Assembly (NCBI GenBank): GCA_049521175.1 | Contig: JBEKPB010000001.1 | Location: forward strand, 92,440 to 156,439 | From: Candidatus Limnocylindrales bacterium | GTDB taxonomy: Bacteria > Chloroflexota > Limnocylindria > Limnocylindrales > CSP1-4 | Reading direction: 5' to 3' | Length of the DNA: 64,000 nucleotides | Shown: positions 1 to 64,000 of the stretch, piece after piece | Numbering within the stretch: the stretch's first letter is position 1 | Layout: each line of letters opens with the position of its first letter | The notes under the pieces: generated by a model | The model's database searches: none | Told to the model about the DNA's origin: nothing | Seen by the model: only the letters and a program-made list of their open reading frames with translations | Position numbers and translations under genes: made by a program

Positions 1-560
1 AGCTCGCCCGAGAAGCCCGGCAGGCCCGGCAGACCGCCGGTCACATGGGCCGTCTTGTTCGCGAAGTCGATGTCGCCGTCGGCAACAGTTCCGCTAAGGG
101 GCACTGGAACCGAGGTGTAGACGGGGGTTGGGGTCGGGCCCGCCGAAGCGGAGGATGACGGCGTGGGCGTCGGCGTAGGAGTGGGGGTGGGCGTTGGAGT
201 TGGGGTCGGGGTCGGAGTGGGTGTCGCGGAAGGGCTCGCGGACGCCGAGGACGACGGGTGGGCGCTCGCCGAGCCCGAAGCTCCCACCGATGCAGAGGCC
301 GAGGCGGAGGCCGTCGCCGAGACCGCCGGAACGGGCGTGGCAGTGATCGCAGGCGTAGGTGACGCCGCCACGACCCCGACGATGAACTGGCCTCCGGCCT
401 CGATGTGGAAGTGGACAGACTGGAGGTTCGCCAGGGACGTCTGCGCCTTGGTAAGGATCTGCCGTGCGTCGGTCAAGGGCGCCGCGCTGCAAGCGGCGAC
501 GAGCGTCAGCACGGCGAGGGCGCCGGCGGCTGCGGTTGCGAACGATTTGCGACGAGACAC
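1..560 (-). CDS. Secreted lipoprotein, partial (the 3' end runs off the window), paralog of the 818..1741 gene. It starts with GTG and has a Pro-Thr linker.
   Basis: The ORF on the minus strand is open from GTG at 558-560 to position 1 and contains no ATG, so it is absent from the ORF track. A GGAGGA RBS lies 5 nt upstream of the GTG. The N-terminus VSRRKSFATAAAGALAVLTLVAACS is a lipoprotein signal with a lipobox. A (PT)n linker is encoded by the GGTGGG/GGTCGG hexamer repeats at about 150-240. The motif DIDFANKTAHVTGG matches DVDVANQAAHLTLN in the neighbouring lipoprotein. Confidence 0.5.
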   Translation of the reverse strand, partial: MSRRKSFATAAAGALAVLTLVAACSAAPLTDARQILTKAQTSLANLQSVHFHIEAGGQFIVGVVAASPTPAITATPVPAVSATASASASASVGASGSASAHPSSSASASPSATPTPTPTPTPTPTPTPTPTPTPSSSASAGPTPTPVYTSVPVPLSGTVADGDIDFANKTAHVTGGLPGLPGFSGE

Positions 561-817
561 CTGAGTCCTCCACACGAGATGCCGGCGGTTCGACCGCAAC
601 GCGCTCAACCGCCCGCCGCACACAACGGCCTGTGGCAGTTTACCCGCACCGGGCAGGCCGCGACCTGAAAGGAGGACTACCCAGCGCTTTCGGGTCCGCA
701 ACCCAGGGTGATGTTGTCGCCGCGAACCGACGGCGCTGCCCAGCTCCCCGATAGACAAGGCGGAACCCCGGGCGATTGGCCCGGGGTTCCGCTTGATGGC
801 GAGGGTTTGCCTTGCCC

Positions 818-1741
818 TTACGGGTTGACGTCGCTCGCGGCCGGTGCCGCGACTGTGACCGGCTGGTCGTAGTTCGTCACGGTGATCATGAGATCGAGGC
901 TGCCGAGTGTCGACGACGCACCCTTGAGCTCGACCTGGGCAAGACGGTTGTTTGACTTGTAGACCCAGAAGTCGACCGACGCAGAGTCGACCTTCATGTT
1001 GGTACCGGGGCTCGCCTGAGCGGCGATCGCCGCGTTGATCTTGTCGATCGGGACCGAGATGTTGATGTGGTTAGCGTCCTGGCCACCGATCTGTTCGACG
1101 CCGACCAGTGTCGCCGTGACGCCCGCCTGCTGCATCTGGGTGCGCAGCTGGTTGATCTCGTCCGTCAGGCCGGCCAATGCCGACGCGCCGGGCGACGGGA
1201 GTGCCGTCGGGACCGGCAACGAGCTGGTAAGGCTGCCGAGGTCGGTCTTGGTGTACTTCGGCCCGAGCAGGCTGACCTTGTAGTAGAGAGTGTTGTTCAC
1301 GACGACTACGTCGCCCGTTATCGGGACGCCGCCCAGCATCGCCATGGCCGGCACATTGAGCGTCAGGTGAGCGGCCTGGTTGGCAACGTCAACGTCGCCC
1401 TCGATGGCCGTTCCGTCCAGCTTGACGTCGCCGGTGATCGGGATGCCGGAGGTGCCCGCCTCAGACTTTAGCGCCGCGGCCTTGATGGTGCCGCTTACGG
1501 CGAGCTTGATATGGAACGACTTGATGTCCGCTCCACCGCTGATCACGGACGTGATGATCGAATTCGGGTCATTGGCGTTGACGGTCGGGGCGACCGAACC
1601 GACACTCGTCGGGTTCGCAGTACCGCCCCCTGCTCCGGTGGCAGCCGGTCCTGGCGTCCCGGAGCTACTGCCGCACGCACTGGCGAAGACAACGACCAAT
1701 CCCGCGAACACGGCTAGTGCCGGCTTGGGCAGGCGGATCAA
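818..1741 (-). CDS. Secreted lipoprotein of unknown function, with a Gly/Pro/Thr-rich linker.
   Basis: The N-terminus MIRLPKPALAVFAGLVVVFASACGSS is a signal peptide with a lipobox Cys. It is followed by a low-complexity GTPGPAATGAGGGTANPTS linker. The protein is paralogous to the partial ORF at 1-560. Confidence 0.6.
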   Translation of the reverse strand: MIRLPKPALAVFAGLVVVFASACGSSSGTPGPAATGAGGGTANPTSVGSVAPTVNANDPNSIITSVISGGADIKSFHIKLAVSGTIKAAALKSEAGTSGIPITGDVKLDGTAIEGDVDVANQAAHLTLNVPAMAMLGGVPITGDVVVVNNTLYYKVSLLGPKYTKTDLGSLTSSLPVPTALPSPGASALAGLTDEINQLRTQMQQAGVTATLVGVEQIGGQDANHINISVPIDKINAAIAAQASPGTNMKVDSASVDFWVYKSNNRLAQVELKGASSTLGSLDLMITVTNYDQPVTVAAPAASDVNP

Positions 1742-1847
1742 GGTGCACCTCCTCTTGGGCTTGCTACCGGGATCAGGATTGGGCCGCCGGGTTGACCTGT
1801 CAAACTTGCGCCCGACAAACGAAGTGGTGTCTCACTCTGTAATCAAA

Positions 1848-1878
1848 GAAGCCCCGGGCGAAACTCGCCCGGGGCTTC
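1848..1878 (-). terminator. Intrinsic terminator hairpin downstream of groEL.
   Basis: The sequence GAAGCCCCGGGCG-AAACT-CGCCCGGGGCTTC forms a perfect 13-bp stem. It is followed on the minus strand by TTTGATT. Confidence 0.5.
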
Positions 1879-2016
1879 TTCTCGCCGGTCGGCCGGCGCA
1901 TTCTGGCGTTGGCTCATGCGCTCCTCGCTCACGCCCATTCAGGTGCGCTCGCTACGGTGCTGATTGCCGCCTCCGTCTGCGCTCGTCCGTCCGGCTCTAG
2001 TGCGCTTGAACCGAAC

Positions 2017-3660
<1,644 letters not shown>

Positions 3661-3724
3661 CTACTCCGGCCGTCCGAGTCGCCCCAGAGGCCGAGTGGGT
3701 GATCGACGCCGCTGTCGGGGTCGT

Positions 3725-4039
3725 CTAGTTCTCGACGATCGCCAGGATGTCCTTCTGGCTCACGATGAGGAGATCCTCGCCATCCACCTTGAACTCGGTG
3801 CCGGCGTACTTTGCGTACAGGACCCGGTCGCCGACCTTGACGTCCATCGCTTCGCGCTTGCCGTCATCGAGCGTCTTGCCCGGTCCGGCAGCGAGGATGA
3901 CTCCCTCCATCGGCTTCTCCTTGGCCGTGTCCGGCAGGACGATGCCGCTCTTGGTCATGTCTTCGCGAGGGGTGGGCTTGATGACGACGCGGTCGCCGAG
4001 GGGCTTCAGCTTCTTGCTGGTCGCTGTTGCCGTTGCCAA
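3725..4039 (-). CDS. groES: Co-chaperonin GroES (10 kDa).
   Basis: The sequence [14 protein letters not shown]...[12 protein letters not shown]...[26 protein letters not shown] is GroES-like. I chose a TTG start at 4039 with AGGAGG 9 nt upstream, which gives 104 aa. The ORF-track start at 4144 adds a 35-aa N-terminal extension that is not GroES-like. Confidence 0.85.
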
Positions 4040-4240
4040 CGCGCATTTCCTCCTGAAGACGGCGGCGAATGCCTGCCGTCGCAACTCCTGGACGTAGCCT
4101 GTCGATACCGGCCGAGGCCGGGCGACGCTCTTGCCCGAGCTCATCGACCGCTTCAGCGGGCGAGCCCGCGGGCCCTCGCGGTGCGCGATGACGGACCCGA
4201 AGGCTCCTCCGTCACGCCGCGACGACGCTGCTCGGTCGAA

Positions 4241-4267
4241 TTAGCACTCTACCATCGAGAGTGCTAA
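4241..4267. promoter_or_regulatory. CIRCE operator (HrcA binding site).
   Basis: TTAGCACTC-TACCATCGA-GAGTGCTAA is a perfect 9-N9-9 inverted repeat matching the CIRCE consensus. It lies about 200 nt upstream of groES. Confidence 0.9.
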
Positions 4268-4268
4268 C

Positions 4269-4297
4269 AGCCTAACCAGGGCCGTTGGGGCTGTCAA
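4269..4297 (-). promoter_or_regulatory. Sigma-70-like promoter of groES-groEL.
   Basis: On the minus strand a TTGACA -35 box is separated by 17 nt from a TAGGCT -10 box, immediately upstream of and abutting the CIRCE element. Confidence 0.55.
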
Positions 4298-4460
4298 GCG
4301 CGGGCTCCCTGCGGCGGCCTGGCTGCTGCGGAGGAGCGCGTCGTATCCTCGGAGGCGGGCATTTCCGACACGGCTTGAGAGAACGTCTCGGTCATTGCCG
4401 AGGCCCATGCCAATGCCTCGGACGGCGCCGCGGCGGCGCCTGCAGAAAAGGCGAAGTGAG

Positions 4461-5231
4461 ATGACATCTGCCGAGTTGCCCGACCATGTCCTGCGCAACC
4501 GCGCCGTCTGGGATCGCTGGGCGCCCGACTGGGTGGCCGGCGGCCAGCGCAACTGGGCCGCCCATGAACCAGACTGGGGGATCTGGGGCATTCCCGAAAG
4601 CCAGCTACGGCTGCTGGACGACGTTGAGGGCCGGGACGTCATCGAGCTCGGGTGCGGCACGGCCTATGTCTCGGCGTGGCTCGCGCGCCGCGGGGCCAGA
4701 CCGGTCGGCATCGACAACTCACCGAAGCAGCTGGAAACGGCGCGCACTCTTCAGGTCAAGCACAAGCTCGAGTTCCCGCTGCTGCTGGGGAACGCCGAGT
4801 CGGTCCCCTACCCCGACGCCTCGTTCGACCTCGCCATCTCGGAGTACGGGGCGGCGATCTGGGCCGACCCCTACCTCTGGATACCCGAGGCTGCTCGCCT
4901 GCTTCGTCCGGGAGGTCGTCTGAGGTTCCTCGGCAACGCTTTCCTCTTCATCCTGTGCTGCCCCGACGAGGACGACAAGCCGCCCACGGATCGGCTGCTG
5001 AGCGACCAGTTTGGCGCCTGCCGCTTCGAATGGCCGAGCGACGAGTCGGTGGAGTTCCATCTGCCGCATGGCGAGATGATCCGCCTGCTCCGGAAGAGTG
5101 GCTTCGAGATCGAGGACCTGATAGAGATCCAGGCGCCGGAGGGAGCCACCACCAAATACCCCTGGGTCGACCCGGTCTGGGCACGGCGCTGGCCAACGGA
5201 GGAAGTCTGGAAGGCTCGCAAGAAGAGCTGA
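4461..5231 (+). CDS. Class I SAM-dependent methyltransferase.
   Basis: VIELGCGTAYVSAWLARRGARPVGIDNS is a SAM-binding motif I, and LLRPGGRLRF is present. The ATG at 4461 has a purine-rich RBS. The track start at 4395 is a TTG. Confidence 0.7.
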   Translation: MTSAELPDHVLRNRAVWDRWAPDWVAGGQRNWAAHEPDWGIWGIPESQLRLLDDVEGRDVIELGCGTAYVSAWLARRGARPVGIDNSPKQLETARTLQVKHKLEFPLLLGNAESVPYPDASFDLAISEYGAAIWADPYLWIPEAARLLRPGGRLRFLGNAFLFILCCPDEDDKPPTDRLLSDQFGACRFEWPSDESVEFHLPHGEMIRLLRKSGFEIEDLIEIQAPEGATTKYPWVDPVWARRWPTEEVWKARKKS

Positions 5232-5261
5232 CCGGGAGCGAGAGGATCGCAGGGGATCGGA

Positions 5262-5288
5262 AACGGGCGGCCTGGGCCGCCCGTTTCT
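5262..5288. terminator. Bidirectional terminator-like hairpin between the convergent methyltransferase and flp genes.
   Basis: GAAACGGGCGGCC-TGG-GCCGCCGTTTC is a GC stem with one bulge. It is flanked by an A-tract and a T-tract. Confidence 0.45.
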
Positions 5289-5299
5289 CGATCTTCGTT

Positions 5300-5452
5300 C
5301 TAGATCGACGTGCCGATGACGCTGAGGATGGTGCTGAGTCCTCCACCGAGGAACATCAGGGCGCTGACGGCGACGACTGCGATCAGAGCCAGGATGAGAG
5401 CGTATTCCGCAAGTCCTTGACCGCGTGCATGGGCGGTCGGACTCAGGATCAT
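5300..5452 (-). CDS. flp: Flp/Fap family type IVb pilin subunit (50 aa), not in the ORF track.
   Basis: The translation is MILSPTAHARGQGLAEYALILALIAVVAVSALMFLGGGLSTILSVIGTSI. The motif G-x-G-L-x-E-Y-A-L-I is the Flp prepilin processing and hydrophobic core. Confidence 0.7.
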   Translation of the reverse strand: MILSPTAHARGQGLAEYALILALIAVVAVSALMFLGGGLSTILSVIGTSI

Positions 5453-5471
5453 CGCGTCGATCAGAGAACTT

Positions 5472-5618
5472 CTACATCGCAGCGCCGACGGCGCTGAGGA
5501 TGCTCTGGATGGTGCCGCTCAGGAAAAGGAGCGCGAGCACCGCGGCGATTGCGATCAGAGCCAGGATGAGGGCGTATTCGGCAAGTCCCTGACCGGAGCG
5601 GCCCTTGAGCGTGAGCAT
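5472..5618 (-). CDS. flp: Flp/Fap family type IVb pilin subunit (48 aa).
   Basis: The translation is MLTLKGRSGQGLAEYALILALIAIAAVLALLFLSGTIQSILSAVGAAM. GGAGGGA lies 7 nt upstream of the ATG. The 154-aa track ORF over this region is an artificial upstream extension. Confidence 0.75.
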   Translation of the reverse strand: MLTLKGRSGQGLAEYALILALIAIAAVLALLFLSGTIQSILSAVGAAM

Positions 5619-5784
5619 GGATGATCCCTCCGTCGAATAATGGCCAGCCAAATGAATACGTTGACTGATGACCCGGCGATGGTACTGCGGTTTCTGGCTG
5701 TGCGGCATCCATTTTCGACGAAGTGGGGCGCGGGGACACCGCGGCCCGCTTCGGGGCCAAACCTGGGGCCCTCGTCCGGCTGGA

Positions 5785-6741
5785 TCAGCGACGGCCTTCC
5801 GGGCCGCCGGTGCCGGCGAGAGCCGCCTCGATCGAGGCCAGATGGGGCTCTCGGTGGATCCAGCGGCTGACCAGATGCGGCCGCGTCGCCGCGACGCCAG
5901 CCGGCAGCCTCTCGCCCAGAGAGACCAGCAGGGCATCGACGGATTCGGCTGCGGCGAGAGCCTCCGCCCCGATGTCGAGGCCGATCCGCACGGTCCATGC
6001 CCCCAGAAGCGAGGCCAGCGGCCGGTTGATGGCCTCCGTCATCCCGCCCGGGATGCTGGCCGGCTCGAACGAGCCACCATCCGGCGCAGCGGCTTGGGCC
6101 ATCAGCCAGCGTGTCTCCATCGACCGATCCCAGAACGCCAGATGGCCGAGAACCTGGGCCACGGTCCAGCTGCCCTCATCGGTTGCCGCGGTTCGGCGGG
6201 CGAGATCCTCAGCCGTCAGTCGCCCGAGGATCCCCGCCAGGCGGCGTCTAGACTCGGCGTTCCGCTCGACGAAAGAGCGGTCGAGCGGCACCGCGGCGGC
6301 TAGGCTGCGCTCGATTTGGTCGAGGTGCTCGCCGCGGTGGCGATGCCGATGCAGCAAATACGCGCTCGGCGTCCCCTCCAGTGCGTCGACGATCGCGTCC
6401 GGGGCGCTCGCGATGAGCGCATCCAGACTTGTCGCCGCTTCGACCGCGAGGGCGGGAATGTTCTCGGCTGTAACGCCGGACCAGTACGGGTGCAGGGATG
6501 AGTTGGCCAGGTGTTCGGCGCCGATGACCGATTCGTCATCGGCGGTCCATCTTCCGGCGAGCATTTCGGTCCAGCGCTCAGCCTGCCAGCGGTCCCAAAA
6601 CCCCGTGTGAGCCAGCGCCGACGCAACGGTCCAGCCCTCGCCGAGGTCGACCTCGAGCGTGGCCGGGGTGAGCATGGCGACTAGGCGTGCGAGCCGCTGC
6701 CGCGACTCGTCGTTGGCGCGCTGGAAGCTCCGGTCCGTCAT
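5785..6741 (-). CDS. Tandem DinB_2/MDMPI-like (DinB/YfiT superfamily) domain protein, putative metal-dependent enzyme.
   Basis: The motif W-T-V-A-x-x-L-x-H-x-x-F-W-D-R occurs twice (WTVASALAHTGFWDRW and WTVAQVLGHLAFWDRS). HRHRHRGEHLDQI resembles the terminal His motif of DinB_2. The ATG at 6741 has a GAGGAG RBS. The longer track start overlaps tatD. Confidence 0.5.
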   Translation of the reverse strand: MTDRSFQRANDESRQRLARLVAMLTPATLEVDLGEGWTVASALAHTGFWDRWQAERWTEMLAGRWTADDESVIGAEHLANSSLHPYWSGVTAENIPALAVEAATSLDALIASAPDAIVDALEGTPSAYLLHRHRHRGEHLDQIERSLAAAVPLDRSFVERNAESRRRLAGILGRLTAEDLARRTAATDEGSWTVAQVLGHLAFWDRSMETRWLMAQAAAPDGGSFEPASIPGGMTEAINRPLASLLGAWTVRIGLDIGAEALAAAESVDALLVSLGERLPAGVAATRPHLVSRWIHREPHLASIEAALAGTGGPEGRR

Positions 6742-6790
6742 GCTCGTCTCCTCGATGGCATCCGGCCCCGCCGCGGGTGGGAAGCGGTCT

Positions 6791-7642
6791 TCAGGCCCGT
6801 AGATGGCCCCGGAAGGTTGAGTCGTAGGCCGCGACGAGGCCCGGCCCAATCGTATCGAGGGACTCGCCGATCTGCTCCGCAAGCCACTCCCCGGTGACGC
6901 GAACCCACTGCGGCGAGTTGCGCCGGCCGGGGAAGCCGGGCACGGACCCGCGCGGAACGCCGGGCGGCGCGAGGTACGGAGCGTCGGTCTCGATCAGCAG
7001 CCGATCACGCGGGACGAGCCGCGCGACCTCGGCCGAGGACTCTTCGCCCTGCCGGAAGACGAGGCCGCCGAACGAGACGGCTAGCCCGAGCTCGAGCGCC
7101 GCCGCAGCGTAGTCGACCGGTCCCGAGAACGAATGCAGGACGGCAGCCGGGCGATCGCCGAACGCCGCTCGGGCAGCTCCCTGCCCGAAGCCGGCGGCGC
7201 GGAGCTCGGCGATCAGCGCGTCCTGGGCGTCGCGCGCTCCGGCCGCGGAGCGGCAGTGGAGAATCGCCGGCTTGCCCGTCGCCAGGGCGAGGCGCAGGTG
7301 GCGTCGGAGGTTTGCGAGCTGCGCTTCCGGCGGCGAGTGCATGCGGTCGAAGTCGAGGCCGGTCTCCCCTATCCCGGCGACGTGCCGGTCCGCCGCAAGC
7401 TCCACCACGGCCTCCCAATCCCCGTCGGTCGCCAATGCGGCGTCGTGAGGGTGGATGCCGACCGCCGCTTCGATCCAACCGTGTTCGGACGCCAGCTCGA
7501 CAGCCGCCGCCGACGAGCCTGCGTCCCAGCCGGGCACGAGCAGCCGCTCGATGCCCGCCTCTCGCGTGGAGTCGATGACCGCCGCCCGGTCGGCCGCGAA
7601 CGCATCCGCTTGCAGGTGGGCGTGGCTGTCGACGAGCCTCAT
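6791..7642 (-). CDS. tatD: TatD-family metal-dependent hydrolase/DNase.
   Basis: The N-terminus is MRLVDSHAHLQADAF, and the protein contains HCRSA and ETDAPYLAP. It sits directly downstream of metG, as is typical. Confidence 0.85.
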   Translation of the reverse strand: MRLVDSHAHLQADAFAADRAAVIDSTREAGIERLLVPGWDAGSSAAAVELASEHGWIEAAVGIHPHDAALATDGDWEAVVELAADRHVAGIGETGLDFDRMHSPPEAQLANLRRHLRLALATGKPAILHCRSAAGARDAQDALIAELRAAGFGQGAARAAFGDRPAAVLHSFSGPVDYAAAALELGLAVSFGGLVFRQGEESSAEVARLVPRDRLLIETDAPYLAPPGVPRGSVPGFPGRRNSPQWVRVTGEWLAEQIGESLDTIGPGLVAAYDSTFRGHLRA

Positions 7643-7663
7643 CGGTAGCAGGGACGGCCGGCC

Positions 7664-9298
7664 TCAGCCCGCCGCTGGCGCGACAGCCTCGGCCTCGATG
7701 CGCGGGAAGAGCGGCTCGGCCGTGGCCAGGCTGCCGGCCTCGCCGGCGTGGGCCCCCCAACGCAGCTCGTCGAGCAACGCCGGACCGCCGTTGCCATCCG
7801 GGCCGTATGGGTAGACGTAGCCGAGTTGGGTCAGCGCCCGCGGCGCCGCGGTCGGGATAAAGGGCGCCGCTGCCAGCGCAATCAGCCGGCACGCTTCGAC
7901 GAGATCGCCGAGAACCGCCCGCAGACGGACGCCTGCCTCCGCGTCACCCGCCTTCATCGCCTTCGCCAGCGCCCATGGCTGCTCCGCTTCGACGAGCCGG
8001 TTCGCCGCGCCGACGAACTCCCACAGGACGGATAGCGCGTCGTGCAACAGGCAACTCTCCAGCCGCCCCCGATAAGTGGCCAGCGTCTCCGTCCAGGCCT
8101 TCGCCATTCCCGCCTCGGGCCCGGGGGACGGCCGCTCGCCACCGAAGTAGCGGTTCGCCATCGGGATGGTCCGGTTCAAGAGGTTGCCGAAGTCGTTGGC
8201 GAGGTCGGCGTTGTAGCGGCGAACAAAGGAGTCCCATGAGACGTCCGTGTCGCGGTCGAAGGCGACCTCTCGCAGGGCGACGTAGCGGGCGCCGTCGGCT
8301 CCCAGAGTCTTGACCACGTCCACGGGGTCGAGGAAGTTGCCCAGGCTCTTGCTCATCCGCTCACCCTGGGCAAGCAGGAAGCCGTGGATCCAGACGTGGC
8401 GCGGCGCCTCCAGACCGGCACTCCAGAGCATCGCCGGCCAGTAGATCGTGTGGAAGCGAGCGATGTCCTTGCCGATCACATGTAGGTCGGCCGGCCACCA
8501 GCGCTCGAACGCCGCCGCGTCGTCGGGGAAACCGGCGCCGGTCACGTAGTTGATCAAAGCGTCGTACCAGACGTAGATCGTGCCGGCGGCAGGATCCCAC
8601 GTCCCATCGGGCCGCTGCGACGAAGAGCCGTCCGGCATGATCGGGAACGGGATGCCCCACGTGGCGCCGGCACGACTTATCGAGAAATCTTCGAGGCCAC
8701 CGCGGATGAAGCCGAGCATCTCGTTGCGCCGATAGTCAGGCTGGGCGAAGTCCGGATGCTCCTCGAAATGCCGCTCGAGCCTCTCCTGGTAGGCCGAAAG
8801 CCGGAAGAACCAGTTGTGCTCCGAGAGCCACTGGAGAGGCACCGTCGGGTGGTTCGGGCAGCGCGTGCCTTCGGGCAATTCGATCACGTCGGACGGGGCC
8901 TTGAACCCCTCGGCCGGGCAATACCAGCCCTCGTATGTGCCGAGGTAGATGTCGCCGTTGTCGTAGGCGCGCCGGACCATCTCCTGGGCCGAGCGGACGT
9001 GATCGGGATCGGTCGTGCGGATGAATCGATCGGGCCTGATCAGGAGGGCGTCCTCGGCCGTGCGGAAGAGCCCGACCATCTCGTCGATGAACTCTCTGGG
9101 TTCCCTGCCAAGCTCAGCCGCCCGCTGGGCGATGTTGACCGAATGCTCGTCGGTGCCAGTTAGGAATCGCGTGTCGTCGCCCTTCATCCGGTGCCAGCGT
9201 GCCAGGACGTCCGCTCCGATGACCTCGTAGAGCGTGTGGAGCCCGGGCCGGTTGTTGGCATAGGCGATGGAAGTGGTGACGTAGAAGCGAGGGCTCAT
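7664..9298 (-). CDS. metG: Methionyl-tRNA synthetase (short form, lacking the C-terminal tRNA-binding domain).
   Basis: The protein has a HIGH-like TTSIAYANNRPGLHT region, a KMSKS loop (MSKSLGN), and the N-terminus MSPRFYVTT. Confidence 0.9.
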   Translation of the reverse strand: MSPRFYVTTSIAYANNRPGLHTLYEVIGADVLARWHRMKGDDTRFLTGTDEHSVNIAQRAAELGREPREFIDEMVGLFRTAEDALLIRPDRFIRTTDPDHVRSAQEMVRRAYDNGDIYLGTYEGWYCPAEGFKAPSDVIELPEGTRCPNHPTVPLQWLSEHNWFFRLSAYQERLERHFEEHPDFAQPDYRRNEMLGFIRGGLEDFSISRAGATWGIPFPIMPDGSSSQRPDGTWDPAAGTIYVWYDALINYVTGAGFPDDAAAFERWWPADLHVIGKDIARFHTIYWPAMLWSAGLEAPRHVWIHGFLLAQGERMSKSLGNFLDPVDVVKTLGADGARYVALREVAFDRDTDVSWDSFVRRYNADLANDFGNLLNRTIPMANRYFGGERPSPGPEAGMAKAWTETLATYRGRLESCLLHDALSVLWEFVGAANRLVEAEQPWALAKAMKAGDAEAGVRLRAVLGDLVEACRLIALAAAPFIPTAAPRALTQLGYVYPYGPDGNGGPALLDELRWGAHAGEAGSLATAEPLFPRIEAEAVAPAAG

Positions 9299-9404
9299 GG
9301 CGCCCGATGGTAGCAGGCGACACGCCGGCGGGCCTGGCAGATGAACATTCGGCAACGTCGCAGGTGGGTCGATCGAGGTCTAGCGGCCTTGGTGCACGAG
9401 GGCC

Positions 9405-9935
9405 TTGCGATCGCTGGGCGAGGCATCATTGACCCATGACCGCCCTCTGGCCGAAACTGGCGGCGTCATGCCGCCCACGAAGCTGCCCGATCTGGATCGA
9501 GACACCGAACGCCGCCTGGCGGCGGGCCTCTTCAACGAAGTCTGGCGGCTGCTCGACCTGCCAAAACGACGGCCCGAGCAGGACGACGAGATGCTGCACG
9601 CGGCCCACGCCTCGCGCTACCACTGGGGCAACACGGGCGACTCGATTACGCTCGTCCGCGGCGAGTGGCTCTGCTCGCGCGTCTACGCCGTGCTTGGACG
9701 CCCCGAACCGGCAATCTGGCACGCCCGTCGTTGCCTGGAGCTGCTGACCGAGTTCGGCGGCGGTGAGAACTGGGATGAGGCCTACGCCTACGAGGCGCTT
9801 GCCCGAGCGCATGCTCTGGCCGGCAACAAGGACGAGAAGAACGCCTGGCTCTCCAAAGCCCGCGCCACGGCGAAAGCGATCGCCGATCCGAACGACCGCG
9901 AGCCGATCGAAGAGGACCTCAAGACGGTCAAGTGA
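9405..9935 (+). CDS. Hypothetical protein.
   Basis: The ORF is clean and diverges from metG. I recognised no family. The start may be the internal M at about 9468. Confidence 0.4.
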   Translation: MRSLGEASLTHDRPLAETGGVMPPTKLPDLDRDTERRLAAGLFNEVWRLLDLPKRRPEQDDEMLHAAHASRYHWGNTGDSITLVRGEWLCSRVYAVLGRPEPAIWHARRCLELLTEFGGGENWDEAYAYEALARAHALAGNKDEKNAWLSKARATAKAIADPNDREPIEEDLKTVK

Positions 9936-10000
9936 TTGGCACGGCGTGACCCTGGGCCGCAGGGCGTTTGGCAGACCAGCTCGAGAAGATCGGTTCGATC

Positions 10001-12268
10001 TCAGTGGCGGAAGTGGCGAACGCCCGTGATCAGCATCGAGGCGCCGGCCTTCTCCGCAACCTCCAGAACCTCCGCGTCGCGCACAGAACCGCCGGGCTGC
10101 GCGAAGGCAGTCACGCCCGCATCGAGGCAAACCTGGACCGCGTCCGGGAACGGATAGAACGCGTCCGAGCCGCAGGCGGCCCCACGCAGGGCCTCGGCCC
10201 CGTGGAACGCGATCGCCTTGGCGACGGCCTGGCGCGCGGCGTCGACACGGCTCGTCTGGCCCGATCCCAGGCCGATCTCCATCCCGTCCTTGACCAGCAC
10301 GATCGCATTAGAGACCACGCCGCGGCAGAGCCGCCAGGCCAGGTCGAGGTCGCGCATCTCGCCCTCGGAGGGGGTGCGGGAGGTGGCCAGCCTCCACCTC
10401 GCCGGGTCGTCGGGGAGGACGTCCGGAGCAGTGACGAGCACGCCCCCGCCGGCTACCCGAATCGAGCCGAGCGGATCCGGTGCTGGCGCCGCCTCGCTCG
10501 ACCCGAGGACCGGATCCTCGAGTAGCCGCAGGTTGGTTCGGCGGGCAAGAATCGCGAGCGCCTCCGGCGAATACGACGGAGCCACGATCACTTCGAGGAA
10601 TATCGTGGCGAGCCCCGCGGCGGTGGCGGCATCGACCTCGCGTGTCAGTGCCACCACGCCACCGTACGCGGAGACTGGATCTCCGGCCAGCGCCGCCAGC
10701 CACGCTTCGGCGAGGGTCGCGCGCTCCGCGGCGCCGCATGGGTTCGTGTGCTTCACGACGACACAGGCCGGGCCACGCAGCCCACGGGCTATCGCGTCGG
10801 CGCCCGAGGCGTCCAGAACGTTGTTGTAGCTCAGGGCCTTGCCTTGAAGGATGGAGCCGCCCAGCGCGAACGGCCCGGCCCACCTGCCGGTCCCGGGTCG
10901 CCGGTACCGCGCCGCCTGCTGGTGGGGGTTCTCGCCGTAGCGGAGCGTCTCCACTTTCTCCAGGCCAACGACCAGGGTCGGCGGATACGGGTCGGCCGAG
11001 CCGGGCAGACCGGGCTCGTCCGGCAGGTCGACGCCAGCAGCGGCCATCCGGCCGGGCAGCTCGGCGGCGATCCGGGCGTCATATGCGCCGGTATGCCGAA
11101 AGGCTTCGACCGCCAGGGCCGAACGCAGGCCCTCCCCCACCCGACCGTTCATCTCCAGCTCCTGGAGCACGGCCGCATATCGATCCGGCGAGGTGACGAC
11201 GGCGACCGAGGCGTGGTTCTTCGCCGCCGCGCGGACCATTGACGGCCCGCCGATGTCGATCTCCTCGACCAGGTCGCCGAACGAGATACCCGGCTTCTCA
11301 GCCGCAGCAGCAAACGGATACAGGTTGACCACCACCAGGTCGAATGGATCGATCGCCGCGGCGGCCAGCTCCTCGCGATGCGAGGCCAGCCGGCGGTCGG
11401 CCAGGATCCCGCCGTGGATACGCGGGTGGAGCGTCTTGACGCGCCCGTCGAGCATCTCCGGGAACCCCGTGACCGCGGCGACGTCGGTGACGGGCAGACC
11501 GGCGCCGCGTAACGCCCGCGCCGTTCCTCCGGTGGAAACCAGCTCGAAGCCCAGGCGAGCCAGCCCCGCCCCGAACTCGGCCAGCCCGGTCTTGTCGGAG
11601 ACCGAAAGCAGGGCTCGCTTCGGCACGGGCAGCGTCTCGGCCGCTCGGGCGGCGTCGATGCGAACGGTTCGGCCGTCCGGTTCGATCGTCAGGACGCCCG
11701 CCAGGGCCAGGCCGACGGCGCGCGGCAGCAGCCGATGCTCGACCGCGTGGATCCGCTCGAACAGTGCCGCTTCCGTGTCGCCCGCCAGAACTGGGACCGC
11801 GTCCTGTGTCACGATCGGGCCGCCGTCGAGAGAGGCATCGACGAAGTGGACGGTCACGCCGGTGACCTTCACGCCAGCGGCAAGCGCGTCGCGGACGGCG
11901 TGAGCGCCGGGAAAGGCAGGCAGGAGCGCCGGGTGAAGATTGAGCAGCTTGCCACGGAACGCCGCGAGCATGGCCGGCCCGACGATCCGCATATAGCCCG
12001 CCAGCACCACGAGATCCGGCGCGACCGCCGAGACCGACTCGGCGAGGATCCGGTCCTCATCGGCTCTGGCCGCCTCGTCGCCGTGTGGCGCCGCGGGTAC
12101 CAGCAGCGCCTCGATGCCCTGCTCGACCGCCCAATCTAGGGCTTCACACGGGCGGTCGGCGAAGACGAGTGCAATTTCGGCATCGAGCGCGCCACGCCAC
12201 GCCGCCGCGTGCAGAGCGCGCAGATTGCTGCCGGTTCCAGAGACCCCTACCGCGATCCGATGCGCCAC
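10001..12268 (-). CDS. purNH: In-frame fusion of phosphoribosylglycinamide formyltransferase (PurN) with bifunctional AICAR transformylase/IMP cyclohydrolase (PurH).
   Basis: The first roughly 215 aa are PurN-like (MAHRIAVGVSGTGSNLRAL...NLHPALLPAFPG). They continue without a stop into PurH (KRALLSVSDKTGL...KTLHPRIHGGILA...VRHFRH). The total of 755 aa equals PurN plus PurH. Confidence 0.85.
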   Translation of the reverse strand: MAHRIAVGVSGTGSNLRALHAAAWRGALDAEIALVFADRPCEALDWAVEQGIEALLVPAAPHGDEAARADEDRILAESVSAVAPDLVVLAGYMRIVGPAMLAAFRGKLLNLHPALLPAFPGAHAVRDALAAGVKVTGVTVHFVDASLDGGPIVTQDAVPVLAGDTEAALFERIHAVEHRLLPRAVGLALAGVLTIEPDGRTVRIDAARAAETLPVPKRALLSVSDKTGLAEFGAGLARLGFELVSTGGTARALRGAGLPVTDVAAVTGFPEMLDGRVKTLHPRIHGGILADRRLASHREELAAAAIDPFDLVVVNLYPFAAAAEKPGISFGDLVEEIDIGGPSMVRAAAKNHASVAVVTSPDRYAAVLQELEMNGRVGEGLRSALAVEAFRHTGAYDARIAAELPGRMAAAGVDLPDEPGLPGSADPYPPTLVVGLEKVETLRYGENPHQQAARYRRPGTGRWAGPFALGGSILQGKALSYNNVLDASGADAIARGLRGPACVVVKHTNPCGAAERATLAEAWLAALAGDPVSAYGGVVALTREVDAATAAGLATIFLEVIVAPSYSPEALAILARRTNLRLLEDPVLGSSEAAPAPDPLGSIRVAGGGVLVTAPDVLPDDPARWRLATSRTPSEGEMRDLDLAWRLCRGVVSNAIVLVKDGMEIGLGSGQTSRVDAARQAVAKAIAFHGAEALRGAACGSDAFYPFPDAVQVCLDAGVTAFAQPGGSVRDAEVLEVAEKAGASMLITGVRHFRH

Positions 12269-12313
12269 GCCGTTCCTCCTCCGTGTGGTACCGTCCGGCG
12301 CCGACGGGCGCCC

Positions 12314-13579
12314 TCAACCTGCCCTGGTCCCCCAGGATTCCATGTAGCGTGCCCCGGGCGAGTCGACCGCCACGACGTCGCCGATGTGCCAGGCGGGGAG
12401 GCCGTCGCTCTCGAGGCTCGCGATCGCCATCGCCGCCGCCCCGGCCGGCACGACGCAGGCCATCCCGACCCCGCCGTTGAAGGTCGACCGCAGCTCGGCG
12501 TGGGAAAGACCGCCCAGCGCACCGATGAGCGGCATGATCGACGGCATCGGCCAGCGGGCCGGATGAACCCGCGCACCAAGCCCATCGGGCAGAGCACGCG
12601 GCAGATTTCCGGGCAGCCCGCCGCCGGTAATGTGGGCCACCCCGTTGAGCGCGTAGCCCTCCTCGTCAAGCCGTGCTCGCAGTCGCACGATGGCGCCGGA
12701 GTAGATCCTCGTGGGGGTGAGAAGCACCTCGCCCAGGCTCAGCGGCCGCGTTTCTGGCTCGGGGGCCGTGGCCGGGCCGAGTATCCGGCCGACGAGCTCG
12801 GCGTAACCCTCGTCCAGCGGTACCTCTGCGTCCGCGAGAATCCGCCGGACCAATGAGAAGCCGTTGCTGTGCAGCCCCGACGAAGCTATGCCGATAAGCG
12901 CGTCACCTGATCGTGCCGCCGTTCCATCGATGAGCCGATCGCGTTCGGCGACGCCGACGCAGAAGCCGGCCATGTCGAACTCGTCCGGCTCCATCAACCC
13001 GGGATGCTCGGCCGTCTCGCCGCCTATCAGCGAACAGCCGGCCAGGCGGCAGCCGTCGGCGATCGAGGCCACCATCGCCGCCACTCGCTCGGGGTACAGG
13101 CGACCGACGGCGATGTAGTCGAGGAAGAAGAGAGGTTCGGCGCCGGCGCAGACCAGGTCGTCGGCGCACATCGCCACCAGGTCGTGGCCCACGGTGTCGT
13201 ACCGGCCGAGAGCCATCGCGATCGCAGTCTTCGTGCCGACGCCATCGGTGGAGCTGACCAGGACCGGCTCGCGCATGCCCGCAGGCAGGGCCATCGCAGA
13301 AGCGAAGCCGCCCAGGCCGCCGATCACCTCGGGGCGGCGCGTGGCAGCGACCGAGGCTCTCATCAACTCGACCGCCCGCTCGCCGGCTTCGATGTCGACG
13401 CCCGCGCGGCGGTAGGCGTCCCAGGCCCCACCCCTCTTTGCGCCCGGGCTCGCAACTGGGGCGGCGGGGGTGCCACGCGCGTCGGACGTGCTGCGCGCGT
13501 CTCGCGTGCCGCCTCCCCCGGGCCTATCGCGCGCGTCGCGGGTGCCGCCTGTCCCGGACGGGCCGCCGAGGTCACTCAT
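12314..13579 (-). CDS. purM: Phosphoribosylformylglycinamidine cyclo-ligase (AIR synthetase).
   Basis: The protein contains AGVDIEAGERAVELM, GGLGGF and GVAHITGGGL. The first roughly 60 aa (GGTRDARD repeats) are low complexity. The true start is probably an internal GTG. Confidence 0.8.
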   Translation of the reverse strand: MSDLGGPSGTGGTRDARDRPGGGGTRDARSTSDARGTPAAPVASPGAKRGGAWDAYRRAGVDIEAGERAVELMRASVAATRRPEVIGGLGGFASAMALPAGMREPVLVSSTDGVGTKTAIAMALGRYDTVGHDLVAMCADDLVCAGAEPLFFLDYIAVGRLYPERVAAMVASIADGCRLAGCSLIGGETAEHPGLMEPDEFDMAGFCVGVAERDRLIDGTAARSGDALIGIASSGLHSNGFSLVRRILADAEVPLDEGYAELVGRILGPATAPEPETRPLSLGEVLLTPTRIYSGAIVRLRARLDEEGYALNGVAHITGGGLPGNLPRALPDGLGARVHPARWPMPSIMPLIGALGGLSHAELRSTFNGGVGMACVVPAGAAAMAIASLESDGLPAWHIGDVVAVDSPGARYMESWGTRAG

Positions 13580-15047
13580 GGGGGTGGATCGTGGCGATCG
13601 CTTCGGCCTCGCCCTGGGATACCGGCTCGCCTTCCGCGTCCTCCAGGACGAATTTGTGGCGGGCCGTGTCGTACGGGACCGGGACCGGGTAGCGGCCGTC
13701 GAAGCAGGCGAAGCAGAACCGCTCGTACGGCAGATCGAGGGCGGAGAGAACCCCGCCGATCGAGAGGAAGGTCAGCGAGTCGGCGCCAACGAACTCCCGG
13801 ATCTCCTCCACAGAATGCGTCGAGGCGATCAGCTCCGTCTCGATCTGCGTATCGATGCCGTAGAAGCACGGGTGGTGGATCGGCGGCGAGCTGATGCGGA
13901 GGTGAACCTCGGTGGCGCCGGCCTTGCGGAGAAGGGCCACTATCTGGCGGGTGGTGGTGCCGCGGACGATCGAATCGTCGACTACGACGAGTCGCTTGCC
14001 CGCGACGACCTCGCGCAGCGGACTCAGCTTGACGGTGACGCCGCGCTGGCGCATGGCCTGCGAGGGCTGGATGAACGTCCGGCCCGAATATCGGTTGCGG
14101 ACCATCCCTTCCCTGTAGGGCAAACCGGAACCCTCGGCGAAGCCGGCTGCAGCGGGCGCGCCGGTGTCGGGGACGGGCATGACCATGTCGGCCTCGACCG
14201 GCGCCTCGTTGGCAAGGGCGACGCCCATCCGCCGCCGCGCCTCGTAGAGGTTCCGACCGAGCATGTATGAATCGGGCCGGCCGAAATAGATCAGCTCGAA
14301 GACGCAGAGCTGTTCGTGACCTATGGCGAAGCGGACGGATACCGGCTCTTTTCCCTCCTCGAGGATGACGATCTCGCCCGGCTCGATGTCCCGGACGACG
14401 GTTCCGCCGGCGACTTCGATCGCCGCCGATTCGGAGCTGATCACCCACGCACCCGAGTGCTTGCCCTCCGGGTCGTCGGCCGCCGGCTCGATCCGCCCCA
14501 GTACGAGCGGCCGAAAGCCGTACGGGTCGCGAACGCCGATGACGCGCTTCTCGTCGAGTATCGCCAGCGAATAGGCGCCCTGGACCGTCGGCAGGACCCT
14601 CTTGAGCGCCTCGACCGTGTCGCCGGATGGATCGTCCGCCAGGAGAGCTGTGAGGAGCTCTGTGTCGGTCGTGGCCGGCAGCCTCGACTTTCCGCCCTCC
14701 AGCCTCGCCAGCAGCTCGCGCGTGTTCACGAGGTTGCCGTTGTGGCCGATGGCGATCGACTTGCCACGGCCCATACGGAAGGTCGGCTGGGCATTCTCCC
14801 AGATCGTGGACCCCGTGGTGGAATAGCGGCAGTGGGCGATGGCGAGCGACCCGCGCAGACTCGGCAGGCGCCGTTCGTCGAGGACCTGAGCGACAAGGCC
14901 GAGGTCCTTGTAGAGCATCAGCTGCTCGCCGTCGCTGACCGCGATGCCGGCCGACTCCTGGCCGCGGTGCTGGAGTGAGAAGACGCCCAGTGCGGTCAGT
15001 GCCGCGGCATCCGCGCCGGGCGTCACTGCGCCGAAGATGCCGCACAC
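13572..15047 (-). CDS. purF: Amidophosphoribosyltransferase.
   Basis: The GTG start gives MCGIFG, the N-terminal nucleophile Cys. The protein contains the PRPP loop VVVDDSIVRGTT and C-terminal Cys ligands. The GTG lies 2 nt after the purL stop. The 1009-aa track ORF is an artificial extension into the purL region. Confidence 0.9.
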   Translation of the reverse strand: MCGIFGAVTPGADAAALTALGVFSLQHRGQESAGIAVSDGEQLMLYKDLGLVAQVLDERRLPSLRGSLAIAHCRYSTTGSTIWENAQPTFRMGRGKSIAIGHNGNLVNTRELLARLEGGKSRLPATTDTELLTALLADDPSGDTVEALKRVLPTVQGAYSLAILDEKRVIGVRDPYGFRPLVLGRIEPAADDPEGKHSGAWVISSESAAIEVAGGTVVRDIEPGEIVILEEGKEPVSVRFAIGHEQLCVFELIYFGRPDSYMLGRNLYEARRRMGVALANEAPVEADMVMPVPDTGAPAAAGFAEGSGLPYREGMVRNRYSGRTFIQPSQAMRQRGVTVKLSPLREVVAGKRLVVVDDSIVRGTTTRQIVALLRKAGATEVHLRISSPPIHHPCFYGIDTQIETELIASTHSVEEIREFVGADSLTFLSIGGVLSALDLPYERFCFACFDGRYPVPVPYDTARHKFVLEDAEGEPVSQGEAEAIATIHPHE

Positions 15048-15049
15048 GG

Positions 15050-17440
15050 CTAGGCTCGCGAGGCCGACGGAGCCGACTCGCCGGCCTCCGACCCTGGTTC
15101 GTGGCCGGACTCGACCCCGAGGGCGCGAGCCAGGCCGTGATCCCAGATGTGGCGCAGATCCACGAGCGAGACGTCGAGAGCGTCGGCCACGCGAGAGCCA
15201 CGCTCCTCGGCCGCGCCGGTGGCGCCCTGCCCGGTCAACTCGATCCGCAGCCGGTCCCCGCTGACGGTGCCGAGCGTTTCGGCATGGAGCCCGAACTGAC
15301 GGGCAAGGAGCTCGACCGCGGGGGCGTGGCGCGGGCGGCAGGATAGGACCAGCCTCGTCGGACTCTCGCCGAAGAGCTCGATCGCCGGCGATCCGGAGAC
15401 GCCGACGCGCAGCTTCGCACCGAGGCCGCCCCACATGCAGCATTCGGCGATCGCCACCGCCAGACCGCCCCCGGATACGTCCTGGGCCGAGGCGACGAGG
15501 CCGCGCCCGATTGCCTCGCGAATGAAGGATTGAAGGGCGGCCTCGCGTTCGAGATCGAGGCCGGGAGGTGCGTCTTCGGACGAGACGCCGGCCAGCGCCG
15601 CGTAGGCGGAGCCGGCCATGCCCGGGTTGCTCTGCCCGATCAGGACGACGCTGTCGCCTTCGGCTGTGAAGGGGGGCCGGACAAGGAGCGAGATGTCCTC
15701 GATCAGTCCGACGACTCCGATCTCCGGCGTCGGTGAGATCGCCCCGCCCGGATACTCGTTGTAGAGCGAGACGTTTCCGCCGGTGACTGGGACGCCCAGG
15801 GCACGGCAGGCCTCCCCCATTCCCCGAACCGCCTCCTGGAGCTGCCAGAACGCCTCGGGGCGCTCGGGGTTGCCGTAGTTGAGGCAGTTGGTGATGCCCA
15901 GCGGCCGCGCCCCGGTGATGCTGACGTTGCGCGTCGCCTCCGCCACCGCGAGCTGCGCCCCCAGGTGCGGGTCGATGGCGCTGACGGTCTGGTTTCCGTC
16001 GGTCGTGGCCACGAGAGCCTTCCGCGTGCCTTTGACCCGCAGCACGGCGGCTCCGTGGCCGGGCCACTCGACAGTGTTGCTCTGGACGCAGGCGTCGTAC
16101 TGCTCGTAGACCCAGCGGCGGCTCGAGAGGTTGGGGCTGCCGAGCAAGGCGACCAGGACGGCGGCCGGGTCCATGCCCCGCTCCGGAAGACCATCCTGAG
16201 CAGACAACGGGATGCCGGGGGCGGGTGCCTGGCGGCGTCGGGCCGGCGGGGTGGCCAGCCGGTAGTGGACGATGGCCTCGCTGGTGAGGGCCTTGGCCGG
16301 CACTCTTGCGATCTCCATCGCGCCCGGGTTCGGACCGCCGTCCGACCCAATGCCGCCCTCGATCACGGAGATGTCTCCGTCGGCAGTGACGCGCCCGACA
16401 AGGGCTATGGGAATCCCCCAGCGTTCGCAGACTTCGCGCACAGCCGGGTAGTTCTCCGGACGGCACGTGGCGAGCATGCGTTCCTGGGATTCGGAGATCA
16501 TCACTTCCCAGGGCGCCATTCCGGGTTCGCGCCGGGGTACCGCGTCGAGATCGAGGAGGATGCCCGTGCCGGCCTTGTCGGCCGATTCGGAGGTGGCGCA
16601 TGTTATGCCGGCAGCACCTAGGTCCTGGATTCCCTCGACAAGACGCCGGTCGATCAGCTCGAGGCTGGCCTCGATCAGCAGCTTCTCGGCGAACGGGTCG
16701 CCCACCTGGACGGCGGGCCGCTTCGACGGATCCTGGTCCTGGAAGGTCGCCGAGGCCAGAACGCTCGCCCCGCCGATGCCGTCACGCCCGGTCGTGGAGC
16801 CGAACAGGACCACGTAGTTGCCCGGACCCGGCGCCTCGGCCAGGATCAGCATCCGCTCCTCCAACAGCCCGATCGCCATGACGTTCACGAGCGGGTTGCC
16901 CTGGTACGTCGGGTCGAAGACGAGCTCGCCGCCGACGGTCGGGACGCCGACGCAGTTGCCGTAGCCGCCCACGCCGCGCACGATGCCGTCGACCAGATGG
17001 CGGGTCCGCGGATCCGTCGGATCGCCGAAGCGGAGCGCGTCGAGGACGGCGATCGGCCGCGCGCCCATCGTGAAGATGTCGCGGAGGATGCCGCCGACGC
17101 CGGTCGCGGCGCCCTGGTACGGCTCGACCGCGGACGGGTGGTTGTGGCTCTCGATCTTGAAGGCCACCGCCAGCCCGTCGCCGATGCGGACCACGCCGGC
17201 ATTGTCCCCTACCCCGGCAATCAGCCCACTGCCCCGGGTCGGGAGCGTCTTGATGAGCGGCTTGGAGCTCTTGTAGGAGCAGTGCTCGCTCCACATCACG
17301 CTGAACATGGCCAGCTCGGTGTGGTTCGGGTCGCGGCCGAGCTTCTGCCGGACGACGTCCAGTTCCCCGTCCGTGAGGCCGAGCTGGCGGTGCAGCGGCT
17401 CCGCCGCGGCCATGGGCGGAGTCGTCGTGGCGTCGCTCAT
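15050..17440 (-). CDS. purL: FGAM synthase II (large subunit).
   Basis: The protein contains [16 protein letters not shown] and [21 protein letters not shown]. The start at M70 of the track ORF gives an ATGA overlap with the purQ stop. Confidence 0.9.
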
Positions 17441-18222
17441 CGCCCTGCCTCCACGGCCGCAGGGGCCGTCCCGGCCGTGGTTCCAGCGGCGGCCGCGGCG
17501 GGCGCCGGCCTCCCGGCCGCCTCCCAGTCCCGCGCACTCTCGACCAGCGATCGGATCAGCTGCAGCCCCTCGTCGGTGCCGAGAACCGCCTCCGACATGC
17601 GCTCGGGATGCGGCATCAGGCCGGCGACGTTGCCGGCGGAGTTGCAAACGCCCGCGATTGCCCGCAGCGAGCCGTTAGGGTTGGCCGGGTCGTCCGGGTC
17701 GAGTGCCGGCGTTCCGTCCTCGTGGACGTACCGGAACAGCACCTGGCCGTCTCGCTCGAGACCGTCCAGCGTCGACTCGTCGGCGTAGTAGCAGCCCTCG
17801 CCGTGGGCGATCGGGATGTGGATCGGGGCGCCGGTCGCGGCTCGCGTGAACGGCGAATCCAGCCGTTCCGGCCGGATGGCCACAATCTTCGACGCAAAAC
17901 GCAGCGAGCGATTGCGGAGCAATGCGCCCGGGACGAGCCCGGACTCGGCCAGGACCTGGAAACCGTTGCAGATCCCCAGGACGTACCCGCCCGAAGCCGC
18001 GAATTCCTTCACGCCGCGCATCACCGGAGAGAAGCGGGCGATGACTCCGGCCCGGATGTAATCGCCGTAGGCGAAGCCGCCGGGCAGGATGACCGCTGAG
18101 ACGCCGGACAGGTCGGGCGACTCATGCCAGAGCGTGACAGGCTCGACGCCGGCGACCGCCAGCGCGTTGAGCGAGTCGACGTCCGAGTTCGACCCCGGGA
18201 ATGTGACGACGCCGACCTTCAC
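17437..18222 (-). CDS. purQ: FGAM synthase I (glutaminase subunit).
   Basis: The N-terminus is [16 protein letters not shown]. The protein contains GICNGFQVL (catalytic Cys) and a PHPER motif. Confidence 0.9.
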
Positions 18223-18509
18223 AGCGCCGGCACCTTCGACGAGACCGTGGACGATGTCCCTTCGAGCAACTCGATCGCGTAGACCTCTATGAGCGGATTG
18301 CTCAGAAGCTCCTTGGAGAGGCCGTCGACGACGGCACGGGCCTCGGGCTCTGAACCTGCCGTGACGGTCAGCTCGGCCCTGCGCCCGATGCGGACCTTCG
18401 AGACGTTGCTCACGTTGAGATGGGGCAGGCTCAGCTCAACCGCCCGTCCCTGCGGATCGAGGATGCCCGGCTTGGGCAGCACGTTGACGGCATACCGGAA
18501 CTCGCTCAT
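18219..18509 (-). CDS. purS: FGAM synthase PurS subunit.
   Basis: MSEFRYAVNVLPKPGILDPQGRAV is a PurS fold signature. The gene is about 96 aa with a 15-aa C-terminal tail that overlaps the purQ start. Confidence 0.8.
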   Translation of the reverse strand: MSEFRYAVNVLPKPGILDPQGRAVELSLPHLNVSNVSKVRIGRRAELTVTAGSEPEARAVVDGLSKELLSNPLIEVYAIELLEGTSSTVSSKVPAL

Positions 18510-19528
18510 CGGGCGACCACATCCTCCTTCAGGTAGCGATCGAAGCTGGCTCCGGTGATCCGCTCGAACGCCTCCACATATCGCTTCCGGGTCCCGGCCA
18601 CGATCTCGGCCGGGAGCTCCGGGCCCGGATACGTCTTTCCCCACGACTGGGTCTCGAGCCAGTCGCGAACGAACTGTTTGTCGAAGCTGGCCTGGGCTCG
18701 TCCCGGCTCGTAGTCCGATGCATCCCAGAACCGGCTCGAGTCCGGCGTGAGAATCTCATCGATCAGCATCAGCTCGCCGTTGTCGACGGCCGTCCCCAGC
18801 TCGAACTTCGTGTCCGCGAGCAGGATGCCGGCCTCTTCCGCGATCTGGGCGCCGCGGCGGTACAGCCGCAGAGCGACGTCTCGGACCATCTCAGCCATCT
18901 CGCCGCCCACGAGATCGGCCATGGCGTCGAAGTCGATATTCTCGTCGTGCCCGACCTCGGCCTTGGTCGACGGGGTGAAGATGGGCTCCGGGAGCCGGTC
19001 CGACTCGCGCAGTCCCTCGGGCAGATCGATGCCGCAGATGGCTCCGGTTTGGCGGTAGTCCTTCCAGCCGGACCCGGCGACGTAGCCGCGGACGATGACC
19101 TCCACAGGCAGCACCTTGGCGCGACGGCAGAGCATCATCCGCCCCCGCAGCTCGGCCCGTCCGGCCTCGTCTGCGAAATCTGCCGGTAGCCTGGCCGGAT
19201 CGGTGGCGAGCAGATGGTTGGTGATGACGTCCGCGGTTCGGCCGAACCAGAAACGCGACAACCCGGTTAGAACGCGACCCTTGTCCTGGATCGGCGTCGG
19301 CAGCACGACGTCGAACGCAGAAAGCCGATCGCTGGCCACGAGCAGCAGCCGATCGCCGACCTCGAAGAGGTCGCGCACCTTGCCCGACCGAACGAAACCA
19401 TCCGCGTGGCGACTCGAACCTGTGGCTCTGGGATCGCCGGGGAGTCGCGTGTGCTCGTCGACGCCTTGGGCTGCGCTCGGCGGAGCGGCGACTCGCATGT
19501 CGGTGCCAGTCGGATCAGCGGGCGACAT
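18506..19528 (-). CDS. purC: SAICAR synthetase.
   Basis: The protein contains GKVRDLFEV and LVASDRLSAFDVVL. The ATG at 19528 has AGGAGG 6 nt upstream and overlaps the purB stop. Confidence 0.85.
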   Translation of the reverse strand: MSPADPTGTDMRVAAPPSAAQGVDEHTRLPGDPRATGSSRHADGFVRSGKVRDLFEVGDRLLLVASDRLSAFDVVLPTPIQDKGRVLTGLSRFWFGRTADVITNHLLATDPARLPADFADEAGRAELRGRMMLCRRAKVLPVEVIVRGYVAGSGWKDYRQTGAICGIDLPEGLRESDRLPEPIFTPSTKAEVGHDENIDFDAMADLVGGEMAEMVRDVALRLYRRGAQIAEEAGILLADTKFELGTAVDNGELMLIDEILTPDSSRFWDASDYEPGRAQASFDKQFVRDWLETQSWGKTYPGPELPAEIVAGTRKRYVEAFERITGASFDRYLKEDVVAR

Positions 19529-20849
19529 CGGCGGCCTCCTTCCGAGCCGGGACCAGCTCATCGAGTCGGGCAAGAGCGGTAGCTACGTTACGCAGGAAGT
19601 GGCTTTCGTCGAAACAGGCGGCGAGGGCCTCGTCAGATAGCTGGGCGGCCACTTCGGGATCGGCGGCCAGCAGCTCGCGCAGCTGGCGCCGCTCGTCGGC
19701 AGCCCGCAACGAGTTGCGCTGGACGACAGCGTACGCCTCTTCTCGCGCCATGCCCGCCTCTTCGACCAGCGCCAGCAGGACCCGGCTGCTGCAGTGGAGA
19801 CCGAGCCCGCGCTCGATGTTCTCTCGCATCCGCTCCGGCCTGACGACGAGGCGCTCTACCAGACCTCGCGTCTTCACGAGCATGTAGTCGAGCAGGATCG
19901 TGGCGTCGGGAAGCAGCACTCGCTCCGCCGAGGAGTGACTGATGTCACGTTCGTGCCACAGCGGCTGGTTCTCCATGGCCGCGGAGGCGTACCCCCGCAG
20001 GAGACGGGCCATGCCGGCGATCCGCTCGGAGAGAATCGGGTTGCGCTTGTGGGGCATGGCCGAGCTGCCCTTCTGACCGGCCCGGAACGGCTCCATCAGC
20101 TCGCCGATCTCGGTGTGCTGCAGGTTCCGCACCTCCGTTGCGATTCTCTCCAGCGAGCCGCCGGTGATGGCGATCGCGGAGATCAACGCCGCATGGCGGT
20201 CGCGCTGGACGATCTGCGTCGAGATCGGGTCGCGGTGCAGGCCCAGATCCGCCAGCACCTCCTCCTCCAGGTCCGGGTCTAGATGGCTGTACGTGCCGAC
20301 GGGACCGGAAATCTTGCCGGTTCCGGCTTCGTCGACCGCGGCGGCGAGACGTGCCCGGTCGCGCGCGATCTCGAACGCCCAGCTGGCGATCTTCATGCCC
20401 AACGTTGTGGGCTCGGCGTGGACCGAATGGGTTCGACCCATCATCACCGTGTTCGCCTCGGCCCGGGCGCGGACAACCAGCGCCTCGACCAGCGCGTCGA
20501 GATCATCGATGAGGCGGCTTCCCGCAGCCCTAAGCTGGAGTGCGAGTGCGGTGTCGACGACGTCGCTGCTGGTCAGGCCGAGGTGCAGGTAACGGCCGTC
20601 ATCCCCGACCGTTTCGGCAACCTGGCTGACGAAGGCGATCACGTCGTGGTCGGTCGTCTTCTCGATCTCGGCGATGCGATCGACGTCGATCCGAGCGCGA
20701 GACTCGATCGCCCGAAGCGCGTCGAGCGGCACCATGCCCCGCGATACCTCGGCCCGCGCGACCGCGATCTCGACCCGGAGCATGCCTTCGAAGTGGGCCT
20801 GGTCGGTCCAGATCGAGCCCATCTCGGGCAGGGTATAGCGCGGAATCAT
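19515..20849 (-). CDS. purB: Adenylosuccinate lyase.
   Basis: The N-terminus is MIPRYTLPEMGSIW. The protein contains the fumarate-lyase signature GSSAMPHKRNP. There is an ATGA overlap with purD. Confidence 0.9.
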   Translation of the reverse strand: MIPRYTLPEMGSIWTDQAHFEGMLRVEIAVARAEVSRGMVPLDALRAIESRARIDVDRIAEIEKTTDHDVIAFVSQVAETVGDDGRYLHLGLTSSDVVDTALALQLRAAGSRLIDDLDALVEALVVRARAEANTVMMGRTHSVHAEPTTLGMKIASWAFEIARDRARLAAAVDEAGTGKISGPVGTYSHLDPDLEEEVLADLGLHRDPISTQIVQRDRHAALISAIAITGGSLERIATEVRNLQHTEIGELMEPFRAGQKGSSAMPHKRNPILSERIAGMARLLRGYASAAMENQPLWHERDISHSSAERVLLPDATILLDYMLVKTRGLVERLVVRPERMRENIERGLGLHCSSRVLLALVEEAGMAREEAYAVVQRNSLRAADERRQLRELLAADPEVAAQLSDEALAACFDESHFLRNVATALARLDELVPARKEAADVAR

Positions 20850-22282
20850 GAGACGCCACCTCCCGTCCAGGCGGTCTCGGACACGGGCTCTCTCGCGGCT
20901 GCATCCGCATCGACCGGTGGCAGAGCCGCGGCGATGTCGTGGCGCCGCTGCACGCCGGACCAGGCGATGAGGTCTGCCGCCGCCTCGGCGCAAGCTCGCG
21001 CCGCGGGAATAGTGGCCCCCAACCCGACCACTGCCAGAACGCGGCCCCCGTTGGTGCGGAACCCGCCTCCGACGTCTCTGACCGTACCCGCATGAAAGAC
21101 AGTGGCTCCAGCCGCTGCTGCTTCCTCGAGGCCTGTGATGGCGTCGCCCTTGCGGGGGCTCTCCGGGTAGCCGGCGGCCGCAAGCACGATGGCCACGGCC
21201 GCGTCACCGGTGGTCGGCAGCAGCCCGCCGTTCAACCCCAGCTCCGCGGCGGCGGAGGCTAGATCCCCTTGGGCGGCGCCATAAAGGAGCGGCCCCAGCG
21301 GGACGGCGAGTCGAGGCAGGAGGGCCTGGATCTCCGGATCCCCGAACCGGGCGTTGCATTCGATCAAGACGGGGCCTTCCGGCGTGACCATCAGCCCGGC
21401 GTAGAGGGCGCCGCGGAACGGCGCGCCGCGCCGGGCCAGCTCGGCCAGGATCGGCAGGTGGATCACGTCGACGAGAGTGGCGCACAGGCTTTCCGGCAAA
21501 TCGGGCACGGGGCTGTAGGCGCCCATGCCGCCCGTGTTGGGACCCCGGTCGGCGTCGAGTAGTCGCTTGTGGTCGCGGGCGGGAGGCAGCGCCAGTGCCC
21601 CGTGGTCGTCGCACATGGCGATGAGGCTCGCCTCGGCTCCGTTCAGCCGCTCCTCGATCACGACGACGGGTTGGGCCGGGTCGCCCGAGGGCAGCGCCGC
21701 GAAGAGCGTCTTCAAGGCGGCCTCTGCGGCGGGGTAGTCGTCACACACGGTGACGCCCTTGCCGGACATCAGCCCATCTGCCTTGATCACGACACCGCGC
21801 GACGCAGGAGCCTCGGCGAGCAGCCTCGCAAACTCCATCGCCGGCTCGATGGCCACGAAGTCGCGGCCGCGGGCCATCCGCACGCCCGCAGCGGCGGCGA
21901 CGTCGCGACAGAAGGCCTTGCTCCATTCGATCCGGGCCGCGGCCCTGGTCGGCCCGAAGGTGGGCACGCCGGCATCTAGAAGGGCGTCGACGACACCCGC
22001 GGCGAGCGGCGCCTCGGGCCCGACGACGACCAGGTCGACATCCTCGCGGGTGGCGACGTCGACAACCGCGGCCGGATCAAGCGCCGACACCTCCGGGAAG
22101 CAGCGGACCTTCGACTCCTGGCCGATGGCGTCGCTCCCCGGGGCGACGATGACGGCCTCGACCGCAGCCTCGCGGCTGAGGCTCCAGACGAGGGCATGCT
22201 CCCGGCCGCCACCACCCAGCACGAGCAGGCGGGCGGGGCCGCTCACGGCGGCCCCTCCGCTCTTGCCCGCACGAGGAGTCAT
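20846..22282 (-). CDS. purD: Phosphoribosylamine-glycine ligase.
   Basis: The N-terminus is ARLLVLGGGGREHALVWSL, and the protein has an ATP-grasp core. The ATG at 22282 overlaps the purA stop (ATGA). The 921-aa track ORF is extended by an alternative frame over purA. Confidence 0.85.
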   Translation of the reverse strand: MTPRAGKSGGAAVSGPARLLVLGGGGREHALVWSLSREAAVEAVIVAPGSDAIGQESKVRCFPEVSALDPAAVVDVATREDVDLVVVGPEAPLAAGVVDALLDAGVPTFGPTRAAARIEWSKAFCRDVAAAAGVRMARGRDFVAIEPAMEFARLLAEAPASRGVVIKADGLMSGKGVTVCDDYPAAEAALKTLFAALPSGDPAQPVVVIEERLNGAEASLIAMCDDHGALALPPARDHKRLLDADRGPNTGGMGAYSPVPDLPESLCATLVDVIHLPILAELARRGAPFRGALYAGLMVTPEGPVLIECNARFGDPEIQALLPRLAVPLGPLLYGAAQGDLASAAAELGLNGGLLPTTGDAAVAIVLAAAGYPESPRKGDAITGLEEAAAAGATVFHAGTVRDVGGGFRTNGGRVLAVVGLGATIPAARACAEAAADLIAWSGVQRRHDIAAALPPVDADAAAREPVSETAWTGGGVS

Positions 22283-23640
22283 CGATTCGCCGATGCTGGG
22301 GGCGGCGCGGCCGCCGGACCCGAACCACCCGGAACGACGACGGGCGGCTTCGGCCGCTGCGGGCGGGGCATCCGCTCGATCGTCTGGCTCCGTTCCGGCC
22401 CCACGGAGACGAAGCAGATCGGAGCGCCGGAAAGGCGCTCGACCGCGTCGACGTACAGCCTGGCGTTCTCCGGCAGGTCGCTCATCGCGCGGCAGTCGTG
22501 CAGCGGCTCGGTCCAGCCGGGGAAGTGCTCGTAGATCGGTTTCGCCCTGGCCAGAACGTCCGCGTCCGACGGCCACCAGTCGACCCGCTGGCCGTCGACT
22601 TCGTAGGCCATGCAGATCAAGACTTCCTCGAGGCCGGACAGGATGTCGATCTTGTTGAGCATGATCGAGCTGACGCTGTTGACCGCGACCGCATAGCGCA
22701 ACGGAACGGCATCGAACCACCCGACGCGGCGCCGCCGGCCGGTCGTGGTTCCGAACTCCCGGCCGCGATCGATGATCCCCTCGCCGATCTCTTCGGTCAG
22801 CTCCGTCGGGAACGGACCGGCCCCGACGCGGGTGGCGTACGCCTTCATGACGCCGATCACTTCGTCGACCTGGAGCGGCCCGATCCCGCCGCCGGTGCAT
22901 GCCCCGCCGGCTATCGGGTTGGACGAGGTCACGAACGGATAGCTGCCGTGGTCGAGATCGAGCAGCGTGCCCTGGGCGCCCTCGAAGAGAAGGTGATCGC
23001 CCCGCGCAAGCATCCCCTGGACCAGCTGCGTCGTGTCGGCGAGATGTGGCTCGAGCCGGCGTCCCCATCCGGTCGCCAGCGTCACGAGCTCGTCGAGGTC
23101 GAAGCCGTCGACGCGATGCTGGCGCTGGAGCGTGGCATTCTTCTCGGGCAGGATCCGCGCGAGCTTGCTGCGCAGCGCCGGACCGTCGAGCAGATCCTCC
23201 ATTCGGATGCCGATGCGCCAGGCCCGGTCGGCGTACGCGGGGCCGATGCCGCGCCGCGTCGTCCCCACCGCCGCCTTGGCGAGTCGAGCCTCCATTGCCC
23301 CGTCGAGGGCGATGTGGTACGGCATGATCACATGGGCGTGCTTGCTGACACGGACCCGTTCCACCTCGATGCCGCGGCTGGCGAGCATGTCCAGTTCGGC
23401 AATCAGGGTCGCTGGATTGACAACGACGCCGTTGCCGATGATCGGCGCGATGTGCGGGTAGAGCACACCCGAGGGGACGAGGTGGAGCTTGAAGACCTCC
23501 TCGCCCAGCATGATCGTGTGACCGGCGTTGTCGCCGCCCTGGTATCGGACCACGGCCGTGACGTTCTCGGCCAGCGCGTCCGTGGTCTTGCCTTTGCCCT
23601 CGTCGCCCCACTGCAGGCCGACGATCACGGTGGCGGGCAT
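22279..23640 (-). CDS. purA: Adenylosuccinate synthetase.
   Basis: MPATVIVGLQWGDEGKGKTTD is the P-loop. The protein contains GGDNAGHT. It has a Pro-rich tail of about 25 aa at the C-terminus. GGAGGA lies 4 nt upstream of the ATG. Confidence 0.9.
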   Translation of the reverse strand: MPATVIVGLQWGDEGKGKTTDALAENVTAVVRYQGGDNAGHTIMLGEEVFKLHLVPSGVLYPHIAPIIGNGVVVNPATLIAELDMLASRGIEVERVRVSKHAHVIMPYHIALDGAMEARLAKAAVGTTRRGIGPAYADRAWRIGIRMEDLLDGPALRSKLARILPEKNATLQRQHRVDGFDLDELVTLATGWGRRLEPHLADTTQLVQGMLARGDHLLFEGAQGTLLDLDHGSYPFVTSSNPIAGGACTGGGIGPLQVDEVIGVMKAYATRVGAGPFPTELTEEIGEGIIDRGREFGTTTGRRRRVGWFDAVPLRYAVAVNSVSSIMLNKIDILSGLEEVLICMAYEVDGQRVDWWPSDADVLARAKPIYEHFPGWTEPLHDCRAMSDLPENARLYVDAVERLSGAPICFVSVGPERSQTIERMPRPQRPKPPVVVPGGSGPAAAPPPASANR

Positions 23641-23973
23641 CTAGTCCTCCCCCCGGTGCTCGCCCGGCGGTCGTCCATCTGGTAACCCCGGGAAACCAAA
23701 AGGCCCTCGGCCGACCGGCCGGGGACCTGGGTAGACTGCCCCTCCGTTGGAGCCGCGGCTCCTGAGGGAGCGAAGGTGGTGGTTCGTCTCACGGGGCGAA
23801 CAGCACGCCTTCCTGGGGCAACGTGGCCTCCTTGGCGATGTTGTCTCTGGAACCCGATGGCGCCTCGGCCTTGGGCAGTCCGGAGTATAGCAGGCGGGAG
23901 ACCCTCAACCGAAGCCCCGGACGCGAGCGGCGCAGAATCGAGCGGCCCGCGAAACGCCTGCCGAGGAGAGCTA

Positions 23974-24759
23974 CTACTCCCCCGCCGAAGGCGCCGCAGC
24001 GGCCGGGCTACCGGCGAGGGCGGCTCGCACGGCCTCGGGGCCGCGAGCCCGCCACTCCGCCGCGATGGCGGCCGTAGCCGTCGCCCCGACCCGGCATGCA
24101 CCGGAGGCGAGCATCGCCAGCATTGCATCGAGGGTTCGAACTCCGTGCGCGGCCTTGACGCCCACACTGTCGCCGACGACGCGCCGCATCAATGCGATCT
24201 CGCCCGGCTCCGCTCCACGCGGCGAGAAGCCGGTTCCGTTCTTCACGAACGCCGCTCGGGCCTCGACGGCCACGCGACATCCGGCTTCCACCTGCTCCGG
24301 GGTCAGATACGCGGTCTCGAGGATCACCTTGACCGGGGTTGGTGAGACGGTGTAGATGAGCCCCGCCAGCTCGTCTCGGACGTAACCCAGCTCGCCTGCC
24401 CGCAGCGCCCCGATGTTCACCACGACGTCGAGCTCGACTGCACCCTGATCGACAGCCAGGATGGCCTCGCGCTCCTTGATCGCGGACACGTTGGCGCCGT
24501 GCGGGAAACCGACCACGGTGGTGGGCCCGACCACCGACCGCCGGAGCCGACCGACGACGAATTGCAGGTCGGCCGGCCGGCAGCATACCGTGGCCGTCTC
24601 ATATTCGATCGCCAGGTCGCAACCGGCCTCGACGTCGGCTCGTGTGAGATCGGGTCTGAGCAGGGAGTGGTCTATGGTGCCCATCAGGGTCTTCTCGTCG
24701 AGCATCATGAGGTCCAGCGGCGCACGATTCCCGAGCCGCACCTTGAGGACTTGCTTCAT
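23974..24759 (-). CDS. Divergent deoxyribose-phosphate aldolase (DERA/DeoC family) paralog with no encapsulation peptide. It is the last gene of the BMC operon.
   Basis: The protein contains IDHSLLRPD, GFPHGAN, the Schiff-base Lys context VKVILET, FVKNGTGF and VGVKAAHGVRT. The canonical VCVNP, FVKTSTG and VKASGGIRT motifs are altered. Confidence 0.7.
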   Translation of the reverse strand: MKQVLKVRLGNRAPLDLMMLDEKTLMGTIDHSLLRPDLTRADVEAGCDLAIEYETATVCCRPADLQFVVGRLRRSVVGPTTVVGFPHGANVSAIKEREAILAVDQGAVELDVVVNIGALRAGELGYVRDELAGLIYTVSPTPVKVILETAYLTPEQVEAGCRVAVEARAAFVKNGTGFSPRGAEPGEIALMRRVVGDSVGVKAAHGVRTLDAMLAMLASGACRVGATATAAIAAEWRARGPEAVRAALAGSPAAAAPSAGE

Positions 24760-24767
24760 CCGTGCTC

Positions 24768-25853
24768 CTAGGACGCCGAGGCCACGATTGCCAGCGCGTG
24801 GCTGCCGCCAGCATCGATGGCGATCACGTTCGAGAGATGCGCCGGAAGGGTCGCCTGGCCGGATTCGTTGCCGCCCCAGACTACAACGGTTCCGTCAGCC
24901 TTGAGAGCCAGGCTGAAGTTGCCGCCGGCCGCGATGGCGACCGCGTGCAGGCCCGGCGGCACGGTCGTCTCGCCGTCGTTGTTGCCGCCCCAGGAGACAA
25001 CCGTCCCGTCCGACTTGAGGACGAGGTTGTGGGCGAAGCCGGCCGAGATCGCCGTCACCCCGCTCAGGCCGGCCGGAACCTTGACCACGCCGGAGGCGAC
25101 ATCGGTCGGGTATTTGTCCCCCCAGGCGACCACGGTTCCATCGCTCAGCAGGGCCAGGCTGAAGTCGTAGCCGGCCGAGACCTGAACTACGTTCTTGAGG
25201 CCGGTCGGCACGTCGGTCGCGCCGTTCGAGTCGTCGCCCCAGGCAACGACGGTTCCGTCGGACTTGAGGGCGATCGCATGCGAACCCGCGGCGCCGATTC
25301 CGACTACGTTGCTCAAGCTGGCCGGCGGGGTTGACTCGCTATCGGAGTTGTCGCCCCAGCCGACGACGGTGCCGTCGACCTTCAGGGCCAGGCCGAAGTT
25401 GCTACCCGCCGAGATCGCCCGGACATTGGTTGCGGAGACGGGTATCTGCGTCTCCGCCGGGTCGTTGGCGCCGCCCCATGCGGTGACGGTCCCATCAGAC
25501 TTGAGGGCCATACTGAAGTCGTCGCCCGCGGCAACGGCGACGACGCCGGTGAGTCCGGGTGCAACGTCGGTCTCGCCCGAGCTGTCGTCGCCCCAGGCCA
25601 CGACGGTCCCGCTCTGTACGGGCGCTGACGAAGCCATGCCGGACGGCCGCGCGCTCGGGGTCGTTCCCGCCGGAATTGACGGCGCGACGGTTCCGCGCGA
25701 GCCCGGAGGTCCGGAGCCAGCCGCTGGCGACGCGGCAGTGGACGGGGTCGGCGTGGTGCCGGCGAGCCCGCTGCAGGCCGCGACCGTGATTGCCAGGGCG
25801 CCCGTAAGGATGAAACCGCCAAGCCCGCAGAGGGCTTGTCTCCTCGTAGCCAT
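24768..25853 (-). CDS. RCC1-repeat (seven-bladed beta-propeller) protein with a Tat signal and a lipobox.
   Basis: MATRRQALCGLGGFILTGALAITVAACSG contains an RR motif and a lipobox Cys. The protein has seven repeats of about 50 aa of the form GTVVAWGDDSxGxTDVPxGLxxVVxVSAGxxFSLAL. The gene is 8 bp downstream of the next gene in the operon. Confidence 0.7.
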   Translation of the reverse strand: MATRRQALCGLGGFILTGALAITVAACSGLAGTTPTPSTAASPAAGSGPPGSRGTVAPSIPAGTTPSARPSGMASSAPVQSGTVVAWGDDSSGETDVAPGLTGVVAVAAGDDFSMALKSDGTVTAWGGANDPAETQIPVSATNVRAISAGSNFGLALKVDGTVVGWGDNSDSESTPPASLSNVVGIGAAGSHAIALKSDGTVVAWGDDSNGATDVPTGLKNVVQVSAGYDFSLALLSDGTVVAWGDKYPTDVASGVVKVPAGLSGVTAISAGFAHNLVLKSDGTVVSWGGNNDGETTVPPGLHAVAIAAGGNFSLALKADGTVVVWGGNESGQATLPAHLSNVIAIDAGGSHALAIVASAS

Positions 25854-25968
25854 CTGACCTCCTCATGGGACGCTGGCACCGCCCCCGACGACGACGCCAC
25901 CGGCAGCATAGCGCGCGAGCCTACCCAGGTGGCCGCAGCGGCCTGCAACTGTCCCACGGCGGCTCCGA

Positions 25969-26250
25969 CTAGACCGCCGCCGGCCCCTCCACGACGGCGT
26001 CCACAATCCCGACGACCAGCGTCCGGATCGGGGCGCCCGGCGCGTTCAATACCTGGCGGGCCGAGTTGCCCTCGTCGAGGATCAGGACCGTCTCTCCGGC
26101 GCCGGCACCAACGGTGTCAACCGCGATGAGATAGCCGCCGGCCGGGCGACCGGACGGGTCGAGGAGGTCGCACAGCAGGAGCGTCCGATTGTCGAAGTCG
26201 GGCGCGTTGATCGTGGAGACGACCGTGCCCACGACGCGGCCCAGCTTCAT
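25969..26250 (-). CDS. BMC vertex protein (BMC-P, EutN/CcmL/PduN family), copy 1.
   Basis: The sequence MKLGRVVGTVVSTINAPDFDNRTLLLCDLLDP...IAVDTVGAGAGETVLILDEGNSARQ is EutN-like. The start is at M125 of the track ORF, giving an ATGA overlap with the upstream gene. Confidence 0.8.
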   Translation of the reverse strand: MKLGRVVGTVVSTINAPDFDNRTLLLCDLLDPSGRPAGGYLIAVDTVGAGAGETVLILDEGNSARQVLNAPGAPIRTLVVGIVDAVVEGPAAV

Positions 26251-26531
26251 TGCTCGTTCCCCGCGAGCGCGGAGACCGCGTCCACGATCCCTACGATCGC
26301 GTGGTCCACCGGGACGAATGGGTCCGGCATCGCCTGGGCGGCCTCGCGGGCAGCCACGAAATAAACGAGCTCGCCGGGACCGGCCATGTGGACCGCGTCG
26401 GCCGCGACCAGCTGGCCACCGGTCGGTTTGAGCGACCGATCGAGCGGCTGGATCACGAGGAGCTTGACGCCCTCGAGTCCGGGCGCCTTGACGGTGGCGA
26501 CGACCGTGCCGATAACCCGTGCGAGCTGCAT
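26247..26531 (-). CDS. BMC vertex protein (BMC-P), copy 2.
   Basis: The sequence is MQLARVIGTVVATVKAPGLEGVKLLVIQPLD...VAADAVHMAGPGELVYF. Confidence 0.8.
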   Translation of the reverse strand: MQLARVIGTVVATVKAPGLEGVKLLVIQPLDRSLKPTGGQLVAADAVHMAGPGELVYFVAAREAAQAMPDPFVPVDHAIVGIVDAVSALAGNEQ

Positions 26532-26536
26532 GCCGG

Positions 26537-27199
26537 CTACCGGCCCTTCCGCCGTGGAGCGGGCGCCGAGGCTCGGGCCCGCGCCGCAGCGGTACCGGTG
26601 CCCGCGCCCCGGACCCGCTCACGGAACTGCCCGTCCGCCGCCAGGTTCACGGCCATCTCCGAATGCAGCTGCGGAATCACTCGCGACGCCAGGCCCGGCG
26701 CCCCGACGATTCGGCCGGCGCCGATCTCGACCGCGGCCTCAACCTCGCTGACGGGTCCGTCGAACAAGAGGTAGGCCTTGCCGCCGAGGTCGTCGGCCAG
26801 GCGCAGCTCGACGAGACGGACCCGCGCGCCCTTGAGCCCGGCGTCGGCGGCCTCGATGATCGCGGCGACGGTGGCGGTCTCGATGACGCCGAGGGCCTCG
26901 CCCGCGGCCTCTCGGCACGAGCCGCCGATAGCGGCGATCAACTCCGGGTGGGCATTCGGCAGGAAGACGACGTCGACGATGGCCGACGCGCCGGCCTCGC
27001 GGCCCGCCGCCAACGACTCTTCGACGTCTCCGACCGTGCCTCCGATGAGAACCAGGTACTTCCCGGGGTGCACCGTGCCGGCCCGCAGGACATCGATTGG
27101 GGCGCGCTTCGCCATGGCGTCGCCGGCGGCGATGCCGGCCGCGATCGAGTCGAGCTCGATAAGTGCGAGGGCCGGTTCGATGCCGAGGCTGGTTGTCAT
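26537..27199 (-). CDS. Tandem-domain BMC shell protein (BMC-T, PduT-like, two canonical PF00936-type domains).
   Basis: Domain 1 is IEPALALIELDSIAAGIAAGDAMAKRAPIDVL. Domain 2 is EALGVIETATVAAIIEAADAGLKGARVRLVELRL...GGKAYLLFDGPVSEVEAAVEIG. Confidence 0.75.
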   Translation of the reverse strand: MTTSLGIEPALALIELDSIAAGIAAGDAMAKRAPIDVLRAGTVHPGKYLVLIGGTVGDVEESLAAGREAGASAIVDVVFLPNAHPELIAAIGGSCREAAGEALGVIETATVAAIIEAADAGLKGARVRLVELRLADDLGGKAYLLFDGPVSEVEAAVEIGAGRIVGAPGLASRVIPQLHSEMAVNLAADGQFRERVRGAGTGTAAARARASAPAPRRKGR

Positions 27200-27201
27200 C
27201 G

Positions 27202-28665
27202 TCAGACGATCCGCAGCGCGCCGACGACGGTGATCCGCCGCTCGCGCGAGAAAGTCCGCGGCCGGGTCAAGCCATCGCCGGACGGGCTGGCGATCGAGAA
27301 CGAGGTGAAGCCCTCACCGCCCTCGCCCAGGCCCGCGAAGTTGGGCCCGTTGGTCACGAAGATGCTGCAGTTCATGGCGCGGGCCATCCTTGTGATGGTG
27401 TCGACGTTTGTGGAGTGGATGGACGCCGTGTGGCGGAAACCGTGCTCGGCGCGCACCGCCAGATCGATCGCCTGCTCGACGGTCCCGACCCGCACGACCG
27501 GGAGGAGCGGCATCATCTGCTCGGTCCAGACCAGGCTGTGGTCGCGCGGCACGTCCGCAATCAGGAGTCGCGGCGTCGGCTCGACCTGGACGCCGATCTC
27601 AGCCAGCATCCTGGCAGCGTCCTGGCCGATCCAGGCCGGGTTCATGACGCCTGGCTTCCCGGGCTGGCCGAGCTCCCTGAAGACAACTCGCTCGAGCCGG
27701 CGTAGCTCGTGCTCCTTCAGCAGGTAGGCGCCGTTCTGGGTCATAGACCGGATCAGCCGGTCGGCGACGGTATCCACGACGAGCACGAGCTTCTCGTCGA
27801 TGCAGACGATGTTGTTGTCGAACGAGGCGCCGCGGACTATGTCGCGGCCCGCTCGCTCTATGTCGGCGGTTCCGTCGACGACCGCGGGCGGGTTGCCGGG
27901 ACCGGCAGTGATCGCTCGCTTGTCGGACTTGAGCGCCTCGCGGACGACCGCCGGCCCGCCCGTCACGAGCAGCACGCGGACACTGGGGTGCAACATCAAG
28001 GCGCGTGCGGTTTCGATCGTCGGGTTCGCGGCGGCCGACACGAGGTTTGGCGGCCCTCCGGCACCGACGACGGCCCGGTTGATGAGCCGCACCGTTTCCG
28101 CCGAGCATCGCCGCGCGCTCGGGTGGGCGTTGAAGACGACGGCGTTGCCGGCCGAGACGATGCTGATCGTGTTGTTGATGATCGTCGAGGTGGGGTTCGT
28201 GACCGGCGTGATGGCCGCCACGACGCCGAACGGGGCGAACTCGGTGACCATCATCCCCGCATCGCCCGTGACGGCCTGGACCTCGAGGTCCTCTGGCCCT
28301 GGCGCCTTGGAGGCCACCAGGCGGTTCTTGACGACCTTGTCCTCGACGCGCCCGAGGTGCGTTTCCTGGTGGGCCATGCGGGCCAGCTGCTCCGAGTGGT
28401 CGAGCATCGAGCGACGCACGGCGTCGATGATGACCTTGCGGCCGGCCAGGCCCTGCACCTGGAACTCACCGAACGCTCGCGTGGCTGCGGCAACGGCATC
28501 GTCGATCGTGGCGTGGATGCCGTCGCCCAGCTCCGCGGCCGCGGCGGTCGCCAGCTCGGCCTCGGCTCGCAGCCCTTCGCCGGGCCGCGCGTCACCGGCC
28601 GTCGCCACGCGGCGGCGGACGCGCTCGATGATCTCGGTGATTTCGCGTTCGTCGAGCTCGCTCAT
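27202..28665 (-). CDS. CoA-acylating aldehyde dehydrogenase (PduP/EutE-like) with an N-terminal encapsulation-peptide-like helix.
   Basis: The aldehyde dehydrogenase core contains ITPVTNPTSTIINNTISIVSAGNAVVFNAHP and a catalytic Cys in DNNIVCIDEK. The N-terminus MSELDEREITEIIERVRRRVATAG is amphipathic. Confidence 0.85.
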   Translation of the reverse strand: MSELDEREITEIIERVRRRVATAGDARPGEGLRAEAELATAAAAELGDGIHATIDDAVAAATRAFGEFQVQGLAGRKVIIDAVRRSMLDHSEQLARMAHQETHLGRVEDKVVKNRLVASKAPGPEDLEVQAVTGDAGMMVTEFAPFGVVAAITPVTNPTSTIINNTISIVSAGNAVVFNAHPSARRCSAETVRLINRAVVGAGGPPNLVSAAANPTIETARALMLHPSVRVLLVTGGPAVVREALKSDKRAITAGPGNPPAVVDGTADIERAGRDIVRGASFDNNIVCIDEKLVLVVDTVADRLIRSMTQNGAYLLKEHELRRLERVVFRELGQPGKPGVMNPAWIGQDAARMLAEIGVQVEPTPRLLIADVPRDHSLVWTEQMMPLLPVVRVGTVEQAIDLAVRAEHGFRHTASIHSTNVDTITRMARAMNCSIFVTNGPNFAGLGEGGEGFTSFSIASPSGDGLTRPRTFSRERRITVVGALRIV

Positions 28666-28677
28666 CGTGTTCGCCCG

Positions 28678-28965
28678 CTACTTGCGGTATACCTCCGTCC
28701 CGCCTATTTCCCACGTGTCCACGATGGCCATGATCACGGCGTCGCACGGCCGGTCGCGCGTCATCTCCGTCTGGCGGGCGGAGCTGCCGGTGGCGTAGAG
28801 GACGACCTCGCCGACACCCGCGCCGACCGTGTCAGCGGCCACGACGTAGCCTCCAGCTTCCCGGTTCTGGGCATCGAGCTGGCGCACGACGAGGAGCTTC
28901 CAGCCCTCCATCAGCGGTTCTTTGCGACTCGCGACCACGGTTCCGGTTACCCGTCCAAGGAGCAT
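28678..28965 (-). CDS. BMC vertex protein (BMC-P), copy 3.
   Basis: The sequence is [31 protein letters not shown]...[17 protein letters not shown]. Confidence 0.8.
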
Positions 28966-29027
28966 CTCGTCACCGCCTGCATCAAGGCGCGCGCGCCGGT
29001 GTTAAGCCGGCGCGCCGCCACTCGCCT

Positions 29028-29336
29028 CTACTTCTGGCCGGCCTCGGCCTTGGCCTCGGCAAGCCGCCCGAGCGGCAGGACGAGGTCGACGTTGACGTGC
29101 GGCCGGGCGATCACATGGCTGGCGACGACTTCGCCGACCTTGGCGGCGTTTCGGACGCCGGCGTCGACCGCTGCCTTGACGGCGGCGACGTCGCCGCGCA
29201 CCACGGCGGTCACGTACCCGCCGCCGGTCTTCTCGTAGCTGACCAGCTCGACCTTGGCCGCCTTGACCATAGCGTCGGCGGCCTCGACCACTGCCGCGAA
29301 CCCGCGGGCTTCGATCATCCCAAGCGCTTCTGCCAT
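29028..29336 (-). CDS. BMC hexamer shell protein (BMC-H, PduA/EutM-like). It is the only one in the locus.
   Basis: The N-terminal sequence [60 protein letters not shown] is close to the BMC-H consensus. Confidence 0.9.
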
Positions 29337-29391
29337 CGACCTTGTCTCCTTCTCGTTCGGCTGCTCGACCTTCCGGTCGATGCCGTTGCTG

Positions 29392-30021
29392 TCATGCCTT
29401 CGCTTCGCGTCCTTCGAGTCCCTCGATCGCCGCCAGCGCGGCGCGCCAGCCGACGTCGATGTCGCGCTCCTCGCCGCCCAGGTATATGCGGCCCATCGAG
29501 CCGAAGGACCGAACTTCGAGGATGTTGATGTGCGCCGCCTTCTCCGCCTCGTTGGCCGCGAGAGCGGCGTAAGCGGCCGGTTCGAGTTCCAGCACGTAGA
29601 GCGTCTGGCCGGGTATCAGCATCTGGCCATGACGCGTCCGGTTGATGAGCTGAGCCTGGTGGTCGTCGATCCGGCGGATGATCTGCGATGACAGGACTCG
29701 CGGCTTGATCCGATCGGTCTCGGCCAGGCCGATGTCGGCGAGGATCGCGGCGCCGGCGGCGCGGACCTCCGCCTGCGACGGCGAGTGGATCTCGAGCATG
29801 CCGTAGTAGCGCTCGATGATCTGCATGCCGGGCTTGACTGTCGTCGACTTGAGCGCGACGTCGGTCAGCCGGTTGATCTCGATGCCGGGCGAGATCTCGA
29901 TCTCCAGCGAAGCGTCGCCGGCGAGCGGCAGGAATCCCTGCGCGACAGTCCCGAGGAAGGCGGCGTACTGGGCCTGGAGGCTATCCAGGAAGACGTACGC
30001 CCGAAGGTCAATATTGCCCAT
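29392..30021 (-). CDS. Putative circularly permuted tandem BMC shell protein (BMC-T, EutL/PduB-like).
   Basis: The protein is 209 aa with two permuted BMC-like halves ([19 protein letters not shown]...[26 protein letters not shown] and [31 protein letters not shown]...[12 protein letters not shown]). I assigned it by pattern only. Confidence 0.55.
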
Positions 30022-30904
30022 GTGCGCCCTTCTCTCCCGTGACGATCTTGACGCCGGCAGAAGCCCCGATCCGGGTCGCCCCGGCTGCGATCATGTCCTG
30101 GACATCCTCCGCGGTGCGGATGCCGCCGGAGGCCTTGACGCCCATCTTTGGGCCGACGGTCTCACGCATCAGCGCGACGTCGAAGACCGTCGCTCCGCCC
30201 TTGGCGTACCCGGTGGACGTCTTGACGAAGTCGGCTTTGGCCTGCTGAGCCAGGCGGCAGGCGATCACCTTCTCCTCGTCGGTGAGTAGGCCGGTCTCGA
30301 TGATCACCTTGCAAAGCGTGCCGGCCTCGTGGCAGGCGTCGGCGACGCGGGCGATGTCCTCGCGGACCTGGGCCTGCATCCCGCTCTTGAGCGCCCCGAT
30401 ATTGATGACCATGTCGATCTCGCGGGCGCCGTCGCGGATCGCCCGGCGCGCCTCGAACACCTTGATCTCTGTCGGCGTGGCTCCGAACGGGAAGCCCACG
30501 ACCGAGGCGACCCCGACATCCGAGTCGCGCAGGTCGTCGGCCGCGCGGCGCACCCAGGTGGGGTTGACGCAGACCGCAGCGAACCGGAACTCGGCCGCCT
30601 CGGCGCAGAGCTTGTCGATATCGGCGACCACGGCGTCTGGGCGCAGGAGCGTGTGGTCGATGTAGCGGGCGAGGTCCGTAGGAACGTCGGCCGCCTGGCC
30701 GTGGTACTCGACGCGGGAGGCACCTCCGGCCACGACGTCGCGGACCCTCGTTGCGCACTGGGCGGCGCATGCGCCGACGCACCCTGCGCAGATCCCGCTT
30801 TGGGCCCCTGGGGTGCCTGTGGCGCCGCGCCCGCTCAGCGACGCCAGCACCTGGCTGGTGATCCTCTCGACGAGCTCGTCGCGGGTGTACTTTGCCTCCG
30901 TCAT
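30008..30904 (-). CDS. deoC: Deoxyribose-phosphate aldolase (DERA) with an N-terminal encapsulation-peptide-like extension and a Cys-rich linker.
   Basis: The DERA core contains [37 protein letters not shown] and [10 protein letters not shown]. The N-terminus [25 protein letters not shown] is followed by [13 protein letters not shown]. Confidence 0.85.
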
Positions 30905-31533
30905 CCTCGAACCTCACCGGCCGCAGCCATGTAGCGGCGCTCTATCGCCGTGATCTTCTCGACCCTCGCGGCGTGCCGCCCGGGGGCCCATTCCGTGCCG
31001 AGCCAGGCCCGCACGATCTCGATGGCCAGTCCCTCACCGATGAAGCGAGCACCCAGTGTGAGGACGTTGGCGTGGTTGTGCTCGCGGCTGTTCCGCGCGC
31101 TTGAAAGGTCGTGGCACAGGGCGGCGCGGATGCCCGGTACCTTGTTGGCGACCATGCACGAGCCGATCCCGGCGCCGTCCAGGATGATTCCCCACTTGCA
31201 GGTCCCGTCCGCGACCAGGCGCGCGACTGCATGGGCGATGTCGGGGTAGTCCACGGGGTCGCTGCCGTGGGTGCCGCAGTCGTGGACCGCGAAGCCGCTC
31301 TCGGTCAGCATCTGCCCGATCACGTCCTTGAGCGCGGAGCCGCCGTGATCGGCGCCGATGGCGATAGCCACGCACTCGGAACCCGGCTGAGTTGTCGCGG
31401 GAGCCGCCACTGTCGCCGGCGAGTTTCCAGTTGCGCCCGTCCCGTCGCCCGCCAGCGTGGCGTCGACAATGCCGCGCACGATGTCGCGGAGCTCGTCCGC
31501 GGAAGGGGTCGCCGGAACGCGCTGGTCACTCAT
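30901..31533 (-). CDS. rpiB: Ribose-5-phosphate isomerase B (RpiB/LacAB family) with an N-terminal encapsulation-peptide-like extension.
   Basis: The RpiB core contains [14 protein letters not shown]...[22 protein letters not shown]...[12 protein letters not shown]. The N-terminus is [29 protein letters not shown], followed by a Pro/Thr/Ala-rich linker of about 50 aa. Confidence 0.8.
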
Positions 31534-32521
31534 GGCTCAGCACCCACACGGCCGTTTCCTCGTCCGTCACCATGACGTTGACGCAGCCCGACCGAAGGGC
31601 GGCCAGGGCGATCGGACCGCGGCCCGGTCCGGCAGCGACCCCAACGGTCAGTGCTTTGGCGCAGAGCTCTTCGAGCGGCAACCCGATGGTCCGCCGGTCG
31701 AGCGACGGCAGGGCGATGTGGCCGTCGAGCGACAGGAACCGCCCCAGGACGTCACCCACTGCCCCGGCGTCCGCAAGCGCCGCGAGGTCTGGTTCGCCAA
31801 TGAAGCCGGACGCGACATGGACGCTCTCGGCGCCCAGAACGCCCATGCTGAAGACGGCGGTCTGCGCAGAGCGCGCCGCGGCCAGCGTCTCGCCGACCGA
31901 TGCGTCTCGCTCGAGAGCTTCGCGCAGCTCGGGTGAGCCGACGATCGCAGGGGCGGGCATCAGTTGGATTGCGGCCCCGCTCGTGAGCCCGAACTGCTCC
32001 ACGACCTCTTGGGCCCGGGTGGGTCGGGCGGAGCGGGACATCGCTCCGTTCAGCTGCACGATCTCCGACGCCACGGTCCAGCCGGGGCGCAGGTGCGCGG
32101 CGACCTCGAGCATCGTGCGCCCCCACGACACGCCGATCGCACCCGTCGGTCGCAACGCGGTCAGGTGAGCGGCGGCAGCCCCGGCGACCCGCTCGCGGGC
32201 GAGAAGCTCCTGGTCCGCGGCGGAAGCGGTCGGCGGCACGTCGACGACGACCGCGCTGCGCAGGCCGAACCGACCGACGAGGCCGTCTTCGAGCTCCACC
32301 AGACGAACGTCGGGATGGACGATCTCGATCCGGACGGCCGACTCGCGCAGGGCGCGATCCAGGAGGCGGCCGACCTTGAACCGGCTGACACCCAACCGTT
32401 CGCCGACCTGCCCCTGGGTCAGGTGAAGCCGGTAATAGAGCTGCGCGGCGCGGAGCATCAGCCGAGTCTCCAGACCCAGCTCGTCCTGCCCGAGGATCGC
32501 CGCTCCGGCTCCCATGCTCAA
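31526..32521 (-). CDS. SorC/DeoR-type sugar-phosphate-binding transcriptional regulator. It is the first gene of the BMC operon.
   Basis: The N-terminal HTH is LMLRAAQLYYRLHLTQGQVGERLGVSRFKV. The C-terminal sugar-binding domain contains IGVSWGRT...GVLGAE. Confidence 0.75.
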   Translation of the reverse strand: MSMGAGAAILGQDELGLETRLMLRAAQLYYRLHLTQGQVGERLGVSRFKVGRLLDRALRESAVRIEIVHPDVRLVELEDGLVGRFGLRSAVVVDVPPTASAADQELLARERVAGAAAAHLTALRPTGAIGVSWGRTMLEVAAHLRPGWTVASEIVQLNGAMSRSARPTRAQEVVEQFGLTSGAAIQLMPAPAIVGSPELREALERDASVGETLAAARSAQTAVFSMGVLGAESVHVASGFIGEPDLAALADAGAVGDVLGRFLSLDGHIALPSLDRRTIGLPLEELCAKALTVGVAAGPGRGPIALAALRSGCVNVMVTDEETAVWVLSHE

Positions 32522-32559
32522 ATGTGCGGCCGATTGCTCATATGATCAAGACTACGCGG

Positions 32560-32720
32560 TCGAGAACGGCGCTGTCAAGGGATGCCGGTACCAGCTTCGT
32601 GGGGCCTCTGTGAAGGCCACAAGCAGCGTCGCCACCTTTGTCGCGGCCGCGAACGAGTTCCGCAGAAACGGCAAGGAGCGCGCCGACTATCAGGTCAACG
32701 TCGAGGTTTGGCGCCCGACG
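32560..32720 (+). pseudogene. Degraded fragment of an ssb paralog (the N-terminal OB-fold portion only).
   Basis: The plus-strand translation LRGASVKATSSVATFVAAANEFRRNGKERADYQVNVEVWRP is collinear with the intact SSB 1 kb downstream (LRSLASGSSVATFAVATNEFRGNGKERAEYHNVVVWDR). The fragment has no start and no C-terminus. Confidence 0.5.
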
Positions 32721-32792
32721 CCTCGCGCCAGGAGCCGTGCAGCCGCAAGCGGGCTTGGCGCCGGCTGCGACAGTCTCGGACTTCGGACCAGA

Positions 32793-33455
32793 TCATCGGG
32801 TCCTTCCGGCTCGGACGGCCCAGAGCGGCAACGCCAGCAGCGCGGCCAACCAGACGAACAGCCACCAGTTCGGGAACATCGGAAACAAGACCACAGGCAA
32901 CGTGATCAAGAGCATCACGAGATAGGCCACCCACGGGCCGTATCTCCTCATCGGCGGTCGCCTGATCGCTCGCCACACGAAGGTCGAATTGCCGCCTCGT
33001 ACGAGATCCACCACAGCCAGCACGACGCCCGCGGCTGCTGTCCCGGCGAAAAGCCAGAGTCCCCACGCCGGCGTCGGGGGAATGACCCACCCGGACTGAT
33101 CGCCGTACAGGGCCTCCTGGAATTCGAGGATCGCCCCGTAGAACGCCGCCGCGAACGCGACCAGGATGGCGACCTTGGCGCCACGCGCCGGAAAGGCCAA
33201 GCCGGCGAGGGCGACAACGATCGCGACGAGCGGAGCGTATGGAGTCAGCAGGTCCGCCATCGTAAGCGCCGCGACGGAGTAGCCGCCTGCGGAGATCCAG
33301 GTCGAGTAGCCCGGGCCCGAGATCACGTACCAAGGCACGAACCACGACCAGATGAGAACGGCCGCGGCTCCGATCTCCAGGAGCGCGAGGACGCTTCGGT
33401 CGCCCCGATCGACCGTCGAGCCTGCCTTCAGGCTGTCGCCGGCTTGGCTCTGCAT
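32793..33455 (-). CDS. Hypothetical polytopic membrane protein (about 220 aa, 5-6 TM segments).
   Basis: The ATG at 33455 has a GAGGGG RBS. The protein has hydrophobic segments throughout. The longer track ORF overlaps ssb on the opposite strand and is rejected. Confidence 0.45.
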   Translation of the reverse strand: MQSQAGDSLKAGSTVDRGDRSVLALLEIGAAAVLIWSWFVPWYVISGPGYSTWISAGGYSVAALTMADLLTPYAPLVAIVVALAGLAFPARGAKVAILVAFAAAFYGAILEFQEALYGDQSGWVIPPTPAWGLWLFAGTAAAGVVLAVVDLVRGGNSTFVWRAIRRPPMRRYGPWVAYLVMLLITLPVVLFPMFPNWWLFVWLAALLALPLWAVRAGRTR

Positions 33456-33650
33456 GGTCGACCCCTCAGTGGCAGATCCGGCCGCGACGCGAGTGTGTCC
33501 CGATTTCCGAGGGCGGCCGGGTATCACTGAGTATGCGCAGTCGAATAAGCCTTGGATGAGCCGCGGTTGATCGGGCGCGGATATGGTCACGGTACCCGCC
33601 GCAAGAGAGGGCGTCGTGAGGAAGCGGCGCCGGAAGAGGAGATTGGGACC

Positions 33651-34136
33651 GTGAACAAGGTCCTCTTGACCGGGCGACTGACCCGGGATCCGGAGCTCCG
33701 ATCGCTGGCCAGCGGATCGAGCGTCGCCACCTTCGCCGTGGCCACGAACGAGTTCCGCGGCAACGGCAAAGAGCGCGCCGAATATCACAATGTCGTCGTT
33801 TGGGACCGGCTGGCTCAGGTCTGCGGCCAGTATCTGGGCAAGGGTCAGCAGGTCGCCATCGAAGGCCGGCTGCAGACCCGCCAGTGGGACGATGACCGCG
33901 GAACGCGCCACTGGAAGACGGAGGTCGTGGCCACGTCCGTTGAGATGCTGTCGGGTCGCCGGAAGCGCGACTACGAGGCCGACTCACTCGCCGCCCAGGC
34001 GGGTGATCCGGGTGCGGGCGATCCCGCTGCCATCTCCCCCAACGAAGCGGCCGAGGTCGGCGTCGTGACCGTGGCCGACGCGCTACCCGACGAGTCCGCC
34101 TCGAGCGACGACGAGCAGGTGCTCGTCCTGGTGTAG
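33651..34136 (+). CDS. ssb: Single-stranded DNA-binding protein.
   Basis: The GTG start gives MNKVLLTGRLTRDPELR. The protein has an OB fold with GNGKERAEYHNVVVWDRLA and an acidic C-terminal tail DDEQVLVLV. The track start is further upstream. Confidence 0.85.
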   Translation: MNKVLLTGRLTRDPELRSLASGSSVATFAVATNEFRGNGKERAEYHNVVVWDRLAQVCGQYLGKGQQVAIEGRLQTRQWDDDRGTRHWKTEVVATSVEMLSGRRKRDYEADSLAAQAGDPGAGDPAAISPNEAAEVGVVTVADALPDESASSDDEQVLVLV

Positions 34137-34146
34137 ATGCCTCCCC

Positions 34147-34182
34147 GGAGCGCGGCACGGTAACCCCCACCGGCCGCGCTCC
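34147..34182. terminator. Bidirectional terminator-like hairpin between convergent ssb and the PNP gene.
   Basis: GGAGCGCGGC-N16-GCCGCGCTCC is a perfect 10-bp GC-rich stem. Confidence 0.45.
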
Positions 34183-34245
34183 CCCACCTTAGACGATGCT
34201 CGCGGGCGGGTGGCACGACCCCGCGCCGGATGCAGCCGTTGCGGA

Positions 34246-35112
34246 CTAGGCCTGAACCAGGCCGCCGACAAACCGCGTCAGAACGCGGGCCAGCGCGGGG
34301 CCGGCCGCCTCGGCCGCGGCAAGCACCTCGGCGTGGCTCAGCTCCGAGCCCGACAACCCGGCGCCCGGATTCGTCACGAGCGAGACGCCGCAGACGCGCG
34401 AACCCGCCCAGTGTGCAGCCACGGCCTCGAGCGCGGTGGACATCCCGACCGCATCGACACCCAGGCGGTCCACCATGCGTACTTCTGCCGGAGTCTCGTA
34501 GCTGGGCCCGAGAAGGCACGCGTACACGCCGTCTGCCAGCGCCACCCCCTCTGCATCGGCCGCGGCGTGCAGACGCGATCTCAGATCAGCGTCCCAGACG
34601 CCGGTCATGTCCGGGAAGCGCGGCCCGATCTCCGGCGCGTTCGGACCGGTGAGGGGTGAACGCCCAGTGAGATTGATGTGGTCGGCAATCGCCATCAGGG
34701 TGCCGGCGGCGTAGGTCCGGTTGACGCCGCCCGCCGCGTTTGTGAGCACGACGGACTCGACGCCCAGCAGCGCCATCAGTAGCACCGGCTGGACCACGAA
34801 CCCCGCCGAATGGCCTTCGTACAGATGGAAGCGACCCTGCTGGACGACGACCGGGGCCCCGGCAAGGCGCCCGAAAAGGAGCCTACCGGCGTGCCCAGGT
34901 GCCGTGGCCGCGGGCCAACCGGGCAACTCGGCGAATGGAATGGCGACGTCGAGGTCGATGGAGTCGGCCAGCCCGCCAAGACCTGAACCGAGCACCAGGC
35001 CTGCGAGCGGCCTGAGGTTCGTCCGCTCACGGACGGCCCGCTCCAGCAAAGCCAGCAGCGGAGGCTGTTCGGCCGGCGATATCTCACGCCCGAGGACGAA
35101 ATCCGCGGTCAT
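34246..35112 (-). CDS. punA: Purine nucleoside phosphorylase (trimeric PNP/MTAP family).
   Basis: The protein contains GLVLGSGLGGLAD, HLYEGH and VGMSTALEAVAAHWAG. The ATG at 35112 overlaps the cdd stop. Confidence 0.8.
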   Translation of the reverse strand: MTADFVLGREISPAEQPPLLALLERAVRERTNLRPLAGLVLGSGLGGLADSIDLDVAIPFAELPGWPAATAPGHAGRLLFGRLAGAPVVVQQGRFHLYEGHSAGFVVQPVLLMALLGVESVVLTNAAGGVNRTYAAGTLMAIADHINLTGRSPLTGPNAPEIGPRFPDMTGVWDADLRSRLHAAADAEGVALADGVYACLLGPSYETPAEVRMVDRLGVDAVGMSTALEAVAAHWAGSRVCGVSLVTNPGAGLSGSELSHAEVLAAAEAAGPALARVLTRFVGGLVQA

Positions 35113-35600
35113 CGACCGCGGCCACCGGACGCCGACCCGCTCGCCGCAGCCTCGTCCAGGTTCTTCGCCCAGAAGGCGAGCGGCAGCAGGTCGCCCAGCC
35201 GGGCGGCGTAGACGGAGTCGCTCAGACTGGAGGCGGCGAACACGAGGAGGTCCGGGCCGAATTCGGCGAGGAGCTGGCGGCAGATCCCGCACGGACTCGA
35301 CGGCTCGGCGGTCGGGGTGACCACCACGCAGACCCGGACCGACGTCTCGCCACCGACAACCGCCCCAACGACGGCGCTCCGCTCGGCGCAGATCGTGGCC
35401 CCGTACGAGGCCGACTCGACGTTGCATCCGGGATAGATCGCGCCGCTGCCCCCGAGGATCGCCGCACCCACATGGAACCGCGAGTACGGCACCCGGGCGC
35501 GGCCCTGGGCCGCGAGGGCGGCAGCAAGCAGATCGTCGAACTCACGCAATCGCGTCGAGGCTTCCGCCCGGTCGATGAGCTCTATCCCGGCAACCGTCAT
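35109..35600 (-). CDS. cdd: Cytidine deaminase.
   Basis: The zinc motifs CAERSA and PCGICRQ are present. The protein is 163 aa, from MTVAGIELIDRAEA. Confidence 0.85.
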   Translation of the reverse strand: MTVAGIELIDRAEASTRLREFDDLLAAALAAQGRARVPYSRFHVGAAILGGSGAIYPGCNVESASYGATICAERSAVVGAVVGGETSVRVCVVVTPTAEPSSPCGICRQLLAEFGPDLLVFAASSLSDSVYAARLGDLLPLAFWAKNLDEAAASGSASGGRGR

Positions 35601-35690
35601 CGAAGACACCTCACTGAGCAATTGCCTTTCCCCCAGTAGTGATAGCGTCTGCGCCAACCACCGATCACCGCCGGCGAGGAGAGGACACCG

Positions 35691-36563
35691 ATGGACACCA
35701 GCGGCCCTGACGAGTCTCGAGCTGGGGCGGCCGAGCGCCGTGCCGACGCCCCAACCAGCGAGACTGGGGCACAGTATCACCTGCATCTCTCCCCGGGCCA
35801 GATCCCGGCGACCGTGCTCATGCCCGGGGACCCCGGCCGCGTCACCAAGATGATGGCCGGCTGGGATGGCGGCGAGGAGCTCGCCTTCCACCGCGAGTAC
35901 CGATCGGCTCGAGGGATCTACAAGGGCGTCCCGATCGGCGCGATATCGAGCGGTGTCGGAGCGCCCAGTCTCGAGATCGCCGCCCACGAGTTCGCGACGA
36001 TCGGCGGCAAGACGGTCATCCGCGTGGGGACGTGCGGAGCCCTTCGCGCCGAGATCCAGCCCGGCGACCTGATCGTGCCCGTCGCCGCGGTCCGGCGCGA
36101 CGGCACGGCCGACCGGTACTTGCCACTCGACCACCCGGCCTTCGCCGAACCCGAGGTGTACATGGCCCTGGTCGAGGCGTGCGAGCGGCTCGGGTATCGC
36201 TACCACGTCGGCATCGTGTGCAGCGTCGGCTCTTTCTACCTCGGGCAGGCACGTCCGGTGACCGGCGGTTTCTGGCAGTCGGGTGTCGATGGCCTGGTCG
36301 ACGACCTGCGCGAGGCCGGTGTCGGATGCCTTGAAATGGAGTGCTCGGCGCTGTTCGTCCTGGCCCGGCTGTTCGGGATGCGAAGTGGCGCCGTCCTCGG
36401 CGCCGTCGCGAACCGGGTCACCAACGCCTTCGGCGACAACGGCGCTGAGGAGCGGGCGATCTCGGTCGCCAACGAAGCCGTGGTCATCCTCGACGACTGG
36501 GGCCGGCGCAAGGCTTCCGCCGGCAAGGCGAACTTCTACCCGTCTCTGTTGCGGGGCGTTTGA
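35691..36563 (+). CDS. Nucleoside phosphorylase of the PNP/UDP family 1 (uridine phosphorylase or DeoD-type).
   Basis: The protein contains GVPIGAISSGVGAPSLEIAAHEF, GTCGAL and EMECSALFVLARLFG. It is transcribed divergently from cdd. Confidence 0.75.
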   Translation: MDTSGPDESRAGAAERRADAPTSETGAQYHLHLSPGQIPATVLMPGDPGRVTKMMAGWDGGEELAFHREYRSARGIYKGVPIGAISSGVGAPSLEIAAHEFATIGGKTVIRVGTCGALRAEIQPGDLIVPVAAVRRDGTADRYLPLDHPAFAEPEVYMALVEACERLGYRYHVGIVCSVGSFYLGQARPVTGGFWQSGVDGLVDDLREAGVGCLEMECSALFVLARLFGMRSGAVLGAVANRVTNAFGDNGAEERAISVANEAVVILDDWGRRKASAGKANFYPSLLRGV

Positions 36564-36644
36564 GCCCGACACATCGGTCTACGGCTCGGCCACGGATCAG
36601 TCTACGGCGCGGCCGCAACGATCGATCGCGGAGCCGGATGCACT

Positions 36645-37724
36645 TTAGGTCGCCGATTCGCGCTCGTACGGCTTGCCGTCCGCAGCCGGGGCGATGCTCC
36701 GTCCGATCAGGCCCGCCAGAATGACGATCGTGATGATGTAGGGCAACGCCTCCCAGAACTCGCCCGGGACCTGGCTCATCAAGTCGCCCAGGTCGCCCGT
36801 TGGGGGCGAGATCTGCAGCGACGTGCTCAGCCCCGTGGCCGACGCGAAGATCAGGGCCGCCCCGAAAGCCCCGAAGGGCGTCCACCGGCCCACGATCATC
36901 GCCGCGAGCCCAATGAACCCGCGTCCGGCCGTCATGTTGGCGTCGAACTTGTTGGTGTGCTCCATGGTCAGCCAGGCGCCGCCCAGCGCCGCCAGCGCTC
37001 CGGACATGACAACATTCCGATACCGCAGTCGGATGACGTCGATGCCGACCGTCTCGGCGGCTCGCGGATGCTCACCGGTGGCGCGCGTTCGGAGGCCCCA
37101 GCGAGATCGGAACAACATGATCTGCAGGATGATCACGATCACGATCGTCGTTAGCCCGATCGGCCCCTGACTCAGGACGGCGTTGATCAGCCAGCCGACC
37201 ACCGGCAGATCGACCACTCCCTGCGGGACCTGGTACGCGGCAAACTGGCCGGCGCCGACGGGCGACTGCGATGCGATGAGGCTGTAGACATAGCCGGTGA
37301 TCCCCGCAGCGCCGATGTTGATGATCGTGCCGCTGATGATCTGGTCCACCCGGAGCGATATGGCCATCCAGGCGTGCAGCAGGGAAACGAGCATTCCGGC
37401 CGCGATGGCCGCCACCAGGCCGACCAGGAGGGGCATTGTCACGCCGAACAAGGGCATGGGCGTACCCTCGCCCATGACCCCGACCGCGGCGGCACCGACG
37501 ATCCAGCCGACGAACGCTGCCGTCAGCATGATCCCTTCCAGACCGATGTTGACGACACCCGACCGCTCGCACATGACTCCGCACAACGCCGCCAGCGTGA
37601 TCGGAATCGCAACGGCGACCGTGGTCTGGGACATGTAGCCGATGTTCTCGAGCACGTATCCGAGGAACTGGAAAACGATCCCCAGGGCTGGCAGGGCATC
37701 GAGGCTCTGGATGATCCCGCTCAT
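36645..37724 (-). CDS. ABC transporter permease (BMP-family nucleoside importer, NupQ/YufQ-like).
   Basis: This is a polytopic permease encoded adjacent to a BMP-family substrate-binding protein and a tandem ATPase. Confidence 0.75.
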   Translation of the reverse strand: MSGIIQSLDALPALGIVFQFLGYVLENIGYMSQTTVAVAIPITLAALCGVMCERSGVVNIGLEGIMLTAAFVGWIVGAAAVGVMGEGTPMPLFGVTMPLLVGLVAAIAAGMLVSLLHAWMAISLRVDQIISGTIINIGAAGITGYVYSLIASQSPVGAGQFAAYQVPQGVVDLPVVGWLINAVLSQGPIGLTTIVIVIILQIMLFRSRWGLRTRATGEHPRAAETVGIDVIRLRYRNVVMSGALAALGGAWLTMEHTNKFDANMTAGRGFIGLAAMIVGRWTPFGAFGAALIFASATGLSTSLQISPPTGDLGDLMSQVPGEFWEALPYIITIVILAGLIGRSIAPAADGKPYERESAT

Positions 37725-38899
37725 ACCACGCCCTCCGCTTCCCGACCCACTGCGACCCCCATGTCGGACATGGACCCCGGTTTGGCGGCCCTACGATCCA
37801 ACCAGCGCCTCAGAGCGTTCACAACCAGGAAGACCAGAATGATCGCCTGGAGTGCGTCGACCAACTGGGATGGAACGCCGGCCTGGATCTGCATCGCCTG
37901 CGAGCCGGCCCGCATCGCCCCCAGGAGGAGGCCCGCGAACATGACGCCGAATGGGTTGGACCGTCCGAGCAATGCCACGGTGATGGCGTCGAAGCCGACG
38001 GTTGTGTCGTAGCCGGGCGCGATCTGATGGACGACGCCCATGAGGGTCGTCGCTCCGGCCAACCCGGCCATCAGGCCCGCGATCGACATCGTCAGGACGA
38101 TCAGTCGATTGGTCTTCATGCCGCCGTAGCGGGCCGCGTCGGGGTTGGCGCCGGCCGCCCGGATCTCGAACCCGAGCGTCGTCCTGTAGAGCAGGAACCA
38201 GATGATCGGAACCGCGGCCAGGGCGATCAAGATACCGAGGTGGCCGTCGCGCCCGAGGATGATCGGGAGGGCGGCGTTCGTGGTGGTTACGTCGGCCGAG
38301 ATGGGCTGGTGCGCATTTGGGAGGGCGAGCGGTCCGCTAATCGCCCAGTAGGTCGCGAAGACGAAGACGTAGTTGAGCATGATCGTGGTCACGACTTCGT
38401 GGGCCCCCGACGTGGCCTTGAGGGCACCCGGGATGAACCCGGCCGCGGCGCCGAACGCCGCACCTACCAGAAGGGCCAGCGGGACGGTTATGTACGAACT
38501 CTGGTTCGCACCGACGACCGTAGCAACCAGCAACGCTCCGACGGTACCCATCAGGAACTGGCCGCGCCCGCCGATGTTGAACAACCCCGCCTTGAAGCCG
38601 AGCCCCACGCCCAGGCCCGCCAGTATCAACGGCGTGGCGTAGTTCAGCGTGGACGTTAGACCGTTGGGAGTAGCCACACCCTGTAGCAATGCCAGATACG
38701 CCGCGATCGGGAGCCCAACGTCGAAGTTCGAATGGCCGGCCACGAGACCGCTGAAGAGGGTAATTCCCACGGCTCCAACCAGGAGCGCCAGAACGATGGC
38801 GACCAGCGGCTCGGCGATCGGCTGGGCCATTGCGGAAATGGCTTTGGCGATCGCCTTCGGAAGGCCCGCCCTCGGCTGGATCGTCGCGGGACCGCTCAC
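37721..38899 (-). CDS. ABC transporter permease (NupP/YufP-like).
   Basis: This is a polytopic permease. Its start overlaps the ATPase stop. Confidence 0.75.
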   Translation of the reverse strand: MSGPATIQPRAGLPKAIAKAISAMAQPIAEPLVAIVLALLVGAVGITLFSGLVAGHSNFDVGLPIAAYLALLQGVATPNGLTSTLNYATPLILAGLGVGLGFKAGLFNIGGRGQFLMGTVGALLVATVVGANQSSYITVPLALLVGAAFGAAAGFIPGALKATSGAHEVVTTIMLNYVFVFATYWAISGPLALPNAHQPISADVTTTNAALPIILGRDGHLGILIALAAVPIIWFLLYRTTLGFEIRAAGANPDAARYGGMKTNRLIVLTMSIAGLMAGLAGATTLMGVVHQIAPGYDTTVGFDAITVALLGRSNPFGVMFAGLLLGAMRAGSQAMQIQAGVPSQLVDALQAIILVFLVVNALRRWLDRRAAKPGSMSDMGVAVGREAEGVV

Positions 38900-40464
38900 G
38901 CCAGCGCCTCCTTCTTGGTGGCCGCCCCTTCGTGGCCTCCCGTGGCCATCAGGAGGCCTACTTCGCTCTTGTCCGCGGTCCGCCCGTCCAGCTCAGCCAC
39001 CATCCGGCCGCGGTACATGACGGTAATCCGGTCGGACATCTCCATGATCTCGTCCAACTCGGCCGATACGAGCAAGACGGCGGTACCGGCGTCCCGCTTG
39101 GCGATGATCTGGCGGTGGATGAACTCGATGCTGCCGACGTCCAGACCACGGGTGGGCTGGTCAAGGACCAGCAGCTTCACGTCCCGGTCGAACTCACGCG
39201 CCACGACAACCTTCTGCTGGTTGCCGCCGGAAAGCGTCGACGTCGAAACCCTGGCGGATGGAGTCCGGATGTCGAAGCGCTCGACCTGCGCGGACGCGGA
39301 CTCGAGGATTGCCGAGTCGTTTCGCAGAGGGCCGTTGGCGAACGGCGGTCGGTAGTAGCTGGTAAGAACCAGGTTGTCATACAGCGGGAACGCGAGAATC
39401 AGGCCGAACCGATGACGATCGCCCGGGACGTAGCCCACCCCGGCCTCGTTCATGCGCCGGGGCGACAAGCCGGTCACGTCCCGACCGGCCAGCATCACCT
39501 TGCCGCCGAGAGGCCGCCGCAACCCCACCAGGGCCTGAACCAACTCATCCTGGCCGTTCCCGGCTACGCCGGCGACACCCAGGATCTCACCGGCCTTGAT
39601 CTCAAACGTAGCGCCGGGCACTACCTCGTGATGGCGATCGTCGGCTACTCGCAACCCCTCAACGCGCAGCACCGCTCCGCCGGCATGCGACTCGCCCCGG
39701 TCGACGGTCAACTCCACTTCGCGGCCGACCATCAGCTCGGCGAGCTCTTCCTCCGTGGTTTCGCCCGGTCGCCTCTCGCCTATCACGCGTCCACGCCGGA
39801 TGACGGTGATCCTGTCAGCAACCTCGAGGACTTCGTACAGCTTGTGGCTGATGAAGACGATCGAGTGGCCGTCGCTCGCCAGGCGGCGAAGCAGGCCGAA
39901 GATCTCCTCCGTTTCACCTGGCGTCAGGACCGCGGTCGGCTCGTCCAGGACGAGGATCCTGGCGTCGCGATACAGCGCTTTGAGGATCTCGACTCGCTGC
40001 TGCTGTCCAACCGACAGGGAGCCCACTCTCGCGTCCGGATCGAGGTCGAAGCCGAAGCGTGAGGCCAGGGTGGCGATCCGCTTGCTGGCCTCGTGACGAT
40101 CCACGAACAGAGGGTTCGACATAGTCTCGTCGCCGAGAATCACGTTCTCGGCGACGGTGAGCACCGGCACCAGCATGAAATGCTGGTGGACCATGCTGAT
40201 TCCGCGGGCGATGGCATCGGAAGGGCCGGCGATCTGGATCTGCTCACCGTCGAGCAGAATCGTGCCTTCGTCCGGTCGGGCCAGGCCGTACAGAACGTTC
40301 ATCAAGGTGGTCTTGCCCGCGCCGTTCTCACCAAGGAGGGCATGGATCTCGCCGCGGCAGACGTCGAGGTCTATGTGGTCGTTGGCCACGACGCCCGGAT
40401 ATCGCTTCGTGATCCCCCGCATCTCGAGGGCAGGGGCGCTGTCGCGTTCGGCATGCTCGGTCAT
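38896..40464 (-). CDS. ABC transporter ATP-binding protein with tandem duplicated ATPase domains (NupO/RbsA-like).
   Basis: There are two Walker A sites (GENGAGKTTL, and a second in the C-terminal half), an LSGGNQQKV signature, and 522 aa. Confidence 0.85.
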   Translation of the reverse strand: MTEHAERDSAPALEMRGITKRYPGVVANDHIDLDVCRGEIHALLGENGAGKTTLMNVLYGLARPDEGTILLDGEQIQIAGPSDAIARGISMVHQHFMLVPVLTVAENVILGDETMSNPLFVDRHEASKRIATLASRFGFDLDPDARVGSLSVGQQQRVEILKALYRDARILVLDEPTAVLTPGETEEIFGLLRRLASDGHSIVFISHKLYEVLEVADRITVIRRGRVIGERRPGETTEEELAELMVGREVELTVDRGESHAGGAVLRVEGLRVADDRHHEVVPGATFEIKAGEILGVAGVAGNGQDELVQALVGLRRPLGGKVMLAGRDVTGLSPRRMNEAGVGYVPGDRHRFGLILAFPLYDNLVLTSYYRPPFANGPLRNDSAILESASAQVERFDIRTPSARVSTSTLSGGNQQKVVVAREFDRDVKLLVLDQPTRGLDVGSIEFIHRQIIAKRDAGTAVLLVSAELDEIMEMSDRITVMYRGRMVAELDGRTADKSEVGLLMATGGHEGAATKKEALA

Positions 40465-40564
40465 GATTTCCTCGATCGGCCCCTGGCCGGCCGGATGCGG
40501 CGAGCGGGCCGCGCCATGATGGCGCGACCCGCTCGGGATGACTATTTGCCTGCCTGAGTCTCGG

Positions 40565-41752
40565 CTACTTGCTGGACCAGGTTCCGCACTTGGCAGGGCA
40601 CGTTGTCAGGGTGCCGGCCTTCATCGCGGCGAAGGCGGCGTCCAGCTTGCCCTGAACGTCGGCGGGAAGAGTGACGCTGGTGTTGTGGAAGGGTGAGTAA
40701 CCGATGCCGTCATTGGCAGCGTTGAACTTCGAGATGCCGCCCTTGGCGGTTCCGCCGGCGATCGCGGTGATCGTCTGATTTACTGCGCTGGAGAGATGCT
40801 TCTCGGCCGAGGTGACGATGCATTTGTCGGCGGTCGGGTAGGACAGGTACTCGTCGACGTCCACGCCGATGGCGAGGATACCGGCGGTGCAAGAGGCATC
40901 GAGGGCCGCGTTACCGGTGCCACCCGCGACCGGGAAGAGCACGTCAACGACCGCCTGCTTGATGAACTGGGACCCGAAGGTCTGGCCCCACGCCGGGTCG
41001 GCGTAGGCCTTGCCGAGGTCGCCGGTGGAGAAGAAGGTGCTCTTGACCTTGATGTTCGGGTTGTAGGACGCCGCACCCAACTGGAAGCCCTGCATGTAGC
41101 GGACGACCGCCGGGTTGTTGTTGATCCCGCCGATCTGGCCGATCGTGCCGCTCTTGCTTACGGCAGCGGCGACGATGCCGGCCAGGTAACCCGCCTGATC
41201 CTCCTGGAACTGGATCCCGATGAGCTTGGGCAGGAGGGTGGCAGCGTCGCCCTTGCACGTGAACGTGCTATCGGGGGCACCGGTCGCATCCACGCACGGA
41301 GCGACGTCAACCGCGATGAACCAGATGTTGGGGTTGGCCTTCGCGGCCTTGATCGTGGCATCACCCAGGTTGAAGCCGACCGTGACGATGATGTTGTACT
41401 GCTGATCGACGAACCCCTGGATGAGCCGGGTGTAGTCAGAGGCGTCGGCCGGAACGGCGTAGTGGACCGTGGCACCGAGGGCCGTCGCGGCCGCTTTCGC
41501 GCCTTCGTACGAGTACTGGTTGAAGTTCTTGTCGTTGATCGTTCCCACATCCGAGACCACGCCGATCTTGAGACCGGAGCTCGGCGCGGGCGTCGGCGCA
41601 GTGGTCGGCGCGGTGCTGGCCACGGCCGTCGTGGGCGCTGTCGTGGGCGCGGCAGTTGGCGCGGGCGTGGGCGTGGATCCCGAGCTCGAGCAAGCGGCCA
41701 CGATGACGGCCACCGCAAGCAGCGAGAACGCAGTCCGGAGCTTTCCGCTCAT
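40565..41752 (-). CDS. BMP-family (PnrA/Med-like) nucleoside-binding ABC substrate-binding lipoprotein.
   Basis: The protein has a signal peptide plus lipobox (LLAVAVIVAACSSS), a PT-rich linker, and the BMP core KIGVVSDVGTINDKNFNQ...IAVD. Confidence 0.85.
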   Translation of the reverse strand: MSGKLRTAFSLLAVAVIVAACSSSGSTPTPAPTAAPTTAPTTAVASTAPTTAPTPAPSSGLKIGVVSDVGTINDKNFNQYSYEGAKAAATALGATVHYAVPADASDYTRLIQGFVDQQYNIIVTVGFNLGDATIKAAKANPNIWFIAVDVAPCVDATGAPDSTFTCKGDAATLLPKLIGIQFQEDQAGYLAGIVAAAVSKSGTIGQIGGINNNPAVVRYMQGFQLGAASYNPNIKVKSTFFSTGDLGKAYADPAWGQTFGSQFIKQAVVDVLFPVAGGTGNAALDASCTAGILAIGVDVDEYLSYPTADKCIVTSAEKHLSSAVNQTITAIAGGTAKGGISKFNAANDGIGYSPFHNTSVTLPADVQGKLDAAFAAMKAGTLTTCPAKCGTWSSK

Positions 41753-41917
41753 ATGGCTCTCCCTTGTCAGACACCGACGAGGTTCTGGGCGAACCTCCCT
41801 CTGTGCGGATTGTATAGCGGCCAGGAGAAGGCGCCAGGAAGATCTCCAATGATCGGCCGCCGAGCCCCGTGGGCGCCGCAGCTGCGCCAGCAGCGCCTGG
41901 CTGGCCCCGACTGGCCG

Positions 41918-42805
41918 TCAGTCCGGCCGGTACAGCTCGCGACGATCGAGCCCCGTCCCGGCGGCGACCTCCCGCACGGCGTCGGCACGGCGGGTCCCCG
42001 AAGCCACGAGTCGGGCGACTCTTGCGCGGCCCTCGGCCATCGACGCCTGCTCCGTGCCGTCGGGCTTCTTCGCGGCAGAGCCACCCGCCGCAATAGCTTC
42101 GATGACGATCGCGAACTCTCCGCGCAACGCGATCGCACCAGCTGAGGCCGCCGCAGCAAGTTCATCGAGCGACCCGCGGATGACCTCCTCGTGGATCTTG
42201 GTCAGCTCCCGGCACGCGGCGGCCATCCGCTGCCCGCCGGCGGCGGCCGCCAGGTCGGCGAGTGTCGCCGGAACGCGGGAAGGAGCCTCGTAGATGACGC
42301 ACGCCCGCTCGTCGGCGCCGATCCGCGCCAGCCGCTCGCGGCGGTCTCGGCCGCGCCGTGGCAGGAAACCCTCGAAACTCCAGCGAGCCGCCGCCAGGCC
42401 GCTTGCCACGAGGGCCGCCAGTACCGCCGACGCGCCGGGAATCGGCACCACGACGCCGCCCTCTGCGGTCCAGGCTGCCGTGAGCTCGGCCCCCGGATCG
42501 CTGACCAGGGGCGTGCCGGCGTCCGTCACGAGCGCCAGGTCGCGTCCCACCCGCAGATGCTCCAGCAACTCCTGTGCGCGGCCGGGGCTGCTCTGTGCGT
42601 GGTAGCTCACCAGCGGCGTGCCTATCTCGTATCGGGCAAAGAGGCGCCGGGTGAGCCGCGTGTCCTCGGCCGCGACCAGAGGCACGGCCTTGAGCACTTC
42701 CACCGCCCGGAACGTGACGTCGCCGAGGTTCCCGATCGGCGTGGCCACGACGAAAAGGCGGCCACTCGCCGCGCCACTCCCGGCGGCCTTTGAGGCCCGG
42801 CTCAT
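41918..42805 (-). CDS. rsmI: 16S rRNA (cytidine1402-2'-O)-methyltransferase.
   Basis: The tetrapyrrole-methylase fold is indicated by LFVVATPIGNLGDVTFRAVEVLK and AAEDTR. Confidence 0.85.
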   Translation of the reverse strand: MSRASKAAGSGAASGRLFVVATPIGNLGDVTFRAVEVLKAVPLVAAEDTRLTRRLFARYEIGTPLVSYHAQSSPGRAQELLEHLRVGRDLALVTDAGTPLVSDPGAELTAAWTAEGGVVVPIPGASAVLAALVASGLAAARWSFEGFLPRRGRDRRERLARIGADERACVIYEAPSRVPATLADLAAAAGGQRMAAACRELTKIHEEVIRGSLDELAAAASAGAIALRGEFAIVIEAIAAGGSAAKKPDGTEQASMAEGRARVARLVASGTRRADAVREVAAGTGLDRRELYRPD

Positions 42806-43731
42806 GGTCGGGCGGAACCGGGCCGGCGTCGCGGGTACAGGTAGTCGACGCCCGTCGTTCGCGGCCCAAGCTTCGCCACCGGCGGCACCTGGCGCTTGAA
42901 CTCAGATACGGCGACGAGCCGCTTGACCCGAGCGATCGCCGCCCCAGGGAAGCCCATAGCAAGGAGCTCTTCATCGGTCCGGCGTTTGTCGATCATCCAG
43001 AAGAGGAGTCGATCGAGTTCCGGGTAGGTGAACCCGGCTTCGACCTCGTCCGTCTGGCCGGGCCATAGGTCGGCCGACGGGGCCTTGCGGATGATCTCTT
43101 CTGGCACGCCGACCGCGGCGGCAACCTGGCGCACCTGGCTCTTGTAGAGATCGCCGATCGGATTGAAGGCGGATGCCGAGTCGCCGAACAGCGTCGAGTA
43201 GCCGATCAGCGACTCGGTCTTGTTGCCGGTGCCGACGACCAGGCCGCCCCACGGCACCGACCGGTCGTAGAGGACGCACATGCGGGCCCTGGCCATGAAG
43301 TTGCCACGCCGCAGCTGCGACGCATCTCCCGCGGTCGCCCCGCCGGCACCCGCTTCGCCGTTCCGTCCGAAGTAGCCGTCGACGATGGAGCTGATGTCGA
43401 CGAGGTCGCTCGGGCATCCGAGACGGTCGACCACCAACCGGGCGTGCTCCACCGACTCGGTCGACGACGTCCGATACGGCATCAGCACACACAGCACGTT
43501 CTCCGGTCCGACCGCTTCGGCCGCCAGAAACGCGACGAGGGCGGAGTCGATCCCGCCCGACAACCCGAGCAGGGCGCGGTTGAACCCGGCCTGCGCCAGC
43601 TGGTTGCGGATGAAGCCGACCATGACCCGCCGGGCGACGCCGGTATCGATGGCGAGCTCGGGCGGCAGCTCGAACAGCGGACCCGCCGTGTCGCCGGTTC
43701 CGCCGGGCTCGGGCGCCGCGCTGCCGGCCAT
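42802..43731 (-). CDS. nadE: NAD+ synthetase (synthetase/ATP-pyrophosphatase domain).
   Basis: The protein contains the PP-loop GLSGGIDSALVAFLAAE and YGDRA-like motifs. Its ATG shares 1 nt with the upstream CN-hydrolase stop. Confidence 0.85.
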   Translation of the reverse strand: MAGSAAPEPGGTGDTAGPLFELPPELAIDTGVARRVMVGFIRNQLAQAGFNRALLGLSGGIDSALVAFLAAEAVGPENVLCVLMPYRTSSTESVEHARLVVDRLGCPSDLVDISSIVDGYFGRNGEAGAGGATAGDASQLRRGNFMARARMCVLYDRSVPWGGLVVGTGNKTESLIGYSTLFGDSASAFNPIGDLYKSQVRQVAAAVGVPEEIIRKAPSADLWPGQTDEVEAGFTYPELDRLLFWMIDKRRTDEELLAMGFPGAAIARVKRLVAVSEFKRQVPPVAKLGPRTTGVDYLYPRRRPGSARP

Positions 43732-44684
43732 CAGTCCTTCTCGGGGGCATCAGGAGTGGAGACCGCGCCGGTCGGCCGGGCAGGCCTGACGTTGGGCGGT
43801 TCGCTGGCCTCGTCGATCGCCATCTCCGTCCGTTCCGCCAGGATGCGGCGCAGCTCACGCAGGTGAAGCTCGGGCCGTTCATCGCGCAGCAGCGGCAGGC
43901 CTATGCGTTCGCGGCGGACGTCGCCGAGTTCGATGTCCACAAAGTAGAGCCCCTCGTCGAAGAGTGGCGCCGTGAAGACCGGCTCGCCGCCGGGACCGAT
44001 CACTTCGGAGCCGCCCCAGAAGCTGACCGTCTCGTCGAGGCCGACGCGATTGCAGAACACCACGAAGCTGGTCGTGAGCTGCGCATAGGTTCGCATCAGC
44101 GTGCGCCACGAGGCGGCTGTGCCCAAACCCACTTCATGGATGGCCGCGAGATCCCTCCCCGGCGAGGAGGAGACGTTGATCAGGATCTGCGCGCCATCGA
44201 GGGCCAGCGTCTCGGGAACAGCGAGGTGCCAGAAGTCCTCGCACACGGCGATGCCGAGGCGCACGCCAGTCCGCGACCCGACGGCCCGGAGCCGGTCTCC
44301 GGCGGCGAAGAAGCGCCGCTCGTCGAAGAGCCCGTAGGTCGGCAGGAAGAGCTTGCGATGGACGAATCGGACCTCACCTTCCTCGAGGAGCGCCGCGCTG
44401 ATAAAGAGCCGGTGGTCGGATGACGCCTCGACGAACGAAACGACGGCCGACATGCCGGCGGACGCCGCCGCGAGCTCGATCAGGCGCGGATCGTCGGCCT
44501 TCATGGCCACCTCGGCCGCGAGATCCTGCAGCTGGTAGCCGGTCAGCCCGAGCTCCGGGAAGACGACGAGTCCCGCGCCACCCGCCCTTGCCTCGGCCAG
44601 CGTCCCGTGGTGCCGTTCCAGATTGTCGGCCAGAACCCCCAAACGAGGGGCCATTTGGGCGAGGGCGATTCGAAGCGGCTGCAT
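43731..44684 (-). CDS. Carbon-nitrogen hydrolase (nitrilase superfamily), the presumed glutaminase partner of NadE.
   Basis: The N-terminus is MQPLRIALAQM. The protein contains LVVFPELGLTGY (catalytic Glu) and the Cys context ICEDFW. Confidence 0.8.
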   Translation of the reverse strand: MQPLRIALAQMAPRLGVLADNLERHHGTLAEARAGGAGLVVFPELGLTGYQLQDLAAEVAMKADDPRLIELAAASAGMSAVVSFVEASSDHRLFISAALLEEGEVRFVHRKLFLPTYGLFDERRFFAAGDRLRAVGSRTGVRLGIAVCEDFWHLAVPETLALDGAQILINVSSSPGRDLAAIHEVGLGTAASWRTLMRTYAQLTTSFVVFCNRVGLDETVSFWGGSEVIGPGGEPVFTAPLFDEGLYFVDIELGDVRRERIGLPLLRDERPELHLRELRRILAERTEMAIDEASEPPNVRPARPTGAVSTPDAPEKD

Positions 44685-44787
44685 GAATGAAGTCTAGCCC
44701 TTGGACCGGCCGGGACGACGCCGCTCGAGGCCTGGAGCTGCGCGCGTCCACGCGACGGCCCGCCTCATTGAGTCTCGCGGAAGACCC

Positions 44788-46467
44788 CTACTTGTTCAAC
44801 CAGACCGAAGAGAGGATCTCCGCTTGGTTTCCGGCTCCGACGAACCCCATCACGTAGTTGCCCGCTCCCGCCGCCAGCTTGGCGTTCACGAGCGGAACCG
44901 TCGGCATGTCGGCGGCAATCAGATCCTGGGCCTTCTGCCAATCCGTCCTCGCGGTTGCGGCATCAAGGTCCACGAGAGCCTTCGTCATCGTGGTGTTCAG
45001 GTTGTCGTTGGTATAGCTGAACATCGGCGAGGCCACGCCGTTGGCGTAGTGGAAGAAGGCGGAATACAGGAAGTCGTCCGGGCCTGCCCAGCGACAGGTC
45101 TGGCTCTGTAGCCACATCGGCAGCTTGCCGGCGGTTTCATCGGCCAGATAGTTCGGCGAGTATGCCTCGGTCTTGAGGTTGACCGTGAAGCCGGCGGACC
45201 CAAGGTCCTGCGCAACGGCCTGAGCCAGGCCCTTGGCGTCGGGCAGCACGGAAGTGGGCGCCCCGGTCGGATACCACAGATCCACGCTCAGGCCGCTCGT
45301 CGGAACCCCGGCCTGGGCCAGGTATCCTCTCGATCCCGTAACGTTGTACGTCGGCAAATACTCGCGCTTGTAGTACTGGGCGTCGGGTGGGAGCCAGTTG
45401 TCGGCCACTCCGGCCTCACCCGCGTAGAGGGCGGCGACGTATGCCGGCTTGTTCACCGCCGCCGCGATCGCAAAGCGCACACCCGTGTTGCCGAGGATAT
45501 TCGCCTGGCCGGCCACGGTATCGGCATTGTTCATCCCGAGCTGCGTGACATTGCACGACGAGCCGCGATCAAGAACTATCAGGCTCGCGTTGCCGGTGAC
45601 CGACGGAATCGAGGTCGGGTCGATCGACTCCACCAGGTCGACAGACCCGGACTTGAGCGCCGAGATTTCCGAAGCCTCGTCCGCGAAGGGCTTGAAGACG
45701 ACCCCATCCAGATATGGACGAGCGGCCGAATTCCAGTAGTCGGGGTTCTTGACCAGGGTCACCTGCTCCCCCGGCTTCCAGTCGCTGAACATGAACGGCC
45801 CGGTCCCGACCATCGCCTTTCCCTGGCCGTTGGTACCCATGGCGTACGCATTCTTGCTCAGCGTCGCGTTGTTCCCGTCGTTGTCCTGGATCGCGGTCGG
45901 ACTCTGGATGCCGAATGCGGCCACGGTCTGGCTGATCAGGAAGTTGCTTTGGGCGTGGCGCAGGTGGAAGACGACGGTAGTCGGGTCAGGATCCTCGACC
46001 GAGACCACGTTGGACGCGTCGCCAAATCCACCGAATGCGGCCGCATACAACGCCGCGTGGGTCTGCAGATCGCCTTTCGGGAAAGCCTTCCAGCGGTCGT
46101 AGTTGAACTTGACGGCCGCGGCGTTGAGGTCGGTACCGTCGTGGAACTTGATGCCGGATCGCAGCTTGAAGGTATAGGTGAGCCCATCCGAGCTGACGGT
46201 GGGCATTGCGGATGCGAGCACAGGGACGATCGAGCTGATCGTGCCCGGCAACAGCCCGACGAGGCCTTCGACGACCTGGTTTGCGACGTAAATCGAATTG
46301 GCGTCGCTCACGAACGACGGGTCGGCGGACTGCATGTCCGAGTCCAGGGCGACCGTCAGAGTCCCGCCGGTCTTCGGACCACCGACCGGTCCCGTCGTGC
46401 TCGTGGTGTTGCCACAGGCCGCTGCTGCCAGGGCCAACAGGGCCAGCATCGACGTCCAACGCTTCAC
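44788..46467 (-). CDS. ABC family-5 (Dpp/Opp-type) substrate-binding lipoprotein.
   Basis: The GTG start has AGGAAGGA upstream. The signal is MKRWTSMLALLALAAAACGN. The SBP_bac_5 core follows. Confidence 0.8.
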   Translation of the reverse strand: MKRWTSMLALLALAAAACGNTTSTTGPVGGPKTGGTLTVALDSDMQSADPSFVSDANSIYVANQVVEGLVGLLPGTISSIVPVLASAMPTVSSDGLTYTFKLRSGIKFHDGTDLNAAAVKFNYDRWKAFPKGDLQTHAALYAAAFGGFGDASNVVSVEDPDPTTVVFHLRHAQSNFLISQTVAAFGIQSPTAIQDNDGNNATLSKNAYAMGTNGQGKAMVGTGPFMFSDWKPGEQVTLVKNPDYWNSAARPYLDGVVFKPFADEASEISALKSGSVDLVESIDPTSIPSVTGNASLIVLDRGSSCNVTQLGMNNADTVAGQANILGNTGVRFAIAAAVNKPAYVAALYAGEAGVADNWLPPDAQYYKREYLPTYNVTGSRGYLAQAGVPTSGLSVDLWYPTGAPTSVLPDAKGLAQAVAQDLGSAGFTVNLKTEAYSPNYLADETAGKLPMWLQSQTCRWAGPDDFLYSAFFHYANGVASPMFSYTNDNLNTTMTKALVDLDAATARTDWQKAQDLIAADMPTVPLVNAKLAAGAGNYVMGFVGAGNQAEILSSVWLNK

Positions 46468-46624
46468 GTCCTCGTCCTTCCTGATCGCTGCACCGGCCGG
46501 GCGCAGCTCTAGCAGCTCGTCCACCGTGGCAGACGCGCCAGCAACAGCCCGTCGTTCCTCTCGCTACAACCTTATCGGGCCCGGCCGGTCCCTGCCAGCC
46601 AATTCGGGCGGACACATCGGGGCT

Positions 46625-47884
46625 TCAGCCACGATCGCGCCGCCGTGGTGCCGGACCCTCCGGCGCGGTGGGCGTCTCCGGCGCCACCACGACCTGGGTG
46701 GCTCCGGTTTCCGGCTCTCTCGAGGTAGACGACACCGCTGTGCCGGCGCCCTGTGCGCCAGCCTCCCCGGCAGCCCCGGCGCCCGCGCGCCGGCCCGTGA
46801 CCTGAACCTGTTCGGCCGTCCCGTCCACCTCCTCCGCGAAGTGGCAGGCCACGTCGTGGCGGCCGGCCATCTCCCTGAGGATCGGTTCCTCCTCGACGCA
46901 TCGTTCGGGGTTGCCGAGGCGTTCGCGCAACCAGCAACGAGTGTGGAACCGGCATCCCGACGGCGGATTTGACGGGTTGGGAACGTCGCCGGTCAGGATG
47001 ATCCGGCGGCGGCGCCCTTCGATGGCGGGGTCCGGTATCGGCACCGCGGAGAGCAACGCCACCGCATATGGGTGCAGCGGCCGCTCGTAGAGGTCACGCG
47101 ATCCGGCGGTCTCCACGATCTTGCCCAGATACATCACCGCGATGCGATCGCTTATGTGACGGACCACGGAGAGGTCGTGGGCGATGAAGAGATATGTCAG
47201 CCCGAACTCCTCCTGGAGATGCTCGAGCAGGTTGATGATCTGGGCCTGGATCGAGACGTCGAGGGCGCTGATCGGCTCGTCGGCGACGATCAGGTCGGGG
47301 TGCAGGGCCAGGGCCCGGGCCACGCCGATGCGCTGGCGCTGGCCGCCGCTGAACTCGTGGGGGTAACGGTCGCCGTAGTCGGGATCCAGACCGACCGTTG
47401 CCAGGAGATCTCGGACACGCTGGGCGCGCTCCCGCCCCGAGCTGACGCCGTGGATCTCCAGCGGCTCGGAGACGATCCCCGCGGCCGTCATACGCGGGTT
47501 CAGGCTGGCGTAGGGATCCTGGAAGATCATCTGCATCCGGCGGCGGACGGCTCGCAGTGTCGAACCCTCCGCTTTGGTGATGTCCTGCCCCTCGAAGATG
47601 ACGCGACCGGCAGTGGGCCGGTAGAGCCGCAGGATGGCGCGCCCAACCGTGCTCTTGCCGCAACCGGACTCACCGACGAGCCCGACCGTCTCGCCCTTCT
47701 GGATCGAGAGGCTGAGGCCGTCGACAGCCCGCACGTCCCCAACGTGGCGGCTCAGCAGGATTCCACTCGTTATCGCGAAGTACATGCGGAGGTCTTCGAC
47801 CTCCAGCAATGGCCGGGGCATCGTCGAGGACATCGACTCCATCGACGCAGACGGCACGGTCTCGGGAGCGATGAACGGCGTCAT
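46625..47884 (-). CDS. Oligopeptide/dipeptide ABC ATP-binding protein (DppF/OppF-like).
   Basis: The protein has a Walker A (GESGCGKST), an LSGGQRQR signature, and the C-terminal oligopeptide-ABC domain with Cys residues (CRFHTRC). Its ATG overlaps the dppD stop. Confidence 0.8.
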
Positions 47885-48957
47885 CGGGCTGCCTCGACCG
47901 GCTGCGCTGCGGGGACGAAGCCCTCTCGAAGGGGTCGGCCGGCGGCGGCCTCCGCGGCCGTCGGCCGGTTCCAGCATGCGGATCGATGAGTCGCCTCCGG
48001 ACCGGTCGTGATGACTTCCGTCGTGGCCCCGATGGGGTCCAGGGAGGGCATCTCCGTCCAGCACCGGTCAACGCGCCAGGCACAGCGCGGCGCGAACGGG
48101 CAGCCGGTTGGAGCGAACCGCAGGTCCGGCGGGGTGCCCTCGATCGGTATGAGCGGCTCCCCAGGCTGGGCGTCGAGGCGGGGCATCGAATGGAGCAGGC
48201 CCACCGTGTACGGGTGGGAGGGCCCGGCGAACAGCTCCGGAGTAGTTGCGCTCTCGACGACGAAACCGGCGTACATGACATTGATGCGGCGCGTCATCCC
48301 GGCCACGACGCCTAGGTCGTGAGTGATGAGGATCACGGCCGTGCCGTGGTCAGCGGCCAGCCTGCTGAGCAGCTCGAGAACTTGAGCCTGGATCGTGACG
48401 TCGAGCGCCGTCGTCGGTTCGTCCGCGATCAGCAGCTTGGGCTGAAGAGCGAGCGCCATCGCGATCATCACGCGCTGCCGCATGCCGCCGCTGAACTGGT
48501 GCGGGAAATCGCGGAGACGCCCCTCGGGTTGTGCGATGCCGACCATCGTCAGGAGCTCGACCGCGCGTGCGCGTGCCTCTTTAGCGGTGACCTTCTTGTG
48601 GGCCTTGATGGTCTCGACCATCTGCTCTTCGATTGTGAGGACGGGGTTGAGGCTGGTCATCGGGTCCTGGAAGATCATCGCGATCTCCTTGCCCCGCAGA
48701 TCTCGCATCTCGGATTCATCCAGCGCAATCAGGTCCTCGTCCTCGAAGTAGACCCGCCCGCCCTCGATCCGACCCGCGGGAGCCGGCAAGAGGCGCATGA
48801 CTGCCAGGTTCGTGACGCTCTTGCCGCAACCGGATTCGCCGACCAGGCCGAGTGTTTCCCCCTCGTCCAGGTCGAACGAGACGCCATTCACGGCATAGAC
48901 CGTGCCGTCGTGCGTCCGGAATCGGACAACCAGGTCGCGTACAGACAGAAGAGGCAT
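47881..48957 (-). CDS. Oligopeptide/dipeptide ABC ATP-binding protein (DppD/OppD-like).
   Basis: The N-terminus is [13 protein letters not shown]. The protein contains [17 protein letters not shown] and C-terminal CPFAPRC. The 637-aa track ORF is a frame extension over dppC. Confidence 0.8.
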
Positions 48958-48959
48958 CG

Positions 48960-49850
48960 CTACCTCTTCAGACGCGGGTCGAGCGCCTCGCGCAGCCCGT
49001 CGCCCAGCAGGTTGAACCCGACGGCGCTGATCACGATCGCGGCGCCCGGGAAGAAGATGAGGTACGGAGCGGATTGAAGGAAGCGCGACGAGTCGGTCAA
49101 CATCTCGCCCCACTCGGCGATCCTCGGGTCGCCCGGGCCAAGCCCCAGGAAGCCCAGCCCCGCAACATCGATGATGGCCGTGGCCGCGGCCAGCGTGGCC
49201 TGCACGATCAGCGGCGTCAGCGCGTTCGGCAGCATGTGCCGCAGCAGGATGCGGACCGGCGAGGCGCCCATCGACCGGGCGGCGATGACGTAGTCCGACT
49301 CGCGCAGGGCAAGCAAGCTCCCTCTCAGTAAGCGGGCGAACATCGGCGAGTAGGAGATGCCCACCGCCAGCATGATCTGGATCTCGCCGTGACCCAGCCA
49401 GGCCACGATCCCGATGGCCAGGAGAATTCCGGGCACGGCCAGGAGGACGTCGATCACTCGCATGAGGACGCCGTCCACGATGCCGCCGGCCCCGCCGGCG
49501 ATGGCGCCCACGAGGGTTCCGCCGATCAACCCGAACAGAACGGCGATGACGCCGACGGTGAGGCTGATCCGGGCGCCGTAGAGCACGCGGCTGAACTCGT
49601 CGCGACCGAGCAGGTCCGTGCCCATCAGATGGGCTGCGCTCGGGCCCTGGCGGCCGTCCGCCAGAACACCTATCGTCGGGTCGTAGGGCGAGATGTAGGG
49701 CGCAAGGATCGCGCCGATCACGAAGATCGCGATGAAGACCATCCCCACGATGGCCGGCCCGTTGCGCATCAGGCGCCGGAGGGCGTCGCGCCACAGGCCG
49801 CGGCTGGCCCGCGCGGTAGAGGGGATCGCTACTGCGGTAGGGAACGTCAT
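48960..49850 (-). CDS. Dpp/Opp-type ABC permease (DppC-like).
   Basis: The protein has a BPD_transp_1 core and EAA-like loop ESDYVIAARSMGAS. Confidence 0.85.
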   Translation of the reverse strand: MTFPTAVAIPSTARASRGLWRDALRRLMRNGPAIVGMVFIAIFVIGAILAPYISPYDPTIGVLADGRQGPSAAHLMGTDLLGRDEFSRVLYGARISLTVGVIAVLFGLIGGTLVGAIAGGAGGIVDGVLMRVIDVLLAVPGILLAIGIVAWLGHGEIQIMLAVGISYSPMFARLLRGSLLALRESDYVIAARSMGASPVRILLRHMLPNALTPLIVQATLAAATAIIDVAGLGFLGLGPGDPRIAEWGEMLTDSSRFLQSAPYLIFFPGAAIVISAVGFNLLGDGLREALDPRLKR

Positions 49851-49851
49851 C

Positions 49852-50856
49852 TCAGCCGTACCTGATCCGCGGGTTCAGGAATGCGTAGCCCACGTCCACG
49901 ATCAGGTTCACGGTCATGAAGATCACCGCGAAGATCAGAACCAGAGACTGGACGACGATGAAATCGTGGTTCTGGATGGAGCTGACCACCCAGGAGCCCA
50001 CGCCGTTCCACGTGAACACCGTTTCGGTCAGCACGGCGCCGGCAAGGAGCGCTCCCGTCTCGAGCCCGATCACAGTGGTCACCGGCAGCCAGGCGTTCCG
50101 CATGATGTGGCGGCTGTTTACGCGGCGGTCGGTCAAGCCCTTGGCCCTGGCGGTCCGGACGTAGTCTTCGTTGCTGACGTCGATGACCGAGGCACGCGTG
50201 ATCCTGGTGAACACGGCCAGCGGGATCGAGCCGAGCGCGATCGATGGCAGGATGAGGTGGGACACCGCGTCGATGACGTACCAGTGGCCGGCCAGTATGG
50301 CGTCGATGATCGCAAAGTGGGTCACCGGGGGCACGTCGAGGCGCGGATCGATCTGGCCGAATGCCGGCAGCCAGTGGAGCTGGACGCCGAAGAAGAAGAC
50401 CAGGGTGTAGCCCAGGACGAATACGGGGATGGAGATTCCGAAGAGTGAGATCACGGTCACGACACCGTCGATCCAGCTATTCGGATGTCGGGCGGCCAGC
50501 CGGCCCAGGGGGATGCCCAGACCGACCGCGAAGATCATCGCGCCGATCGTCAGCTCGATCGTGCCCGGAAAGCGGATGAGGAAAGTGTCCGCCACCTGGC
50601 GGCCATCGATGAAGCTGGACCCCATGTCGCCCTGGAGCAGCCGCGCGAGGTAGGTCAGGTACTGCGTGTAGAGGGGCTTATCGAACCCCTCGGTCGCGCT
50701 GATCTGGGCGACGAGCTCCGGCGTGGCGTGCTGCCCAAGGATGGCCTCCGCCGGTCCCCCGCCGGGAAGGAGGCGCAGGAACAGAAAGAGGATCACAGAT
50801 AAGCCGAACAGGACCGGGATTGCCACGAGCAACCGCCGGACGATGAACCTTGCCAC
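49852..50856 (-). CDS. Dpp/Opp-type ABC permease (DppB-like).
   Basis: The N-terminus is MARFIVRRLLVAIPVLFGLSV. The EAA loop is EDYVRTARAKGL. Confidence 0.85.
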   Translation of the reverse strand: MARFIVRRLLVAIPVLFGLSVILFLFLRLLPGGGPAEAILGQHATPELVAQISATEGFDKPLYTQYLTYLARLLQGDMGSSFIDGRQVADTFLIRFPGTIELTIGAMIFAVGLGIPLGRLAARHPNSWIDGVVTVISLFGISIPVFVLGYTLVFFFGVQLHWLPAFGQIDPRLDVPPVTHFAIIDAILAGHWYVIDAVSHLILPSIALGSIPLAVFTRITRASVIDVSNEDYVRTARAKGLTDRRVNSRHIMRNAWLPVTTVIGLETGALLAGAVLTETVFTWNGVGSWVVSSIQNHDFIVVQSLVLIFAVIFMTVNLIVDVGYAFLNPRIRYG

Positions 50857-50885
50857 GCTGTGAGGAGATCCCTCCGCTGATAGTA

Positions 50886-50916
50886 GCCCCCCGGGGTCTT
50901 GGTGACCCCAGGGGGC
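50886..50916. other. GC-rich hairpin between the SBP gene and the permease genes.
   Basis: GCCCCCCGGGGTC-TTGGT-GACCCCAGGGGGC pairs 12 of 13 positions. Confidence 0.35.
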
Positions 50917-50972
50917 ATTGTTTCACGAGATCCTACTGCCTTGCCGAGCGGCCTCGCCGCCGGCTCTGGGCG

Positions 50973-52706
50973 CTACTTGGATAGCCAGACGGTGTTGAAG
51001 TACTCGATCCCGTTGCTGGCACCTACGAAGCCGTGCACCTTGGCGGTCAAGGCGCCTGGTGGTGTGGAGTTAACGATCGGAACTGCCGGCATGTCGGCCG
51101 CCAGGAGATCCTGGACCTGACCCCAGTCGGCGTTGGCCGCGTCGACGGTCGGCTCCGCGAGAGCCTTGAGCATCAGCGCGTTGGCCGCGTCGTTCTTCCA
51201 GCCGAACTGCAGGTTGGGCTTGCCACCCTGGTAGCCGAACCAAGCGGTGTAGAGGAAGTTGTCGGCACCGGCCCAGTCGCAGGTCCAGCCGAACAGGTAC
51301 AGCGAGAACTTGCCACCGGTGGCATCACTCACGTAGCCGCCGTGCCAGTCCTCGCTCTTGAGGGTAACCGTGAAGCCGATTGCCTGGAGATCCTGAGCGA
51401 TCGCCTGAGCAATGCCCTTGGGATCGGGCATGTACGGGCGCACGACGTTGGAGGGGTACTCGAGAACGATGTTGAGCTGGGCGGCAGTCAGGCCTGCAGC
51501 CTGCAGGTCGGTCTTGGCCTTCGTGGCATCGTAGGTCGGCAGCGTCTCGGCCTTGAAGCCGGTCGTGGCCGGTGGCATGAAGCCGGTCGGGACCTTGCCA
51601 AGGCCCGAGTAGAACGCGTCAACGTAGCTCTGCTTGTTTACCGCCTCTGCGATGGCCAGGCGGACGCTCTTGTTGGCGTAGATGGTCGGCGTGCCGCCGA
51701 CGCTCTGGTTGATGTCGAGGTTCAGCTGGTTGCAGGACGCACCGCGGTCGATGATGGTCAGACCCGAACTCTTGGCCGTGGTGACGTCCAGGGGCGAGAT
51801 CGAGAAAGCGGCGTCTACGCCGCCGGACTGCAGATCCTGCAGCTTGGCGGTGGAGTCACCGATTCCCTTGAACGTAATCTGGTCAAGGTGAGCCGCGTTG
51901 GCGGTGTCCCAGTAGTTCGGGTTCTTGACGACAGTTATGTGATCACCGGCAACCCATTCCTTGAACATGAAGGGGCCGGTGCCGACCATGTCTTGGCCTT
52001 GCGGAAGCAGGCCCTGGGCGTACTTGTTGTCCTTGAGGGGCGTGGTGTCGGCCTTGGCGGCCTTGAGCGCGGTCGGGCTCTGGATGGCGAAGACGGCCAG
52101 CGTCGAGGCAAGCAGGAAGTTGGACTGCGGGGTCTTCAGCTTGAAGACAACGGTGCTGGCGTCCGAGGCCGTCACAGACGCGATGTTGGAGGCGGTGCCG
52201 AAGCCACCGAAGACGGCGCCGTAGTAGTAGGCGTTGTCCTGGAGGTCGCCCTTACCGTAGGCCTGCCAGCGGTTGTAGTTGTACACGACGGCGTCCGCAT
52301 TGAAGTCCGTGCCGTCGTGGAACTTGATACCGGTCCGCAGCTTGAACGTGTAAGTCAGGCCGTCCGAGCTGACGGTGGGCAGCGCCGCAGCCAGTACAGG
52401 GATCACGGTGCTAATCGTTCCGGGCTGGAGCTGGACCAGGTTCTGGACGACCTGGGCCGCCACGTAGAGCGAGTTGCCGTCGCTGACAAGCGAGGGGTCA
52501 GCGAAGACCATGTCGCCGTCAAGGGCGACGATCATGTTGCCGCCGTTGACCGCCGTCGCTCCGGGCGTCGGGGTCGGGGCGTTGGTGGCCGGAACGACGG
52601 TCGACGGGCCCGCCGTGCTCGGTCCGGTAGTCGGTGTACTCGTGGTGCTGCTACAGGCCGTGGCAATCAGGGCCACCACGGCCAAGACGATGCCAAAACG
52701 CTTCAT
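50973..52706 (-). CDS. ABC family-5 substrate-binding lipoprotein (second SBP).
   Basis: The signal is MKRFGIVLAVVALIATACSS with AGGAGG upstream. A PT-rich linker is followed by the SBP_bac_5 core. The protein is about 50% similar to the 44788 SBP. Confidence 0.8.
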   Translation of the reverse strand: MKRFGIVLAVVALIATACSSTTSTPTTGPSTAGPSTVVPATNAPTPTPGATAVNGGNMIVALDGDMVFADPSLVSDGNSLYVAAQVVQNLVQLQPGTISTVIPVLAAALPTVSSDGLTYTFKLRTGIKFHDGTDFNADAVVYNYNRWQAYGKGDLQDNAYYYGAVFGGFGTASNIASVTASDASTVVFKLKTPQSNFLLASTLAVFAIQSPTALKAAKADTTPLKDNKYAQGLLPQGQDMVGTGPFMFKEWVAGDHITVVKNPNYWDTANAAHLDQITFKGIGDSTAKLQDLQSGGVDAAFSISPLDVTTAKSSGLTIIDRGASCNQLNLDINQSVGGTPTIYANKSVRLAIAEAVNKQSYVDAFYSGLGKVPTGFMPPATTGFKAETLPTYDATKAKTDLQAAGLTAAQLNIVLEYPSNVVRPYMPDPKGIAQAIAQDLQAIGFTVTLKSEDWHGGYVSDATGGKFSLYLFGWTCDWAGADNFLYTAWFGYQGGKPNLQFGWKNDAANALMLKALAEPTVDAANADWGQVQDLLAADMPAVPIVNSTPPGALTAKVHGFVGASNGIEYFNTVWLSK

Positions 52707-52901
52707 CTCTACTCCCATCCTCCTGACATAGATGCCGGGACCGGCTGCAGTCGCGCCTGAGACGCTCTTGGGTGTCAGTTCCGGCAGCGAGAAAACCGCC
52801 CTGGGCTTAGGGCGTCGTGACGCGCTTCTCACCGTACACCAGACCGGGCCAAGACGCTCGGCCAAGTTGGTCACTCGACGGCAAATAGCTCGGAGCCAGA
52901 T

Positions 52902-54014
52902 TCAATCGGCCGCGGCGACCGCCGTCTCTACTACAGACTGCCGCGAGGCCGCCTCTTGAGCTGCCTGGTCCGAGACCTGCTCGGCAAAGTGGCAAGCAGA
53001 CATCTGACCCCCGCCCATGTCGCGCAGCGGCGGATCGACGGTCGCGCATTGCTCCGGGTTTCCGAGCTTCTCTCGCAGCCAGCAGCGCGTATGGAAGCGA
53101 CAGCCCGACGGCGGGTTTGCCGGGGACGGAACGTCGCCACGCAGCACGAGGCGCTTCTTGCGGACGCGCGGGTCCGGGTCGGGAATGGCCGACAGCAGGG
53201 CGACGCTATAAGGGTGGCGCGGGCCTTTGAAGAGCTGGTCCGCGGTGGCGACCTCCGCCATCTTGCCGAGATACATGACGCCGATCCGATCGCTCACGTA
53301 CTCGATGACCGAGAGGTTGTGGGCGATGAACAGGTACGTCAGGTCGAATTCCCGCCGGAGGTCCAGCAGAAGGTTGAGGATCTGCGACTGGATCGATACG
53401 TCGAGGGCCGACACCGCCTCGTCGCAGACGATGAACTCCGGATCGAGGGCAAGCGCTCGAGCGATTCCGATGCGCTGGCGCTGGCCGCCGGAGAACTCGT
53501 GCGGATAGCGCCGGGTGTAATCCCGCCTCAAACCGACGGCTTCCAGCGTGTCCTCGACCTTCTTCATCCGGGCCGCGCTGGACTTCATCCCCTGGGCCAG
53601 CAGTCCTTCCCCGATGATGTCGCTGACCGGCATGCGCGGGTTCAGGGAACCGTAGGGATCCTGGAAGATCAGCTGCATGCGGCGCCGCATATGGCGCAGC
53701 TCGGTCGACTTCAGCTTACTGAGGTCCTTGCCGCCGACCTCGACAGAGCCGGCCGTCGGGCGCTGCAAGTAGAGGACGGTTCGGCCGAGCGTGGTCTTGC
53801 CGCAGCCGGATTCCCCGACCAGGCCGAATATCTCGCCCTTTTGGATGTCGAAGCTGACGCCGTCGACGGCCTTAACGTCACCGACCTTGTGACGCAGGAT
53901 GCCGCCCATGATCGGGAAGTACTTGACCAGACCCTTGGCAGAGACCAGCGTCTCGGCCTGCAACAGCTCGACTGGCGTCGTCTCGGGAGCAGTGGCCGTC
54001 TGAATCTCAGTCAT
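52902..54014 (-). CDS. Oligopeptide/dipeptide ABC ATP-binding protein (DppF-like), second system.
   Basis: The protein contains GESGCGKTT and LSGGQRQR. Its ATG overlaps the upstream stop (ATGA). Confidence 0.8.
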
Positions 54015-55123
54015 CGCTTGTCCACCCGCACCTTGGCCACGGGACCCGATCCATCCCCATTTCGACTCACTGGCCGCTCGGAGATCGGGTAATGGAGCCA
54101 GCATGCCGCCTCGCGGTCCGGGTCCGTGATCCGGAGCGGCGGATCGAACTCGCGACAGGTGTCGAAAGCCAACGGACACCGCGGCTCGAACCGGCAACCC
54201 TTGGGCATGCGGAACGGGTTCGGCACCGTGCCCTTGATCACGTTGAGGCGCTGACCGCGCGGCACGTTGGACGGTATCGAGGTGATCAGGCCCTGGGTGT
54301 AGGGATGCTTCGGGTTGATGAGCACCTCTTCAGCCGTGCCAGTCTCGACGATCTTCCCGGCGTACATGACGGCCATCCGCTGCACCGTCTCGGCTACGAC
54401 CGCAAGGTCGTGTGTGATCAGAAGGAGCGCGGCGCCCGTCCGTTCCTGCATCGCCTTGATTAGCTCGAGAATCTGGGCCTGGATAGTCACGTCGAGGGCC
54501 GTGGTCGGCTCGTCGGCGATGATCAGCTTCGGGTCGCAGCTCAGAGCCATGGCGATCATGACCCTCTGCCGCATGCCGCCCGAAAGCTCGTGCGGGTACT
54601 GATTGGCGCGCCGCTCAGGGGACGGAATTCCGACGGCCTCCAGCATCTCCACGGCCCGGTCCCAGGCTCCGCGAGCGGAGACCTGCCGGTGCGCCTTGAC
54701 CGCCTCGGCTATCTGGTTGCCCACGGTGAAGACCGGGTTGAGCGACGTCATGGGCTCCTGGAAGATCATGCTCATGTCGCTGCCGCGGATCTGGCGCATC
54801 TCCGACATGGGCAGCGAGAGGATCTCGCGACCGTCGAACCAGATCTCGCCGGATACGATCTCGCCGGGCGGGATATCCACGAGCCGCATGATCGTCAGCG
54901 AGGTGACGCTCTTGCCGCAGCCCGACTCCCCGACCAGGCCGAGCGTCTCGCCGCGCTTGAGCTGGAAGTCGACGCCGTCGACCGCAGGCACCGTCCCGTC
55001 CATGACATGGAAGTACGTCTTGAGGCCGCGCACGTCGAGCAGGACGTCCGGCGGCGGCGGGGGGCCGACATGACGCCGCTCAGCGACCGGCGAGACATGC
55101 TCGAGATCGACGACGGTGGTCAT
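54011..55123 (-). CDS. Oligopeptide/dipeptide ABC ATP-binding protein (DppD-like), second system.
   Basis: The N-terminus is [10 protein letters not shown]. The protein contains GESGCGKSV and LSGGMRQR. Confidence 0.8.
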
Positions 55124-56073
55124 ATGCGGGACCTCGGGTCGAGGGCGTCGTGGAGTCCGTCACCGATGAAGTTGATCGAGATGACGGTGAGGGCGATGCA
55201 CAGGCCCGGGAAGAACGCCCACCACCAGTTGCCGTCTCCCATCGCCCCCTGCGAGTTGGACAGGGCGTTGCCCCATGTCGCCTCGGTGGCCGCGATACCG
55301 AAGTTGAGATAGCTCACGAAAGCCTCCAGCACGATGTTGGAGGCCATGAGCAGGGTCATAACCACGATGACAGGCCCGAGGGCGTTGGGCAGGATGTGTC
55401 GGAACGTGATCCTGAGGTTGCTCACGCCGACAGCTCGCGCAGCCTCCACGAAATCCGTTTCACGCAGGCTCAGGAATTGGGCCCGGACGAGCCGGGCGAT
55501 CAACCCCCACTGGAGTAAGCCGAACACGAGGATCAACGCAAGCATGCTGCCCTGGCCGAAGAAGACCGCGGCGACGAGGATCAGGAAGAGCAGCGGGACT
55601 GCGAACGAGACGTCGACGATCCGCATCAGGAGGTTGTCGACGGCGCCGCCAGCAGCACCCGAGACGGCCCCGACGATGACGCCGATGAAGCCGGCGATGA
55701 GAGTGGCAAACAGCCCGACCGCCAGCGACACGTGCGCCCCGTTGACCACGTTGGTGAAGACGTCGCGGCCGGCGTCGTCGGTTCCGAACAGGTGCTGGAG
55801 CGTCGGAGGATCGCCGCCCTGCTCCTTGGCGCCCGGGATGTCGATAGGGTTGTAGGGGGCCACGATCGGGCCGATGATCGCGATCAGGATGATCGCGGAG
55901 AAGACGGCAAGCCCAACCAGGGCCATCCGGTGGCGAAGGAAGCGCTTCAGGGCCAGCTGCCACTGGTTGAGCGATACGAGGGCGACCTCTACGTCGGGGG
56001 TGGTGTCGATGTCGACAACGGCAGCCGGCAGCTCGACCGCCGGGCCCGGGGTGACTTCAGTACGCGATGTCAT
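55120..56073 (-). CDS. Dpp/Opp-type ABC permease (DppC-like), second system.
   Basis: The protein has a BPD_transp_1 core. The EAA loop is [14 protein letters not shown]. Confidence 0.85.
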
Positions 56074-56082
56074 TTCTGGGCC

Positions 56083-57189
56083 TCAGTCGTATCGAATCCG
56101 AGGGTCGGCGACGGCGTAGAGAACGTCGGCGACCAGGTTGAACGCCACCACCATGATCGACGCTATGAACACGATGCCCATCAGCAGGAAGTAATCGTGC
56201 GCCAGCAGACCCGTGTAGAAGAGGTAGCCCATGCCCTGCAGGCTGAAGATGGTCTCGGTCACGATTGCGCCCGAGAAGATGAACGCCATCTCCAGCGCGG
56301 CGTTGGTGATGATCGGCAGCAGGGCGTTCCGGAATGCGTGGCGGAATACGACACGCCGCTCGCCCAACCCCTTGGCTCGCGCCGTTCGGACGTAGTCCTG
56401 GTTCAGCGACTCCAACATTGCAGAGCGAACGAACCGGCTATCGCCGGCGACGCTCACGGCAACGAGCGTGATCACCGGTAGAACCAGGTGTGTGCCGACA
56501 TCCCAGCCGTACTTGAGGGGATTGGTCCAGAAGGCCTGCCACCAGATCGCCGAGGCGAAAGGCCCGGGCGAAATCCGGGGCGATTGGATCAGCTGGGTCG
56601 GGAACCAGTGCAGAGAGACCCCGAAGAGGAATATGAGCATCAGGCCCAGCCAGAAGGTGGGCAGCGAATAGAAGGTGTAGCTCATCAGGGTCACGACCTG
56701 GTCGAAGAGGCTGTACCGCTTGACCGCGCCGAGCACGCCCAAGACAAGCGCCATGGTGATCCAGATGATCGTGGCAGTGATCATGAGCAACAGGGTCACC
56801 GGCAGCCGGCCAAGGATGATGTCGAGGACGGGCTGGTTCAGGGAGATCGAGATGCCCCAGTCGCCGTGCAGCATGCCGTTGTCGCCGCCGCCCAGGAACC
56901 CGGGCAGGAAGTTGGGCAGGTTGTGGGAGCTCAGGAGGCTGCTGTTGTTGCAGTTCCAGACGCCCAACCAGCCGCCGTACTCCTTGAGCATGTCGATGGG
57001 GCTCGGATTGCGGACCAGGCACCAGTGCTGGAGCCAGGCGGTGACCTGATCCTGGGTGACGAACCGGTTCTGGTTGAACTGGGCCTGCGGTCCTCCGGGC
57101 GCCATGAGCATCAGGAAGAAGCAGATCACCGTGATCAGGAAGAGGACCGGGATGGCCTGGAGCAGGCGCCGGATGATGTACTTGATCAT
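56083..57189 (-). CDS. Dpp/Opp-type ABC permease (DppB-like), second system.
   Basis: The N-terminus is MIKYIIRRLLQAIPVLFLITV. The EAA loop is QDYVRTARAKGL. Confidence 0.85.
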   Translation of the reverse strand: MIKYIIRRLLQAIPVLFLITVICFFLMLMAPGGPQAQFNQNRFVTQDQVTAWLQHWCLVRNPSPIDMLKEYGGWLGVWNCNNSSLLSSHNLPNFLPGFLGGGDNGMLHGDWGISISLNQPVLDIILGRLPVTLLLMITATIIWITMALVLGVLGAVKRYSLFDQVVTLMSYTFYSLPTFWLGLMLIFLFGVSLHWFPTQLIQSPRISPGPFASAIWWQAFWTNPLKYGWDVGTHLVLPVITLVAVSVAGDSRFVRSAMLESLNQDYVRTARAKGLGERRVVFRHAFRNALLPIITNAALEMAFIFSGAIVTETIFSLQGMGYLFYTGLLAHDYFLLMGIVFIASIMVVAFNLVADVLYAVADPRIRYD

Positions 57190-57357
57190 CTCTCTACCAC
57201 TTGCCCTGCTCTGCAGCCGGGTCGATTCTGGCGGGCGCCGCGCCGCGGCTCAGACAAGTCGAACCGAACGGCCTGGGACCGGACCGACGGCCGACGCCCG
57301 AAGTTCGCAACAGAGTACAGCAGACTGTGATTGCCGTTTATGGGGTTCGGAACGTCA

Positions 57358-57398
57358 AAGGGGGCGGACGATGGAGATCCATCGCCCGCCCCCTTTTT
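57358..57398. terminator. Strong intrinsic terminator/attenuator hairpin downstream of the SBP gene.
   Basis: AAAGGGGGCGGACGATGG-AGAT-CCATCGCCCGCCCCCTTTTT is a 16-bp stem with one mismatch, flanked by A/T runs. Confidence 0.6.
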
Positions 57399-57427
57399 GG
57401 CCGGACTGAAAGGCTATCTGACTCGGT

Positions 57428-59314
57428 TTACTGGTAGAACCAGTCCTCCGGGTCCCACGTCGGGCCGATCGAGCTCGGGTTGTAGCCCGGCCAGTTGCCA
57501 ACGTGGGCGCCGATGCCCGTGACCTCAGCGCGGTAGTAGATCGGGATCTCCGGAAGCCCGGCCACGTAGGCCTGCTGAACCGCGACCATCGCGCTCAGCT
57601 GGTCCTTCGGGTCGACGGCCGTCTGGAGGATCTTGAGGGCCGCGTCCATGGCAGGACTGCTGAACCGAGAGTCGTTGGCCCCGTTGTGACCCGTGGCCGC
57701 GTTGTCCGGGAACTGCGTGCTGTCATAGACCGGATCGTTGTCGCTGTAGGGGCTGCCGCCGAGGATGTACGCGTAGTCGACGATGTCGTAGTTGCCGCGG
57801 TACATCTCGCAATCCTTGTTAGGAGTGCTGGCGGTGTCGTTCCAGCCTGCGAACACCACGGAGCTGGCGTCGGCGGTCTCGATGTGGCTCTTGATGCCGA
57901 CTGCCTGCAGGTCGCCCTGGAGCTTCTGCAGCTCAGTCAGTCGGACGGAGTTGCCGGCCGTCGTGCACAGCAGCAGATCGATGGTCTTGCCGTTGTACGT
58001 CCGGAGTCCGTCGGAGCCCTTGGTCAACTTGGCTGCGTCGAGCAGCGTGTTCGCATCGGCCACGTTGTACGTCGGGCAGGTGACTGTGGCCGCGTACCAG
58101 AGGTTCGGCGGAACGTTCGAGCAGGCCGGCGTGACGCCTGCGCCTGGGAAGACCGCATCGATGATGGACTGCTTGTCTACCGACTCGTAGATGGCCTTAC
58201 GAACGTTGACGTCAGACAGGAATGGAGCATTCTTGCTGGCGTTGTTCATGTCGAAGTGTTCGTACTGCCAGGCCGGCGTGGTCTCTTCCTTACCGATCGA
58301 CGGATCCACGGCGCTGACGGTCTTGGCGTCGGCGGTGGACATGTCGAAGGCAAGGTCGATCTCGCCATTCTTGAAGGCGGCGATCATGCCGCTCTTATCC
58401 GTGAAGTACTGGAACTTGAGCCCGGAGAGGTACGGCGCGTGCAGGCCACCGACGCCGCCGGCCCAGTTCGGGTTCGGCTTGTAGTCGATCTCGGTCGCGC
58501 TGGCGGCCGTGATCATGAAGGGACCGCTCCACGGCACGCTGGCCACGGCCGCACTCACCGGCATCGACTTGGTCGATGCGTCGGCGATCGCGATCGTGCT
58601 CATGTAATGCTGCGGCAGGATCGTGGCGGGGCCGGTAAGGAACGAAAGCCAGCTGGCGTACAGCTGGGCGAAGTGGATCGAGACGGTCAGCCCGTCAGAG
58701 GAGACGTCGACCTTGTCGATCAGGTTGATCGTCTTGCCGCTGGCATTGGTGGTGGTGAACCCGACGCCGCAGGACGTGCAGCCCTTCTGGGCCGGATCCT
58801 GAGCCCACTTGACGGTGTATGCGAAGTCCGCGCCGGTGAGCGGCTGGCCATCGGACCACTTGAGATTCGGCTTGAGGGTGACCTTGACGGTCATTCCCGT
58901 GCCACTCGGGTCGATGGTGAGACCACCGTTGTCCGCGGTCGGGACCGCGGCGGCGAGGTCAGGAACGAACTTGCCGTCGGAGCTGATGGTCAGGAAGCCG
59001 CGCATCGCCGGCTGGATCGCTTCGAAGTCGGTGAAAGCGGTGGTGAAGAACGGGTTCAGCTGGACAACAGGCTGCCACTCGCCCATGACCAGCGTTCCAC
59101 CAGTCTTGCCGGGGCCCGGATTGTAGTTGGTGCCGAACAGCGCCTTCTGCAGGTCACTGAGCGTTGGGCTGGGGGCCGGAGTGACCACGGGTGTCTGGGT
59201 GGTCGTCCCTGTGGCTGGTGCCGCCGGCGTAGGCGTCGTCGTGCTGCTCGAGCAAGCGGCAAATACCAGCACCGCAATCGAGAGCAATCCCGTTAAGCGT
59301 TTCGACATCGACAT
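57428..59314 (-). CDS. ABC family-5 substrate-binding lipoprotein (third SBP).
   Basis: The signal is MSMSKRLTGLLSIAVLVFAACSSS. A PT linker is followed by the SBP_bac_5 core. Confidence 0.8.
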   Translation of the reverse strand: MSMSKRLTGLLSIAVLVFAACSSSTTTPTPAAPATGTTTQTPVVTPAPSPTLSDLQKALFGTNYNPGPGKTGGTLVMGEWQPVVQLNPFFTTAFTDFEAIQPAMRGFLTISSDGKFVPDLAAAVPTADNGGLTIDPSGTGMTVKVTLKPNLKWSDGQPLTGADFAYTVKWAQDPAQKGCTSCGVGFTTTNASGKTINLIDKVDVSSDGLTVSIHFAQLYASWLSFLTGPATILPQHYMSTIAIADASTKSMPVSAAVASVPWSGPFMITAASATEIDYKPNPNWAGGVGGLHAPYLSGLKFQYFTDKSGMIAAFKNGEIDLAFDMSTADAKTVSAVDPSIGKEETTPAWQYEHFDMNNASKNAPFLSDVNVRKAIYESVDKQSIIDAVFPGAGVTPACSNVPPNLWYAATVTCPTYNVADANTLLDAAKLTKGSDGLRTYNGKTIDLLLCTTAGNSVRLTELQKLQGDLQAVGIKSHIETADASSVVFAGWNDTASTPNKDCEMYRGNYDIVDYAYILGGSPYSDNDPVYDSTQFPDNAATGHNGANDSRFSSPAMDAALKILQTAVDPKDQLSAMVAVQQAYVAGLPEIPIYYRAEVTGIGAHVGNWPGYNPSSIGPTWDPEDWFYQ

Positions 59315-59394
59315 CCTCCCAGATGGCTGTTCCCCGCTGCAACGAAGGCACTGCCCCCGTTCGTCTCCACCTCCCGTTTAGGGCGCCGAACGGA

Positions 59395-59410
59395 GCAACA
59401 TCGATGTTGC
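59395..59410. promoter_or_regulatory. Candidate operator: a perfect 16-bp palindrome upstream of the SBP gene.
   Basis: GCAACATC|GATGTTGC is AT-balanced within a 70% GC background. It lies about 85 nt upstream of the SBP start codon. Confidence 0.3.
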
Positions 59411-59775
59411 AGTCGGGTGGGCTTGACCGCCTGTCCGAACACTATGAGCGGCGGTTGCAGACGTGTCAAACGTCCCTTTTCGGGGGACAGAGGACAGTTC
59501 CGCACCTCCGTCGGGTCGCTTCGACGACCCTGAAACGAGACGGACAAGGCGTTCGGTCCGCTATCCGCAATACGCAACCGGCTCGTCGCCGGTTCACCGG
59601 AAACCGCCTGGCAGCCGCCTGAACGGGAACACGACCTCGCCCTTCCGTACCGCCGGGGCCGGACCCACGCCCGCCGCTCGTGGATCCGCGAGGCTCAGCC
59701 CGCCTTCCATACCGATGGAACGCAAGAGAATCGCGTCCCGGTCGTGGTTGCGGATGCTATCGGCGCTTCCCTCGA

Positions 59776-61569
59776 TCAGCCAACCCACCAATCGGCGATA
59801 TTCCACTCCGCGCCGGACGGCATGGGGTTGCCCGTGAAGTTGTGGATCTTGGGATTAGCCAGCCACACGTCCTTGCGGAAGTACAGCGGCAGTTCATACG
59901 TGTTGCGATCCGAGCCGTAAATGTCCTGGATCGCGAACATGGAGTCGCGCACCTTGTTGAAGTCGACCGTCGTCGCAATGGCGTCATATGCCGAGTCCAG
60001 ACCGGGCAGGCCTATGCGAGTAACATTCTGACCATCGTTCGGAGCGGTATCCGGGATCTGGCTCGAGTAATAGGCCTTGTAGCCGAGCAGTGGATCCAGC
60101 GGTGAGACGTATGAGAACTCGGCCACGTCGTAGTTTCCGTGGCTCAAATTGCACAGCGTCCCCGCGTTCTTGGCCGTCCAGGGACCGAATACATCTGAGT
60201 CCGACTTGGCGTTGACGTCGACCTTGATGCCGATCTGCTTGAGCTGCGCCGCCATCAGCTTGAGCGTGTCGAGGCGGTACTGGCGGGTCGTCGTGCAATA
60301 CGAAAGCTCGAGCGTCTTGCCGCCTTTGGTCAAGTAGCCGTCGGCACCCTTGGTCCAGCCCGCATTGGCGAGCAGTACCGATGCCGTCGTCGGGTCGGCT
60401 GCGGTCGAGGTCGAGACAGCCTTGTAGTACCACGACAGGGGCGAGACGAAGTTGTTGCTGACGGTGACATTCCCGAGCAGCGGGCCCTGGGCGATGGCGC
60501 CTCGATCGGTGGCCAGCTTGATGGCCTGGATGATATTCGTCGCGTCCGTGTCGAACTTGGCCTTGAAGCTGGCGTTGTTGAAGGCCAGGAGCTCGTAGGT
60601 GCGCGAGTCGTGTATGACCTGCGCGTCCACGGTGACGCCAGAGAGGGCCGGAATATCAGCGTTGCTCAGGTCCTGGCCCACATCGTAGTCGCCCTTGCTG
60701 AATCCGTTGATCATGCTGCCTGCGTCGGCGTAGTACTTCCATGTCACGGCCGAGAGCCATGGCGCGTGGCCGCCGATTGTCTGCCAATTCGGGTTCGGCT
60801 TGAGTGTCATTTGAGTTCGACCTTGGAGGCTCGAAGGAATGTATGGGCCGCTGTACACGCCGCTGGCGAGATTGGACATCGGATAGAGTTTGGACTTTGC
60901 ATCCTTGATAGGTACTGTCGTGATGTAGTGAGCAGGCAGCAGCGAGGACACGAGTGTGAGGTAGCCCTCATACAGCTTGTCGAAATGCATGACGCACGTC
61001 GTCTCAGATCCGCCGTCCACGCCCGTGACGTCTTGCCAGCCGGCGGTGGCACCGGCCGGAAGACCAGTGTTGTCCTTGCTCGTGATCCATTGCCACGTTG
61101 CTTTGATGTCGTCGCAATTGATCGGCTGGCCATCCGACCACTGCATCCCGAGCCGCAGCTTCCAGGTGACGTCCATGCCGCCGCCGTTGATGACGACGCC
61201 GCCGTTGTCGAGCGTCGGCACGGTGAGGGCGAGGTCCGGAACGTACCTCAGGTCCGGGGTCACCTTCACCAGGCCATCGAACATGCTCCCGGCGACCTCG
61301 ACGTCCGTCGCCGTCCCGGCGAAGTACGGGTTGACGGCATCCGGGAACTGCCATTCCGCAATCACGACTTTGCCGCCCGTCGTGCCTGCCTGAACGGCCG
61401 TGTAAGAGGTGTCGGTGAGCGCCAGCGCGGCCGGGATCGGCGTGGGACCGGGAGTTGCGGCGGAGACGATCGGCTCTAGTGCGGAGCCCGAGGCGGTGGC
61501 GGTCGACTGACCGCATGCACCCGCGACCAGTGCGGCGACACCCAGCAGGCCGATCAGACGCGTGCGCAT
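59776..61569 (-). CDS. ABC family-5 substrate-binding lipoprotein (fourth SBP).
   Basis: The signal is MRTRLIGLLGVAALVAGACG. The SBP_bac_5 core follows. Confidence 0.8.
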   Translation of the reverse strand: MRTRLIGLLGVAALVAGACGQSTATASGSALEPIVSAATPGPTPIPAALALTDTSYTAVQAGTTGGKVVIAEWQFPDAVNPYFAGTATDVEVAGSMFDGLVKVTPDLRYVPDLALTVPTLDNGGVVINGGGMDVTWKLRLGMQWSDGQPINCDDIKATWQWITSKDNTGLPAGATAGWQDVTGVDGGSETTCVMHFDKLYEGYLTLVSSLLPAHYITTVPIKDAKSKLYPMSNLASGVYSGPYIPSSLQGRTQMTLKPNPNWQTIGGHAPWLSAVTWKYYADAGSMINGFSKGDYDVGQDLSNADIPALSGVTVDAQVIHDSRTYELLAFNNASFKAKFDTDATNIIQAIKLATDRGAIAQGPLLGNVTVSNNFVSPLSWYYKAVSTSTAADPTTASVLLANAGWTKGADGYLTKGGKTLELSYCTTTRQYRLDTLKLMAAQLKQIGIKVDVNAKSDSDVFGPWTAKNAGTLCNLSHGNYDVAEFSYVSPLDPLLGYKAYYSSQIPDTAPNDGQNVTRIGLPGLDSAYDAIATTVDFNKVRDSMFAIQDIYGSDRNTYELPLYFRKDVWLANPKIHNFTGNPMPSGAEWNIADWWVG

Positions 61570-61703
61570 CCAGACAGCTCCATAGCGAGTCGAACCCAAC
61601 AGCGCAGGCGAGAGCCTTCGGCGTCTTTGCCCTCCGTCAACAGCAGATGGACGGACGAGATTCCATCTGGCCTACGGGCGGAGCCGGGCTGTCACGGAAC
61701 GGT

Positions 61704-61732
61704 ACTATGCCCAGCCACCGACGGAGTGTCAA
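61704..61732 (-). promoter_or_regulatory. Candidate sigma-70-like promoter for the SBP/ABC operon.
   Basis: On the minus strand a TTGACA -35 box is separated by 17 nt from a CATAGT -10 box, about 135 nt upstream of the SBP start. Confidence 0.3.
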
Positions 61733-61895
61733 ACACGCCCGACCGGCCGGACCCGGCCGGAATCCCCGCAGGCCCGGGCCAGCCAGGGCAGCAGAAGCTA
61801 TGTGGTGCCGCCAGTACGGTCCGCCAATCAGCTCGGGTTCCGCCATCTACCACGGGGTCGATCATCGGTGACTGGACGTCTCGCCCGATAGCGGA

Positions 61896-63395
61896 TCAGT
61901 CCGGGCAGGGCGTCTGAACCCCGGTCATCGCCTTCCACCGCAGGTTGGGCTGACGCGCGGCCTTAGTCTCGTCTAGCCGGCGCACCGGTGAGCTGTGCGG
62001 CGCCTCGTGGAGAAGATCCGGGTCCGAGTGCGCCTCGGCCACGATGCAACGCAACGCCTCGACGAACGCGTCCAACGTCTCGAGCGGTTCGGTCTCGGTC
62101 GGCTCGATCAGGAGGGCCTCCTCCACCGTCAGCGGAAAGTAGATCGTGGGCGGGTGGAAGCCGTAGTCGATCAGTCTCTTGGCTACGTCGAGGGTGCGAA
62201 TCCCGGTCTCGGCCTTCAGGGTTGCGGACGAGGCAACGAACTCGTGCATGCACGGCCGTGAGAACGGCACGTCGAGGATTTCGGAGAGGCGAGCCTTCAG
62301 ATAGTTGGCCGCCAGAACGGCATCCTCGCTGACCTCGCACAGCCCGGAGCCCCCGTGGACGCGGATGTAGGCATAGGCTCGGACCAGAACGCCGGTGTTG
62401 CCCACGAATGCCCGCACGCGGCCGATGCTGGTTGGCCGCTCGCCGACGGTCTCGAGCCGGAACCGGCCGTCCGGTTCGCGCAGGACGCGAGGCGAAGGCA
62501 GAAACGGGAGCAGCTTCTCGCCCACGCCCACCGGCCCAGCACCCGGGCCGCCTCCTCCGTGGGGCGTGGAGAACGTCTTGTGGACGTTGATGTGCATGAC
62601 GTCGAAGCCTGCCTCGCCGGGCTTGAAGCGGCCCATGATCGCGTTGAGGTTCGCGCCATCCATATAGGCGAGCGCACCGGCCTCGTGAATGGCTTCGAGC
62701 AGCTCGCACAGGCGGCTCTCGAAGAGCCCGAGCGTCGAGGGGTTGGTGATCATCACCGCGGCTGTGCTAGGTCCGAGCGCGGCTCGGAAGGCGTCTACAT
62801 CAACGCCGCCGTCCGAGGCGGATGGGATGTTGACCGTCGTGAAACCGGCCATCGACGCCGTCGCCGGGTTCGTGCCGTGGGCCGAGTCGGGAACCAGGAC
62901 CTCGGTTCGTCCGGTATCGCCACGGCTGCGGTGATATGCCCGGACCATGAGGATCCCGGTCAGCTCGCCCTGGGCCCCGGCAGCCGGCTGCAGCGTGACG
63001 GCCTTCATCCCGCCGATCTCCGCGAGCGCACCTTCGAGTTCCCACAAGAGCTGCAACGTGCCCTGGGACAGCTCGTCGGGAGCCAGCGGATGAAGTGCTG
63101 CGAAGCCGTGCAGGCGCGCGGCCCACTCGTCGATCTTGGGGTTGTACTTCATGGTGCACGAGCCGAGCGGATAGAAGCCGGTGTCCACGGCGTAGTTGAG
63201 CTGGCTCAGGTTGACGTAGTGGCGGGTCAGCTCGGGTTCCGACACCTCGGGCAAACGCGGGCCCTCGGTCCGCAGCAGTCCGGCGGGGATGCGCGCCAGG
63301 ACGTCCTTGGGTGGATGCGGCACCTTGCCGCCCCCGCGGCCCGGCCGGGAGCGTTCGAAGAGAGTTGGTCCCAGGCGATCTCCGGCGGCCGTCAT
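61896..63395 (-). CDS. gcvPB: Glycine dehydrogenase (decarboxylating) subunit 2.
   Basis: The protein contains LSQLNYAVDTGFYPLGSCTMKYNPK, the PLP-Lys region NVHKTFSTPHGGGGPG, and 499 aa. Confidence 0.9.
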   Translation of the reverse strand: MTAAGDRLGPTLFERSRPGRGGGKVPHPPKDVLARIPAGLLRTEGPRLPEVSEPELTRHYVNLSQLNYAVDTGFYPLGSCTMKYNPKIDEWAARLHGFAALHPLAPDELSQGTLQLLWELEGALAEIGGMKAVTLQPAAGAQGELTGILMVRAYHRSRGDTGRTEVLVPDSAHGTNPATASMAGFTTVNIPSASDGGVDVDAFRAALGPSTAAVMITNPSTLGLFESRLCELLEAIHEAGALAYMDGANLNAIMGRFKPGEAGFDVMHINVHKTFSTPHGGGGPGAGPVGVGEKLLPFLPSPRVLREPDGRFRLETVGERPTSIGRVRAFVGNTGVLVRAYAYIRVHGGSGLCEVSEDAVLAANYLKARLSEILDVPFSRPCMHEFVASSATLKAETGIRTLDVAKRLIDYGFHPPTIYFPLTVEEALLIEPTETEPLETLDAFVEALRCIVAEAHSDPDLLHEAPHSSPVRRLDETKAARQPNLRWKAMTGVQTPCPD

Positions 63396-64000
63396 CGGGC
63401 GGCCCCCGCAAGCTCCGCGCCGAGCGCCGCCGCAAAGGCGGCGATCTCCTCGGACGTGGTCACTTCAGTCGCACACACGAGCAAGGCGTCGGTCAGGGCC
63501 GGGTCGTCCGGCACGGCTCTGACCAGCGGCAGGCCGGCCAGGATGCCGTGGTCGAGGAGACGGCCGTGGATGGCGGCCGCACCCGGAACGCGTACGGCGA
63601 ACTCATTCAGATATGGGCCGGGATGCAGCCGCGGTGCGCCGGCCGCGGCCAGGGCCGATTCGAGCTCGGCGGCTCGTGCGGCACCCAGGGTGGCGACGTC
63701 GCGCAGGCCGTGCGGCCCCATCGCGGCGAGGTAGATCCCGGCGGCCAGGGCGCACAGCGCCTGGTTGGTGCAGATGTTGCTGGCGGCCTTCTCGCGCCGG
63801 ATGTCCTGCTCGCGAGCCCTCAACGTCATCACGAAGGCCCGTTTTCCGTCGACGTCGGTAGTCATTCCGACGAGCCGGCCGGGGATCTGGCGGACCAGCG
63901 CCTCCCGGCAGGCCAGGATGCCCAGATACGGGCCGCCGTAGGCGAGCGGTATTCCGAGCGGTTGACCGTCGCCGGCGGCGATGTCCGCCTCGTAGCTTCC
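63392..64000 (-). CDS. gcvPA: Glycine dehydrogenase (decarboxylating) subunit 1, 5'-truncated by the window edge.
   Basis: The protein contains REQDIRREKAASNICTNQAL. The frame stays open to position 64000 (...ADIAAGDGQPLGIPLAYGGPYLGILACREALVRQIPGRLVG). There is an ATGA overlap with gcvPB. Confidence 0.85.
   Translation of the reverse strand, partial: GSYEADIAAGDGQPLGIPLAYGGPYLGILACREALVRQIPGRLVGMTTDVDGKRAFVMTLRAREQDIRREKAASNICTNQALCALAAGIYLAAMGPHGLRDVATLGAARAAELESALAAAGAPRLHPGPYLNEFAVRVPGAAAIHGRLLDHGILAGLPLVRAVPDDPALTDALLVCATEVTTSEEIAAFAAALGAELAGAAR

Follow-up and report, generated by a model that had tools for sequence, protein, structure and literature searches.

The minus strand at positions 25969-32578 of the genome segment analysed here (64,000 nucleotides of contig JBEKPB010000001.1; the window) quite likely represents a ten-gene metabolosome locus of the SPU3 type (sugar-phosphate utilisation) in an uncultured Candidatus Limnocylindrales bacterium (Chloroflexota), for which a mechanism of deoxyribose-5-phosphate (dR5P) breakdown is proposed below. 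SPU3 is an already catalogued bacterial microcompartment (BMC) type; the genes predict a shell, dR5P breakdown and trapping of acetaldehyde. If this reading is correct, the organelle degrades the deoxyribose-phosphate of DNA while confining toxic acetaldehyde.

A preliminary description had reported twelve minus-strand ORFs of named families at 23974-32521, with a spacing from 14-nt overlaps to 115-bp gaps. All 12 were found at these coordinates, with Pfam matches for the SorC regulator, RpiB, deoxyribose-phosphate aldolase (DERA), BMC-H, the tandem BMC-T, three BMC-P, the aldehyde dehydrogenase, RCC1 and a second DERA (DERA2); adjacent genes overlap by 8, 4, 14 and 4 nt or are separated by gaps of 55, 62, 12, 2, 5, 115 and 8 nt. 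GC3 is 0.82-0.91, and codon-position GC supports 12/12 of the frames.

The predicted shell is represented by one BMC-H, one PduT-like BMC-Ts, one CcmP-like BMC-Tdp and three distinct BMC-P. BMC-H, the main hexameric shell protein (102 aa; 29028-29336, minus strand; Pfam BMC, 102 bits), has the BMC-H of Haliangium ochraceum (HO) as its best solved relative (5djb/5v74, E=8e-41, ~86% identical). BMC-P number 1, a pentameric vertex protein (95 aa; 28678-28965, minus strand; EutN_CcmL, 104 bits), has its best solved match in the BMC-P of the intact HO shell (5v74, E=3e-33); number 2 (94 aa; 26247-26531, minus strand; EutN_CcmL, 91.7 bits) is ~45% identical to numbers 1 and 3; and number 3 (93 aa; 25969-26250, minus strand; EutN_CcmL, 85.4 bits) has an ATG that overlaps the stop codon of number 2 by 4 nt, an adjoining gene pair that is conserved in related loci. 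BMC-Ts, a PduT-like tandem shell protein (220 aa; 26537-27199, minus strand; two BMC domains, 114.6 bits), ends in a basic C-terminal tail; in the alignment to PduT (3vcd/3n79), a His ('HPGK') occupies the position of the Fe-S pore Cys.

The shell ORFs matched the BMC and EutN_CcmL profiles as the preliminary description had anticipated, except for its 209-aa 'permuted BMC-T' (29392-30021, minus strand), which scored 19.6 bits against the Pfam BMC threshold of 24.5. This protein matches HO BMC-T (5v76/5v74, E=1e-72 and 1e-67) and beta-carboxysomal CcmP (5lsr/4ht5, E=1.4e-86 over aa 4-206); on the CcmP match and its precomputed Pfam family, PF27545 (CsoS1D_N), it is therefore assigned as a CcmP-like double-permuted tandem protein, BMC-Tdp, presumed to be a gated pore through which large metabolites pass. 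Its identity to the counterparts in the closest loci is 94-97%. The solved HO shell (PDB 5V74 and related) holds the closest solved relatives of BMC-H and BMC-P1, its BMC-T2/T3 and T1 are matched by Tdp and Ts, respectively, and it is similar in inventory, with a single H, T proteins and three P; it differs in having one Ts and two Tdp (one Tdp here), and the HO main locus lacks DERA and RPI.

Three proteins are candidates for the cargo. The RpiB-like protein (210 aa; 30901-31533, minus strand; Pfam LacAB_rpiB, 177 bits, aa 57-194) bears an encapsulation-peptide-like helix near its N terminus (aa 12-25) as well as a G/T/A/P linker, and its gene overlaps that of the first DERA (DERA1) by 4 nt (ATGA). 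In alignment to the RpiB of E. coli and C. thermocellum, the catalytic-Cys motif 'ICGTG' reads 'LDGAG', and Asp replaces the catalytic Cys in 61/61 BMC-linked orthologues with a readable motif. Its probable role is therefore that of a non-catalytic partner of DERA, in the core or as a scaffold, and it is unlikely to contribute isomerase chemistry; the enzyme set originally named (DERA, RpiB and aldehyde dehydrogenase) stands at the level of families.

DERA1, the signature enzyme (298 aa; 30008-30904, minus strand; Pfam DeoC, 82.6 bits), matches solved DERAs with E=5e-76; it shares >60% identity with characterised DERAs and has both the full catalytic triad and the phosphate-binding motifs. Its catalytic residues are present and it is predicted to be active, activity having been demonstrated only for an SPU6 homologue. 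The catalytic domain (aa 77-293) is preceded by an extension (aa 1-76) that comprises a helix (aa 8-24), a variable linker and the motif Cys39-x2-Cys42-x3-Cys46-x3-Cys50; in an alignment of 42 orthologues the residues D164, K199 and K228 are invariant, and so are C39, C42, C46 and C50. The AlphaFold2 model gives mostly high confidence for the core and pLDDT <50 for the extension. This widely conserved four-Cys motif is new here; the main text of the published work searched makes no mention of it. The CoA-acylating aldehyde dehydrogenase (AldDH; 487 aa; 27202-28665, minus strand; Pfam Aldedh, 115.5 bits) aligns over aa 34-486 with the BMC aldehyde dehydrogenase of R. palustris (5jfl, E=3e-127), retains the catalytic Cys ('NNIVCIDEK') and bears an encapsulation-peptide-like amphipathic helix near its N terminus (aa 5-20); the alignment to 5jfl revealed no C-terminal extension. 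The hydrophobic moments of the N-terminal helices are 0.85 (AldDH, aa 7-20), 0.72 (RpiB-like) and 0.49 (DERA1), against a background with a 99th percentile of 0.64; the DERA1 value, under this mark, is only moderate.

SPU3 was described from 31 loci (Sutter et al. 2021, Nat Commun, Supplementary Data 2) that encode AldDH, pfam01791 and pfam02502; AldDH and DERA bear N-terminal encapsulation peptides (EPs), and the shell comprises a single BMC-H, a triplet of BMC-P, a CcmP-like Tdp and a Ts that has neither PduS nor the pore Cys. The locus corresponds to this description point by point: it encodes AldDH, a pfam01791 DERA and a pfam02502 RPI (RPI upstream of DERA), AldDH and DERA have N-terminal EP-like helices, and the shell genes are a single BMC-H, three BMC-P (two of them adjacent), a CcmP-like Tdp and a Ts that likewise lacks PduS and the pore Cys; PTAC, alcohol dehydrogenase and PduS are not encoded in the BMC locus, and the host phyla of related loci are those listed for SPU3. 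The earlier call of an SPU-class BMC around DERA, an RpiB-family protein and CoA-acylating aldehyde dehydrogenase is thus borne out, and can be narrowed to a subtype by a gene content that fits the published one, whereas formal assignment would require the shell-protein HMMs of BMC Caller. In contrast to some SPU3 loci, in which RPI and DERA are fused, the two are separate here (4-nt overlap); further differences are the DeoR-like SorC regulator, preceded by a conserved promoter/repeat element, and an adjoining cluster for nucleoside uptake and catabolism.

The only SPU enzymes characterised in vitro are those of SPU6 from Chloroflexi bacterium GWB2_54_36 (Dwyer, Sutter and Kerfeld 2024, Commun Biol, PMC11585597), for which DERA was active on dR5P, RPI was inactive (negligible R5P isomerase activity), and a DERA-RPI complex was detected; the earlier statement that the SPU class is known only from comparative genomics is hence outdated, and a 2025 preprint adds that SPU-like shells from Asgard archaea self-assemble. 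SPU6 shares with the present locus a DERA with an N-terminal extension (~70 aa; ~76 aa here) and the conserved Asp/Lys/Lys triad, an RPI with N-terminal EP and Cys-to-Asp replacement, the BMC-P triplet, a BMC-Tdp and a Chloroflexota host. It differs in that SPU6-like loci (e.g. of Levilinea, L077) are ordered RPI-DERA-P-AldDH-H-Tdp-P-P, have no BMC-Ts and, in those examined, encode an AldDH only 31-37% identical to the one here; further, the EP of AldDH in published SPU6 is C-terminal (N-terminal here), the SPU6 Tdp belongs to a blue, EUT3-like clade (CcmP-like here), and the SPU6 regulator is of the GntR type (SorC/DeoR type here).

The order RpiB-DERA-Tdp-H-P-AldDH-Ts-P-P is common to loci of Chloroflexota, Acidimicrobiia, Thermoanaerobaculia, Neomarinimicrobiota and Calditrichia, and the nine-gene set recurs in at least six phyla, with altered order in Myxococcota (same genes; Tdp shifted to the end in one locus and missing in one). 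Movement of BMC loci between phyla is known, and a related genome lacks the locus at the syntenic site, which would also suit a decaying or non-functional remnant of horizontal transfer; this reading is disfavoured and we consider it highly improbable, given that the ten BMC-locus ORFs (genes 1-10) are all intact with high GC3 and conserved catalytic residues, that relatives with a DERA of only 77-80% identity have shell proteins of 94-97% identity, that dozens of near-identical copies are found on long metagenomic contigs, and that no compositional anomaly was seen.

The last two of the twelve genes, both neighbours of the BMC genes, follow the largest gap (115 nt), which separates BMC-P3 from RCC1. 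The first encodes an RCC1-repeat beta-propeller lipoprotein (361 aa; 24768-25853, minus strand; RCC1_2 x6, 186 bits), in whose sequence an RR signal, a VAAC lipobox and a Pro/Thr/Ser linker can be read and which is therefore predicted to be exported. The second encodes DERA2 (261 aa; 23974-24759, minus strand; Pfam DeoC, 29.5 bits; solved DERAs, E=2e-45), which is 44% identical to DERA1 and keeps the Asp/Lys/Lys triad, with 'KTSTG' changed to 'KNGTG' and 'SGG' to 'AHG'; neither an encapsulation-peptide-like helix nor the Cys motif was found in it, and its orthologues in Limnocylindrales form a family of their own. The preliminary description had treated all twelve genes as one operon, in which RCC1 and DERA2 would be functional BMC components, e.g. 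as a second encapsulated aldolase. The shared strand, the lack of a recognised terminator in the 115 bp between the last BMC-P and RCC1, and the same 12-gene layout in one relative (L084; 93%/87% identical) are in line with this, but the pair is absent beside related BMC loci that are more than ~10% diverged (including the 77-80% relatives L004, L006 and L012), and in a relative (L086/L087) it occupies the syntenic position between SSB and purA, where the DNA stretch compared contained no BMC genes (L086 RCC1 orthologue 64% identical, adjoining DERA2). Furthermore, the region upstream of RCC1 is conserved in both BMC-plus and BMC-minus genomes, DERA2 lacks both the helix and the Cys motif, and RCC1 carries an export signal; we therefore regard a single twelve-gene system as unlikely. 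On these comparisons, RCC1 and DERA2 are an independent, older two-gene module outside the BMC, and the BMC locus is the ten genes at 25969-32521 (minus strand).

The ten-gene locus starts with a SorC-family, DeoR-like regulator (331 aa; 31526-32521, minus strand; Pfam Sugar-bind/SorC, 166 bits), with TTG at 32521 or ATG at 32515 as start. Upstream of it lies a probable promoter/operator (32515-32578, minus strand) with TTGACA (32578-32573), an 18-nt spacer and TAGTCT (32554-32549), followed by two repeats, CATATGAGCA (32544-32535) and CATTTGAGCA (32524-32515), the latter overlapping the start codon of the regulator. TTGACA and the repeat core are invariant in an alignment of eight loci in which the surrounding DNA is otherwise unalignable, and this conserved element is new here. 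The consensus scan missed the promoter because the -10 box is weak, and scans for promoters and terminators did not support any transcript boundaries; no enrichment of the repeat was seen elsewhere in the window. Among solved structures, the regulator is closest to the deoxyribonucleoside regulator DeoR of B. subtilis (8r7y, E=9e-37), and its gene is kept in the same place in two Neomarinimicrobiota loci and in those Chloroflexota loci that are closest to this one. The Lys of the DeoR motif 'VQLKGG', which we take to be the residue that bonds dR5P covalently, is Asn in the aligned regulator here, so that the effector may differ. The effector of DeoR itself is dR5P (PMC11229326).

The BMC locus adjoins a cluster for nucleoside uptake and catabolism (34246-41752, mixed strands; Pfam matches and gene calls), a linkage that is new here. 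The cluster comprises a purine nucleoside phosphorylase (PNP; 34246-35112, minus), cytidine deaminase (35109-35600, minus), a PNP/UDP-family phosphorylase (35691-36563, plus), two ABC permeases (36645-38899, minus), an ABC ATPase (38896-40464, minus) and a Bmp/PnrA-like binding protein (40565-41752, minus); it is absent at the BMC-free syntenic locus L086. The 77-80% relatives also have nucleoside catabolic genes nearby, arranged differently: in L004 and L006 a putative thymidine phosphorylase ORF follows the BMC locus within 4 kb, then PNP and cytidine deaminase, and L012 has the putative thymidine phosphorylase ORF and PNP only, ~5 kb from the BMC locus; the thymidine phosphorylase ORFs were identified by eye. 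The B. subtilis deo system (dra-nupC-pdp) likewise combines DERA chemistry with a SorC-family DeoR-like regulator and linked nucleoside transport and phosphorylase genes, and differs as a cytosolic pathway without shell, encapsulation peptides or dedicated acylating aldehyde dehydrogenase, and in the 'VQLKGG' Lys of its regulator.

Judging from this adjacency, nucleosides would be imported by the Bmp-type ABC transporter and processed by cytidine deaminase and the phosphorylases, and deoxyribose-1-phosphate would be converted to dR5P by a phosphopentomutase encoded outside the window (none was found within it). dR5P may then lift repression by the regulator at the conserved repeats just 3' of the TTGACA promoter. 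Inside the shell (BMC-H, BMC-Ts, gated BMC-Tdp and three BMC-P), DERA1 would split dR5P into glyceraldehyde-3-phosphate and acetaldehyde, and AldDH, with its catalytic Cys present, would turn the trapped acetaldehyde into acetyl-CoA and NADH; this chemistry, put forward already in the preliminary description, is also the published model for the SPU class (PMC11585597).

A different or additional aldehyde-yielding substrate, with the RpiB-like protein as a real isomerase feeding DERA, or with DERA acting on another 2-deoxy sugar phosphate, appears improbable. It would accommodate the absence of the DeoR lysine from the regulator and the strict conservation of the Asp in RpiB (61/61), which points to an active-site region under selection, not one in decay; the RpiB of M. 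tuberculosis, as cited in PMC11585597, functions with Glu as catalytic base, and the role of the SPU RPI is termed enigmatic by the authors who studied it (PMC11585597). The SPU6 RPI with the same Asp, however, had negligible isomerase activity, and the close relationship of DERA1 to characterised DERAs with complete motifs, as well as the adjoining nucleoside catabolism genes, argue for dR5P.

For a dR5P-dedicated organelle, the RpiB-like protein would then probably act as a non-catalytic partner that packs DERA into the core, a role proposed because of the SPU6 DERA-RPI complex, the 4-nt translational coupling and the RPI-DERA fusions in some SPU3 loci. The N-terminal amphipathic helices read from the sequences of all three cargo proteins would target these to the shell. 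Since PTAC, alcohol dehydrogenase and PduS are missing from the locus, NAD+/NADH and CoA/acetyl-CoA would have to cross the shell, most plausibly via BMC-Tdp.

The twelve minus-strand open reading frames in 23974-32521 were recovered with the coordinates and spacing of the preliminary description (overlaps of 8, 4, 14 and 4 nt; gaps of 2 to 115 nt). Pfam searches identified a SorC-type sugar-binding regulator, LacAB_rpiB, two DeoC proteins, Aldedh and a six-repeat RCC1 protein; for the shell, one single-domain and one tandem BMC (bacterial microcompartment) protein and three EutN_CcmL proteins were found. GC3 is 0.82-0.91 in all twelve frames (codon-position GC), the bias expected of genuine genes in this ~69% GC genome. 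Recent horizontal acquisition of a kind that composition would reveal was rejected, as the GC content of the locus (0.69-0.70) is similar to that of its surroundings. Rfam at gathering thresholds and ARAGORN gave no match in the whole window, i.e. no riboswitch or tRNA landmark.

The shell complement is that of a BMC locus, in which PF00936 hexamer or trimer proteins are joined by a PF03319 pentamer protein; there are one BMC-H, one tandem BMC-Ts, one double-permuted BMC-Tdp and three EutN_CcmL pentamer proteins (P1, P2, P3); no further shell genes were found outside the locus in the window. The 209-aa protein described earlier as a permuted BMC-T scored below the threshold of the Pfam BMC profile, and its identity as a BMC-Tdp stands through a match to CcmP and a precomputed PF27545 (CsoS1D_N) assignment. 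Among solved structures, the beta-carboxysomal CcmP was its best match (E=1e-86), far ahead of CsoS1D (E=3e-50), and the Glu-Arg pair of its 'IER' motif is aligned with identical residues of CcmP, which we take to be the gating residues of that protein. BMC-Ts, when aligned to PduT, has 'HPGK' for 'CPGK'; a His thus takes the place of the Fe-S cysteine, and the pore cysteine is absent. P1, P2 and P3 are mutually ~45% identical and form a BMC-P triplet, in which the P2 and P3 genes overlap by 4 nt. BMC-H is ~86% identical to that of Haliangium ochraceum (HO), and the HO pentamer is the closest solved relative of P1; on account of this closeness, the shell of the locus probably resembles the solved HO shell. 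The shell proteins are the most conserved of the locus, with BMC-Tdp 94-97% identical where the aldolase DERA is 77-80% identical.

Past its PduT-aligned region, BMC-Ts ends in a 38-aa Arg/Lys/Ala-rich C-terminal tail (…RERVRGAGTGTAAARARASAPAPRRKGR; aa 183-220, window 26537-26650). A 2025 preprint describes DNA-binding K/R-rich tails on a shell pentamer of Asgard SPU-like (sugar-phosphate-utilising) compartments; a parallel between these tails and that of BMC-Ts would be speculative.

The first of the two deoxyribose-phosphate aldolases, DERA1, has a catalytic triad (D164, K199, K228) that is invariant among 42 orthologues, and, as described for the SPU signature enzyme, carries an N-terminal extension (76 aa) that is missing from non-BMC DERAs. 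Within this extension, a helix at aa 8-24 has a hydrophobic moment of 0.49 (background 99th percentile, 0.64), and AlphaFold2 also placed a helix at 8-24. The aldehyde dehydrogenase (AldDH) matched the Rhodopseudomonas palustris BMC enzyme 5jfl (E=3e-127) from residue 34 to the end, with the catalytic Cys kept; it has no C-terminal tail, and a strongly amphipathic helix is found at aa 7-20 (moment 0.85; background 99th percentile, 0.64). The N-terminal helices of AldDH and DERA1, with their linkers, are candidate encapsulation peptides, and we take them as the N-terminal peptides expected for the subtype SPU3.

The RpiB-like protein reads 'LDGAG' in place of 'ICGTG' of Escherichia coli RpiB, which replaces the catalytic Cys by Asp, and the same Asp was found in all 61 BMC-linked RpiB orthologues with a readable motif. 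Its helix at aa 12-25 (moment 0.72) is followed by a G/T/A/P linker, and the protein is probably a scaffold. A different N-terminal module (~50 aa; conserved motif '…(V/I)TPLAR(Q/E)xAxER(G/R)(I/V)xL…') replaces this short amphipathic helix in some BMC-linked RpiB orthologues (loci L019, L020, L023, L029, L032, L034, L035, L040, L041, L045, L051, L061 and L075).

For comparison with relatives, one genome per species was scanned, which yielded 80 loci, and the window proteins were mapped by tblastn. Metagenome contigs from JGI and ENA (250-374 kb), collinear with the window, code for an identical DERA1, and close homologues are named Candidatus Limnocylindrales (Chloroflexota) by their sources. 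Loci of Chloroflexota, Acidimicrobiia, Thermoanaerobaculia, Neomarinimicrobiota and Calditrichia share the nine-gene order RpiB-DERA-Tdp-H-P-AldDH-Ts-P-P; in Myxococcota, the gene set is kept but its layout is slightly changed (Tdp at the end in L021, undetected in L083). A second architecture, RpiB-DERA-P-AldDH-H-Tdp-P-P, is found in Anaerolineae, Levilinea among them; Ts is missing there, AldDH is only 31-37% identical to the window AldDH, and the arrangement corresponds to the subtype SPU6.

The SPU class had been assigned correctly in the preliminary description: the finding is real, with an acylating aldehyde dehydrogenase (pfam00171) and an RpiB-type pfam02502 protein beside DERA. The subtypes are taken as in PMC11585597 and in Supplementary Data 2 of Sutter 2021. 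The latter describes SPU3 by AldDH, pfam02502 and pfam01791 in that order, both AldDH and DERA carrying N-terminal encapsulation peptides, and by a shell in which a BMC-P triplet accompanies a single BMC-H, a CcmP-like Tdp, and a Ts without PduS or pore cysteine. Every feature of this description has its counterpart in the locus, the encapsulation peptides as candidate helices; each gene of the locus has been assigned, and a PduS-like one is not among them. SPU6 is set apart by a C-terminal encapsulation peptide on AldDH (EUT3-like branch), the absence of Ts and a blue-clade Tdp, whereas the window has an N-terminal AldDH helix and no C-terminal extension, a Ts and a CcmP-like Tdp. The locus is provisionally assigned to SPU3 by the published verbal description and by synteny. 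It is a further case of a catalogued subtype, and no new kind of system.

A four-cysteine motif in the DERA1 extension (C39-x2-C42-x3-C46-x3-C50; aa 39-50, window 30755-30790) is invariant in 42 close orthologues, among which the linker ahead of it is variable both in length and in sequence. Four-Cys clusters of similar spacing were found in 46 of 64 BMC- or RpiB-linked DERAs, in SPU3-like and SPU6-like loci alike (CxxCxxxCxxxC in the window vs Cx3Cx4Cx3C in SPU6-like loci); L004-L012, L015, L016, L026, L028, L036, L038, L042, L056 and L077 are among the loci concerned, whereas ten of ten cytosolic DERAs are without the whole extension. When the 76-aa extension alone was used as HMMER query against 1.84 billion representatives, 28 matches were obtained, all of them DERA N-termini or fragments except for a single repetitive junk protein; this search placed the module on no other enzyme. 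The AlphaFold2 model, computed with the 42 orthologues, is mostly confident for the barrel and has pLDDT <50 for aa 23-73, and is therefore uninformative on the fold of the motif. The main text of PMC11585597 describes the DERA extension as a helix and two low-confidence strands, and in a word search of that text cysteine, zinc or iron was never tied to the extension; in the text of the Asgard preprint, the words 'cysteine' and 'N-terminal extension' are both absent. It is possible, if somewhat unlikely, that the four cysteines form a metal site (Zn or Fe-S) that is required to assemble the core or for redox communication within PduS-less compartments; they lie in the presumed targeting extension of the signature enzyme. 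The motif goes unmentioned in the main text of the SPU papers searched, and it is, together with the regulatory element of the locus, the only unreported feature identified.

The closest solved relative of the SorC regulator is Bacillus subtilis DeoR, a repressor of a deoxyribonucleoside operon that binds deoxyribose-5-P (dR5P) covalently (PMC11229326). The window regulator has Asn at the position of the Lys in the DeoR motif 'VQLKGG', so that the identity of its effector is uncertain. This Lys is presumably the Schiff-base residue of DeoR. When the upstream regions of eight loci were aligned (window 32515-32578), an invariant TTGACA and a -10-like hexamer 18 nt downstream stood out from otherwise unalignable flanks, and two repeats, CATATGAGCA and CATTTGAGCA, were likewise conserved, the second overlapping the regulator start codon. 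This conservation points to 32515-32578 as the probable operon promoter and autoregulatory operator. The promoter was detected through cross-locus conservation only: consensus scans of 23400-33600 gave no promoter, and terminators no more numerous than in shuffled sequence. With 12 matches against 11.5 expected, CAYATGAGCR, the motif of the repeats, shows no enrichment in the window; one perfect copy lies at the start codon of the Bmp gene, with neither partner repeat nor TTGACA, and was for this reason treated as coincidence.

The last two of the twelve genes, for an RCC1 lipoprotein and a second aldolase (DERA2), had been counted as part of one twelve-gene system; ten genes remain in the locus, and the RCC1-DERA2 pair appears from its distribution and sequence to be an independent, older module that merely abuts it. 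The pair is absent from related BMC loci, except for near-identical contigs and one relative (93%/87%). In the 77-80% relatives, the last BMC-P is followed by a membrane protein, a thymidine phosphorylase-like ORF (its identity read by eye), and then PNP and cytidine deaminase on the opposite strand; in one of the compared loci, L012, there was no cytidine deaminase match and the downstream genes lie at a greater distance. Conversely, the pair occurs in a related genome (L086/L087; DERA2 84% and RCC1 lipoprotein 64% identical; 6907-8783 in L086) in the syntenic order TP_methylase, hypothetical gene, SSB, 72-aa ORF, RCC1 lipoprotein, DERA2, GAF and FIST genes, purA, purD, purB, purC, and from the fetched DNA of L086/L087 both BMC genes and a nucleoside-transport cluster are missing. 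BMC-plus and BMC-minus genomes share a conserved 5' region of the RCC1 gene. DERA2 is only 44% identical to DERA1, has neither the helix nor the Cys motif, shows altered phosphate-loop motifs (KNGTG, AHG), and forms an orthologue family of its own; the RCC1 protein is predicted to be exported for its RR signal and VAAC lipobox. A role of DERA2 as a second encapsulated aldolase was rejected, given the missing targeting helix, the separate orthologue family and the pairing with RCC1 where there is no BMC. The corrected parts list, i.e. ten genes, not twelve, and an RpiB-like protein that is probably a scaffold, matters for cloning of the locus.

As an observation in its own right, RCC1 lipoprotein and DERA2 (window 23974-25853) are a conserved, tightly spaced pair in Limnocylindrales, with or without a BMC at the site; one partner is a secreted beta-propeller, the other a cytosolic aldolase.

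The genes upstream of the locus code for SSB, a membrane protein, purine nucleoside phosphorylase, cytidine deaminase, a second phosphorylase (PNP/UDP family) and a Bmp-type ABC transporter; no phosphopentomutase was found in the window. Compared with L086 (window 33552-41752 vs L086 4309-6728), the window has two extra blocks flanking SSB, the BMC locus and a nucleoside block. The nucleoside block comprises the Bmp ABC transporter, the two phosphorylases and the cytidine deaminase; since it is, like the BMC block, missing from the fetched L086 DNA, this single comparison suggests that the two co-vary as accessory modules. Such co-variation among Limnocylindrales genomes could allow environmental data to serve as a test of a 'DNA-scavenging organelle' hypothesis.

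Few microcompartment types are as widespread as the SPU loci. They were defined in 2014, and by 2021 more than 280 loci in seven subtypes were known (PMC8217296). The statement that no SPU member has been characterised is outdated, in view of the SPU6 enzymes studied in 2024 and the Asgard shells reported in 2025. In SPU6, DERA was active on dR5P after removal of a ~70-aa N-terminal extension, RPI was inactive, with the Asp for catalytic Cys that is common to all SPU RPIs, and the two form a complex (Dwyer, Sutter and Kerfeld 2024; PMC11585597); SPU-like shells of Asgard archaea are reported to self-assemble (2025 preprint). In the literature searched, no account was found of a native SPU organelle that had been isolated or whose physiological role had been tested.

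Best supported is a reading in which the published SPU model applies to an SPU3 locus. The sequences show which genes are present, their catalytic residues and helices, synteny and conserved regulatory DNA, while encapsulation, substrate, induction and cofactor traffic are inferred. Imported deoxynucleosides would be converted to dR5P, which would enter the shell; there, DERA1 would yield glyceraldehyde-3-P and acetaldehyde, the acylating dehydrogenase would trap the acetaldehyde as acetyl-CoA, and the RpiB-like protein would pack DERA into the core. PTAC, alcohol dehydrogenase and PduS are all missing from the locus, so that cofactors would have to cross the shell, plausibly via the gated Tdp. 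The deoxyribose-phosphate model gains circumstantial support from the DeoR-like regulator, the conserved promoter/repeat element and the adjoining genes for nucleoside import, deaminase and phosphorylase. The host lineage, an uncultured group of Chloroflexota that is abundant in the environment, offers for comparison genomes that have the locus at this site and genomes that do not.

Between SSB and the SorC regulator (32793-33455) lies a gene for a 220-aa multi-pass membrane protein of no Pfam family, which was found in near-identical contigs only; the membrane protein of the 77-80% relatives, just past the last BMC-P, is a different one (~245 aa). Downstream of the locus (10001-23640), there is an almost complete purine biosynthesis cluster (purA, purD, purB, purC, purQ, purL, purM and a purN-purH fusion). 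Two tandem Opp/Dpp-type peptide ABC transporter clusters (44788-61599) lie upstream of the nucleoside cluster and include four genes for family-5 solute-binding proteins (44788-46524, 50973-52874, 57428-59314 and 59776-61599).

What the first reader, a model, noticed from the sequence alone, without database searches (positions are those of the whole stretch)
28560..31533. All three core enzymes carry N-terminal amphipathic-helix extensions resembling encapsulation peptides.
Each of the three enzymes carries an N-terminal extension that the cytosolic homologues lack:
- the aldehyde dehydrogenase (EITEIIERVRRRV, N-terminus at 28665);
- DERA ([16 protein letters not shown], followed by a [13 protein letters not shown] linker, N-terminus at 30904);
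- RpiB ([17 protein letters not shown], followed by a Pro/Thr/Ala linker of about 50 aa, N-terminus at 31533).

Each extension is an 15-18-residue helix with an i, i+3/4 hydrophobic periodicity, followed by a flexible linker. This is the canonical signature of BMC cargo targeting. RpiB is therefore predicted to be luminal, which would place pentose-phosphate isomerisation inside the shell. The Cys-rich linker on DERA is unusual.
Basis: partly seen in the sequence, partly recalled or inferred. Interest (0 to 1): 0.7.

Follow-up and report, generated by a model that had tools for sequence, protein, structure and literature searches.

The report
Cargo-targeting helices on microcompartment enzymes
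The three enzymes of this deoxyribose-degrading bacterial microcompartment each carry an N-terminal amphipathic helix of the type that packs cargo into the protein shell; this was already published for this organelle class in 2024, so the finding is correct but ordinary, apart from a conserved four-cysteine module on the aldolase that the paper's text does not discuss.

Summary
RpiB, DERA and the acylating aldehyde dehydrogenase (AldDH) start at 31533, 30904 and 28665 on the minus strand. They carry about 55, 75 and 33-48 extra N-terminal residues that solved cytosolic homologues lack, as does an extension-less DERA paralogue in the same window.

Each extension begins with a conserved amphipathic helix:
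- AlphaFold2 predicts the helix for DERA (residues 8-23) and RpiB (residues 12-28).
- For AldDH the evidence is hydrophobic moment, helix propensity and conservation only.

The locus is a sugar-phosphate-utilising (SPU) microcompartment from a Limnocylindria (Chloroflexota) genome. Dwyer, Sutter & Kerfeld 2024 (PMC11585597) already reported N-terminal encapsulation peptides on SPU DERA, RPI and AldDH (all subtypes except SPU6). This locus is therefore a new member of a known kind.

1. The DERA "Cys-rich linker" is not a linker. CxxCxxxCxxxC plus the following [17 protein letters not shown] is conserved: all four Cys are present in 75/75 related loci, and most distant SPU DERAs have a Cys-rich equivalent. 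It is predicted to be structured and may be a metal site.
2. The RpiB linker is about 27 residues, not about 50.
3. RpiB has Asp at the catalytic Cys66 position. The tested SPU homologue is essentially inactive on ribose-5-phosphate, so luminal pentose-phosphate isomerisation is doubtful.

The parts
31526..32521 (-). SorC-type regulator (sugar-binding domain); first gene of the operon. Its stop overlaps the RpiB start by 8 nt.
   Evidence: Pfam Sugar-bind, E 8.5e-49; sequence
30901..31533 (-). RpiB-family protein, 210 aa. The RpiB domain is residues 57-194; the N-terminal extension is about 55 residues.
   Evidence: Pfam LacAB_rpiB 57-194; PDB RpiB chains align from residue 57; independent JGI/ENA gene calls give the same 210-aa product
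31450..31500 (-). RpiB encapsulation-peptide-like helix [17 protein letters not shown] (residues 12-28)
   Evidence: AF2 helix 12-28, pLDDT 71-84; hydrophobic moment 0.72, top 0.5% of own windows; R16, V19, V23 and L27 are 98-100% conserved in 53 loci
31369..31449 (-). RpiB disordered Pro/Ala/Thr-rich linker (residues 29-55, about 27 aa)
   Evidence: AF2 pLDDT 34-39, no secondary structure; length ranges 21-48 aa and the sequence is not conserved in homologues
31177..31179 (-). Asp119 codon at the position of the catalytic Cys66 of E. coli RpiB
   Evidence: Alignment to 1nn4: GIILDGAG versus GILICGTG; Asp in 119/120 homologues; coordinates checked
30008..30904 (-). Deoxyribose-5-phosphate aldolase (DERA), 298 aa. 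The catalytic core runs from about residue 76. D164, K228 and K257 are present. The start is in an ATGA overlap with the RpiB stop.
   Evidence: TIGR00126 deoC, 281 bits, residues 78-288; PDB DERAs align from residue 76-77; residue positions
30836..30883 (-). DERA encapsulation-peptide-like helix [16 protein letters not shown] (residues 8-23)
   Evidence: AF2 helix 8-23, pLDDT 54-62; L11, I15, T16, V19 and L20 are 94-100% conserved in 69 loci; the DERA N-extension profile gives a weak match to the EutC N-terminal peptide, 3abo_B 15-47, E 0.19, not significant
30791..30835 (-). DERA short variable Gly/Ala/Pro linker (residues 24-38)
   Evidence: AF2 pLDDT below 50 for residues 23-37; length 6-32 aa and not conserved
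30698..30790 (-). DERA conserved Cys4 module [31 protein letters not shown] (residues 39-69): CxxCxxxCxxxC followed by a helix and a strand
   Evidence: All four Cys present in 75/75 related loci and invariant in A1. AF2 helix 46-59 and strand 64-67, pLDDT 62-69. Of 62 informative distant representatives, 37 have the canonical motif and 15 have at least 4 Cys in other spacings
27202..28665 (-). Acylating aldehyde dehydrogenase (EutE/PduP type), 487 aa; catalytic Cys288 present; no C-terminal extension
   Evidence: NF011927 PRK15398, 620 bits, aligned residues 5-487; PDB BMC AldDHs 5jfl and 4c3s align from residue 34-49 to the end; Cys288
28606..28650 (-). AldDH encapsulation-peptide-like helix EREITEIIERVRRRV (residues 6-20)
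   Evidence: Hydrophobic moment 0.85, top 0.2% of own windows; low helix cost. I12, I13, V16 and R19 are 97-100% conserved in 67 loci, with 301 synonymous versus 179 nonsynonymous codon differences. The Met is conserved, and the frame often opens only 3-4 codons upstream. No structure prediction was run for this protein.
28522..28605 (-). AldDH segment between the helix and the core (residues 21-48). It is length-constrained (23-28 aa) and moderately conserved, so less linker-like than in RpiB.
29392..30021 (-). BMC-T (double-stacking, CcmP-like) shell protein
   Evidence: NF053796 CcmP, 343 bits against a cut-off of 340; CsoS1D_N in precomputed Pfam
29028..29336 (-). BMC-H shell protein
   Evidence: Pfam BMC, E 1.5e-29
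28678..28965 (-). BMC-P (pentamer) shell protein 1
   Evidence: Pfam EutN_CcmL, E 4.9e-30
26537..27199 (-). BMC-T (single, PduT-like tandem BMC) shell protein
   Evidence: Pfam BMC in two stretches; TIGR02526 hit below its cut-off
26247..26531 (-). BMC-P shell protein 2
   Evidence: Pfam EutN_CcmL, E 4.3e-26
25969..26250 (-). BMC-P shell protein 3 (93 aa, ATG at 26250)
   Evidence: Translation; called as a 93-aa EutN_CcmL gene on identical contigs
23974..24759 (-). Second deoC gene without the helix/Cys extension, presumed cytosolic; used as the internal comparator
   Evidence: TIGR00126, 185 bits, residues 27-232; 44% identical to the BMC DERA from its residue 82 onward

Best explanation
The region is the enzyme core of a sugar-phosphate-utilising (SPU) bacterial microcompartment. 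The operon order is regulator, RpiB, DERA, BMC-T(dp), BMC-H, BMC-P, AldDH, BMC-T(s), BMC-P, BMC-P.

The three enzymes each carry an N-terminal encapsulation peptide, a 15-17-residue amphipathic helix. By analogy with PduP, PduD and EutC, I infer that its hydrophobic face and its i/i+4 acid-base pairs let the cargo proteins bundle with one another and dock onto the inner shell surface. The enzymes would then be co-condensed and enclosed as the shell assembles.

[quoted passage not shown] The substrate would come from the adjacent nucleoside transporter, phosphorylase and deaminase genes.

RpiB is very probably luminal. With Asp in place of the catalytic Cys, it more likely acts as a packaging or scaffolding partner of DERA than as a ribose-5-phosphate isomerase.

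In DERA the helix is joined by a short variable linker to a conserved Cys4 + helix + strand module. I take this module to be a structured, probably metal-stabilised part of the enzyme's N-terminal domain.

Shown here: the anatomy, the conservation, the predicted helicity, the absence from cytosolic homologues and the locus context. Inferred: the encapsulation itself, the binding mode, the metabolic flux and any metal binding.
For: Locus identity:
- Pfam/NCBIfam assign DERA, RpiB, EutE-type AldDH, BMC-H, two BMC-T and three BMC-P, with a SorC regulator.
- A nucleoside ABC transporter, two PNP/UDP phosphorylases and a cytidine deaminase lie next door.

Extensions absent from non-BMC homologues.

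Helicity:
- AF2 predicts a helix at DERA residues 8-23, then disorder at 23-37.
- AF2 predicts a helix at RpiB residues 12-28 (pLDDT 71-84), then disorder at 30-51.

Amphipathicity: hydrophobic moments of 0.85, 0.72 and 0.45 against 0.43-0.71 for four reference EPs, whose sequences I recalled from memory.

Conservation and translation:
- The hydrophobic-face residues are 83-100% conserved in 53-69 species-level loci, while the linkers vary in length and sequence.
- The codon differences include many synonymous changes.
- The start Met is conserved, and in many loci the reading frame opens only 3-4 codons upstream.
- Independent JGI/ENA gene calls give the same 210, 298 and 487-aa products.
- The same three helices occur in Actinomycetota loci of the same architecture.

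Similarity to a validated EP: the DERA N-extension profile weakly matches the EutC N-terminal peptide in PDB 3abo_B (E 0.19, not significant). The AldDH aligns to the EutE-type NCBIfam model from residue 5.

Literature:
- PMC11585597 reports N-terminal extensions or EPs on all SPU DERAs, on SPU RPIs, and on AldDHs of all subtypes except SPU6. It also reports a DERA-RPI complex, insolubility caused by the DERA extension, and an inactive RPI with Cys66 replaced by Asp.
- PMC12339742 defines metabolosome EPs and shows that they drive cargo condensation.
- PMC12747264 reports EP-dependent recruitment of GFP-tagged SPU-type enzymes to shells in archaeal homologues.
Against: - There is no experimental evidence for these particular proteins.
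- The AldDH post-helix segment is length-constrained and fairly conserved, which is less typical of an EP linker.
- AF2 confidence for the DERA helix is only moderate (pLDDT 54-62), and its hydrophobic moment is unremarkable within its own protein.
- The locus lacks PduS, PTAC and alcohol dehydrogenase among the ORFs I scanned, so how NAD+ and CoA are recycled inside the shell is unexplained.
Confidence: 0.85

Rival explanations
1. The extensions are artefacts of start-codon choice: translation really begins downstream, and the 'helices' are untranslated leader sequence.
For: GTG codons exist downstream, for example at DERA codon 19 and AldDH codon 20. Some database homologues are annotated with starts inside or after the helix, for example P0146, P0155, P0208 and the L085 AldDH.
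Against: - Amino-acid-level conservation of the helices across 53-75 loci, with many synonymous codon changes.
- A conserved Met at the homologous position, with the open frame often beginning only 3-4 codons upstream.
- Start/stop overlaps typical of translational coupling.
- Identical gene calls from independent pipelines.
- The helices persist between the domains of RPI-DERA fusion proteins, where they must be translated.
- PMC11585597 documents that short annotations of these genes are errors.
Confidence: 0.02
2. The helices are real but serve enzyme-enzyme assembly or regulation (DERA-RPI complex formation, oligomerisation, solubility control) rather than targeting to the shell.
For: EPs are now known to drive cargo-cargo condensation (PMC12339742). 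The SPU DERA extension causes aggregation when the protein is expressed alone, and DERA and RPI form a complex (PMC11585597). All three helices carry i/i+4 acid-base pairs compatible with helix bundling (sequence; inference).
Against: - The DERA-RPI complex forms without the DERA extension (PMC11585597), so the helix is not needed for that interaction.
- Extension-bearing enzymes of this kind are found in BMC loci or BMC-containing genomes, and the cytosolic DERA paralogue in the same window lacks the extension.
- Condensation and encapsulation are not mutually exclusive, so this is mostly a refinement of the main explanation.
Confidence: 0.1
3. One reading: the Cys-rich stretch is simply an unusual flexible linker between the targeting helix and the enzyme.
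For: It lies between the helix and the catalytic core, and it is rich in Gly and Ala.
Against: - All four Cys are present in 75/75 related loci, and the following VR..GA.R..G positions are invariant or nearly so.
- The motif or a Cys/His-rich equivalent recurs in most distant SPU DERAs and in RPI-DERA fusions.
- AF2 predicts helix 46-59 and strand 64-67 with higher confidence than the true linker at 24-37.
- The variable-length, unconserved part lies upstream of the motif.
Confidence: 0.05
4. The N-terminal amphipathic helices are membrane-targeting sequences that tether the enzymes to the cytoplasmic membrane.
For: Short terminal amphipathic helices can act as membrane anchors in other bacterial proteins (general knowledge, not tested here).
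Against: - The helices are acidic/basic with a narrow hydrophobic face. The DERA N-extension profile, which includes its helix, gives a weak, non-significant match to the EutC encapsulation peptide, and the AldDH aligns to the EutE-type model from residue 5.
- The genes are interleaved with shell genes.
- The same arrangement is a published hallmark of SPU cargo (PMC11585597).
Confidence: 0.02

Closest known systems
SPU (sugar-phosphate-utilising) bacterial microcompartment cargo: DERA, RPI and AldDH with encapsulation peptides (Dwyer, Sutter & Kerfeld 2024, PMC11585597; Sutter et al. 2021, PMC8217296; Axen et al. 2014, PMC4207490)
   Same: - Same enzyme set and adjacency (RPI next to DERA).
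- A BMC-P triplet, a BMC-T(s) plus a CcmP-like BMC-T(dp), and a sugar-responsive regulator.
- A DERA extension of about 70-75 residues, with the catalytic D/K/K numbering offset by only one residue from the characterised Chloroflexi enzyme (D164/K228/K257 here versus D165/K229/K258).
- RPI with an N-terminal helix, a disordered linker and Asp at the Cys66 position.
- AldDH with an N-terminal helix, as in all subtypes except SPU6.
   Different: - The organism is a Limnocylindria MAG lineage rather than the characterised GWB2_54_36 Chloroflexi (SPU6) operon.
- The regulator is SorC-type rather than GntR/UTRA.
- The RPI linker is about 27 residues rather than about 75.
- No PduS was found, although the paper lists one for all subtypes except SPU6. 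Yet the AldDH is EutE-type with an N-terminal rather than C-terminal peptide, so I could not assign the subtype.
- The paper's text describes the DERA extension as a helix plus two low-confidence strands and does not mention the four cysteines.
Canonical metabolosome encapsulation peptides of PduP, PduD, EutC and EutE (reviewed and dissected in PMC12339742)
   Same: - Terminal helix of about 18 residues with one hydrophobic face.
- Acid/base residues one helical turn apart.
- A poorly conserved disordered linker, clearly so in RpiB.
- Comparable hydrophobic moments.
- The DERA N-extension profile weakly matches the EutC N-terminus.
   Different: - Different cargo enzymes. DERA and RpiB are specific to SPU.
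- The DERA helix is followed by an additional conserved Cys4 module.
- Function was not tested here.
Catalytically inactive cargo that acts as a scaffold (CcmM gamma-carbonic-anhydrase domain; EP-bearing inactive AldDH copies in GRM loci), as discussed in PMC11585597
   Same: RpiB keeps its fold and most active-site residues (the His99 equivalent is present) but lacks the catalytic Cys. It carries an EP and sits next to its binding partner DERA.
   Different: Loss of activity is inferred for this protein only from the Asp substitution and from the assay on a homologue. An altered substrate specificity is not excluded.

Membership tests
BMC encapsulation peptide (EP) | Terminal (or inter-domain) extension absent from non-BMC homologues | tested here: met
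   The domain models and solved cytosolic structures begin at residue 76-81 (DERA), 57 (RpiB) and 34-49 (AldDH). The in-window deoC paralogue lacks the extension.
BMC encapsulation peptide (EP) | Predicted amphipathic alpha-helix of about 15-20 residues | tested here: met
   AF2 predicts helices at DERA 8-23 and RpiB 12-28. Hydrophobic moments are 0.45, 0.72 and 0.85. For AldDH only the moment, helix propensity and conservation were tested; no structure prediction was run.
BMC encapsulation peptide (EP) | Joined to the enzyme by a poorly conserved, flexible linker | tested here: inconclusive
   - Clearly met for RpiB: 21-48 aa, pLDDT below 40.
- Met for DERA only for residues 24-38, after which a conserved Cys4 module follows.
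- The AldDH segment is length-constrained (23-28 aa) and moderately conserved.
BMC encapsulation peptide (EP) | Gene lies in a locus that encodes BMC shell proteins | tested here: met
   BMC-H, two BMC-T and three BMC-P genes are interleaved with the three enzyme genes.
BMC encapsulation peptide (EP) | Hydrophobic face plus oppositely charged residues one helical turn apart (metabolosome EP signature, PMC12339742) | tested here: met
   Read from the sequence and the conservation table.
- DERA: E10/R14, with consensus E13/R17.
- RpiB: R20/D24, with consensus D17/R21.
- AldDH: E11/R15 and E14/R18.
The functional relevance is inferred.
BMC encapsulation peptide (EP) | Necessary and/or sufficient for packaging cargo into shells | not testable with these tools
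   This needs GFP fusions and shell purification. Homologous evidence exists only for other systems (PMC12339742, PMC12747264).
SPU bacterial microcompartment | DERA (PF01791) together with an acylating AldDH in a shell-gene locus | tested here: met
   The DERA catalytic D164/K228/K257 and the AldDH Cys288 are present.
SPU bacterial microcompartment | RPI (PF02502) adjacent to DERA, with Asp replacing the catalytic Cys66 | tested here: met
   The genes overlap in ATGA. Asp119 aligns with Cys66. Asp is present in 119/120 homologues.
SPU bacterial microcompartment | Triplet of BMC-P genes and at least one BMC-T(s) | tested here: met
   BMC-P at 28678-28965, 26247-26531 and 25969-26250; BMC-T(s) at 26537-27199.
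SPU bacterial microcompartment | Assignment to one of the seven published subtypes (SPU1-7) | tested here: inconclusive
   The CcmP-like BMC-T(dp) and the EutE-type AldDH with an N-terminal EP point away from SPU6. The absence of PduS and PTAC points towards SPU6. The supplementary tables and BMC Caller were not available.
Catalytically competent ribose-5-phosphate isomerase B | Catalytic base Cys66 (E. coli numbering), or the alternative Glu75 of the M. tuberculosis type | tested here: not met
   Asp is at the Cys66 position. By my manual alignment from memory of the Mtb sequence, Ser is at the Glu75-equivalent position (not tool-tested). The His99 equivalent is present. The score just passes the TIGR01120 rpiB cut-off (148.6 versus 138.65), so this is family membership without the catalytic base.
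Cys4 metal-binding (Zn or Fe-S) module | Four conserved Cys (or Cys/His) ligands in a compact motif | tested here: met
   CxxCxxxCxxxC is present in 75/75 related loci. Of 62 distant representatives, 37 carry it and 15 carry other spacings with at least 4 Cys. Cys-to-His variants occur.
Cys4 metal-binding (Zn or Fe-S) module | Similarity to a described metal-binding domain or motif | tested here: not met
   There is no Pfam hit at E up to 10 and no meaningful PDB hit. The spacing appears in the literature only in ferredoxin motif-subtype tables.
Cys4 metal-binding (Zn or Fe-S) module | Metal or cluster actually bound; ligand geometry | not testable with these tools
   Model coordinates are not returned by the tool. 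Testing needs ICP-MS, UV-vis or EPR on purified protein.

The most novel reading that the evidence does not exclude
The conserved CxxCxxxCxxxC module that follows the targeting helix of SPU DERA may be a metal site (structural Zn, or an Fe-S cluster or redox-active dithiols). If so, folding, oligomerisation or encapsulation of the signature enzyme would be metal- or redox-dependent. This would be a feature of microcompartment cargo targeting that the published text on SPU BMCs does not discuss.

It is not essential to the organelle type. Acidimicrobiia loci of the same architecture have DERAs that keep the helix and the KVR..GA.RV..HG element but lack the cysteines. Its presence does not track with PduS, which was absent in all three locus types I looked at.
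Probability: 0.35. Interest if true: 0.55.

Novelty: new member of a known kind. Interest (0 to 1): 0.25.

Why it matters
This is a clean, well-conserved example of the published SPU cargo-targeting architecture in an abundant soil and freshwater Chloroflexota lineage (Limnocylindria).
- It confirms that database start sites for these genes should include the helices. Several homologues are annotated too short.
- It cautions against reading the RpiB gene as evidence for luminal pentose-phosphate isomerisation.
- The one point that could add knowledge is the Cys4 module on DERA. If it binds a metal, it would affect how SPU enzymes are expressed and engineered, since the full-length enzyme was insoluble in E. 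coli in the published work. It could also link organelle assembly to metal or redox state.

Tried and rejected
- Supplementary tables of PMC11585597 (EP lists and subtype tables) are not held, so the SPU subtype and the published EP boundaries could not be compared directly.
- A Pfam scan of the three isolated extensions at E up to 10 gave nothing.
- A PDB profile search with the DERA extension gave only non-significant hits. The one of interest is the EutC N-terminal peptide (E 0.19).
- A literature search for the Cys spacing found only ferredoxin motif-subtype tables.
- I tested whether the Cys4 module compensates for a missing PduS-type redox partner. The window-type locus (Cys4), an Acidimicrobiia-type locus with a Cys-less DERA, and a locus with a CxxxxCxxxCxxxC variant all have the same gene set and no PduS. 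This gives no support for the idea.
- The AF2 output gives no coordinates, so the geometry of the four Cys and their contact with the TIM barrel could not be examined.
- Mis-called starts and a membrane-anchor reading were considered and rejected (see the rival explanations).

Full report
WHAT IS THERE

The window is high-GC (about 68%). On the minus strand it carries an operon in this order:
- SorC-type regulator (31526-32521)
- RpiB-family protein (30901-31533, 210 aa)
- deoxyribose-5-phosphate aldolase, DERA (30008-30904, 298 aa)
- CcmP-like BMC-T(dp) (29392-30021)
- BMC-H (29028-29336)
- BMC-P (28678-28965)
- EutE/PduP-type acylating aldehyde dehydrogenase, AldDH (27202-28665, 487 aa)
- PduT-like BMC-T(s) (26537-27199)
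- two more BMC-P (26247-26531 and 25969-26250)

Independent JGI and ENA gene calls on contigs that encode the identical DERA give the same gene set and the same product lengths of 210, 298 and 487 aa. Upstream lie a PnrA-type nucleoside ABC transporter, two PNP/UDP-family phosphorylases, a cytidine deaminase and an SSB gene. Downstream lie an RCC1-repeat protein and a second deoC gene without an extension. Close homologues are annotated as Candidatus Limnocylindrales / Chloroflexota. This gene set defines the sugar-phosphate-utilising (SPU) microcompartment (PMC4207490, PMC8217296, PMC11585597).

CHECK OF THE OBSERVATION

The three start coordinates and all quoted peptides are exact.

The extensions are extra relative to homologues:
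- DERA: solved DERA structures align only from residue 76-77 of the window protein, and the TIGR00126 deoC model from residue 78. The extension-less deoC paralogue at 23974-24759 is 44% identical from residue 82 onward and has no counterpart of the first 80 residues.
- RpiB: solved RpiB structures align from residue 57.
- AldDH: BMC-type AldDH structures align from residue 34-49.

Each extension starts with a short helix:
- AlphaFold2 with family alignments predicts a helix at DERA residues 8-23 followed by a disordered stretch at 23-37.
- It predicts a helix at RpiB residues 12-28 (pLDDT 71-84) followed by a disordered stretch at 30-51 (pLDDT 34-39).
It has the highest hydrophobic moment of the three (0.85, top 0.2% of windows in its own protein) and a low helix cost.
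- RpiB scores 0.72 (top 0.5%). The DERA helix scores 0.45, similar to PduP at 0.47 and EutE at 0.43, both computed on reference sequences I recalled from memory.

ARE THE STARTS REAL?

I collected 80 related loci from one-genome-per-species contigs and located the three genes in them.
- The helices are conserved at the protein level. Hydrophobic-face positions are 83-100% identical and polar positions are freer.
- The codon differences from the window include many synonymous changes: AldDH 301 synonymous versus 179 nonsynonymous, DERA 242 versus 359, RpiB 264 versus 299.
- For AldDH the Met sits at a conserved position. In many loci the open frame begins only 3-4 codons upstream of it.
- The start codons overlap the preceding stops (ATGA for RpiB/DERA, 8 nt for SorC/RpiB), which is typical of translational coupling.
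- In RPI-DERA fusion proteins the helix and the Cys motif lie between the two domains, where they must be translated.
- The same three helices are present in Actinomycetota loci of the same architecture. There, one AldDH and several RpiB genes are annotated with starts that cut off the helix. PMC11585597 warns about exactly this annotation error.

I consider the mis-called-start alternative excluded for practical purposes.

WHAT IT IS AND HOW IT LIKELY WORKS

The three peptides meet the bioinformatic definition of encapsulation peptides (EPs):
- a terminal extension absent from non-BMC homologues;
- an amphipathic helix of about 15-17 residues;
- a linker to the enzyme;
- a gene in a shell locus.

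They also show the acid/base pairs one helical turn apart that PMC12339742 identified as part of the metabolosome EP signature. The pairs are DERA E10/R14 (consensus E13/R17), RpiB R20/D24, and AldDH E11/R15 and E14/R18, read from the sequence.

The DERA N-extension profile weakly matches the N-terminal peptide of E. coli EutC in PDB 3abo_B. EutC's N-terminus is an established EP, but the match is not significant (E 0.19). The AldDH aligns to the EutE-type NCBIfam model from its residue 5.

By analogy (inferred, not shown), the helices bundle with each other and with the shell's inner face, so that the cargo is condensed and enclosed. [quoted passage not shown] The DERA catalytic residues D164, K228 and K257 and the AldDH Cys288 are present.

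1. The DERA "[13 protein letters not shown] linker" is not a linker.
- The variable, unconserved part is residues 24-38. Its length is 6-32 residues in related loci.
- From C39 on, the motif CxxCxxxCxxxC and the following [17 protein letters not shown] are conserved, with all four Cys present in 75 of 75 loci.
- AF2 predicts a helix at 46-59 and a strand at 64-67 with higher confidence than the linker. This matches the "helix plus beta strands" structural element described for SPU DERA in PMC11585597.
- I ran a profile search with the extension against 1.84 billion cluster representatives. Of 62 informative hits, 37 have the canonical motif, 15 have at least four Cys in other spacings, 7 have two or three Cys (six of them with a nearby His), and 3 have one or none.
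- This pattern suggests a metal site. However, it matches no Pfam or PDB family and no described motif.
- Acidimicrobiia DERAs in an otherwise identical locus lack the cysteines, so the module is dispensable for the organelle type.

2. The RpiB linker is about 27 residues. The whole extension is about 55 residues.

3. RpiB being luminal is well supported, but luminal pentose-phosphate isomerisation is not.
- Asp119 replaces the catalytic Cys66, as in 119 of 120 homologues.
- PMC11585597 found that the same substitution is universal in SPU RPIs. The purified homologue had negligible ribose-5-phosphate isomerase activity, it forms a roughly 1:1 complex with DERA, and no pathway links RPI to DERA chemistry.
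- A packaging or scaffolding role is the better-supported reading.

COMPARISON WITH WHAT IS KNOWN, AND NOVELTY

Dwyer, Sutter & Kerfeld (Commun Biol 2024, PMC11585597) state three things:
- all SPU DERAs have an N-terminal extension of about 70 residues with an amphipathic helix;
- SPU RPIs have a typical N-terminal EP plus an unstructured linker;
- SPU AldDHs have an N-terminal EP in all subtypes except SPU6.

The finding therefore rediscovers a published property in a new genome, which makes it a new member of a known kind. I could not assign the subtype. The CcmP-like BMC-T(dp) and the EutE-type AldDH with an N-terminal EP argue against SPU6. The absence of PduS, PTAC and alcohol dehydrogenase among the ORFs scanned resembles SPU6.

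The only element that the paper's text does not discuss is the conserved Cys4 motif. A word search of the paper found cysteine mentioned only in connection with RPI and the mass-spectrometry settings.

VERDICT

- Observation: confirmed.
- Interpretation: partly supported. The EP reading is right. The "linker" and "isomerisation" statements are not.
- Interest is low (0.25) because the phenomenon is published. The Cys4 module is a modest lead worth a biochemical test.

Noticed in passing
window 23974-24759 (-) and 24768-25853 (-): A second deoC gene (TIGR00126, 185 bits) without the helix/Cys extension lies directly downstream of the shell genes. An RCC1-repeat protein with a lipoprotein-like N-terminus separates the two. 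The organism therefore appears to keep one BMC-targeted and one presumably cytosolic DERA side by side.
   Followed up: partly
window 26537-27199 (-): The PduT-like BMC-T(s) has His in 'TVHPGKY'. As I recall it, Salmonella PduT has the [4Fe-4S]-ligand Cys at this position ('TICPGKF'). This comparison is from memory and was not tested with a tool.
   Followed up: no
window 10000-48000: No PduS, PTAC (PduL) or alcohol dehydrogenase gene was found among the ORFs scanned around the locus, nor in identical contigs. How NAD+ and CoA would be recycled inside the shell is therefore unexplained.
   Followed up: partly
window 34246-41752: A nucleoside salvage and uptake block lies next to the BMC operon. 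It comprises a PnrA-like binding protein, an ABC ATPase, two permeases, two PNP/UDP phosphorylases and a cytidine deaminase. This is consistent with deoxyribose phosphate as the substrate. No phosphopentomutase was seen in the ORFs I scanned.
   Followed up: partly
P0146, P0155, P0208 (RpiB homologues); L085 12254-12532 (AldDH): Public gene calls for several homologues start inside or after the targeting helix. For example, the L085 AldDH is called from MLEHAERL although the conserved 'SQDEIQGIIERVRGRL' is in frame upstream. These are systematic start-site mis-annotations of BMC cargo genes.
   Followed up: partly
L084 9340-10830; L085 9537-10870 and 12281-13740: In these contigs the RpiB, DERA and AldDH genes are split by frameshifts, and AldDH is fused to the following BMC gene in L085. 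These look like assembly errors rather than pseudogenes, and they produce many truncated 'DERA' proteins of 130-200 aa in the protein databases.
   Followed up: no
P0297, P0323, P0337 (about 500-aa proteins from the representative search): These RPI-DERA fusion proteins carry the targeting helix and the Cys motif between the two domains. The EP is therefore internal in these proteins, consistent with the SPU3 chimeras described in PMC11585597.
   Followed up: no
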